Positions 1-32,000 of a stretch of 32,000 nucleotides of DNA are shown here, piece after piece. Every line of letters begins with the position of its first letter. Within the stretch, counting starts at the first letter, position 1. Source of the DNA: Breoghania sp. L-A4 (lineage in GTDB: Bacteria; Pseudomonadota; Alphaproteobacteria; Rhizobiales; Stappiaceae); the NCBI RefSeq assembly GCF_003432385.1, contig NZ_CP031841.1:4103549-4135548 (forward strand), written 5' to 3'. Below the pieces are notes generated by a model. The model worked only from the letters and a program-made list of their open reading frames with translations, was not told the origin of the DNA and made no database searches. The position numbers and the translations under genes were made by a program.

Positions 1-1445
1 AGCGGCACGTCCATGGCGTGGGCCGCCAGCTCGAACGCGGCGACCGCCTGTGCCGGCGCGCCGAAAGCGAGCAAGCTGAACCCGCGGCCCAGCGCCTCGA
101 AGACGTTGCCGCCCGAGGACAGCGCCCGCGGCGCCAGATGGTGACCTGGGCGAGCCTCATAGCAGTGCTGCCCCTTGGCGCTGCACACCGCAGTCTCCGG
201 CCCGAAAACCACCGGCGATCCGGCGTAATTCGGCTCGAACGCCAGCACCTCGGACTTGGAGCCCGCGGCGCGGGCATCGAGCGCCGCCTGAAACGATCCG
301 GCATCCTTGGGCGGGTAGTACGCCTCGAGAAAATCGCGGTCGTCGATGATCGCCGATTCGATGAAATCGCGCGCCGTCGATGCGAAAACGGGACGGCGCT
401 CGGCGTCGTAGCTGTCGAGCAGAGCGTCGCCGCCCCACCCCTCAAGCACCGCCGCGAGCTTCCAGCCCAGATTGCGCGCGTCCTCAAAGCCCGTGTTGAT
501 GCCGTAGCCGCCGTAGGGCGGATGGCTGTGCGCCGCATCGCCCGCAATGAACACCGAACCGTTGCGGTAGGTGTCGGCGATGGCGATGCGCAGATCCCAA
601 AAGCCGATGTGATCGTAGGCGACGTCGAATTCCGCGCCCACGGAGTCATACAGAAGCCCGTTGAAATCGAAATTCTCCTTCGTGGTGCCGGCCGGCACCG
701 GCGCGTGGAAGAACCAGGTCTCGCCGAGATCGACGCGGCCGAAGAAGCGCCAGTAGCCCTTCAGATCCGGGTGCAGCACGTTGTAGAAGGATTTCCCGGG
801 GAACCGTTTCAGCAGCTCGTGCAAGCCGGTCGACCTGAACACCAGCAGCACCATCAGCTTGTCGTGGTCGGTGCGGGTCTGGGTCATGCCGGTGCTCTCG
901 CGCACCACGGAATTCGCACCGTCGCAGCCCACCACGAAACGGCCGCGCAACCGTCGCTTGCCCAATCCCTTCCGCTCTTCAATGTCAACAATCGCGCCAT
1001 CCGCGTCCTGCGTCACATCGACCGCGCGCCAGCCGTAGACAAGCTCGACCGAGGGCAGCACCGCGGCACGATCGCGCAGCACCTTCTCGGTGGCGTATTG
1101 CGGCAAACGCTCGTTGTCGGTGAAGTAGAACGGGCGCACCAGCTCGCGCGGCAGCCAGTCGTTGTAATAGCCCGACAGCAGCGTTCCATAGGCGGTCATG
1201 CCGCCGATGCCGTAATCGCCCGGCACCGTGCGCGCGGCGCGCAGCTCCGGCTCGCAACCCCAGAAATGGAAGTGTTCCGCCGTCCGCTGCGTGAGGTTCT
1301 GCCCCTTGGGGATCGGCTGCGGCTCCGGGTGGCGCTCGACCACGGCGACGGAGATGCCGCGCTGGCCCAGCTCGATCGCCAGGCCCATGCCGACCGGGCC
1401 GCCGCCGACGATCACCACGTCGTGGGATTTGACTTGCACGTTCAC
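1..1445 (-). CDS. FAD-dependent aromatic-ring monooxygenase (class A flavoprotein hydroxylase, PheA/TfdB/MhpA-like); 3' end runs off the window
   Basis: Absent from the ORF track because it has no stop in the window. My reverse-strand translation starts at GTG 1445..1443, preceded by GGAG. It gives VNVQVKSHDVVIVGGGPVGMGLAIELGQRGISVAVVERHPEPQPIPKGQNL (GxGxxG FAD fold). Further on it gives FIAGDAAHSHPPYGGYGINTGFEDARNLGWKLA (GD motif of aromatic hydroxylases). Confidence 0.85.
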   Translation of the reverse strand, partial: MNVQVKSHDVVIVGGGPVGMGLAIELGQRGISVAVVERHPEPQPIPKGQNLTQRTAEHFHFWGCEPELRAARTVPGDYGIGGMTAYGTLLSGYYNDWLPRELVRPFYFTDNERLPQYATEKVLRDRAAVLPSVELVYGWRAVDVTQDADGAIVDIEERKGLGKRRLRGRFVVGCDGANSVVRESTGMTQTRTDHDKLMVLLVFRSTGLHELLKRFPGKSFYNVLHPDLKGYWRFFGRVDLGETWFFHAPVPAGTTKENFDFNGLLYDSVGAEFDVAYDHIGFWDLRIAIADTYRNGSVFIAGDAAHSHPPYGGYGINTGFEDARNLGWKLAAVLEGWGGDALLDSYDAERRPVFASTARDFIESAIIDDRDFLEAYYPPKDAGSFQAALDARAAGSKSEVLAFEPNYAGSPVVFGPETAVCSAKGQHCYEARPGHHLAPRALSSGGNVFEALGRGFSLLAFGAPAQAVAAFELAAHAMDVP

Positions 1446-1617
1446 AGATTGCTCCAGGGTTGTTCGTCTCTAAGTGCCGGTACGCCGGGAGAAACGCGAA
1501 TGGATCCGGCGTCGCACCCTCTCAAACCGGCGGCATCGGGCCGGAGATCCCTCGATCAACCCGCCGTATGCGGGAACAGCCGCGCCGGCCGCGATCGGGA
1601 GTCGTGGACGCCGCCAG

Positions 1618-2445
1618 TCAAGGCCGCGATCCGGGTCCGCCCGCCTCCAGCCCGAGCGGATCCGCGCCGGCGGAATGGCCCGGGGACTCGCTGCGCTCGC
1701 AGAACAGCTGCGCGCTGATGGCGCTCGCCGCCGCCTTCACCTGCGCGCCGACGTCCTTGAGATCGAGATCCGCGAATGTCTCCGCGGCGATGGTGACGCA
1801 GACGGCGGCGATGGGGATCTTCGCCGCGTCGAACACGGGCGCGGCGACACCCACCACGCCCGGCGTCACCTCGCCATAGGCAACCGCGTAGCCGGCCTTC
1901 TTCACCTGGCGGATGCGGGCGCGGATGGCGTCGATGGTGTCGCCCAGACCGATGTCCTGCAGCTCCTCGAAATTACGCTCGATCATCGGCAACAGCTGGC
2001 GGCGCGGCATGAACGCCATGATGGCGCGCGAGATCGCGCCGCGCGCCAGCGGCATCGGCCGTCCGCGCGGATAGCTGGAAAGCGGATCGGGCGTCGAGCA
2101 GGTGGAGGCCACGCACAGGATCTTGTCGCCGTACCAGCGCACCAGCAGCGCCGAGCACGGATAGCGGTCGCTCAGCGCCTTGAGCGAGGTTTCGCCGTTG
2201 AGCACCAGCGCGTCCGACTTGCGCATAAGATAGTCCATCTCGACCACCTTGGGCCCGAGCGTGAACCCGGCGTTGGGCAGCGAGGTGAGCAGCCCCGCCT
2301 CCTTCAGCGTCTTGAGATAGCGGTAGAGCGTCGGCCGGCTGTAGCCGAGCGTCTCCATCAGCTCTTCCGGGGTCCATTCGAGCCGGTCTTCGGAAAACAG
2401 TTCGAGAACGGCGAGAACGCGTTCGAGGCTCGTTTGCGTGGCCAT
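1618..2445 (-). CDS. IclR family transcriptional regulator
   Basis: ORF 1618..2466. Winged-HTH N-terminus SLERVLAVLELFSEDRLEWTPEELMETLGYSRPTLYRYLKTLKEAGLL followed by an IclR-type effector domain. I prefer ATG 2445 (MATQTS), one nt after the TGA of the upstream permease gene. Confidence 0.85.
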   Translation of the reverse strand: MATQTSLERVLAVLELFSEDRLEWTPEELMETLGYSRPTLYRYLKTLKEAGLLTSLPNAGFTLGPKVVEMDYLMRKSDALVLNGETSLKALSDRYPCSALLVRWYGDKILCVASTCSTPDPLSSYPRGRPMPLARGAISRAIMAFMPRRQLLPMIERNFEELQDIGLGDTIDAIRARIRQVKKAGYAVAYGEVTPGVVGVAAPVFDAAKIPIAAVCVTIAAETFADLDLKDVGAQVKAAASAISAQLFCERSESPGHSAGADPLGLEAGGPGSRP

Positions 2446-2446
2446 G

Positions 2447-4387
2447 TCAGACAACACTCTCCGCAAGGCGCTGGCGTTTGCGCCGGACCTCCGATGCCAT
2501 CAGCAGCAGACCGCCGCCGACACCCAGGATGTCGCTGATGACCGCGCCTTCGAACGCCGTCCCGGGCACCAGGGCCGCGAGACCGCAGACGGCGAAGGCG
2601 AGGCGCATGGGCATCGAGAGCCGCGCGGAGAAATAACCCGCAAGGCTTGCCGAGATCAGCCACACGCCGATGCCTGCGGTGACGATCGCGACGCCGATGT
2701 CGAGAGGCTCGCCGATCAGGATCAGCGTCGGCGAGAAGACGAACAGCACCGGAATCACATAGGCCGACCAGCCAAAGCGCATCGCGGCGAGCCCAGTGGC
2801 CATGGCTGGCGCCTGGGCGATGCTGGCCGCGGCAAACGCCGCCAGCGCGATCGGCGGGGTGATCATCGACATCATGCCGAAATACAGCACATAGAGATGC
2901 GCCGCGATCGGCTCGATGCCCACCTGGATGAGCGCGGGTGCTACCAGGGCCGCCAGCAGCACATAGACGCCGAGCGTTGGCAGGCCCATGCCCAGAATGA
3001 TGCAGACCACAGCGGACAGGGCCAGCAGCACCGTGGCGTTGCCGCCGCCCACCTGCACCAGCGCATAGGTGAGATTGAAGCTCAGCCCGGTGACGTTGAG
3101 CACGCCGATGACCAGGCCCGAGGCGGCCGAAATCAGGATGATCTCGACAACCGCGTGGCCGGTGCGCGACAGCCCGCGGAAGATGTCGGCAAGCGACGGC
3201 CGCACGCCCTGATACCCCAGCGCCAGAGAGGTGATGATGAGGGCCACCGCCGCCAGCAGCGCCGCGCGTTCAGGCTGCCAGCGCAGCACGAAGAGCGCGT
3301 AGATCAGCACCGCGAAGGAGAGCACGAAGTGCAATCCGCGCAGCACGCTGGCCGCCGACGGAATTTCCGACTTCGGCACCGGCGCGATGTTCATGCGCGC
3401 GGCTTCCAGATCCGCCTGGATGAACAGCGCGACGTAATAGAGAATCGCCGGCACCAGCGCCGCCATCACGATGGTGGAATAGGGAACGGCGAGGAATTCC
3501 GACATCAGGAAGGCCGAGGCGCCCATCACCGGCGGCATCAGCTGCCCGCCGGTCGACGCCACCGCCTCGATCGCCGCCGCCTTGTGCGCCGGATAGCCGT
3601 TGCGCTTGATCATCGGAATGGTGATGACGCCGGTGCCCACGACATTGGCCACCGCCGAGCCCGAGATCGAGCCGAACAGACCCGAGGCCAGCACGGCGAT
3701 TTTCATCGAACCGCCGCGGAATCCGCCCATGCAGAGCATGGCGGCGTCGGTGAAGAAGCGGGAACCGCCGGTGATCGACAGCAGCCCGCCGAACAGAATG
3801 AAGGTGACCACGACGGTGGAGGCCACCGACAGCGGCAGCCCGAGAATTCCGTTGGAATCATAGGCCATGTAACCGGCGAGCATCTGCCAGTTCTGCGGCC
3901 GTCCGGACAGCCGCCCGGGGATCGCGTCGCCGAAGAGCGCATAGAGCAGAAAGACGGCGATGATGACCACCAGGGCCATTCCGGTGGCGCGCCGCAGCGC
4001 CTCGAGCACGAGCAGGGTGACGATGAGCCCCGGCACCCAGACGGCGGGCGGGCGCGAGAAGATCAAGAGCACCAGCTCCGGATAGCCATAGGCGATATAG
4101 CCGACACTCACGAAGCTGGCGAGCGCGAGCGCGAGATCCGTCCAGGGCACGCGCCTGCGCGTCGTTGCGCGCCGCGCCGGCAGGGTCAGATAGGCGAGCG
4201 TCAGCGCGCAGGCCAGAATGGCCGCGAAGAACTGCTGCGGATAAAAGCCGAGGCCGAGATAGCGCGGAACCGAGAAGGCCCAGCAGATCGCCGTCAGCGT
4301 CAGCAGCATGGCGAGCCCGTCGATGACGGGCCGCAAGACACGCAAGGAGAGGCCGGAGCCGGCCTCTCCCTCACTGGAGTCGCTCAT
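2447..4387 (-). CDS. TRAP transporter fused (DctQ-DctM type, 4TM/12TM) permease, TAXI-associated
   Basis: 646-aa highly hydrophobic polytopic protein located directly downstream (8-nt gap) of a TAXI binding protein. Both the length and the composition are typical of fused TRAP permeases. Confidence 0.85.
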   Translation of the reverse strand: MSDSSEGEAGSGLSLRVLRPVIDGLAMLLTLTAICWAFSVPRYLGLGFYPQQFFAAILACALTLAYLTLPARRATTRRRVPWTDLALALASFVSVGYIAYGYPELVLLIFSRPPAVWVPGLIVTLLVLEALRRATGMALVVIIAVFLLYALFGDAIPGRLSGRPQNWQMLAGYMAYDSNGILGLPLSVASTVVVTFILFGGLLSITGGSRFFTDAAMLCMGGFRGGSMKIAVLASGLFGSISGSAVANVVGTGVITIPMIKRNGYPAHKAAAIEAVASTGGQLMPPVMGASAFLMSEFLAVPYSTIVMAALVPAILYYVALFIQADLEAARMNIAPVPKSEIPSAASVLRGLHFVLSFAVLIYALFVLRWQPERAALLAAVALIITSLALGYQGVRPSLADIFRGLSRTGHAVVEIILISAASGLVIGVLNVTGLSFNLTYALVQVGGGNATVLLALSAVVCIILGMGLPTLGVYVLLAALVAPALIQVGIEPIAAHLYVLYFGMMSMITPPIALAAFAAASIAQAPAMATGLAAMRFGWSAYVIPVLFVFSPTLILIGEPLDIGVAIVTAGIGVWLISASLAGYFSARLSMPMRLAFAVCGLAALVPGTAFEGAVISDILGVGGGLLLMASEVRRKRQRLAESVV

Positions 4388-4395
4388 CGGGGATC

Positions 4396-5358
4396 CTACT
4401 CAAGGCCTGCGTCTTTGAAGAACCGCAGCGCACCGGGATGGAACTCCGCAACGCCGGGGTCGCCCTTCATCTCGCTGGGCTTGAAGGCCGCGAACGGCTT
4501 GAACGTGTCGGCCATGACCTTGGCGTTCTCATGCATCGCCTTGGCCATGGCGTAGACCACGTCGTCGGGCACGTTGGCGTGGGTGAAGATCACTTGCGGG
4601 AAGGCGATGTAGATATTGTCCTCCAGCACGCCCGGCATGGCGCCCTTGGGCAGCTTCTTGAAAAACGCCGTCGGCCAATGCTTGCGCGCCGCGGCAAGCG
4701 CCGCATCGCTCGCGTCCGCCACGGGAAGCGCCCGCAAGCCGCCGACCGCCGCATCCGCCTCCCGCACCTTGCCCGCGCCGTGGGCGAAGATGAAGCCGTC
4801 CGCTTCACCGGCGATGAAGGCATTGGCGCCCGCGACGACGCTCGGCACGTTGACCGGCTTCATGTCGGCGCGGGTCATTCCCGCCGTGGAATAGAAGGCG
4901 TCGAGCTGCGGCAGAATCGTGTTTTGCGCCGTGTAGCCATCGACCATCGGCCGGCCCTTCAGGTCGGCGATCGACATGATGTCGCTGTCCGCGCGCACGA
5001 AGATCGCCTCAACGAGCGGCATCAGCATCGCCACGACGCGAAGGTTGGGGTTCTTGACGCCGTTCCACCAGGCCTCGCCCGTGACCGCATAGTTGACTTC
5101 CTGCAGATTCGCCACGCCGAACTCGATACCGCCGGAATTGATGAACGGAATGAACTGGTTGGGGCTGGTCGCGGGCTGGATGGTGGTGTTCAGCCCGGCC
5201 TGGTTGGCCGCATTGGCGACCGCGCTGCCGATGTTGTGGAACAGCGACCCCGGATTGGATGTCGCGATTCCGACGGTCTGCGCCGATGCGGCGCTTCCCA
5301 GCGTCGCGGCGACGGCCATGGCGGCGGCGAAGGCCGCCGAGGTGATGATCTGACGCAT
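4396..5358 (-). CDS. TAXI-family TRAP transporter solute-binding protein
   Basis: Signal peptide MRQIITSAAFAAAMAVAATLGSAASAQ, then TVGIATSNPGSLFHNIGSAVA...GGIEFGVANLQE, which is typical of TAXI receptors. Strong RBS GAGGGAGGG upstream of the ATG. Confidence 0.85.
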   Translation of the reverse strand: MRQIITSAAFAAAMAVAATLGSAASAQTVGIATSNPGSLFHNIGSAVANAANQAGLNTTIQPATSPNQFIPFINSGGIEFGVANLQEVNYAVTGEAWWNGVKNPNLRVVAMLMPLVEAIFVRADSDIMSIADLKGRPMVDGYTAQNTILPQLDAFYSTAGMTRADMKPVNVPSVVAGANAFIAGEADGFIFAHGAGKVREADAAVGGLRALPVADASDAALAAARKHWPTAFFKKLPKGAMPGVLEDNIYIAFPQVIFTHANVPDDVVYAMAKAMHENAKVMADTFKPFAAFKPSEMKGDPGVAEFHPGALRFFKDAGLE

Positions 5359-5531
5359 GTGTTTCCCTCCCTCAGAATGCCGCCCGGTTGCTCCGAAGCG
5401 TACACAAAACTCTTATATTGAGATTTTGAGCAGAATGCACTTGCGCGGCGGCGGCTGACAAGAGGAAACTGCGCGCAAATGACGCGACCGTACCAAGGCA
5501 CGCGCAAGGAAGGCCATTCGGAGGGGATGCA

Positions 5532-7244
5532 ATGACGGCGGACACGACCAAGGCTCGGCCAAAAAACGGCGCCGAGGCGATGCTTCTCGGTCTCAAGCGC
5601 GCCGGGGTGGACTATCTGTTCGCCAACGCCGGCACCGATTTTCCGCCGGTGATCGAGGCGATCGCATCGCTGGATCCCGGCGCCATACCGCAGCCCGTGA
5701 CGGTACCGCACGAGACCGCCAGCGTCGCCATGGCGCATGGCTATTACCTGGCCACGGGCCGTGCGCAGGCGGTGATGGTGCATGTCAACGTCGGGCTCGC
5801 CAACGCGGCGATGGGCGTGATCAACGCGGCGTCGGACAATGTGCCGGTGATCGTCATGTCGGGGCGGACGCCGATCACCGAGCGCGGCCGTCCGGGCGCC
5901 CGCGCGACCCCGATCCAGTACGGCCAGGAGATGTACGACCAGTCTTCGCTGGTCAGCAACGTGACCAAGTACCACTACGAAATGCGCTATCCCGAGCAGG
6001 GCGACAGCCTGACGGCGCGGGCGTATGCGCTTGCGATGAGCGAGCCGCGCGGACCCGTCTATCTCAGCCTGCCGCGCGAGCCGCTGATGGAGGAGATCCC
6101 GGAGCACCTGCGCGACCCCTCCCCGGCGCAAACGCCCGCGACACCGGCGCAGCCCGACCCCGCTGCCATCGCCACCGCGGCGCTGTGGCTGAGCGAGTCA
6201 AAAGAGCCGCTGATCCTGATCCAGCGCAGCGACCCGATTGGGGCCACCGCCGCGGAGCTCGCCGCCTTCTCGCAGCGGTTCGGCATCGCCGTCGCCGAGC
6301 CGTTCACGGTGCGCAACGTGATGCCCGGCGCGCATCCGATGTTCCTCGGCAACGATGTGAAGGGTCCGCTGGAACGGGCCGATGTGGTGCTGGTGCTCGA
6401 TTGCGACATTCCGTGGATCGAGGCCTTGCACGCGCCCGCGCCCGGCAAGCGCATCATCCATGTGGGCGCGGATCCGCTGTTCCAGCGCATGCCAGTGCGC
6501 GGCTACCAGACCGATCTCGCCATCACCGCCGATCCGGCGGCCACGCTGAAGGCGCTGGCCGCGGCGCTGCCAGAACCCGATCTCGCGGTGACCACGCGGC
6601 GCGGACGCATCGAACATGCCTCTCATGAACGCCGCGCGGCCGTGGCGCGGACGGCGGCGGAAGGCAGCGGAAGCCCGATGAGCGCGGAGTGGATGAGCCA
6701 GTGTCTGAGCGAGGCCATCGGCGATCAGGCGATGGTGTTCGGCGAGCTCGGCGTGGTGCCCGGCGCGATGACCCCCGCCGGCCCCAACCGGATCTTCAAC
6801 AACCCGCACTCCGGCGGGCTGGGCTGGGCGCTGCCCGCAGCCCTTGGCGCGCAACTGGCCGACCGCAGCCGTCTGTGCGTCGCCTGTATCGGCGACGGTT
6901 CCTACATCTTCGCCAATCCTGTGGCCTGCCACCAGATCGCCGAGGCGCTGGAGCTGCCGATCCTCACGATCATCAAGAACAACGGGATGTGGAACGCGGT
7001 CCGCCGCTCGGTGCTCAACAGCTATCCGCAAGGCGAGGCGGTGCGCGCCAACACCATGCCGCTGACCTCGCTCGAGCCGGCGCCGGACTATCTGAAAGTG
7101 GCGTCAGCCAGCCGCGCGCATGTGGAGCGTGTCGAAAACGGCGCGGATCTGCCCGCAGCACTCGCCCGCGCGCTGACAGTCATCCGCGTGGAACGCCGCC
7201 AGGCCGTGCTTGACGTTCGCATCGCGGTGTCGGACAGGCATTGA
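5532..7244 (+). CDS. Thiamine diphosphate-dependent enzyme (acetolactate synthase large-subunit-like family)
   Basis: 570 aa. N-terminal Pyr domain NGAEAMLLGLKRAGVDYLFANAGTDFPPVIEA. C-terminal PP domain with a GDGSxxF...NN Mg/ThDP motif (CIGDGSYIFANP...IIKNNGMWN). RBS GGAGGGG. Confidence 0.8.
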   Translation: MTADTTKARPKNGAEAMLLGLKRAGVDYLFANAGTDFPPVIEAIASLDPGAIPQPVTVPHETASVAMAHGYYLATGRAQAVMVHVNVGLANAAMGVINAASDNVPVIVMSGRTPITERGRPGARATPIQYGQEMYDQSSLVSNVTKYHYEMRYPEQGDSLTARAYALAMSEPRGPVYLSLPREPLMEEIPEHLRDPSPAQTPATPAQPDPAAIATAALWLSESKEPLILIQRSDPIGATAAELAAFSQRFGIAVAEPFTVRNVMPGAHPMFLGNDVKGPLERADVVLVLDCDIPWIEALHAPAPGKRIIHVGADPLFQRMPVRGYQTDLAITADPAATLKALAAALPEPDLAVTTRRGRIEHASHERRAAVARTAAEGSGSPMSAEWMSQCLSEAIGDQAMVFGELGVVPGAMTPAGPNRIFNNPHSGGLGWALPAALGAQLADRSRLCVACIGDGSYIFANPVACHQIAEALELPILTIIKNNGMWNAVRRSVLNSYPQGEAVRANTMPLTSLEPAPDYLKVASASRAHVERVENGADLPAALARALTVIRVERRQAVLDVRIAVSDRH

Positions 7245-7270
7245 GGGGGGCGCGTTCCTTGTGAGTGCAG

Positions 7271-7308
7271 CCCCTCACCCCAGCCCTCTCCCTGAAGGGA
7301 GAGGGGGC
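7271..7308. repeat. REP-like GC-rich palindromic element, family A (CCCCTCACCCC..CCCTCTCCC-loop-GGGAGAGGG)
   Basis: Hairpin stem 7284-7292 / 7297-7305. The same unit recurs at 12071-12110, 17027-17063 and 17137-17168. It lies between the convergent ThDP-enzyme and hss genes. Confidence 0.7.
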
Positions 7309-7339
7309 GGATACGGCGGAACGGAGCGGCACGGTCCTT

Positions 7340-7390
7340 CCTTCTCCCCGCCGGGGAGAAGGTGGCGCGCACGCGCCGGATGAGGGGGGG
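7340..7390. repeat. REP-like element, family A long variant, inverted orientation
   Basis: CCTTCTCCCCgccGGGGAGAAGG followed by tGGCGCGCAcGCGCCGGaTGAGGGG. Close counterpart at 16949-16993 (CCTCTCCCatgGGGAGAGGtcGGCGCGCAtGCGCCGGgTGAGGGG). Confidence 0.7.
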
Positions 7391-7476
7391 CGGATGCGGC
7401 GGGCCGGGTGACGACGGCGGCGGGTTTGGCGGGCGTGCGACAGAAGCCAACCGTCCCCGGTCTGACTCTGCCCCCC

Positions 7477-9036
7477 TCACCGCACCAGGATGTTGCGGAA
7501 CTGCCAGGGGTCGGTCTCGTCGATATCCTCGGGGAAGAAGCCGGGGCGGTCGTCGAGCGGGGTCCAGTCGGTGTAATATCCCTTCACCGGGCCCAGATAC
7601 GGCGTCTGGATTTCCAGGCAGCGGCGGAAATCCATCTCGTCGGTCTCCACGATGCCGGCGTCCGGATTCTCCAGCGCCCACACCATGCCGGCGAGAACGG
7701 CGGAGGTCACCTGCAGGCCGGTGGCGTTCTGATCGGGCGCCAGTTCGCGGGCTTCCTGGATGGAGAGCTGCGAGCCGTACCAGTAGGCGTTCTTCTTGTG
7801 GCCGTAGAGCAGCACGCCGAGCTCATCGATGCCGTCGATGATCTCGCTCTCCTCCAGCAGATGGAATTGCGGCTGGATCTTGCCCGCACTGCCGAACAGC
7901 TCGTGCAGCGAGAGCACCGCGCCGTTGCACGGGTGATAGGCGTAGTGGCAGGTCGGCCGGTAAACCGCCTTGCCATCCTTCTTCACCGTGTAATAGTCGG
8001 CGATCGAGATCGCCTCGTTGTGGGTGACCAGAAAGCCGTATTGCGCGCCCGGCGTGGGGCACCAGGTGCGCACGCGCGTGTTGGCGCCGGGCTGCTCGAG
8101 ATAGATCCCCGCCTTGTTGCCCTTCTTGTGCTTGCGCGCATTCTTGGGCATCCACGTCTCATGCGTGCCCCAGCCCAGTTCGGCGGGCTGGAAGCCTTCC
8201 GAGAGGAACCCCTCGACGGACCAGGTGTTCCAGAAGACGTCGAGCGGCTTGGGCTTGTCGGAGATCTGCGTGTCGCGCTCGGCGATGTGCACGCCCTTGA
8301 CCCCGAGCTTCTGCATCAGCTTCGCCCAGCCCTTGCGTGTCCTGGGCTCGGGCGTATCGACGCCGGTGTCGCGGGCGATGTCCAGCAGCGCCTGCTTGAC
8401 GAACCACGAGACCATGCCCGGGTTGGCGCCGCAGCAGGAGACCGCGGTGGTGCCGCCGGGATGCTTCTTCTTCTCCCGGCGCACGGTCTCGCGCAGCGCA
8501 TAGTTGGTGCGCGCCTCGATGCCGGCGTCCTTGTCGAAATAGAAGCCGGGCCACGGCTCCACGACGGTGTCGATATAGAGCACGCCGAGCTCGCGGCAGA
8601 GCTTCATGATATCCAGCGAGGAGGTGTCGACGGAGAGGTTGACGCAAAAACCCTGGCCCTCGCCTTCGGTGAGCAGCGGCGTGAGGACCTCACGATAGTT
8701 TTCCGGCGTCAGCGCGATGTTGTTGAACGCGTAGCCGCGCTCGACCACCGCCTTGCCTTCCTCCTCCAGCGGATCGATGACCGTCAGCCGCGCCTTGTCG
8801 AAGCTCAGGTGACGTTCGATCAACGGCAGCGTTCCCTTGCCGATCGAGCCGAAGCCGATCATCACCACGGGACCCGTGATGGCGCCATGCACCGGCCACG
8901 GCTTGCCCGGCGCCTTGGCGGCGGGCCGCGAGGCCGTGGGCCTGGAGGCGGCGGCCTTGGAAGCGGGCTTGGGATAGGCGGATTTGGCGGAGGATTTCGG
9001 CTTGGTCTTGGCTGCCGGCTTGCGGGAGGTCGTCAT
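7477..9036 (-). CDS. hss: Homospermidine synthase
   Basis: Near-colinear with bacterial HSS as I recall it. Matching stretches: WPVHG.ITGPVVMIGFGSIGKGTLPLIERH, GFCVNLSVDTSSLDIMKLCRE, TAVSCCGANPGMVSWFVKQAL, PTCHYAYHPCN, DPWQFRNILVR. I prefer ATG 9036 (RBS AAGGAA) over the track start at 9096. Confidence 0.93.
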   Translation of the reverse strand: MTTSRKPAAKTKPKSSAKSAYPKPASKAAASRPTASRPAAKAPGKPWPVHGAITGPVVMIGFGSIGKGTLPLIERHLSFDKARLTVIDPLEEEGKAVVERGYAFNNIALTPENYREVLTPLLTEGEGQGFCVNLSVDTSSLDIMKLCRELGVLYIDTVVEPWPGFYFDKDAGIEARTNYALRETVRREKKKHPGGTTAVSCCGANPGMVSWFVKQALLDIARDTGVDTPEPRTRKGWAKLMQKLGVKGVHIAERDTQISDKPKPLDVFWNTWSVEGFLSEGFQPAELGWGTHETWMPKNARKHKKGNKAGIYLEQPGANTRVRTWCPTPGAQYGFLVTHNEAISIADYYTVKKDGKAVYRPTCHYAYHPCNGAVLSLHELFGSAGKIQPQFHLLEESEIIDGIDELGVLLYGHKKNAYWYGSQLSIQEARELAPDQNATGLQVTSAVLAGMVWALENPDAGIVETDEMDFRRCLEIQTPYLGPVKGYYTDWTPLDDRPGFFPEDIDETDPWQFRNILVR

Positions 9037-9105
9037 CGCGATCAATTCCTTTCGGTGGCCCGCCTTGTCACAACGGCGTGTGGCCTGTCCTTTCAAGATA
9101 AGATG

Positions 9106-9131
9106 CCCGCGCGGCGGGCGTGCCGCGCGGG
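9106..9131 (-). terminator. GC hairpin between the GNAT gene and hss (candidate terminator/attenuator)
   Basis: 9-bp stem CCCGCGCGG / CCGCGCGGG with an 8-nt loop, starting about 14 nt after the GNAT stop. On the minus strand it is followed by CATCTTATCTT, which is only moderately U-rich. Confidence 0.35.
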
Positions 9132-9144
9132 TGCAACTGTCGCG

Positions 9145-9702
9145 TCACGCATCGAGACGCAGTTTCGGATGGCCCCAGGGGCCGCGCTTGTTTTCGCCGC
9201 ACATCGGGTCGGCAGCGCCGTCGGCGAGCACCATCCCATGAGCATGGACCAACGCACCGGCGACCAGTTCGGTTGCCAGCAGCCTCGCCCGATCCACCGG
9301 ACCTGGCAAGTCGAGCCCTTGCGCCAGCCCGGCGGAAAAGCCGAAACGGCTGTAGTATTCGGCATCGCCCACCAGAATGACGGCCTGATGACCGGCCATG
9401 GCGGCACGGTTGAGGCCCGCGCGCATGAGCTTGGCGCCCAGCCCGCAGCCCTGATGCAGATGCGACACCGCGAGCGGGCCGAGCAGCAGGGCCCGGCAGC
9501 CGTTCACGGTGACATGCCACAGCCGCACGGTGCCGATCAGCGCGCCACTGTCGCTGTCGGTCGCGCTCAGCGCGATCGCCGGCAGGCGGCCTTCGCGCAG
9601 CCGCTCGCAGGTCTTGGTGAACCGCTCGGCCCCGAAGGCGGCATCGAGCAGGCTCTCGCGCGCGCCGTGATGCCAAGACACCTCGTCGGCAATGTCGATC
9701 AT
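9145..9702 (-). CDS. GNAT family N-acetyltransferase
   Basis: 185 aa. Acetyl-CoA motif region LAVSHLHQGCGLGAKLMRAGL, matching Q/RxxGxG/A. It sits between odc and hss. Confidence 0.8.
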   Translation of the reverse strand: MIDIADEVSWHHGARESLLDAAFGAERFTKTCERLREGRLPAIALSATDSDSGALIGTVRLWHVTVNGCRALLLGPLAVSHLHQGCGLGAKLMRAGLNRAAMAGHQAVILVGDAEYYSRFGFSAGLAQGLDLPGPVDRARLLATELVAGALVHAHGMVLADGAADPMCGENKRGPWGHPKLRLDA

Positions 9703-9713
9703 CGAAGCCCGCC

Positions 9714-10844
9714 TCAGATCACGTAGGATGCCAGCGGCGCGAAGCCGTTGAAGCCGGTCGTGGAATAAGTGGTGGTGTAGGCGCCGCAGGCCTCGATCAG
9801 CACCTTGTCGCCGATGGACAGCGACACGGGCAGCTCATAGGGCGCCTTCTCGTAGAGCACGTCGACGCTGTCGCAGGTCGGACCGGCCAGCACGCAGGGG
9901 GTCTTCGCGTCGCCGTCGCGCTCGGTGCGGATCGGATAGCGGATCGCCTCGTCCATGGTCTCGGCCAGGCCGTTGAACTTGCCGATGTCGAGATAGACCC
10001 AGCGGATCGGATCGTCATCGGACTTGTTGGAGATCAGGACGACCTCGGCCTCGATCATGCCGGCGTTGCCGACCATGCCGCGGCCCGGTTCGATGATGGT
10101 CCTGGGCAGACGGTTGCCGAAGTGGCGCGACAGGGCGCGGAAGATCGCCTCGCCATAGGACGCGACGCCCGGCATCTTCTTGAGATAGTCGGTCGGAAAA
10201 CCGCCGCCCATGTTGACCATGGAAAGCTGGATACCGCGCTCGGCCATCTCGCGGAAGATCGCGGCGGCGGAGGCCAGCGCCTGGTCCCACGCGTCCACGT
10301 TGCCCTGCTGCGAGCCGACGTGGAAGGACACGCCATAGGCGGTGAGGCCCGAGCGGTGGGCGGATTCCAGAACACGGGGCGCCATTTCCGGCGCGCAGCC
10401 GAACTTGCGCGACAGCGGCCATTCGGCGCCCGCGCCATCGCACAGGATGCGGCAGAACACCTTGGAGCCCGGAGCGACGCGGGCGATCTTCTCGACTTCC
10501 GCCTCGCAATCGACCGCGAACAGGCGCACGCCCATTTCAAAGGCGCGCAGGATGTCGCGCTCCTTCTTGATGGTGTTGCCGAACGAGATGCGGCCGGCGC
10601 CCGCGCCGGTGGCCAGAACCATTTCGATCTCGCCCACGGAGGCGCAGTCGAACGACGAGCCCAGGCGGGCCAGCAGGTTGAGGATTTCCGGCGCCGGGTT
10701 GGCCTTCACCGCGTAGTAGACGGAGGTGTCGGGCAGCGAATGGGCGAAGGCTTCGTAGTTGTCGCGCACGATGTCGAGATCGACAACGACGCAGGGGCCG
10801 TCGTCACGTCGGCTGCGGAGGAAATCGCGAATGCGGTCGGTCAT
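9714..10844 (-). CDS. odc: Ornithine/lysine decarboxylase (alanine-racemase-fold, type III PLP enzyme)
   Basis: 376 aa. Contains YYAVKANPAPEILNLLARLGSSFDCASVGEIE (PLP-Lys region), GGGFP and GPTCDSVDVL (substrate Cys motif). Confidence 0.9.
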   Translation of the reverse strand: MTDRIRDFLRSRRDDGPCVVVDLDIVRDNYEAFAHSLPDTSVYYAVKANPAPEILNLLARLGSSFDCASVGEIEMVLATGAGAGRISFGNTIKKERDILRAFEMGVRLFAVDCEAEVEKIARVAPGSKVFCRILCDGAGAEWPLSRKFGCAPEMAPRVLESAHRSGLTAYGVSFHVGSQQGNVDAWDQALASAAAIFREMAERGIQLSMVNMGGGFPTDYLKKMPGVASYGEAIFRALSRHFGNRLPRTIIEPGRGMVGNAGMIEAEVVLISNKSDDDPIRWVYLDIGKFNGLAETMDEAIRYPIRTERDGDAKTPCVLAGPTCDSVDVLYEKAPYELPVSLSIGDKVLIEACGAYTTTYSTTGFNGFAPLASYVI

Positions 10845-10871
10845 GGATCCGTTCCCAATATGTAATCACGT

Positions 10872-10905
10872 CGCAGGGGCGGATGCGATCGCGCCCGCCC
10901 CTGCG
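10872..10905 (-). promoter_or_regulatory. Strong hairpin in the odc leader
   Basis: 11-bp stem CGCAGGGGCGG / CCGCCCCTGCG enclosing the palindrome GCGATCGC. It lies 28-61 nt upstream of the odc ATG. No U-tract follows, so it is not a classical terminator. Confidence 0.3.
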
Positions 10906-11440
10906 CGATGGAAACGCAAGGACGCGCGGCGATACATCGCGCGAACGGTCGAGCGAACGGCAAGAGCCGACTGCTGTCCCGCGTGTGATGCCTTGGATTG
11001 GAACGGGAATCCCCGTTTCCGCACGGCTGGCAAGGAGGTAAGTGCCTCTTCAGTGACACCGGGGGTTGGAGACCCCGACTGAGACCAAAAAAGCCCTCTT
11101 ACGTCGTTGCTTTAAGCCGTCCGGTTTTGCCGCCTTGGGACCCTTGAGGATCCGGGTAAGGCGACTGCCACTTATTCGATGGACGACCACGGGCACGTGC
11201 GAATTTGGGCACGCATTGCATCGCGCCCTTTTGTTCCGAATGCAAGATTTTTTTGCGCCCGGGGGCAAGTTTTTTCGGGCGGGATCCGGCCCGGGGCCCA
11301 GCCGCCCCGCCCGCGACCGCGTCATGCCGCCATTCGTTGAGGAACCAAGTCCCCTCCCCGCCGTTGATTTGGCTCAACGCGGGCGGCGCGGCTTCGGCCG
11401 AGACTGTTCGTTACACTCCAACCAGCGACGGACACGCAGC

Positions 11441-11902
11441 ATGAGCGAGCATCCAGAAAATACCCAGAGCCAGGAACCGGACGCGGACGACGGGCCCGTG
11501 CTGTCGATCTCGCCCGAGCAGGTCTGCTTCCTGATCGTCAAGGCGCGCGAATACGACGCCAAGGAGGGGGAAACGGATATCGACTCCGGTTCCAACGCCG
11601 CCGACGACAGGATGATCGACGTGCTGGACGAGGGCGGCGACGACCCGGTGGAGGAGGAGATCATCTCGTTCATCGACGCGATGAACGAGGACGAACAGAT
11701 CGATCTGGTAACCATCGCCCGGCTGGGCCGCGGCGACGGGACGTTGGCCGATTGGGACGAATTGCGCGAGGAAGCCGCAGGCGGTCACAACGACCGCACC
11801 GCGCAGTATCTGCTCGGCATTCCGCTGCTGCCCGATTATCTCGAGAACGGCCTGGGCGAGCTGGGCCATTCCTGCGAGGAATTCGAGACGGGGCGGCTTT
11901 GA
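11441..11902 (+). CDS. DUF3775 domain protein
   Basis: C-terminal 153 aa of ORF 11066..11902, beginning at ATG 11441. Acidic protein with SISPEQVCFLIVKAREYDAKEG...FIDAMNEDEQIDLV, as in the DUF3775 family. The upstream part of the track ORF reads like non-coding sequence. Confidence 0.75.
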   Translation: MSEHPENTQSQEPDADDGPVLSISPEQVCFLIVKAREYDAKEGETDIDSGSNAADDRMIDVLDEGGDDPVEEEIISFIDAMNEDEQIDLVTIARLGRGDGTLADWDELREEAAGGHNDRTAQYLLGIPLLPDYLENGLGELGHSCEEFETGRL

Positions 11903-11925
11903 ACGAGCGGAGGCGCGTGAATGTT

Positions 11926-12060
11926 GCGCCGATCCTTCGAGACGGCCCTTCGGGCCTCCTCAGGATGACGTCGATGAGGTGGAAATATTGTAAATATATC
12001 AACACGATAACGTCATCCTGAGGAGCCGTCGCAGACGGCGTCTCGAAGGATCGGCGGCGC
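11926..12060. repeat. Large imperfect palindrome (MITE/REP-like) with an AT-rich centre
   Basis: CCGATCCTTCGAGACG (11929-11944) pairs with CGTCTCGAAGGATCGG (12039-12054). CCTCCTCAGGATGACG (11955-11970) pairs with CGTCATCCTGAGGAG (12011-12025). The central 40 nt are AT-rich. Confidence 0.65.
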
Positions 12061-12070
12061 CCACGGACAT

Positions 12071-12110
12071 CCCTCACCCCAACCCTCTCCCCATGGGAGA
12101 GGGGGCGGAT
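12071..12110. repeat. REP-like element, family A
   Basis: CCCTCACCCCAACCCTCTCCCCATGGGAGAGGGGGCGGATGCGG. Nearly identical to 17028-17063, and its GGGGGCGGAT(A/G)CGGC tail matches 7303-7318. Confidence 0.75.
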
Positions 12111-12156
12111 GCGGCCAGTTTCTTGGTTTTTTCAACGAATAATATTTCCCCGCGAC

Positions 12157-13056
12157 TCACGGCATCGCCAGAAAGCGGCGCACCAGCGCGACGAAGGCCT
12201 CGGGTCGCTCCTCGTGCGGCAGGTGACCGGCGTCGGGCAGGATCACCGACCAGCAATCGGCCAGCCGCATCTGGATGTTGACCGAGTTCTTCACCGGCAG
12301 CACGCCGTCGCGCGATCCCCAGACCGACAGCACCGTGTGCCGCAATTCCGGCAGGCGCTTCTGCAGGGCGCCTTCGGAGAACTGGCGCAGGGTCTTGAGA
12401 AAGGCGCGCTCGCCATGATCGCGCAGCAGCAGGCCGTAGCAGTGATCGACCAGCGCCGCGTCGGGCACAGTGGCGGCGTAGGATTTTCTCAATTTGGAGC
12501 GGAAGATCGCCTTGCCGGTGCCGTGCCGGCGCAACAGCCCCGCGACCGCCCAGCGGATCAGCCCGCTGCGCACCAGCTTCTCGATTGAATGGGCGCCGCC
12601 GGCGATCCCGACGCTGTTGACGATGATCAGCCGGCCGACGAGATCCGGCGCGCGCAGGGCCATGGTGATCGCCACCGCCGCGCCGAAGGAACTGCCCGCC
12701 ACGTGGACCCGCGCGATCCGCAACGCGGCGCACAGCGCGATGATCCTGCCGGCGATGGCGTCGAGCGAATAGTCCTCGCCGGTTTTCGACGAGCGGCCGT
12801 AACCGGGCATGTCGACAGCCACCACCCGATGGCTTTGCGACAGCGGCGCGAAGACCGCCTGCCAGGTGGTCATGCACAGCGGGATGCCGTGCAGCAGGAG
12901 GATCGTCTCGCCCTCACCGGCCTCGCGATAGCAGATCTCGAAGCCGTCCAGGCTCACGGTCTGGGCATGAGGGTACATCTCGTCGCGGAATCCCCCCGCG
13001 TGGAGATCGGTCTTGGCGACCCGCGATCCGGAAAGATTGCGCGGCAGGAACATCAT
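12157..13056 (-). CDS. Alpha/beta-fold hydrolase (catalytic motifs intact)
   Basis: 299 aa. HG oxyanion motif (ILLLHGIP), nucleophile elbow GSSFG (VAGSSFGAAVA) and C-terminal DAGHLPHEERPE. The start ATG overlaps the upstream stop (TAATG). Confidence 0.85.
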   Translation of the reverse strand: MMFLPRNLSGSRVAKTDLHAGGFRDEMYPHAQTVSLDGFEICYREAGEGETILLLHGIPLCMTTWQAVFAPLSQSHRVVAVDMPGYGRSSKTGEDYSLDAIAGRIIALCAALRIARVHVAGSSFGAAVAITMALRAPDLVGRLIIVNSVGIAGGAHSIEKLVRSGLIRWAVAGLLRRHGTGKAIFRSKLRKSYAATVPDAALVDHCYGLLLRDHGERAFLKTLRQFSEGALQKRLPELRHTVLSVWGSRDGVLPVKNSVNIQMRLADCWSVILPDAGHLPHEERPEAFVALVRRFLAMP

Positions 13057-14795
13057 TACCCCCTTTGCGCCGCCTGCGGCGCGGCGACGCCTTCGCGCCT
13101 GAGAAAGCCGCGCAGCACATCGTTGAAGGCCTCGTGCATCTCCCAGTTCATGAAATGCGCGCCGCCGCGCATCAGCGCCAACTCGCTGCCCGCAATGGCG
13201 CGCTGCAGCGCGTCTGCGTGATGCAGCCGCACCAGCCGGTCCTGCTCACCATGGATGATCAGCGTCTCGCAAGCGATCTCCGACAGCGGGTGTGCGGGCC
13301 GGTGCGTGTTCCCCGCCAGCGTCTGGGCGGAAAACGACGCCGCGTCCTGGCGGTTGACCCGGTAAAACGTCTTCAGCTTGTAGAGCTCGTCGGCCCTCTC
13401 GCCCCGATAGTCCTCGGAGAACACCCAGGGGATCGTCTCGTCGAACAGCGCCTGCATGCCCTCGCGCGCAGCCTTCTCCCGCCACGCAGCCGTGGTTCTC
13501 AGGATCAGATCGTCGGCCGTCTCGTAAGCCGAGACCAGCACCAGCCTGCCGGCGAGATCCGGGCGCAGCAACGCCACCTGCTGGGCGATCAGCCCGCCCA
13601 GCGCCAGCCCGACGATGCTGACGCCACGCTCGCCGAGATGATCAAGCAGCGCGATGACATCGCCGGCCATGTCCCGCGTGTTCGCGCTGTCGGGCAGCGC
13701 GGAACTGCGCCCCGCGCCACGGTTGTCGACGGTGATCAGCCGGAAGGCGTCGTTGAGGGTGCCGCACTGGCGCGACCAGAAGCTGGTGTCCGTGCCCACC
13801 GGACAGAGGAACAGCACCGGCGGGCCCTCGCCTTCGGTGCGGTAGCACAGCGAGCCGCCGTGGCTGAGCGGCAGCCGCTCGGCATGCACCTTGCGGTAGA
13901 AATGATCGAAGATGTTGGCGACAAGCGAGCCGCGGTCGGGGATGCTCTCGAGCACCTCGCTGGGATCGTAGTGCGTCATGCCGCCATCGAGATAGTCGTT
14001 CTCGTAGCGGTGGGTGTAGGGATCGAACTGGAAGATGTAGGGAATGGCGCGCGGCTTGCGGCGCTCAAGCAGGATCAGCACGACCTCGCTCGCCACCAGC
14101 GAGGCCGCCATCAGGCAGGCGGAGGCGATGGATGGGCCGGTGCCGCGGAGAAAGTCGGTGTTGGAGTCGCCCTTTGACACATCGAAGTAGCTGATGTGCG
14201 CCAGCTTCGGCACGACGGAACAGGCGTAGCGCAACTGCTTTTCCATTGGCGGCATGTCGTCCGTGATGCCGCAGAAGGTCTCCATGTCCATGCCGTCGGG
14301 ATCGAACACCTGCATGGAGGCGCTGAAGCCGACGGGCGAGCCCATGAGGATGTAGAGCCCGCGGGCGCGCGCCGCGCGATGCAGCCTCAGGTGATCCTCG
14401 ATGGCGTAGAAATCGATGGCGTCGATGCAGATGTCGGCATCGCCCAGAACGGCATCGGCGTTGGCGTCGCAGAATTTCTCCGCGAACGTCCGCACGCTGG
14501 CGTCGGGATTGATGGCCAGGATCTCACGCTCCACCACATCGACCTTGCGCGCGCCCACGGTGGTGCTGTCGGCGCCCGCCTGGCGGTTGATGTTGGCGAG
14601 CTCGAAGGTGTCGGGATCAACGATATTGAAGTTGCCCACGCCCATGCGCGCCAGCGTCACAAGACAGTTGGAGCCGATGCCGCCGGTGCCGACGACGGCG
14701 ACGGTGGCGCGCGCGAGCCGCTCCTGCTCGGCCTCGCGCAGGATGCCGATGTTGCGCGAAAAGGATTCCCGGTACGTCTCGCTCAGCGCCATCAT
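13056..14795 (-). CDS. ThiF/MoeB/HesA-type E1-like adenylyltransferase fused to a degenerate alpha/beta-hydrolase domain
   Basis: Real start is ATG 14795 (MMALSETY; RBS GGGAGGG; ATGA overlap with the upstream stop). N-terminal domain: VAVVGTGGIGSNCLVTLARMGVGNFNIVDPDTFELANINRQ. C-terminal domain aligns to ABH but has CPVG in place of HG and GLALGG in place of GxSxGG. The Asp (HGEQDRLV) and His (GGAHFMNWE) are retained. The upstream 166 aa of the track ORF is an Arg-rich shadow overlapping the next gene. Confidence 0.85.
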   Translation of the reverse strand: MMALSETYRESFSRNIGILREAEQERLARATVAVVGTGGIGSNCLVTLARMGVGNFNIVDPDTFELANINRQAGADSTTVGARKVDVVEREILAINPDASVRTFAEKFCDANADAVLGDADICIDAIDFYAIEDHLRLHRAARARGLYILMGSPVGFSASMQVFDPDGMDMETFCGITDDMPPMEKQLRYACSVVPKLAHISYFDVSKGDSNTDFLRGTGPSIASACLMAASLVASEVVLILLERRKPRAIPYIFQFDPYTHRYENDYLDGGMTHYDPSEVLESIPDRGSLVANIFDHFYRKVHAERLPLSHGGSLCYRTEGEGPPVLFLCPVGTDTSFWSRQCGTLNDAFRLITVDNRGAGRSSALPDSANTRDMAGDVIALLDHLGERGVSIVGLALGGLIAQQVALLRPDLAGRLVLVSAYETADDLILRTTAAWREKAAREGMQALFDETIPWVFSEDYRGERADELYKLKTFYRVNRQDAASFSAQTLAGNTHRPAHPLSEIACETLIIHGEQDRLVRLHHADALQRAIAGSELALMRGGAHFMNWEMHEAFNDVLRGFLRREGVAAPQAAQRG

Positions 14796-15601
14796 AACCC
14801 TCCCGCGGCAACCGCGCGCCGCTCTTGCTGGCGCGACGCGAAGCGCGCGCGGAACCGCGCGCCATAGGCGTTCAGACGCGCCGCCGAGCTCCTGCCGACA
14901 GGCACGAAGACGTCGCCCGCCGCAATGTCCAGTTTCGAGCGGACAAAATCGTTGATCCGGCGATCGGGCGCTTGCGGCAAGGGGTTGTAGAAGAAGTCGC
15001 ACTCGTTGCGCAGGATCAGGTTTTCGGGCTCGAAGGTCACATCCGGGTCGTATTTGTCGACCACCGCGCGGGCCACGCGGATCACGTCCGGCGGCGGGAT
15101 GTCCCGCGCGTTGGGATAGACATGCGCGAGCTTCCCCAGCATGGAGTAGACCAGCGGGCTTTGCGAAATCGAGGTGACATAGACCGTGTCGCCGTGCCGC
15201 GCGACGAGACCGGAGATCTGTTCGAGAAGGGCGAGAAACAGGAACGACAGAAGCCCCGTGCCCTGGATGTCGCGCGAGAAGTTCATCGAACACAGATGCA
15301 CGATGGTGCCGTTTATGCCGCTGCCCGGCCCGCAGTCGAAGTCCGTGTCGCAGCCGGCGATGCCCTTGAAGACGCCGTCCTCGAAGACAAGCGCCAGCGC
15401 GGTTGCGAGATACAGCGGTGAGATCTTGAAGATGGCGCGCATGCGCGCGACGTGGCTCCCGTCCCAGCCGCGCGACAGCGTGGCGATGGTCAGGATCTCG
15501 TCCTCGAGCGCACGCAGCTCATTGCGATACGCCTTGGCGTCGCGCAGGATCACCAGCTCGTAGCGGCGAAACGGGATCCTTTCCGCGCCCGTAAACATCA
15601 C
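14792..15601 (-). CDS. Hypothetical protein (weak GNAT-like acyltransferase pattern)
   Basis: 269 aa with normal amino-acid composition, coupled at both ends. SRDIQGTGLLSFLF loosely resembles the GNAT acyl-CoA motif. I recognise no family with confidence. Confidence 0.6.
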   Translation of the reverse strand: MMFTGAERIPFRRYELVILRDAKAYRNELRALEDEILTIATLSRGWDGSHVARMRAIFKISPLYLATALALVFEDGVFKGIAGCDTDFDCGPGSGINGTIVHLCSMNFSRDIQGTGLLSFLFLALLEQISGLVARHGDTVYVTSISQSPLVYSMLGKLAHVYPNARDIPPPDVIRVARAVVDKYDPDVTFEPENLILRNECDFFYNPLPQAPDRRINDFVRSKLDIAAGDVFVPVGRSSAARLNAYGARFRARFASRQQERRAVAAGGL

Positions 15602-16872
15602 GCCTCTCCGCTCAGATGGCGCACCGCATCGTCCAGACAGCGGGCCGCGCCGGCCACATAGGCTTGCCGCCAGCGCGGATCGTCGGGGCAGAAAGCCCGC
15701 GTCATCCGCGCCCGCGCCCTGGCGAGCAACGCCGGGTCATGCGCGAAATGCCGGTGGGCGATGGTGTCCAGCCGCAGCGCCAGGAAGGTGCGCAGCGCAG
15801 GCCCCGTGCCGCACTCGAAGGTAACGCCGCAGAGATCGCGGCATGAGATCCCGCGCATCAGACCGGTGAGCAGATCGCCACGCACGCTGTAGAGCGCGTC
15901 GTCGCCCGCGTGGCTCATGGTGATCGGCGTCCGGAAGATCGCCTCGGCGCCTGCGACATCGGCCGCGGTGGCGAGCAACTGGCATTGACCGTAGCTCCCG
16001 ATGCCGGAATGCAGGTCAACGAAAATCGCCTTGTCCAGCGCGCCTTCGCCAAGCATGCCCGAGAGATAATCCGCAAGCGCGCGGATCTCGGGCTGCACCG
16101 CGTCACCGCCGTAAAACAGCCCGTCTGGGTTGACGAACTGACCGCCCGCCAGCGCCTCCTTCAGCGCGGATATGCCGCCCAGGCCCATCAGCCTGAGAAA
16201 AAAGACCGGCATCCAGAACGCGCCGAGCGCGCGGAATTTTCCCACGCTGTTGACCCAGTCATCGATGGCGGCGGCGCGGGCGTCCACCGTCCGGTCAACC
16301 GCTGAATGGTCGAGGACATTGCGGTTGAGATCGACATTGGCGCCGTTCACCCGGCGGCGCGCCTTCATGCCCGCGGGATTGATGACGTGCACCACGAGCA
16401 CGTGGACGGTTTCGAGGCTCCACGCCCGCGCGCGCAGAAACGCGATCTGCGCGGCGCTGCCGCAATAGCCCTCGATGCCGTGCAGCCCGCTGGTGACGAC
16501 CAGCTTGCGCGGCGACGTCAGATCGCCCGCGTGCGCCACGTCGATGACGTCATCGGCGCCGCCGATGGGCAGGTGATCAACGCGCAGATCCAGATCGCGG
16601 CAAAGATCCAGGAACGCCGCGCGGGCGGCCTCAAAGGTGGGGTGGAAATCGGAAACCTCATCGCCTGTGGTCCGGGGCGCGCCTCGCGCATGTCGGATCG
16701 CCGAAACCGCCGCTCCAACCGCGCTGTCATCCCGGCCTCCGAGCCGGGACCCAGTAGCCGCCGGCCCCTCGGCTCTTGCCGTTGGTTCTCGGCCTCGTTG
16801 TGGCGACGGGTCATCGCGCGGGCTGTCGGTTACTGGGTCCCGGGTCTCGCCTTCGCTCGCCCGGGATGACAA
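15598..16872 (-). CDS. DUF2817 / M14-like zinc carboxypeptidase-fold protein; start codon unresolved
   Basis: The homology-like part begins near 16650 (SDFHPTFEAARAAFL). Zn motifs are VVTSGLHGIEGYCGS (HxxE) and FVDLHSGIGSYG. The nearest upstream in-frame canonical start is TTG 16872. The track start at 17220 reads through the REP repeats. Confidence 0.7.
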   Translation of the reverse strand: MSSRASEGETRDPVTDSPRDDPSPQRGREPTARAEGPAATGSRLGGRDDSAVGAAVSAIRHARGAPRTTGDEVSDFHPTFEAARAAFLDLCRDLDLRVDHLPIGGADDVIDVAHAGDLTSPRKLVVTSGLHGIEGYCGSAAQIAFLRARAWSLETVHVLVVHVINPAGMKARRRVNGANVDLNRNVLDHSAVDRTVDARAAAIDDWVNSVGKFRALGAFWMPVFFLRLMGLGGISALKEALAGGQFVNPDGLFYGGDAVQPEIRALADYLSGMLGEGALDKAIFVDLHSGIGSYGQCQLLATAADVAGAEAIFRTPITMSHAGDDALYSVRGDLLTGLMRGISCRDLCGVTFECGTGPALRTFLALRLDTIAHRHFAHDPALLARARARMTRAFCPDDPRWRQAYVAGAARCLDDAVRHLSGEA

Positions 16873-17168
16873 TCGGGGCGAAGCCTGGACATCGCGGGAT
16901 GACTGCGCAGGGTGGTGTTCGCTCGCCCGGAGGTCAGCGCCCGACAAACCTCTCCCATGGGGAGAGGTCGGCGCGCATGCGCCGGGTGAGGGGTGAAAAA
17001 CTCGACGTATCCAGGAGAGCGCTGATCCCCTCACCCCAACCCTCTCCCCATGGGAGAGGGGGCGAGCCGTTCGCCGCGAAGCCACTTGCGGTGACCCTGC
17101 TCCAAGGACAGCGAGGGACCGCCTCCCCGACAACGCCTCACCCCACACTCTCCCCATGGGAGAGGGGG
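16725..17168. repeat. Mosaic of at least two REP-like repeat families inside the operon
   Basis: Family B is an inverted pair: TGTCATCCCGG..CCGGGACCCAGTAGCC (16725-16759) and GGTTACTGGGTCCCGG..CCCGGGATGACA (16828-16871), plus a partial copy around 16885-16935. Family A copies lie at 16949-16993 (inverted), 17027-17063 and 17137-17168. Confidence 0.8.
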
Positions 17169-17206
17169 TGCCGCCATCCGTCGTGGGGCGCGCGTCCGGT
17201 TGTGCC

Positions 17207-18463
17207 TCACGCCACCGCATCGGCCGGCTCCCGAATGTAGGCCTCGGGCGGCGTGCGTTTCCCCGCCTCCATGGCGTCGGTGTCCACCACCAGCATGACC
17301 TTGTCGTACTTCGTCGGCGCGTTGATCCACTTCATCTCGTCCTCGAGATGATGCCAGTCGCGCGTCATGATGGTTTGCAAATCGTCGATGCTCTTCACGT
17401 CGCCCTTCCACTGCTGCGAGCGGTTGTAGAAGGCGTCGTCGTGGCAGCTCTTCACGCAGGCCAGGCACTCGATGCAATCGTCGGGGCGGACCGAGACGGC
17501 GGGGCCCTTGGGCAGCCGCGCCAGCACCCCCTTGGGACAGACGTAGACGCAGTCGTAGCAGCTGGTGCATTTGACCGGATCGATGATCGGCTCGAAGTGG
17601 CTGCGGTAATCGCCCCTCGTGATCCAGTGGCGCGGCGTGGTCTTGTAGATCGTCGAGCTGCCGCAGCCGTCGAGCGAAATCAGCAGCACCACGCCGCCAA
17701 TCGTCGCCGTCCAGATGGCGAATTCGCTCAAGGTGAAGTCGTGGAACAGGCCGACCAGCGCCAGACCGGCGACGCCGACGCCGAAGTGGCTCAGCGTCTT
17801 CAGCCACAGTCGCTCCTCGGGCAGCACGTCCCACAGGGCGAACCAGGTGAGATGGAACAGCAGGATCAGCCCCATGGTGATCAGCGTGTAGGCGGGGAAG
17901 AAGAAGATCAGAAAGAAGATCGTCATGGCGTAGACCAGCGCCGTGGAGACCGCCTGCTCCATGCGGTCCCAAAAGCCGAACTGGGCGCGGGTCATCTCCG
18001 AGGTGCGGCGGTAGTTGCCGGCGATATAGGCGGGCAGATCATCGAAATGGGTCGGCCCCCACACGAGCTTGAAGCCGGTGCGCGCCTGCACCTCCTTGGC
18101 GTTGACGCCGGGCGCGGCATAGGGCGGCGCGATGATCCGCCGCGCCAGCACCTTGTCCTTGATGCCGGAGACGTTGATGGCGTCGATGATGTCGAATTCG
18201 TTGAACTCGTTCATGCCGGCCGCGCACCAGACGTTGGAGCCCTTGGAGTTGGCGACGATCAGGTAGCAGTCGATGCCGGAGAGGCGCTTGAGCAGCCGGT
18301 GCACGGTGAGCGTGTAGTTGCCGCTCAAGAAGACCGGCGAATGCTCGTCGGGGCGGCCGATCTCGCGCAGGCCCAGCTCGCAGGGGAAATTGAAATGCCG
18401 GAACAGCACGTGGAAGATCTCGTAGAACCTGAGCTTGATCATGCCCCAGATCCGGCCCGCCAT
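17207..18463 (-). CDS. Fused HgcA-like corrinoid domain / 4-TM domain / HgcB-like 2x[4Fe-4S] ferredoxin
   Basis: 418 aa. The N-terminal region aligns by eye to the HgcA cobalamin-binding domain. Matches are SPVFLSGNYTLT, the cap helix SKGSNVWCAAGMNEF, and GFKLVWGPTHFDDLPAYI (compare GF.V.WGPVRAEDLPAYL). Four hydrophobic helices span residues 171-264. Cys clusters are CTSCYDCVYVCP and CIECLACVKSC. The RBS GGGGAGGAAG lies inside the end of the upstream gene. Confidence 0.8.
   Translation of the reverse strand: MAGRIWGMIKLRFYEIFHVLFRHFNFPCELGLREIGRPDEHSPVFLSGNYTLTVHRLLKRLSGIDCYLIVANSKGSNVWCAAGMNEFNEFDIIDAINVSGIKDKVLARRIIAPPYAAPGVNAKEVQARTGFKLVWGPTHFDDLPAYIAGNYRRTSEMTRAQFGFWDRMEQAVSTALVYAMTIFFLIFFFPAYTLITMGLILLFHLTWFALWDVLPEERLWLKTLSHFGVGVAGLALVGLFHDFTLSEFAIWTATIGGVVLLISLDGCGSSTIYKTTPRHWITRGDYRSHFEPIIDPVKCTSCYDCVYVCPKGVLARLPKGPAVSVRPDDCIECLACVKSCHDDAFYNRSQQWKGDVKSIDDLQTIMTRDWHHLEDEMKWINAPTKYDKVMLVVDTDAMEAGKRTPPEAYIREPADAVA
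17444..17569 (-). other. Two CX2CX2CX3C [4Fe-4S] ferredoxin motifs (HgcB-like module)
   Basis: C299-C309 CTSCYDCVYVCP and C330-C340 CIECLACVKSC. There are no cysteines in the 78-aa tail after C340. Confidence 0.8.
17672..17953 (-). other. Predicted 4-helix transmembrane region of the HgcAB-like protein
   Basis: The four helices are AVSTALVYAMTIFFLIFFFPAY, TLITMGLILLFHLTWFALWDVL, LKTLSHFGVGVAGLALVGLF and FAIWTATIGGVVLLISL. Judged by eye, without a TM predictor. Confidence 0.6.
18212..18235 (-). other. Cap-helix motif NVWCAAGM (putative Co-ligating Cys80 codon at 18224..18226)
   Basis: I checked the codons base by base: AAC GTC TGG TGC GCG GCC GGC ATG. The published HgcA signature is N(V/I)WCA(A/G)GK. 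Here the terminal Lys is replaced by Met. Confidence 0.75.
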
Positions 18464-18464
18464 G

Positions 18465-19118
18465 TCACTTCCTCCCCACGATGAGCTGGAAGGAGGACAT
18501 CGGCAGTCTCTTCGTCTCCTCGATGGAAAAGCCCGCCGCCTCGATGACGCCGCGCAGGTCCTTGATGGGGAAGCAGGCCCGGCGCAGGATGGCGAACTGC
18601 GGCACCCACATGATCGCCATGACCACCCGGTAGAGCGCCCGCAGCGCCCTGTTCTCCGGCCACACCTCGTCGGCGATCATGATGCGCCCGCCGTCTTTCA
18701 GGATCGTGCGGCAATCGCGGAAGATGTAGTCGAGGTATTCGCGTGACAGCTCGCCCACCACCATGGTGGAGACGATCGCGTCGAGGCTTTCGGGCTCGAA
18801 ATATTTGGGCAGGTCGGTGACGCTGTCCTTGATGATGGTGAAGCGGTCGGCGCAGTCGTTCTTCGCGATCGTCTTGCGGCACTCCTTGAGCATGCTCTCG
18901 GAGATGTCCATGCCGGTGACGGTGGCGCCCTTGTTCACGCATTTGACGCCCAGCGAGCCGGTGCCGCAGCCGATGTCCAGCACCCGGTCGCCGGGGCGGA
19001 CGCGGTTCGCGATCTCGGTCTTGATGCGGTCGATCTTGCCGCCGGTCAGAAGCTTGACCGACCAGTCGTAACGCTCGGGCGCGTATTCGACCCAGACCAT
19101 CCAACTGTACATCAGCAT
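18465..19118 (-). CDS. Class I SAM-dependent methyltransferase
   Basis: 217 aa. Motif I VLDIGCGTGSLGVKCVNKGATVTGMDISESML. RBS GGGAGA. The stop lies 1 nt before the next start. Confidence 0.85.
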   Translation of the reverse strand: MLMYSWMVWVEYAPERYDWSVKLLTGGKIDRIKTEIANRVRPGDRVLDIGCGTGSLGVKCVNKGATVTGMDISESMLKECRKTIAKNDCADRFTIIKDSVTDLPKYFEPESLDAIVSTMVVGELSREYLDYIFRDCRTILKDGGRIMIADEVWPENRALRALYRVVMAIMWVPQFAILRRACFPIKDLRGVIEAAGFSIEETKRLPMSSFQLIVGRK

Positions 19119-19146
19119 CGTCGTTCTCCCGGACAGACGCGGCGCT

Positions 19147-20604
19147 TCAGACCCTCTCCCCGGCGGCCGGCGCCGCGCGCGCGTCGCGGTAGCCGCGCAA
19201 CTCGCCGCTCAACTCCGTCGATGTGGGGAAATGCGCCCGGTCGAGCACGGGGAAGATGACGATCTCGACGCCCGGCGGCGCCTGCACCGCGATACCCGTC
19301 TCCTGATCGTGCTGCTTGGACACGATGATCCGCTTGAGCGCGCCGCCCAGCGTGTAGGTCTGCGGCGGCAATGCTTCCGCGCCGAGCCGCGTCACGCTGA
19401 TCGCACACGGCGGCGAGGCGCCATTCGTCGCCTGGCGCGCCTCGATATGCGCCGACTGGGATTCCGCCACCCAGGTAAAATCCGTCCGCGTGGCGCCCGC
19501 GTTATCAAGAGAAAGCGGAGCTGCGGCGGCGAGGCCCGTGTCGTCATGCGGCTCGGTGATCGGGGTCGGTGCGCCGCAATACATGCAGGTGTTGTCCCGC
19601 GCGATGCCGACCACCTCCGCATCCAGCCCGTAGCGCCGCACGAGCGTTCCGCCACACGAGGCGCAGCGCGTGTCCGACACGCCATCCTTGAAGGTGTTGC
19701 CGACGTAGCAGAAGCGAATGCCCGCCTGACGCGCCATGTGCTGCGCCATCAGCAGGATTTCCGGATCGGTCCGGGTGGTGTTCACATAGAGATAGGCGGG
19801 GTGGAAGCCGACGTAGTGCAGCGGCACCCGGTCGCCGAGGTTCTCCAGCACCCAGTCGTTGGTGCGGCCGATCTCCTCCGCGTTGTCGTTGCGGCCGGTG
19901 ATGATGAGCTGGCTGATTTCCAGATGCCGGCCGGAGGCGTGCACCTGCTTGATGCGGTCGAGCACCGGCTGCAGCCGCGTGCCGCCGGTGAACTTGCGGT
20001 AGAAGCGGTCGTCCATCGACTTCAGCGAGATGGAGAAGATGTCGATGCAGCCGATCAATTCGTCGACCGGCGCCTCCTCGATGTAGAAGGCGGACTTGTA
20101 AAGCGTGCGGATACCGGCTGCCTGCGCCAGCCTCGAGGTCTCGACCACGAATTCGTGCCAGACGACGGGATCGTTGTAGGTCCAGGAAATCACGCCGATG
20201 CCGGTGGCAAGGCAGGTCTCGACGATCTGCTCAGGGCTGTAGTGCTTCACGTCGTGCGGGTTGAGATGGCGAACCTGCGAGGTCTTCCAGTTCTGGCAGA
20301 AGTCGCAGGACATCATGCAGCCGATGTTGCCCAGGCTGAGGATGCGCGCGCCGGGGCGGTAGTGGTAGACGGCCTCGGTCTCGATGAACTCCATCGTCGC
20401 CTCGACCGACTTGCCGTAGTTGAAGGTGCGCAGCTCCCCGCCGACGTTGCCGCGCACGCCACATTTGCCCATCTTGCCCGGCGCGATCCGGCAATTGCGC
20501 GGGCTGAGCTTGCACACCACGCCGTCCGCGGTGCCCTCGGCCCTTTGCCAGAAATCGGCCGGCGCGTGTTCGCGCGTCCATTGGACCTCCGGGATGATAT
20601 TCAT
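19147..20604 (-). CDS. Radical SAM protein, PflA/AmmeMemoRadiSam (AmrS)-like, with C-terminal zinc ribbon and an extra approx. 115-aa tail
   Basis: CX3CX2C in LGNIGCMMSCDFCQNWKTS. N-terminal VVCKLSPRNCRIAPGKMGKCGVRGN resembles the AmrS N-terminal Cys region but with one Cys position occupied by Ser. CASCGG...CMYCG forms a zinc ribbon. I prefer ATG 20604 (RBS GAGGGAG) over GTG 20610. Confidence 0.8.
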   Translation of the reverse strand: MNIIPEVQWTREHAPADFWQRAEGTADGVVCKLSPRNCRIAPGKMGKCGVRGNVGGELRTFNYGKSVEATMEFIETEAVYHYRPGARILSLGNIGCMMSCDFCQNWKTSQVRHLNPHDVKHYSPEQIVETCLATGIGVISWTYNDPVVWHEFVVETSRLAQAAGIRTLYKSAFYIEEAPVDELIGCIDIFSISLKSMDDRFYRKFTGGTRLQPVLDRIKQVHASGRHLEISQLIITGRNDNAEEIGRTNDWVLENLGDRVPLHYVGFHPAYLYVNTTRTDPEILLMAQHMARQAGIRFCYVGNTFKDGVSDTRCASCGGTLVRRYGLDAEVVGIARDNTCMYCGAPTPITEPHDDTGLAAAAPLSLDNAGATRTDFTWVAESQSAHIEARQATNGASPPCAISVTRLGAEALPPQTYTLGGALKRIIVSKQHDQETGIAVQAPPGVEIVIFPVLDRAHFPTSTELSGELRGYRDARAAPAAGERV

Positions 20605-20742
20605 GGTCACACTCCCTCACGCCACACCTGGGACAAGGGGACCCGCCGCCGCTCCCAGCCCGGGTGCGGCGTGATGACGTCCCTTGCGATGGATCCCGTC
20701 GGGCAACCCGTTTCCGCCCGGTCAATTCCGGGGCAGGCTTGC

Positions 20743-22050
20743 CTAATCGAGTATCAGTTCGGACAGTCCGAAGTTGACCTCGCCCTCCCTAGGCGGGCGC
20801 AGGTCGTCCTCGGTATAAAAGCGCTCCCACACCGCGTTGGAGTAAAGCTGGCCCTTGCGCGTCAGATGCACGTCGTACTCGCCGTCGACCAGATAGTCCT
20901 CGGCCGCCAGTTCATCGATGATCTCGCCGTAGACCAGCTTCATCGGCACGCCGAAGCGCGCCTGGAAATCGTCCTTGTAGACGTTGCCGACCTTCAGCCC
21001 CCGGATCATCACCCGGCGCATTTCCTGGTCCTTGGACAGATAGGTGGAGAAATCCAGCACCGGCTCGCCGCGATTGATGCGCGCGATGTAGTCCTTGATG
21101 TCGGTGATGTTGGTGTACATGAACTCTTGGATCGCCGACTTGGACGACACGCCGAAACCGATCATCGGCCACGTGCGCCAGTAGTAGTCGAGGAAGCGGC
21201 AATAGATCCTGCACCGGTCGGGATGGTAGTAGCCCGAGGTGCTGCCCGTCACATAGCCGGCCGCCTCCAGCAGGTTGAAGGCGGTCAGCGCCATGGCCTT
21301 TTCCTCGGCGATCTTCGGCAGCTTCATGCCGCGCGCCACGATCCACTTGTGGTAGGCGGTGTTGGTCCAGACCTCGAGCGGATAGGCGGTGATGCAGGAA
21401 AACTCGAGATCGATGGCGCGCCTGACCGAATCCTCCCAGATCTCGCTGGTCAGCCCGATGAGCGGATAGATCAGATCCACATTCACATGGGTGAAGCCGG
21501 AGTTGCGGATGATGTCGACGGCCTTGTCGATATCCTCCCGGCCATGCGGCCGGTTGGTATCCTTGAGGATCTTCTCATCAAAGCTCTGGATGCCGATGGA
21601 AAAGCGGTTGAAGCCGGCGTCAAACAGCGCGTCGACCTTCTCCTGCTCGACGCTCCTGGGGTCGAACTCGATGGCGATTTCCGCGTCCGCCGCCACATCG
21701 AACGTGCCGCGCACGGCCTCCAGGATGCGGATCAGCTGCTCCGACGACAACAGCCCGGGCGTGCCGCCGCCGAAATAGATCGCCTTGATCTCGAAGCGCG
21801 GAAACACCGGATTGTCCGGAAACCGCTCGATCTCGACGCACAGCGCCTGCACGTATTGCTCGCGCAGGTCGAGCTTTGTGTTCACGTAGACGGTGTAGTC
21901 GCAGAAATGGCACTTGGTCGAGCAGAACGGGATATGGATATAGATCGATGCGTCCTGCATCTTGAAGAAATCGTTGAACTCGCTGTAGGTATATTTGAAC
22001 GGATACGTATGAATGTTACGTCTGATATATTTCTCTGATGCATCGGACAT
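20743..22050 (-). CDS. HemN-like radical SAM protein (oxygen-independent coproporphyrinogen oxidase family / class C radical SAM methyltransferase type)
   Basis: 435 aa. IYIHIPFCSTKCHFCDY (CX3CX2C), IYFGGGTPG, and a C-terminal HemN_C-like region. RBS GGAGGTG. Confidence 0.85.
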   Translation of the reverse strand: MSDASEKYIRRNIHTYPFKYTYSEFNDFFKMQDASIYIHIPFCSTKCHFCDYTVYVNTKLDLREQYVQALCVEIERFPDNPVFPRFEIKAIYFGGGTPGLLSSEQLIRILEAVRGTFDVAADAEIAIEFDPRSVEQEKVDALFDAGFNRFSIGIQSFDEKILKDTNRPHGREDIDKAVDIIRNSGFTHVNVDLIYPLIGLTSEIWEDSVRRAIDLEFSCITAYPLEVWTNTAYHKWIVARGMKLPKIAEEKAMALTAFNLLEAAGYVTGSTSGYYHPDRCRIYCRFLDYYWRTWPMIGFGVSSKSAIQEFMYTNITDIKDYIARINRGEPVLDFSTYLSKDQEMRRVMIRGLKVGNVYKDDFQARFGVPMKLVYGEIIDELAAEDYLVDGEYDVHLTRKGQLYSNAVWERFYTEDDLRPPREGEVNFGLSELILD

Positions 22051-22089
22051 GGATCACACCTCCGCTCAAGAGCTGAATTCGAAACGGTT

Positions 22090-23595
22090 TCAGGCAAGCA
22101 GACGCAAATGCTCGAACGACGTGTCCGGGCTGCCGGCATGCTTGCGATTGTTGGGCATCATCGGGCGGCCGCAGGAGACGAAGAGCGCGCTCAGGCGGCC
22201 CCGGTCGCGTGCGCGCAGGGCCTCGCCGCCACGCGCGATGATCCGGACCGCGCTGCGCACGAGCGCGAACTGGAAGGCGCATTTGGCCGGATCCGGCGCG
22301 TTGATGTCGCCGGTGGCGATGGTGTTTTCCTGCTTGCAGCCGCCACCGCAGATGTAGCGGATGGAGCAGCGCGAGCACACCGGCTGCGCGTTGACGCCCG
22401 TCCGCCAGGCCGCCACTTTGGCGTCATCAACGCCCGCGTGAAAGTCGCCGACCTGGAAGCCCTCGTCGCCCACCAGCCGGTGGCACGGCATGATCGACTT
22501 GTCGGGCGAGAAGGTGAAATAGTTGCGCCCGCCGGAACAGAAGCCGTTGGCGAACTCGCCGTCCAGGATCATCCGCATCACCGTTTCCACCTCGAGGATC
22601 CCCTTGAAGCGGTTTGCGGGCGTGAACAGATCGAGATACCGGTCGTGCAGCGCTTCGAACTCGGCCTCGATCTTGGCGTTGTAAGGTGCCTGCCGGTCCT
22701 CCAGATCCGCGGTGTCGAAGGCCGCGTCGCCATAGACGGCGGCGTGGTTTTCCTCCGCCACCGCGGCCGGGAGAATCTGGAACCAGTCGAAAATGTTCAT
22801 GTCGTAGAGATGCCGCATGTCCTCGACCAGCGAGGAGTCGGGATAGGGCACGTAGGTCATCCGCGCCACCAGCGTGATGTCCTCGGACGCCGCGCGCACC
22901 TGCTCGCAGTTGCGCGCGATCGCCTCCTGCGAACCGCGCCCCGACTTGCGCGGCCGGTTGCGGTCGTGCGTCTTCGCGCCGCCGTCGATGGACACGGACA
23001 CGATGAACCGGAACCGGTGAAACAGCGACAGCTCGCGCCCGGTCAGCTTCGTCGTCAGGTTGGTGGAGACCCGGTAGATGAACTCGATGCCCAGCCGCGC
23101 GCGCATCTCCAGCGAGCGCGCGCACAGCTCCTCGATGACCGGAAAATTCATCAAGGGCTCGCCGCCGAAAAACTCGAACCGCACGGTCTCGCCCGGGCGT
23201 GTCTTCTCCTCGATGAAGGCGACAATGGCGTCGACGTCCACGTCCTTCGACAGCTTGCCCTTGAGCCGGCCGTAGTCGCCGCCTTCGGCGAAACAGTAGG
23301 TGCAGCCCAGGTTGCAGAAGGCGGTGAGATTGATGTTCAGCGCCAGATTGGCGCCGGCCAGCGGATCCGCCTTCGACAGCGCGCGGGCGTTGTAGGGCGC
23401 CAGCACCCCGGAGGCCCGCAGGCTCTCGAGTTCCGCCTCGGCCTCTTCCGGCCAGACCGGGTTGTCGCGGGTCAACTGGTCGCGCAGGGCGTTCGAGATC
23501 GTGAAAAGACGATGGGACTCACTGTCCAGTAAAACGGTGCCGCCGGTTTCCGGATCGACAGTGACGATCTCAAAATTTCGGGGCTCAATGCCCAT
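22090..23595 (-). CDS. Radical SAM/SPASM-domain maturase with N-terminal PqqD-like (RRE-like) extension
   Basis: NLTAFCNLGCTYCFAEGGDYG (CX3CX2C, at about residue 105). SPASM region CSGGRNYFTFSPDKSIMPCH ... CSRCSIRYICGGGC (CX2CX5CX3C). N-terminus FEIVTVDPETGGTVLLDSESHRLFTISNALRDQL resembles PqqD/RRE strands. I prefer ATG 23595 (RBS TGAGG) over GTG 23607. Confidence 0.85.
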   Translation of the reverse strand: MGIEPRNFEIVTVDPETGGTVLLDSESHRLFTISNALRDQLTRDNPVWPEEAEAELESLRASGVLAPYNARALSKADPLAGANLALNINLTAFCNLGCTYCFAEGGDYGRLKGKLSKDVDVDAIVAFIEEKTRPGETVRFEFFGGEPLMNFPVIEELCARSLEMRARLGIEFIYRVSTNLTTKLTGRELSLFHRFRFIVSVSIDGGAKTHDRNRPRKSGRGSQEAIARNCEQVRAASEDITLVARMTYVPYPDSSLVEDMRHLYDMNIFDWFQILPAAVAEENHAAVYGDAAFDTADLEDRQAPYNAKIEAEFEALHDRYLDLFTPANRFKGILEVETVMRMILDGEFANGFCSGGRNYFTFSPDKSIMPCHRLVGDEGFQVGDFHAGVDDAKVAAWRTGVNAQPVCSRCSIRYICGGGCKQENTIATGDINAPDPAKCAFQFALVRSAVRIIARGGEALRARDRGRLSALFVSCGRPMMPNNRKHAGSPDTSFEHLRLLA

Positions 23596-23682
23596 GGCGT
23601 GCCTCACACTTTTCAGGTGTTCGACCGAGCGAGCAGACGCGCTGCAAAGGGGCGCGTTTGAAAAACTAATTTATATATTTAC

Positions 23683-23698
23683 AACCTTAAGTTAGGTT
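23683..23698. promoter_or_regulatory. AT-rich near-palindrome AACCTTAAGTTAGGTT (candidate operator) upstream of the radical SAM operon
   Basis: The arms AACCT / AGGTT flank a TAAGTT centre. It lies 88 nt upstream of the SPASM gene start, inside a stretch of roughly 40% GC. Confidence 0.25.
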
Positions 23699-23822
23699 AT
23701 ACTGATGATGCAGCTTAAAATTGCTTCTGTCAATCTGGCACGGTTAAAATTGGCGGTGACGCTTCTGCCAGCGTTTCATCTATATGAAATAGATAAGCTT
23801 TTAGAGAAACCTCCCCGCTGGA

Positions 23823-23840
23823 GCCGCGCCCGGGCGCGGC
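23823..23840. promoter_or_regulatory. Perfect 18-nt GC palindrome GCCGCGCCCGGGCGCGGC
   Basis: Read directly from the sequence. It lies at the edge of a GC-rich 180-bp core embedded in the low-GC divergent intergenic region. No adjacent U-tract. Confidence 0.3.
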
Positions 23841-24013
23841 ACGTGCGACCGCATCTGGAGCGTGTTCGGGCGGCCGCGGCGGCGGGCGGTTGCAGTACGC
23901 GATGAAGGCCCCGGCAAGGCGGCACCCGCGGTGCGCGCGCGAGACGTCCGGCCCGCGTTCGGCCACCCGTGCGCGACGGTTTCCCGTCAGGCGACAACCA
24001 TGGGTTGACAAAA

Positions 24014-24184
24014 TCACGGATTCTCGGAAATGTTGTGTTTTCGAGAATTCACGAGACAGACACCCGGGACTGCTGAGAAAATTCTCATAACAACTATCGA
24101 TGAGAAGAAATTATCCGTTTCCTCGACAAGACATACAGGCCACTGCAAATGGACGCGATTTAAACCATGCGCTAAGCTTGCCAT
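24014..24184 (-). CDS. Candidate small ORF (56 aa), possible but unproven precursor or leader peptide
   Basis: MASLAHGLNRVHLQWPVCLVEETDNFFSSIVVMRIFSAVPGVCLVNSRKHNISENP. ATG 24184 is preceded by GAGG with a 5-nt spacer. Same strand as the radical SAM operon and about 420 nt upstream of it. Low-GC codon usage unlike the host genes. No homology recognised. Confidence 0.15.
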   Translation of the reverse strand: MASLAHGLNRVHLQWPVCLVEETDNFFSSIVVMRIFSAVPGVCLVNSRKHNISENP

Positions 24185-24330
24185 GATCGCCTCGCCATTT
24201 GACATGTCCTTGGCGCTTTGCCGCGCCGCCCGAAAGGCGCTCCGGCCGCGATCAGCCGCCGCGCCCCATGCCGGCGCCGGCTTCAAGAGAGATCGCATCA
24301 CGTCAGGCCTCGGCAGAAGGCAGTCGCGCA

Positions 24331-26652
24331 ATGAACCGGATCATCTGGGCCGACACGCTGTCCGACTACGCGCTGGCCGCGAGCGCCCATCGCAGGCTGG
24401 GTGCGTTTTGCGACGCCGCCGCCTGCTATCCGCTGTTGAGTTCAGCCTCCGGGGCCGCCCGGCTGCAGGCCGCCTTGCGTCCCTACGGGAGTGCTCTGAC
24501 CGCCTTTTCCGAGATTGTGCGCGGCGCGGATCCGGCGGACCGCGGCCGGTTTCTGGCCGCGCAGCTCGAATGGAGCGATGCCACCCCGATCAGCCTTGCC
24601 CCCGACGCCCCGCCGTCCGCTCTGCTGGACGCGCTCATGCGCTCGCTCGAGACCGGCCGCCCGATCGTCTTCGACGCGGCGGCGACGGGCGCCAAGAGGC
24701 CGCCCGCGCCGTCGCCCAGCATCGACGGCGCCAGGCTCATGATCGTGAACCGCAACAGCGCCCTGTCGCTGCCCGCCGCCCTCTATGCCGACGCCACCGG
24801 CAGGCGGCTGATCACGCTGGAGACGCTGGAGGACCTGGAACCGCAACTGTCCGGACAGCGCCCGGCGTCGGTCATGCTGGCGTCTGACCGCCACGATTTC
24901 ACCAAGAGCCGCCTGCAGGCGCTGCTGGCATGGAGCCAGGGCGCGGACGGGCCGGCCGATTTCGGAATTCTGTCCGGACGCTCGGCGAAGCAGGCGTCGG
25001 GCATCGTCGCGCGGCTGCTGATGCATCGCGATTTTCATGCCGGCGGCCAGAGCCTGATGCGGCCGCCGGATCTCGAACCGATCCCGGCCGCGGCAATGAC
25101 GCCGATGGAATATTACGTCATCGGCGCGCACGGCAACGAAATGCATCTCGATCACATGGACGACGAGGTGCTGTGCGGCGCCAACGCCGCGCCCGATCCC
25201 TCCGGCTTCGATTGCACGCGCAACTGCCCCTATGACAACCGCTTCGCGGCCCGCGAGATCCCCGCCCACGCATTACTGTTGCTCAGCTGCGACGCCTTCA
25301 CCCTGGCCGATGGCCTGGCGCCGCCCGGCGTCAATCTGCTTATGAGCCTTCTCGACGGCATGGCCGCGAGCGTGCTCGCGCCCTTCAAGCACGTCCAGTT
25401 CAACGAAGGCCTCATTCTGCTGGCCGGCGCGCTGCTCAAGGGCGGATTTTCGCTCGGCGGCATCGCCCGGCGGCTGAACGAGAGGGCGCGCAACGGCACG
25501 CTGCCCGATCCCGCCTATCTGGTGCTCGGCGATCCGGAACTGACCATGGCCGCGCAAGACCCCATCGTTGCGGCGCGGGTCGCGCCCGAGCCGGGCGGGC
25601 TTGTCCTGGAGCTGCGCTCGAACGGCGCGCCGGCGCTCGAAACCACCATCGCGTATGATCCCGACGATACAGACGGACCCTTGCCGCCGCTAGCGCTGGA
25701 GCCGCTCGGCGAGACGCTGCGCGATCCCGACATCTTCTACACGCTGACCCCGCGCCCCGCCGCCCGCGCGCTGACAATCACGCTGTTCGCCCGCGACCGG
25801 CTCCCCAAGGGCCCGCTGCTGTTTCGCGTCGAGCAGGCCGCGCGCCTGGGGCCGGTCGACCATGACGACATCCTGGGCCGGCTGAACCGCCTGTCGCTGA
25901 TCTCCGAGATCGGGCTGGACAACCGCGCGGCAAGGTGCGCGAAAGCCAGCATCCTGTCGTTCCTGCGCGCAGCCGCCGGCTTTCCCCGCCCGGTCGAACT
26001 GGCCATGGGCCAGTCGATGGTGCGCAACATCGATGCGCTCGTGGCTGCCGATTTCAAGAGCCTGCGCCGCGCCTCCCTGCGCGCCATGCTCGAGGAACTG
26101 GAACACAAGCGGGTCTGGATCAGCCAGCGCTACGCCCATGCCTATCCGCACATCGCGCGCGCGGGCCCGCGGGCCGACGGCGTCTGTCCGCATTGCGCAG
26201 AGCACACCACCTGCTGGCGCTACGAAGACACCTGCCTGCATTTCCCGCCGCGCAGGCTGTGGGTGTGCAACCAATGCGGCATCATCGCCGACGTTCCGGC
26301 CGAGCCCACCGCCACCATCGCGCTCGCCACCGTCGCGGCCCTGCCCGCGCCCACCCAACGGCAGACCTTCACCATCGCCAATTGCACGCAGGACCCGCTG
26401 GGCATCGGCTATTGCCTGCATTTCAACGCCTGGGGACAGCTCGGCATCAAGGCGGACGGCAACATCGGCGAGGCGACGCTGGCGCCGGGCGAGGAGATCG
26501 AGCGCACCGCCACCTTCCACTTCCCCGAGGGCTTTCCCGACGACGTCGTCTCCATGCAGTTCTTCGCCATGACCGACGCGATGGATCTGTATTTCCTCAG
26601 CCAGAAGATGCGCGCCCAGGTGCGCCACGTCCAAAGAGGTCAGACGCCATGA
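24331..26652 (+). CDS. Large orphan protein with caspase/CHAT-like His-Cys pattern and a C-terminal zinc ribbon
   Basis: 773 aa from ATG 24331, where GC3 rises sharply; the TTG 24199 extension has low GC3. YYVIGAHGNEMH (His267) and HALLLLSCDAFT (Cys320) are followed by LLDGMAASVLAPFKHVQFNEGLILLAGALLKGGFSLGGIARRL, an order that resembles the CHAT domain core. CPHC...CNQC lies at 26185-26277. Confidence 0.6.
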   Translation: MNRIIWADTLSDYALAASAHRRLGAFCDAAACYPLLSSASGAARLQAALRPYGSALTAFSEIVRGADPADRGRFLAAQLEWSDATPISLAPDAPPSALLDALMRSLETGRPIVFDAAATGAKRPPAPSPSIDGARLMIVNRNSALSLPAALYADATGRRLITLETLEDLEPQLSGQRPASVMLASDRHDFTKSRLQALLAWSQGADGPADFGILSGRSAKQASGIVARLLMHRDFHAGGQSLMRPPDLEPIPAAAMTPMEYYVIGAHGNEMHLDHMDDEVLCGANAAPDPSGFDCTRNCPYDNRFAAREIPAHALLLLSCDAFTLADGLAPPGVNLLMSLLDGMAASVLAPFKHVQFNEGLILLAGALLKGGFSLGGIARRLNERARNGTLPDPAYLVLGDPELTMAAQDPIVAARVAPEPGGLVLELRSNGAPALETTIAYDPDDTDGPLPPLALEPLGETLRDPDIFYTLTPRPAARALTITLFARDRLPKGPLLFRVEQAARLGPVDHDDILGRLNRLSLISEIGLDNRAARCAKASILSFLRAAAGFPRPVELAMGQSMVRNIDALVAADFKSLRRASLRAMLEELEHKRVWISQRYAHAYPHIARAGPRADGVCPHCAEHTTCWRYEDTCLHFPPRRLWVCNQCGIIADVPAEPTATIALATVAALPAPTQRQTFTIANCTQDPLGIGYCLHFNAWGQLGIKADGNIGEATLAPGEEIERTATFHFPEGFPDDVVSMQFFAMTDAMDLYFLSQKMRAQVRHVQRGQTP

Positions 26653-27935
26653 CGACACCCGACGCGGCCCAACGGCCCGACAGCTTCATCGCCATACTGG
26701 ATCCCGGCACCGCGCACTTCCGCTACCTGCGCAGCGCGCGCGAGATGGGGTACAAGACCATCGTGATGAGCGCCGATCCGGACGCCTATCGGGCGGAGCA
26801 AGCGCTCTACAAGCAGCGGGTTCCGGAATACGACGAGGCCTGGACCGATGTCTTCGTGCCCTACGACTCGCCCGATCCGGACACGCTGACGCGTCTTCTG
26901 GAGCCCTATCGCGGGCGCATCGCCGGGGTAATCGCGGGCGACGAATTCCCCGTCCCGGCCGCAGCAAGGCTCGGCCGCGCGCTCGGCTTCAACTACGCCA
27001 CGCCCGAGGACGCGGACTGCCAGCGCGACAAATCCGCGATGAAGCGCCGGCTGATCGAGCGCGGCGTTCCCACCGCGCGCTACCGCACGGCCGAAAGCCT
27101 CCCCGACGCGCTCGCAACCTGGGAGGCGTTCGGCGGCGACTGCATGGTCAAGATGGTCGACTACGCCTCGAGCTTCAACGTCTTCCGCGTGCGCAGCCGT
27201 GAGGAGCTGGAGAACGCCTGGTACACGATCGTCGAGAACCGGCGCGGGCTGCAGGTCGCCTTCGATCTGGCGCAGAAGGTGATCGTGGAGGAGTTCATCG
27301 GCGGGCGGGAACTGACCGTCGAGGGTTATGTGCAGGACGGCCGCGTCGAGGTGCTCAACTTCTGCGAGAAGATCACCAACGAGAATTTTCTCGTCATCGG
27401 CCACTATATCCCCGCCCGCGTCACCAAGGCGGAAAGCGACGCGCTCGCCGGCATCGCCCGGCAATGCGTCGCGGCGCTTGGCGTCCAGAACACCATCTTC
27501 CACGCGGAAGTGCACCTGCGCGACGGCCAGCCCTTCATCATCGAATGCGCGGCGCGCACGCCGGGGCAGCATTCGGTCGAGATCATCGAGCGCACCTATG
27601 GCATCGATCTGATGACCATCAACATCGATCTGGCGATGGGCCGGTTCGTCAGCACCCGCAGGCGCCCGCCCGAGGCCTGGCACGCGCTGCTGGCGCTCTA
27701 CGCCACTGAGAGCGGGACGCTCAAGGAAATCAAAGGGCTGGAGGCGCTCAAACAGCGCGAGGATCTGGTCTGGCTGGCGCTGGACGTGGCGCCGGGCCAG
27801 CCGGTGCGCAAGCTGGAAACCTTCAAGGACCTGTGCGGCCTGGCGGTGGTCGGCGGCCCCGCGCCCGAGGACGCCGAAGCCGGGTACTGCTGGATCCGCG
27901 AAAACCTCGTCTTCGTCGTCGAGGACGGCGCATGA
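26649..27935 (+). CDS. ATP-grasp domain ligase (L-amino-acid-ligase / carboxylate-amine ligase type)
   Basis: 428 aa from ATG 26649, with an ATGA overlap on the upstream stop. Contains DKSAMKRRLIERGVPTARY, VIVEEFIGGRELTVEGYV and FHAEVHLRDGQPFIIECAARTPG. Confidence 0.85.
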   Translation: MTTPDAAQRPDSFIAILDPGTAHFRYLRSAREMGYKTIVMSADPDAYRAEQALYKQRVPEYDEAWTDVFVPYDSPDPDTLTRLLEPYRGRIAGVIAGDEFPVPAAARLGRALGFNYATPEDADCQRDKSAMKRRLIERGVPTARYRTAESLPDALATWEAFGGDCMVKMVDYASSFNVFRVRSREELENAWYTIVENRRGLQVAFDLAQKVIVEEFIGGRELTVEGYVQDGRVEVLNFCEKITNENFLVIGHYIPARVTKAESDALAGIARQCVAALGVQNTIFHAEVHLRDGQPFIIECAARTPGQHSVEIIERTYGIDLMTINIDLAMGRFVSTRRRPPEAWHALLALYATESGTLKEIKGLEALKQREDLVWLALDVAPGQPVRKLETFKDLCGLAVVGGPAPEDAEAGYCWIRENLVFVVEDGA

Positions 27936-27963
27936 CGCGGGGTAATGCGCGACGATGACAAAA

Positions 27964-27988
27964 CGGGCGGGCCATACCGACCCGCCCG
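27964..27988. terminator. GC hairpin between convergent genes
   Basis: CGGGCGGG (27964-27971) pairs with CCCGCCCG (27981-27988); 9-nt loop. Confidence 0.45.
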
Positions 27989-27998
27989 GTCCGTAACG

Positions 27999-28025
27999 GG
28001 GCCTCCCGGTTGCCCCGGGAGGCCC
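27999..28025. terminator. GC hairpin between convergent genes (bidirectional terminator candidate)
   Basis: GGGCCTCCCGG (27999-28009) pairs with CCGGGAGGCCC (28015-28025), an 11-bp perfect stem with a 5-nt loop. It lies 9 nt beyond the stop of the small minus-strand gene. Confidence 0.5.
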
Positions 28026-28033
28026 TGATCACG

Positions 28034-28258
28034 TTACCAGCAGGCCGCCACGAGCGCGCCGACATGCTCGTTGGAAACGCGCAGCTTGTCGGACATGCCC
28101 TGAAGCTCGGCCGCGGCCGTCGCCTTCACGATGCCGCGCTGAAGCTGGAGACGTTCCTCGGCCGCGCTGATGCGCGCGAGTTCCTCGTGATAGGATTCCA
28201 GCGTGCTCAGAAGAGCATCGTGGGTCGACTGATGAAGATCGGAAATTTTCGCCATAAC
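28034..28258 (-). CDS. Small (74-aa) predicted all-helical protein, function unknown
   Basis: MAKISDLHQSTHDALLSTLESYHEELARISAAEERLQLQRGIVKATAAAELQGMSDKLRVSNEHVGALVAACW. Excellent RBS GGAGGA with a 6-nt spacer before ATG 28258. Host-like GC3. The upstream part of track ORF 28034..28447 is not supported. Confidence 0.65.
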   Translation of the reverse strand, partial: VMAKISDLHQSTHDALLSTLESYHEELARISAAEERLQLQRGIVKATAAAELQGMSDKLRVSNEHVGALVAACW

Positions 28259-28414
28259 ACGTCCTCCGTGCAGAAATAGGGGAATAGCAACAAGGGCCGC
28301 GGGAAACCCGCCCGATGCCCGCCGGTCCGCGCCGGAACGGCCCTGCCGGCAGGCTCCGCAGACGCGACGTCCCCGAAGCAGGCACGCCGACACCATCGGC
28401 ATTACCTTGGTACA

Positions 28415-28443
28415 TAAGTAACAGTATATTCGATTCCGGTCAA
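28415..28443 (-). promoter_or_regulatory. Sigma70-like promoter candidate for the small helical protein gene
   Basis: On the minus strand: TTGACC (28443..28438), a 17-nt spacer, then TACTTA (28420..28415). Pattern match only. Confidence 0.2.
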
Positions 28444-28590
28444 TCACGGCGCGCCGGCCCCCGGAACGCGCGCCCGCCGGCCGGCGAACAAGCCCGGTGC
28501 CTGACGATCGCCGCGATCTGTGTTACAGACGGTTGAAACGACAGGCTGAATTTTGAGGCTGCTGATAAAACCGAGGTCCGTCGATCGTCG

Positions 28591-28609
28591 TCCTCGGCCT
28601 TGTGCCGAG
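28591..28609. repeat. Short GC hairpin (CCTCGGC-cttgt-GCCGAGG) resembling a common alphaproteobacterial intergenic repeat
   Basis: Context GTCGTCCTCGGCCTTGTGCCGAGGATCCATG. There is only one copy in this window, so repeat status rests on my recollection of similar elements elsewhere. Confidence 0.3.
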
Positions 28610-28782
28610 GATCCATGTTTTCAACGGCTTATGGATACTCGGGACAAACCCGCGTATGACGAGCGGGAGAACCCGAGACGTTGTCAGCAGTCTGTTGTGA
28701 CTTCTGATTTGGATTTCACATTTTCCAGCCGGCGGCACGCCAACCGGACGGAACGCCGACAGCAAGCAAGGCATGGCACGCG

Positions 28783-29082
28783 ATGACCGAGACGAAAAAG
28801 CCCGCACGCAAACCGGCGAGCGCATCAACGGGGAAGATCACGGTTGACCGGGTGCAGACCGGCGTGCGGATCGAAAAGCGCATTCTGAAGGTGCTGAAGG
28901 CGATCGCCGAATATTACGACATTTCCGTCGGCGAGTTGATCGAGGGCATCGTGCTGCACTCGTTTGAAGGCGACTGCGCCTTTGACGAAGGCGCGGTGAA
29001 GCGCATCACCCAGCTCAAGGCGATCTACGATCTCGATCTCGATTCAACCGCCGCCCACCGGCTGACCGACACGAGCGACTGA
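28783..29082 (+). CDS. Small conserved hypothetical protein, possible ribbon-helix-helix DNA-binding fold
   Basis: 99 aa. VGVRIEKRILKVLKAIAEYYDISVGELIEGIVLHSFEG fits a strand-helix-helix pattern. Confidence 0.6.
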   Translation: MTETKKPARKPASASTGKITVDRVQTGVRIEKRILKVLKAIAEYYDISVGELIEGIVLHSFEGDCAFDEGAVKRITQLKAIYDLDLDSTAAHRLTDTSD

Positions 29083-29115
29083 CGCGCGGGCGGGCCGGCG
29101 CGCATCGGCGCGCTG

Positions 29116-29859
29116 TCACCGGGGTCCGAGCACCTGCGCCAGCGGCAGCGCCTGGCTGGGTTTCTCGACGAGATCCAGGCCCGAGTGCAGATCGACGATG
29201 TGGCTCTTCATCAGCTCGTCCGCCTGGGTCGCGTCGCGATCCGCGAAGGCCTGGATCAGCGCATGATGCGAATGGCTCTCGCAGGCGGTGTCCGCCCGCT
29301 TCCAGTAGAGCCCGATGATCAGCGACGAGCGCGAGATCAGCGAGCGCACCATGCGCGCGAAGATCTGCTGCTGCGCGATATCCGCGATGGCGATGTGAAA
29401 CAGCCCCGACAGCGACAGCGCCTTGCCCATGTCGCCGGCGTGCAGCGCCACATGCTCGGCATCGATATGGGCCTTCAGACGCGCGACGTCGTCGTCGGTC
29501 ATCAGCTGCGCCGCCGTGCGCGCCACGCGCGGCTCGATCAACGCGCGGGCCTCGAACACCTCGTGCGCCTCGCGGATCGTCGGCCTCGAGACAAAGGCGC
29601 CGCGGTTACGCTCGATCGCGACAAGGCCGGAATGCGCCAGCGCCTGAAGGGCTGCGCGCACCACGGTGCGCGAGGCGCCGTAAATCTCGCCCACTTCATC
29701 TTCGGAGAGTTTGGTGCCCGGGCCGAGCCGGTGCTCCAGAATGGCGCGCTGCAGGTTGAGGCAGATGTCCAGCGCCCGTCCGGGGGGCAGCGAAAACGCC
29801 TCCTCGAAGCCATGCGCCGTCACCAGCGCCGCAGCCTCCCGTACCGCCTCCAGGGACAT
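29116..29859 (-). CDS. GntR family transcriptional regulator with FCD ligand-binding domain
   Basis: From ATG 29859 (MSLEAV). HTH region LSEDEVGEIYGASRTVVRAALQALAHSGLVAIERNRGAFV. FCD-like helical C-terminus with His residues (HHALIQAF). Confidence 0.85.
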   Translation of the reverse strand: MSLEAVREAAALVTAHGFEEAFSLPPGRALDICLNLQRAILEHRLGPGTKLSEDEVGEIYGASRTVVRAALQALAHSGLVAIERNRGAFVSRPTIREAHEVFEARALIEPRVARTAAQLMTDDDVARLKAHIDAEHVALHAGDMGKALSLSGLFHIAIADIAQQQIFARMVRSLISRSSLIIGLYWKRADTACESHSHHALIQAFADRDATQADELMKSHIVDLHSGLDLVEKPSQALPLAQVLGPR

Positions 29860-30104
29860 GATGGTCTCGCTTTCACTCTTGCCTGAATTCGATATAGCAC
29901 CTCCTCCGCGCCGCACAATCTAAATCGTATACAAAATTTGTGCATTTCGTATTCGATATGAGCAAAAATTGTGCACGCATGCGGGCAATTGCTGCCCTGG
30001 AAAATAAAATTCAACAAATACAAAATCTTACAGGCCCGCTCATTCTGGCATGGCGGTTGCAAACCCCTCGCCCTGTCAGTCACCAGAGGGGCGTGCGCGT
30101 GCCA

Positions 30105-31115
30105 ATGACCACATCCACGATGCAAAGTTCGGGGCAGAACATGGAACTGGAGCTCGTCGCCACCACCAAGCGCTACGGCGACACGCTGGCGGTCGAGGCG
30201 ATCGGCCACCGCTTCAAGGCCAACACCTACTCCTGTCTTCTGGGGCCGTCGGGCTGCGGCAAGTCCTCGACGCTGCGAATGATCGCCGGCCACGAGCATG
30301 TCAGCTCCGGCGACATCCTGCTGGGCGGCAAGAACATCACCAATCTGCCGCCGGCCGCGCGCGGCACCGCGATGATGTTCCAGAATTACGCCCTGTTCCC
30401 GCATCTCTCGATCGCCGACAACGTGGCCTTCAGCCTGAAGATGAAGGGCACGCCCAAGGCGACGCGGCTGGCCCGCGCGCACGAGCTTCTCGAACTCGTC
30501 GACATGCAGGAGTTTGGCGCGCGCTTTCCCAACCAGCTCTCCGGCGGCCAGCAGCAGCGCATCGCTCTGGCCCGCGCACTGATCACCGAGCCCTCCGCCC
30601 TGCTGCTCGACGAGCCGCTGTCCGCGCTCGATCCGTTCCTGCGCATCCGCATGCGCGTGGAGCTCAAGCGGCTGCAGCGCGAACTCGGCATCTCGTTTGT
30701 GCACGTGACGCATTCGCAGGACGAGGCGCTGGCGCTGGCCGACAGCATCATCGTCATGAACGCGGGACGCATCGAGCAGGCGGGCTCCCCGCACGAGGTC
30801 TTCAACGCCCCGCGCACCGAATTCGTGGCCCGCTTCATCGGCGGCCACAACATCCTGCACGACGCCTCCGGACCCAAGGCGATCCGCGCCGACCGGCTCA
30901 CCGTCGCCCAGACCAGGGCGGGCGACGCGCTCGCGGCCACCGTGCGCGGCATCGAGTATCTGGGCACGACGGTCAATCTCTCCGTCGACGCGGGCGCGGC
31001 GGGCGACCTCACCGCCACGCTGCCCGACGACGCGTTCTTCAAGAACCCCATGGAACCGGGCGCTTCCGTCTTCGTCAGCTGGAAACCGGAAGACGCCCAC
31101 CCGCTTGCGGCCTGA
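30105..31115 (+). CDS. ABC transporter ATP-binding protein (PotA/spermidine-putrescine or related importer type)
   Basis: Walker A GPSGCGKSS, signature LSGGQQQRIALARAL, Walker B LLLDEPLSALD, and a C-terminal TOBE-like region. The start is uncertain: ATG 30105, 30120 or 30141. Confidence 0.85.
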   Translation: MTTSTMQSSGQNMELELVATTKRYGDTLAVEAIGHRFKANTYSCLLGPSGCGKSSTLRMIAGHEHVSSGDILLGGKNITNLPPAARGTAMMFQNYALFPHLSIADNVAFSLKMKGTPKATRLARAHELLELVDMQEFGARFPNQLSGGQQQRIALARALITEPSALLLDEPLSALDPFLRIRMRVELKRLQRELGISFVHVTHSQDEALALADSIIVMNAGRIEQAGSPHEVFNAPRTEFVARFIGGHNILHDASGPKAIRADRLTVAQTRAGDALAATVRGIEYLGTTVNLSVDAGAAGDLTATLPDDAFFKNPMEPGASVFVSWKPEDAHPLAA

Positions 31116-31238
31116 CCGCAAAATCCTCCGGCCGCGCGCGGCCGGGGGCCATCCCGCACCGGGACCCTTCACCGACACCAGATCATCCCAGGCCCCAAGG
31201 CATCACGGGCCGAACCGCAGAAAACAGGAGCAAGAGCC

Positions 31239-32000
31239 ATGACGACAGGGAACGACAAGACAACGTTCAGCCGCCGCACCATGCTGAAGGGCGGCGCCGC
31301 CATCACGGGCGCCGCCATCGGCTCCGGCGCCGTGACCGGCTTCCCGACCATCTGGGCGCAGAACATCAAGGACGTCACGCTGCGCCAGTTCGGCACCGGC
31401 GTGTCGAACCTCAATGAAGTGGCGCAGAAGGTGAAGGAAGACCTCGGCTTCACGCTGGAGATGACGGCGCTCGATTCCGACAGCGTGACCCAGCGCGCCG
31501 CCACCCAGCCCAAGAGCTTCGACATCGCCGACATCGAGTACTGGATCTGCAAGAAGGTCTGGGGCGCGGGCAACCTGCAGGCGATGGACACCTCCAAGAT
31601 CAAGAACTACGACAAGATCGTCGGCACGTTCAAGAGCGGCAAGCTGACCCCCGAAAGCGTGATCGCCCAGGGCACCGCGCCGCACACGGTCGGCTTCACG
31701 TCGGGTCCGGACGGCAAGGATTTCGTCGCCGAGGAATCCGGCTGGATGACGCTGATCCCGACCATCTACAACGCCGATACGCTGGGCATCCGCCCCGACC
31801 TCATCGGCCGTCCGATCGACACATGGGCCGAGCTTCTGAACCCGGAGTTCAAGGGCAAGGCGTCGATCCTCGACATCTCGTCGATCGGCATCATGGACAT
31901 GGCGATGGTTGTCGAGGCGATGGGCGAATACAAGTATCCCGACAAGGGCAACATGACCCGCGAAGAGATCGACAAGACGCTCGGCATCTTCACCGAAGCC
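31239..32000 (+). CDS. ABC transporter periplasmic solute-binding protein with Tat signal (PotD/PotF-like); 3' end off the window
   Basis: Not in the track because it has no stop in the window. ATG 31239 follows AGGAG. My translation gives MTTGNDKTTFSRRTMLKGGAAITGAAIGSGAVTGFPTIWAQNIKDVTLRQFG..., which contains a twin-arginine motif. Confidence 0.8.
   Translation, partial: MTTGNDKTTFSRRTMLKGGAAITGAAIGSGAVTGFPTIWAQNIKDVTLRQFGTGVSNLNEVAQKVKEDLGFTLEMTALDSDSVTQRAATQPKSFDIADIEYWICKKVWGAGNLQAMDTSKIKNYDKIVGTFKSGKLTPESVIAQGTAPHTVGFTSGPDGKDFVAEESGWMTLIPTIYNADTLGIRPDLIGRPIDTWAELLNPEFKGKASILDISSIGIMDMAMVVEAMGEYKYPDKGNMTREEIDKTLGIFTEA

Follow-up and report, generated by a model that had tools for sequence, protein, structure and literature searches.

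The genome of Breoghania sp. L-A4 encodes a single polypeptide that combines features of HgcA and HgcB, the two proteins of mercury methylation, and the locus raises the question of whether such a protein methylates mercury in an aerobic alphaproteobacterium or serves another reaction. The analysis covered a window of 32,000 nucleotides (contig NZ_CP031841.1, positions 4,103,549 to 4,135,548 of the forward strand), in which the gene occupies positions 17207..18463 of the minus strand and encodes 418 aa; all coordinates given below are those of the window. Judged from homology, predicted structure and gene neighbourhood, the protein is probably a membrane-anchored corrinoid/iron-sulfur methyl carrier that acts in a peptide-linked biosynthesis, and not a mercury methylase.

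The identity of the gene product was established by profile search, comparison with RefSeq, AlphaFold2 (AF2) modelling and Foldseek. The NCBIfam profile HgcAB_like (NF043039) matches with 350.1 bits (E 1.9e-104, curated cutoff 285) over profile positions 3-349 of 350, and the RefSeq entry "HgcAB-like fusion protein [Breoghania sp. L-A4]" is 100% identical to the product of 17207..18463. The order of parts is a corrinoid-binding domain, four transmembrane (TM) helices, a 2x[4Fe-4S] ferredoxin domain and, at the C-terminus, a tail without Cys. Pfam CdhD (PF03599) is matched with 39.3 bits (cutoff 24.8) at profile positions 270-379 only, and Fer4 Pfam families match the ferredoxin part. All elements of the NF043039 concept are found here: one polypeptide unites an HgcA-type corrinoid domain that bears the cap Cys with a membrane-spanning region and a dicluster ferredoxin, and its partner is CpaM (NF043040). 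The first-pass annotation, made from the sequence alone, had treated the fused gene as novel and had placed such genes in only a handful of genomes. This novelty was overstated, because NCBI curates both the family and its methyltransferase partner CpaM and Lin et al. 2023 cite the HgcAB-like gene of Breoghania; moreover, an exhaustive search gave 94 representative clusters of the fused family at E<=1e-30, at least 75 of those listed carrying ferredoxin motifs. As objects the HgcAB-like protein and CpaM are already catalogued, while a monophyletic clade with a clade-wide cap Met, an 8-gene core cluster, a family of peptides ending in Cys-Trp (CW) and a persistent trio of genes appear to be undescribed.

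Foldseek aligned the AF2 model of the protein (pLDDT 92) to 9a0b_A, the published model of HgcAB, at E 7.6e-12, its ferredoxin domain to HgcB (9a0b_B) with rmsd 1.9 Å, and its N-terminal part to corrinoid domains from CFeSP, the corrinoid/iron-sulfur protein (4c1n_G, 2h9a_A, 4djd_C, and 2ycl_A), with rmsd 2.2-2.5 Å. Long helices at residues 164-187, 190-209, 221-240, and 245-265 coincide with four hydrophobic segments found by hydropathy; the count of four refers to the AF2 helices set against the published five-helix HgcA model, since a cross-family hydropathy counter was too noisy. This TM region (17669..17974, minus strand; residues ~164-265) ends in a near-invariant D265-x-C267-G-S motif, with D265 in 62/62 and C267 in 58/62 sequences of alignment A1. 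A biosynthetic methyl carrier has no evident need of four TM helices, and this counts against that reading. Two CX2CX2CX3C motifs for [4Fe-4S] clusters (residues 299-309 and 330-340; 17444..17569, minus strand) form the HgcB-like ferredoxin domain, which is identified by translation, Fer4 matches and Foldseek, and their eight cysteines are invariant. In the corrinoid domain the residues N49, G75, N77, W79, C80, P113, G119, G136, and P137 are invariant.

These results agree with what had been read by eye from the translation: an HgcA-like corrinoid domain with the motifs SPVFLSGNYTLT, NVWCAAGM and GFKLVWGP, all of which are present, then four TM helices and two CX2CX2CX3C motifs, that is, the HgcA-HgcB architecture in one polypeptide. 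The lack of any HMM or structural similarity to HgcA or CFeSP had been named as the outcome that would speak against it, and both similarities are significant (PF03599 and NF043039 on one side, the AF2 model with its resemblance to HgcAB and to the CFeSP corrinoid domains on the other).

The cap-region motif NVWCAAGM (18212..18235, minus strand, from translation and alignment) contains Cys80, the predicted cobalt ligand, and Met84 at the position of the HgcA Lys. The replacement of Lys by Met, described at first as a trait of the Breoghania copy, is confirmed by translation but is the signature of the whole clade: C80 is found in 62/62 and M84 in 59/62 sequences of alignment A1, and NVWCA[AV]GM in about 108 family members. 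The explanation by a one-off Lys to Met mutation was rejected, the Met being clade-invariant. In the AF2 model the NVWCAAGM stretch is a loop (pLDDT 76-84) directly before helix 89-99, and this nonhelical form counts against the reading as a methyl carrier.

The HgcAB-like protein is very probably not a mercury methylase, as it falls outside HgcA and HgcB by every test that could be applied. The hgcA- and hgcB-specific models, whose use had been recommended along with PF03599, stay below their cutoffs (NF040863 for HgcA, 144.6 bits against 275; NF040864 for HgcB, 34.2 bits against 99), while PF03599 is above its own. The high-stringency criterion of Hg-MATE for HgcA is N(V/I)WC(A/S)(A/G/S)GK with a conserved Cys; here the Cys is kept and the Lys is Met. 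The published model of HgcA has a five-helix TM domain, and HgcB is a separate protein, whereas four helices and a fused ferredoxin are found in Breoghania. Mercury methylation makes two demands on HgcB, Cys73, about 12 residues past the second cluster motif, and one or more cysteines at the C-terminus; the Breoghania protein contains neither, having no Cys after residue 340, which agrees with the early remark that the C-terminal cysteines of HgcB are absent. Within the clade the C-terminal Cys pair occurs in 0/107 members, and 83/107 are devoid of any Cys past the second motif.

Phylogenetic placement led to the same result. In a neighbour-joining (NJ) distance tree of 161 sequences, built with neither a CFeSP outgroup nor the archaeal fused HgcAB reference sequences, the Met clade was monophyletic in 200/200 bootstraps and the Lys-type group was recovered in 198/200; the sisters of the Met clade were other fused proteins, and the Breoghania protein lay outside the Lys-type HgcA clade that holds the confirmed methylators. 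The first-pass annotation had proposed this check and had also stated correctly that tested hosts of fused genes do not methylate mercury, which holds for Pyrococcus furiosus and Methanococcoides methylutens. The reading as a plain hgcAB was thus rejected, all the tests of HgcA and HgcB membership that were applied having gone against it. The fused HgcAB of P. furiosus, M. methylutens, Kosmotoga, and Atribacteria (Podar 2015; Gilmour 2018) have the same architecture and correspond to the NF043039 concept. The Breoghania subclade differs from them in NVWCA[AV]GM, in having two representatives only at 50% identity, in a score that drops from 448 to 241 bits at the next fused proteins, and in its own conserved radical SAM/peptide cluster.

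The retained cap Cys and the overall HgcA-like fold could also belong to a methylase of metals or metalloids (such as Hg, As, Se, or Te) in which methyl-corrinoid would methylate a soft metal ion, the neighbouring genes being incidental or handling the organometal product. Cys-on ligation is thought in the literature to favour methyl transfer to metals, two additional, near-invariant cysteines, C66 and C267, might serve as metal ligands, and methylation by Breoghania is given as "untested" in Lin et al. 2023. The failure of both equivalog models, the lack of HgcB Cys73 and of the C-terminal Cys pair, the latter throughout the clade, the position outside the Lys-type HgcA clade and the inability of both tested fused hosts to methylate Hg nevertheless make this reading quite improbable, all the more so as no Met-clade locus carries metal transport or resistance genes and the same eight biosynthetic genes recur. 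A further point of support is a distant homologue pair in Streptomyces CNQ-509, which adjoins a P-type ATPase, ArsR, a MerA-like gene, MerR, and MerB. For at least part of the superfamily this proximity of merA, merB, and merR keeps a link to metals alive.

Evidence for a methyl carrier also comes from the partner gene. CpaM (18465..19118, minus strand; 217 aa; NF043040, 253.5 bits against a cutoff of 180) is a class I SAM methyltransferase and the proposed loader of the corrinoid. Its stop codon TGA is followed by 1 nt and then by the ATG of the HgcAB-like gene, an SD-like sequence lies within the 3' end of the CpaM gene, and the location given for the fused gene in the first-pass annotation was confirmed: it belongs to a radical SAM/methyltransferase operon, with 1 nt between it and the preceding SAM methyltransferase gene. 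CpaM stands directly upstream of the HgcAB-like gene in 30/31 loci and is fused to it in the remaining one (L006); the adjacency extends to distant and sister clades, and N-terminal methyltransferase fusions have arisen repeatedly and independently (P0027, P0096, and many others). Together with the corrinoid and iron-sulfur architecture, these associations make it likely that the protein is a corrinoid methyl carrier loaded by CpaM.

A comparable carrier is CFeSP (AcsC/CdhE), whose corrinoid domain superposes over ~127 residues, in line with the PF03599 match. CFeSP cycles between Co(I) and CH3-Co(III), and the same cycling is proposed for the HgcAB-like protein. CFeSP is, however, soluble and heterodimeric and has no Cys ligand; a TIM-barrel methyltransferase charges it with the methyl group of methyl-tetrahydrofolate, which it passes on to the Ni site of ACS. 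Its large subunit has an N-terminal [4Fe-4S] domain and a TIM-barrel domain and goes together with a small subunit and CODH/ACS genes, whereas in the Breoghania protein the corrinoid domain is followed by four TM helices and then by the ferredoxin. By Pfam annotation there are no acs or cdh genes within the window. A membrane-embedded protein with a predicted Cys-on corrinoid site might also take up or remodel corrinoids, binding B12 through Cys as is documented in the literature for the transporter BtuM. There is no relation of fold or sequence to BtuM, the best matches being HgcA and CFeSP, no transporter components are co-conserved, and such a role, which is extremely improbable, would account neither for the fused ferredoxin nor for the obligatory partnership with a SAM methyltransferase nor for the biosynthetic genes around it. 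Rfam search of the whole window revealed no cobalamin riboswitch and only an unrelated speF leader and an ar45 sRNA; a riboswitch of this kind is not expected for a B12 user.

The third gene of the persistent trio encodes an AmmeMemoRadiSam-type radical SAM enzyme (19147..20610, minus strand; 487 aa; TIGR04337, 269.5 bits against a cutoff of 220) with a conserved C-terminal extension of ~135 aa that has no Pfam match at E<=10. Orthologues occur in 19 loci, among them those with the minimal trio (L008, L021, L025, and L028), and it is the only other gene that accompanies the CpaM/HgcAB-like pair in every context of the clade. Other biosynthetic contexts keep only this trio, which occurs in NRPS-type or otherwise enzyme-rich clusters (L008, L028). 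Two further radical SAM enzymes are encoded upstream. One is HemN-like, of the class C type (20743..22050, minus strand; 435 aa; Radical_SAM and HemN_C), with HemW, HutW, and HemN scores at or under cutoffs and orthologues 53-77% identical in full clusters. The other is a radical SAM/SPASM enzyme (22090..23607, minus strand; 505 aa; SPASM TIGR04085, 49 bits against a cutoff of 27), which is nearest to thioether-forming peptide maturases and shows partial PapB, nif11-type, QhpD, and SCIFF matches, all under cutoffs; its N-terminal extension of ~90 aa has no Pfam match at E<=10, RRE included. By Pfam the PF02310 B12-binding domain is absent from all three.

Three radical SAM enzymes in one operon need a reductant, and a membrane protein with a fully conserved 2x[4Fe-4S] domain, whose anchor could couple to respiratory donors in an aerobe, might simply deliver electrons to them, its corrinoid domain being vestigial or regulatory. 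This is improbable: the residues of the corrinoid domain are conserved as strongly as the cluster cysteines, the SAM methyltransferase that is always adjacent or fused would be needless for an electron carrier, and the CpaM/HgcAB-like pair is also found without radical SAM neighbours.

The reaction served by the putative methyl carrier may be sought among the surrounding genes. The 8-gene core has orthologues in 13 loci of four phyla (Alphaproteobacteria, Acidobacteriota, Actinomycetota, and Chloroflexota). Downstream of the HgcAB-like gene, on the same strand, lies a DUF2817 (M14 carboxypeptidase-like) gene (15598..16872; PF10994, 196 bits), whose start is uncertain, no in-frame start codon being found between ORF residues 117 and 228; in other phyla (L004, L007, L009) an M20 peptidase takes its position. 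Then come a conserved 268/269-aa protein (14792..15601, minus strand) and a protein of ~580 aa from the ATG at 14795, in which a ThiF-type adenylating (E1-like) domain (PF00899, 147 bits) is fused to an alpha/beta hydrolase (Abhydrolase_1) (13056..14795, minus strand; orthologues 48-61% identical). The 268/269-aa protein has an orthologue in all full clusters and a GNAT-type acyltransferase fold (AF2 pLDDT 88; Foldseek to YhbS, AAC(2'), and NatD at E~1e-5), with no Pfam or NCBIfam match and nothing useful in a PDB sequence search. The last gene of the operon encodes an alpha/beta hydrolase of 299 aa (12157..13056, minus strand; Abhydrolase_1/6) with orthologues in full clusters.

On the plus strand there are a large conserved protein of ~773 aa with a Cys-rich C-terminal segment (24331..26652; orthologues in L003, L004, L010, L012, L027, and L034) and, joined to it by an ATGA overlap, an ATP-grasp enzyme of the L-amino-acid-ligase type (26649..27935; ~428 aa; ATP-grasp_4 and LAL_C2, with orthologues). 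For the former no Pfam, NCBIfam or PDB sequence match was obtained, and three pieces of it were Pfam-negative at E<=10. A GntR/FCD gene (29116..29916, minus strand; GntR and FCD), which also flanks the cluster in L003, adjoins the peptide gene described below; its membership is uncertain, and it is a possible regulator of the cluster.

The gene at 28034..28255 (minus strand) encodes a 73-aa peptide ending in ...VGALVAACW, a candidate precursor or scaffold. It was found at E 1.7e-16 by a profile built from three other loci, and a search from the Stappia-type peptide recovers the same cluster reciprocally. The family, which corresponds to no Pfam or NCBIfam family, has 20 members of 67-81 aa, whose C-termini are CW in 16, CL in 3 and C in 1, and besides Met1 only L15, H23, L58 and the near-terminal Cys are invariant. 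The cluster thus encodes a peptide with a conserved core, as a ribosomal peptide or scaffold pathway would. The peptide was found in 8/13 full loci; in the others the retrieved flanking sequence may end too early. The minimal-trio loci lack it, and therefore the trio as a module is not tied to it.

This last fact, with the occurrence of the trio in NRPS-type and other enzyme-rich loci, is also what would be expected if the trio tailors a non-ribosomal small molecule and the Cys-Trp peptide is an accessory (chaperone, immunity factor, or regulator) rather than a substrate. The peptide is largely helical, one member carries the JGI label "Spy/CpxP family" chaperone, no RRE was detected by Pfam at the N-terminus of the SPASM enzyme, and the ATP-grasp ligase and the GNAT-fold enzyme suit the assembly of small molecules. 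An accessory would hardly explain why the near-terminal Cys is among the few invariant positions and CW comes last in 16/20 members, why the peptide is encoded together with a SPASM enzyme that most resembles peptide thioether maturases, or why it has two tandem copies in L004, as is typical of precursors. ThiF-type enzymes and M14/M20 peptidases, both types being encoded in the cluster, act on peptide C-termini. HFCD-type flavoproteins decarboxylate a C-terminal Cys, and in L006, where the peptide ends in Cys, the cluster gains just such a flavoprotein. The accessory role is consequently rather unlikely, and we incline, by a small degree, to the view that the HgcAB-like protein acts in a peptide-linked pathway. 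The pathways of PQQ, mycofactocin, and pearlins share with this cluster a short ribosomally made peptide whose C-terminal dipeptide is conserved, a radical SAM/SPASM enzyme and peptidases that could free a fragment from the C-terminus; they differ in the peptide family, which here has a Cys-Trp core, and contain no ThiF-hydrolase fusion, HemN-like or AmmeMemo-type radical SAM enzyme, or CpaM/HgcAB-like pair.

In the proposed mechanism the N-terminal domain would bind a corrinoid with Cys80 as the lower axial ligand, as homology and gene context suggest, the C-terminal 2x[4Fe-4S] domain would reduce cobalt to Co(I), and the translationally coupled CpaM would move a methyl group from SAM to Co(I). 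Methyl-Co(III) would then methylate a pathway intermediate of the surrounding cluster, whose most likely task is to assemble a small product on or from the C-terminal Cys-Trp of the ~73-aa ribosomal peptide. In the least certain step the AmmeMemo-type enzyme, proposed as the radical source because it is the only other gene always found with the pair, might make a substrate radical that accepts the methyl from methyl-Co(III); this origin of the acceptor is a tentative possibility. The suggestion of a Cys-on corrinoid methyl shuttle for a biosynthetic reaction, made in the first-pass annotation, is accordingly favoured by the cross-phylum cluster, the methyltransferase fusions and the precursor-like peptide, from which we infer the biochemical function.

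The precedent is HgcAB itself, where the methyl group comes from SAM via Cys-ligated methylcobalamin (Zheng et al. 2024). The likeness includes the corrinoid fold and its cap Cys in NVWC, a domain in the membrane, a 2x[4Fe-4S] ferredoxin and SAM as the ultimate methyl donor, the latter implied here by CpaM; the differences are one polypeptide with four TM helices in place of two with five, a dedicated separate methyltransferase, a host that is an aerobic alphaproteobacterium and a setting among biosynthetic genes (Parks 2013; Cooper 2020 model; Zheng 2024). With a radical acceptor the proposal amounts to class B radical SAM chemistry divided over three polypeptides. The likeness to class B methylases and TsrM is in proposed chemistry only (SAM methyl to cobalamin, then to an unactivated or aromatic carbon), a parallel also drawn for HgcAB by Zheng et al. 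2024. In class B enzymes PF02310 is fused to the radical SAM domain, whereas here a membrane protein of its own, unrelated in fold, would carry the corrinoid by Cys ligation, and a separate class I methyltransferase would load it. That the trio is a split cobalamin-dependent radical methylation system, which in Breoghania helps to turn the peptide Cys-Trp into a small molecule or cofactor that is set free, much as with PQQ or mycofactocin, is a speculative and doubtful extension.

Fused HgcAB-like genes are routinely caught in surveys of mercury methylation potential and since 2015 have been put aside as paralogues. As a practical rule, genes with NVWCA[AV]GM and adjacent CpaM and AmmeMemo-type radical SAM genes should be left out of methylator counts, and this exclusion also covers the "only aerobic hgcA+ organism" of the literature. 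If the split-system reading is true, it would provide the first function for fused HgcAB-like proteins and would point to HgcAB-dependent mercury methylation as an offshoot of an older family of biosynthetic methyl relays. Should the relay work with a stand-alone radical SAM enzyme, it would represent a new architecture of cobalamin-dependent methylation, possibly with a new peptide-derived natural product or cofactor, and this hypothesis of family function is open to genetics in the culturable aerobes Breoghania, Stappia, Bradyrhizobium, and Mesorhizobium.

The HgcAB-like protein (418 aa) is encoded on the minus strand at 17207..18463, and the sequence features listed for it in the first-pass annotation (reading frame, motifs, hydrophobic segments, absence of the HgcB C-terminal cysteines and 1-nt gene spacing) are all confirmed. 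Its translation contains SPVFLSGNYTLT and GFKLVWGP together with the cap motif NVWCAAGM (18212-18235, minus strand) and two CX2CX2CX3C motifs (17444-17569, minus strand), and it matches the Pfam family CdhD (PF03599) at 39.3 bits (cutoff 24.8) as well as several Fer4 families. The hydropathy profile has four hydrophobic segments, which correspond to the four long helices of a high-confidence AlphaFold model (pLDDT 92, pTM 0.86). In a Foldseek comparison with the PDB, this model is closest to HgcAB as modelled in 9a0b_A, a published structure model (E 7.6e-12, 289 columns); CFeSP corrinoid domains rank next with rmsd 2.2-2.5 Å, and the C-terminal domain structurally matches HgcB. Because the number of TM helices is even, the corrinoid and ferredoxin domains share one membrane side, which agrees with their fusion. 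In the clade C66 is near-invariant, as is the motif D265-x-C267-G-S with which TM4 ends.

The NCBIfam equivalog model NF043039 ("HgcAB-like fusion protein") matches the protein at 350.1 bits (cutoff 285), the upstream gene matches NF043040 ("corrinoid protein-associated methyltransferase CpaM") at 253.5 bits (cutoff 180), and a 100% identical RefSeq protein of the same name exists for Breoghania sp. L-A4, a member of the Stappiaceae, Hyphomicrobiales. Fused HgcAB has been in the literature since Podar et al. 2015, is marked for caution in the Hg-MATE protocol and serves as an outgroup in McDaniel et al.; the assayed hosts, P. furiosus and Methanococcoides methylutens, do not methylate Hg, and Breoghania sp. 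is named in Lin et al. 2023. Given these models, the RefSeq entry and the literature mentions, the gene, its family and its CpaM partner were previously catalogued and are not new. The first-pass annotation overstated their novelty; its interpretation as a corrinoid methyl shuttle for a biosynthetic reaction is supported within the reach of sequence analysis. On CpaM, or on the neighbourhood or function of the HgcAB-like gene, nothing was found in the searchable literature.

The protein is not a true HgcAB, as it fails each defining feature that could be tested. The HgcA equivalog model gives 144.6 bits against a cutoff of 275 and the HgcB model 34.2 bits against a cutoff of 99; the cap position carries Met, whereas HgcA has Lys, and there are four TM helices compared with five in HgcA. 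Mercury methylation needs Cys73 and the C-terminal Cys pair of HgcB, equivalents of which are absent here, none of the 12 cysteines lying beyond the second cluster motif. No Cys pair was found in that region in any of 107 full-length clade relatives, and 83 of the 107 have no Cys there whatever.

The motif NVWCA[AV]GM, by which the Met clade is named, is present in ~108 of 110 close relatives, and the cap Met is not private to the Breoghania copy; in the unfused CdhD-only matches returned alongside them the cap reads NVWCAAGK. When 1.84 billion representative proteins were searched exhaustively, 1047 matched (94 at E<=1e-30); among these, Met-type proteins make up only two representatives at 50% identity, and the score drops from 448 to 241 bits directly below them. 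Under this gap stand many other fused proteins with diverse cap endings (AAGV, AAGA, AATG, AACG, ASAG, SSLA and others), and the AAGK ending is nearly restricted to unfused proteins. Fused HgcAB-like proteins of 430-540 aa (database matches P0154, P0155, P0165, P0170, P0176, P0178, P0181, P0184, P0191, P0206 and P0240) form a group of their own, in which the cap ends in sequences like NIWCSSLA and the N-terminus is extended by ~140-180 aa with no obvious SAM-binding motif. In a neighbour-joining tree of 161 sequences and 243 columns covering the corrinoid and TM region, bootstrap support was 200/200 for the Met clade and 198/200 for the Lys-type group (HgcA with a cap ending in GK), and fused AAG[V/A] proteins were the sisters of the Met clade. 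Being a distance tree without CFeSP outgroup, it settles the separation of the Met clade from HgcA and leaves the root position aside.

Methylation of a metal or metalloid by the HgcAB-like protein is disfavoured, since the HgcB cysteines are missing and no Met-clade locus contains genes for metal handling, although for the wider superfamily it may hold, given a gene pair of Streptomyces sp. CNQ-509 that lies beside merA, merB and merR. This distant CpaM-like/HgcAB-like pair (CP011492.1, L005:8800-17300) includes a 358-aa HgcAB-like homologue, 32% identical, with the cap NVWCASAG and one complete ferredoxin motif, and downstream of it are encoded a P-type ATPase, DUF169, an ArsR-type regulator, a MerA-like oxidoreductase, MerR and MerB. 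The CNQ-509-type subfamily, in contrast to the Met clade, may be linked to mercury or other metals.

The coupling to CpaM, a SAM methyltransferase, is close: its TGA stop codon is followed after 1 nt by the ATG of the HgcAB-like gene, and GGAGG lies within the 3' end of cpaM. A CpaM orthologue is found directly upstream in 30 of the 31 loci examined, and the remaining one (L006, Chloroflexota) encodes a CpaM-HgcAB-like fusion protein of 646 aa. Overlapping CpaM/HgcAB-like genes also occur in the sister clade and with the 32%-identical Streptomyces homologue, and a methyltransferase fused N-terminally to HgcAB-like relatives recurs across several superfamily lineages. HgcAB loads itself from SAM, the methyl group passing via Cys-ligated methylcobalamin; most simply read, the partnership here means that a SAM-derived methyl is placed by CpaM on the corrinoid of the HgcAB-like protein. 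That the latter is a pure electron carrier is unlikely, as such a role leaves unaccounted for the invariant residues of the corrinoid domain and the obligatory methyltransferase partner.

The minus-strand operon contains, in order, genes for a radical SAM/SPASM enzyme (22090-23607, minus strand), a HemN-like radical SAM enzyme (20743-22050, minus strand), an AmmeMemoRadiSam-type (AmmeMemo-type) radical SAM enzyme (19147-20610, minus strand), CpaM, the HgcAB-like protein, the M14-like peptidase DUF2817, a 269-aa protein, a ThiF-alpha/beta-hydrolase fusion and an alpha/beta hydrolase; divergent from it are a ~773-aa protein without family (24331-26652, plus strand) and an ATP-grasp amino-acid-ligase-type enzyme. 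Orthologues of an eight-gene core (the three radical SAM genes, hydrolase, CpaM, HgcAB-like, 269-aa protein and ThiF-hydrolase) co-occur in 13 loci, from Alphaproteobacteria (Breoghania, Rhizobium-like and Telmatospirillum MAGs, Bradyrhizobium and Bradyrhizobiaceae) and, beyond them, from Thermoanaerobaculia, Streptosporangiaceae and Chloroflexota, where an M20 peptidase takes the place of DUF2817. The 269-aa protein has no sequence family and shows a GNAT-type acyltransferase fold (AF2 pLDDT 88; Foldseek E~1e-5). For the ~773-aa protein, kept in the cluster in six homologous loci (L003, L004, L010, L012, L027 and L034), searches against Pfam, NCBIfam and PDB sequences gave no match, also when it was divided into pieces; a CPHC…C…C…CNQC pattern in its C-terminal part is zinc ribbon-like.

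The ~500-nt spacer between the HgcAB-like and DUF2817 genes (16660-17207) is filled by a 37-nt palindrome-containing repeat, more CTCTCCCCATGGG copies and an inverted repeat (16741/16820). The 37-nt repeat CCCTCACCCCAACCCTCTCCCCATGGGAGAGGGGGCG occurs in identical copies at 12071 (12071-12107) and 17028, with a 78% copy at 17134. Since the two genes abut in L034 and L003, the repeat-filled spacer is specific to Breoghania, and it leaves the DUF2817 ORF with no in-frame ATG, GTG or TTG start codon from residue 117 to 228. Elsewhere in the window the Rfam speF leader (41 bits) and the alphaproteobacterial sRNA ar45 (49 bits) match at 10909-11210 (minus strand). Immediately downstream of them comes the gene for an ornithine/DAP-type PLP decarboxylase (9714-10844, minus strand) and then a saccharopine-dehydrogenase-family gene (7477-9096, minus strand); this looks like a polyamine operon unconnected with the HgcAB-like cluster.

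A second type of context retains just the trio of AmmeMemo-type radical SAM enzyme, CpaM and HgcAB-like protein, placed amid NRPS condensation and adenylation genes, an SbnA/SbnB-like pair and an MFS transporter in L008, and amid AMP-binding, PLP, TPP and additional radical SAM enzymes in L028 and L021. The AmmeMemo-type gene is present in 19 Met-clade loci, and the 11 from which it is missing are contigs of <=5.8 kb ending near the CpaM/HgcAB-like pair; thus the trio behaves as a unit within the Met clade. In sister-clade and Streptomyces loci this gene is absent.

A candidate substrate was sought by an ORF scan upstream of the first operon gene, in which similar ORFs of 68-82 aa appeared in three loci. 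The profile built from them matches, at E 1.7e-16, a window ORF just past the ATP-grasp gene (28034-28255, minus strand; 73 aa, C-terminus ...VGALVAACW), annotated in RefSeq as a hypothetical protein and nothing further, and also matches in L004 (two tandem copies), L010 (one) and L017 (one). By alignment-based database search the peptide family has 20 members, with no match in Pfam or NCBIfam, and their C-termini are CW (16), CL (3) or C (1), the Cys being last or penultimate in 20/20. The context fetched from a Stappia-type peptide is the same cluster, with the order peptide, ATP-grasp and 720-aa unknown, and with convergent genes for CpaM, HgcAB-like, DUF2817, a 259-aa protein, ThiF-hydrolase and hydrolase. 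A gene of ~360-380 aa with a faint nitroreductase-family match adjoins the peptide gene in Stappia-type L034 (L034:8624-9763) and the HgcAB-like gene in minimal-trio L028 (L028:11387-12475), and is possibly another accessory gene that recurs. The tandem peptides of a Thermoanaerobaculia MAG (L004:20575-21222; 75 and 81 aa) end in AALCW and MALCW, and their genes stand at the cluster end, adjoining an SBP_bac_5 peptide-binding protein gene. The Bradyrhizobiaceae match (L017:17046-17372) is weak (E 1.4e-08), and its ORF, which ends in …DSLFG and has no Cys, is either a divergent family member or a decayed copy.

The SPASM enzyme is closest to the thioether-forming maturases PapB, QhpD and SCIFF, being under cutoff for all. 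ThiF-type enzymes adenylate C-terminal carboxylates (ThiS/MoaD, MccB, PaaA), M14 and M20 enzymes are of carboxypeptidase or aminoacylase types, and from such general family knowledge several co-conserved cluster enzymes fit a chemistry at the peptide C-terminus. In the Chloroflexota MAG JACPQD010000104.1 (L006:2951-6253) the peptide ends in Cys (…VTVC) and not in CW. M14 and M20 peptidases are both absent from this cluster, into which genes for an HFCD/LanD-type flavoprotein (PF02441) and for a 170-aa unknown are inserted. HFCD-type flavoproteins are a family known to decarboxylate C-terminal Cys, and this pairing, a single case, is suggestive. The peptide might otherwise be an accessory protein and not a substrate, as the trio works without it in other loci and no RRE domain was detected by Pfam scan (E<=10) of the N-terminal extension of the SPASM enzyme, the C-terminal extension of the AmmeMemo-type enzyme and three pieces of the ~773-aa protein.

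To the established architecture and fold of the HgcAB-like protein, its conserved residues, its genetic coupling to CpaM, the conservation of the cluster and the peptide family a mechanism may be added, with the peptide as substrate, in which Cys80 would ligate the corrinoid, the ferredoxin domain would reduce Co(II) to Co(I), and CpaM would methylate Co(I) with SAM. Methyl-Co(III) would methylate a pathway intermediate, probably one for which the C-terminal Cys-Trp of the peptide is the scaffold or the source, and the AmmeMemo-type enzyme would turn the substrate into a radical, which takes up the methyl and leaves Co(II) for re-reduction. The radical supply is the most speculative step, suggested by co-occurrence, by analogy with class B radical SAM enzymes and by a proposal according to which Cys-on ligation promotes transfer of the methyl as a radical or carbanion. 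Apparently new are the definition of the Met clade, the conservation of its cluster, the portable trio and the Cys-Trp peptide. Taken together, they replace the label "fused HgcAB, function unknown" by a biosynthetic hypothesis testable in culturable aerobes.
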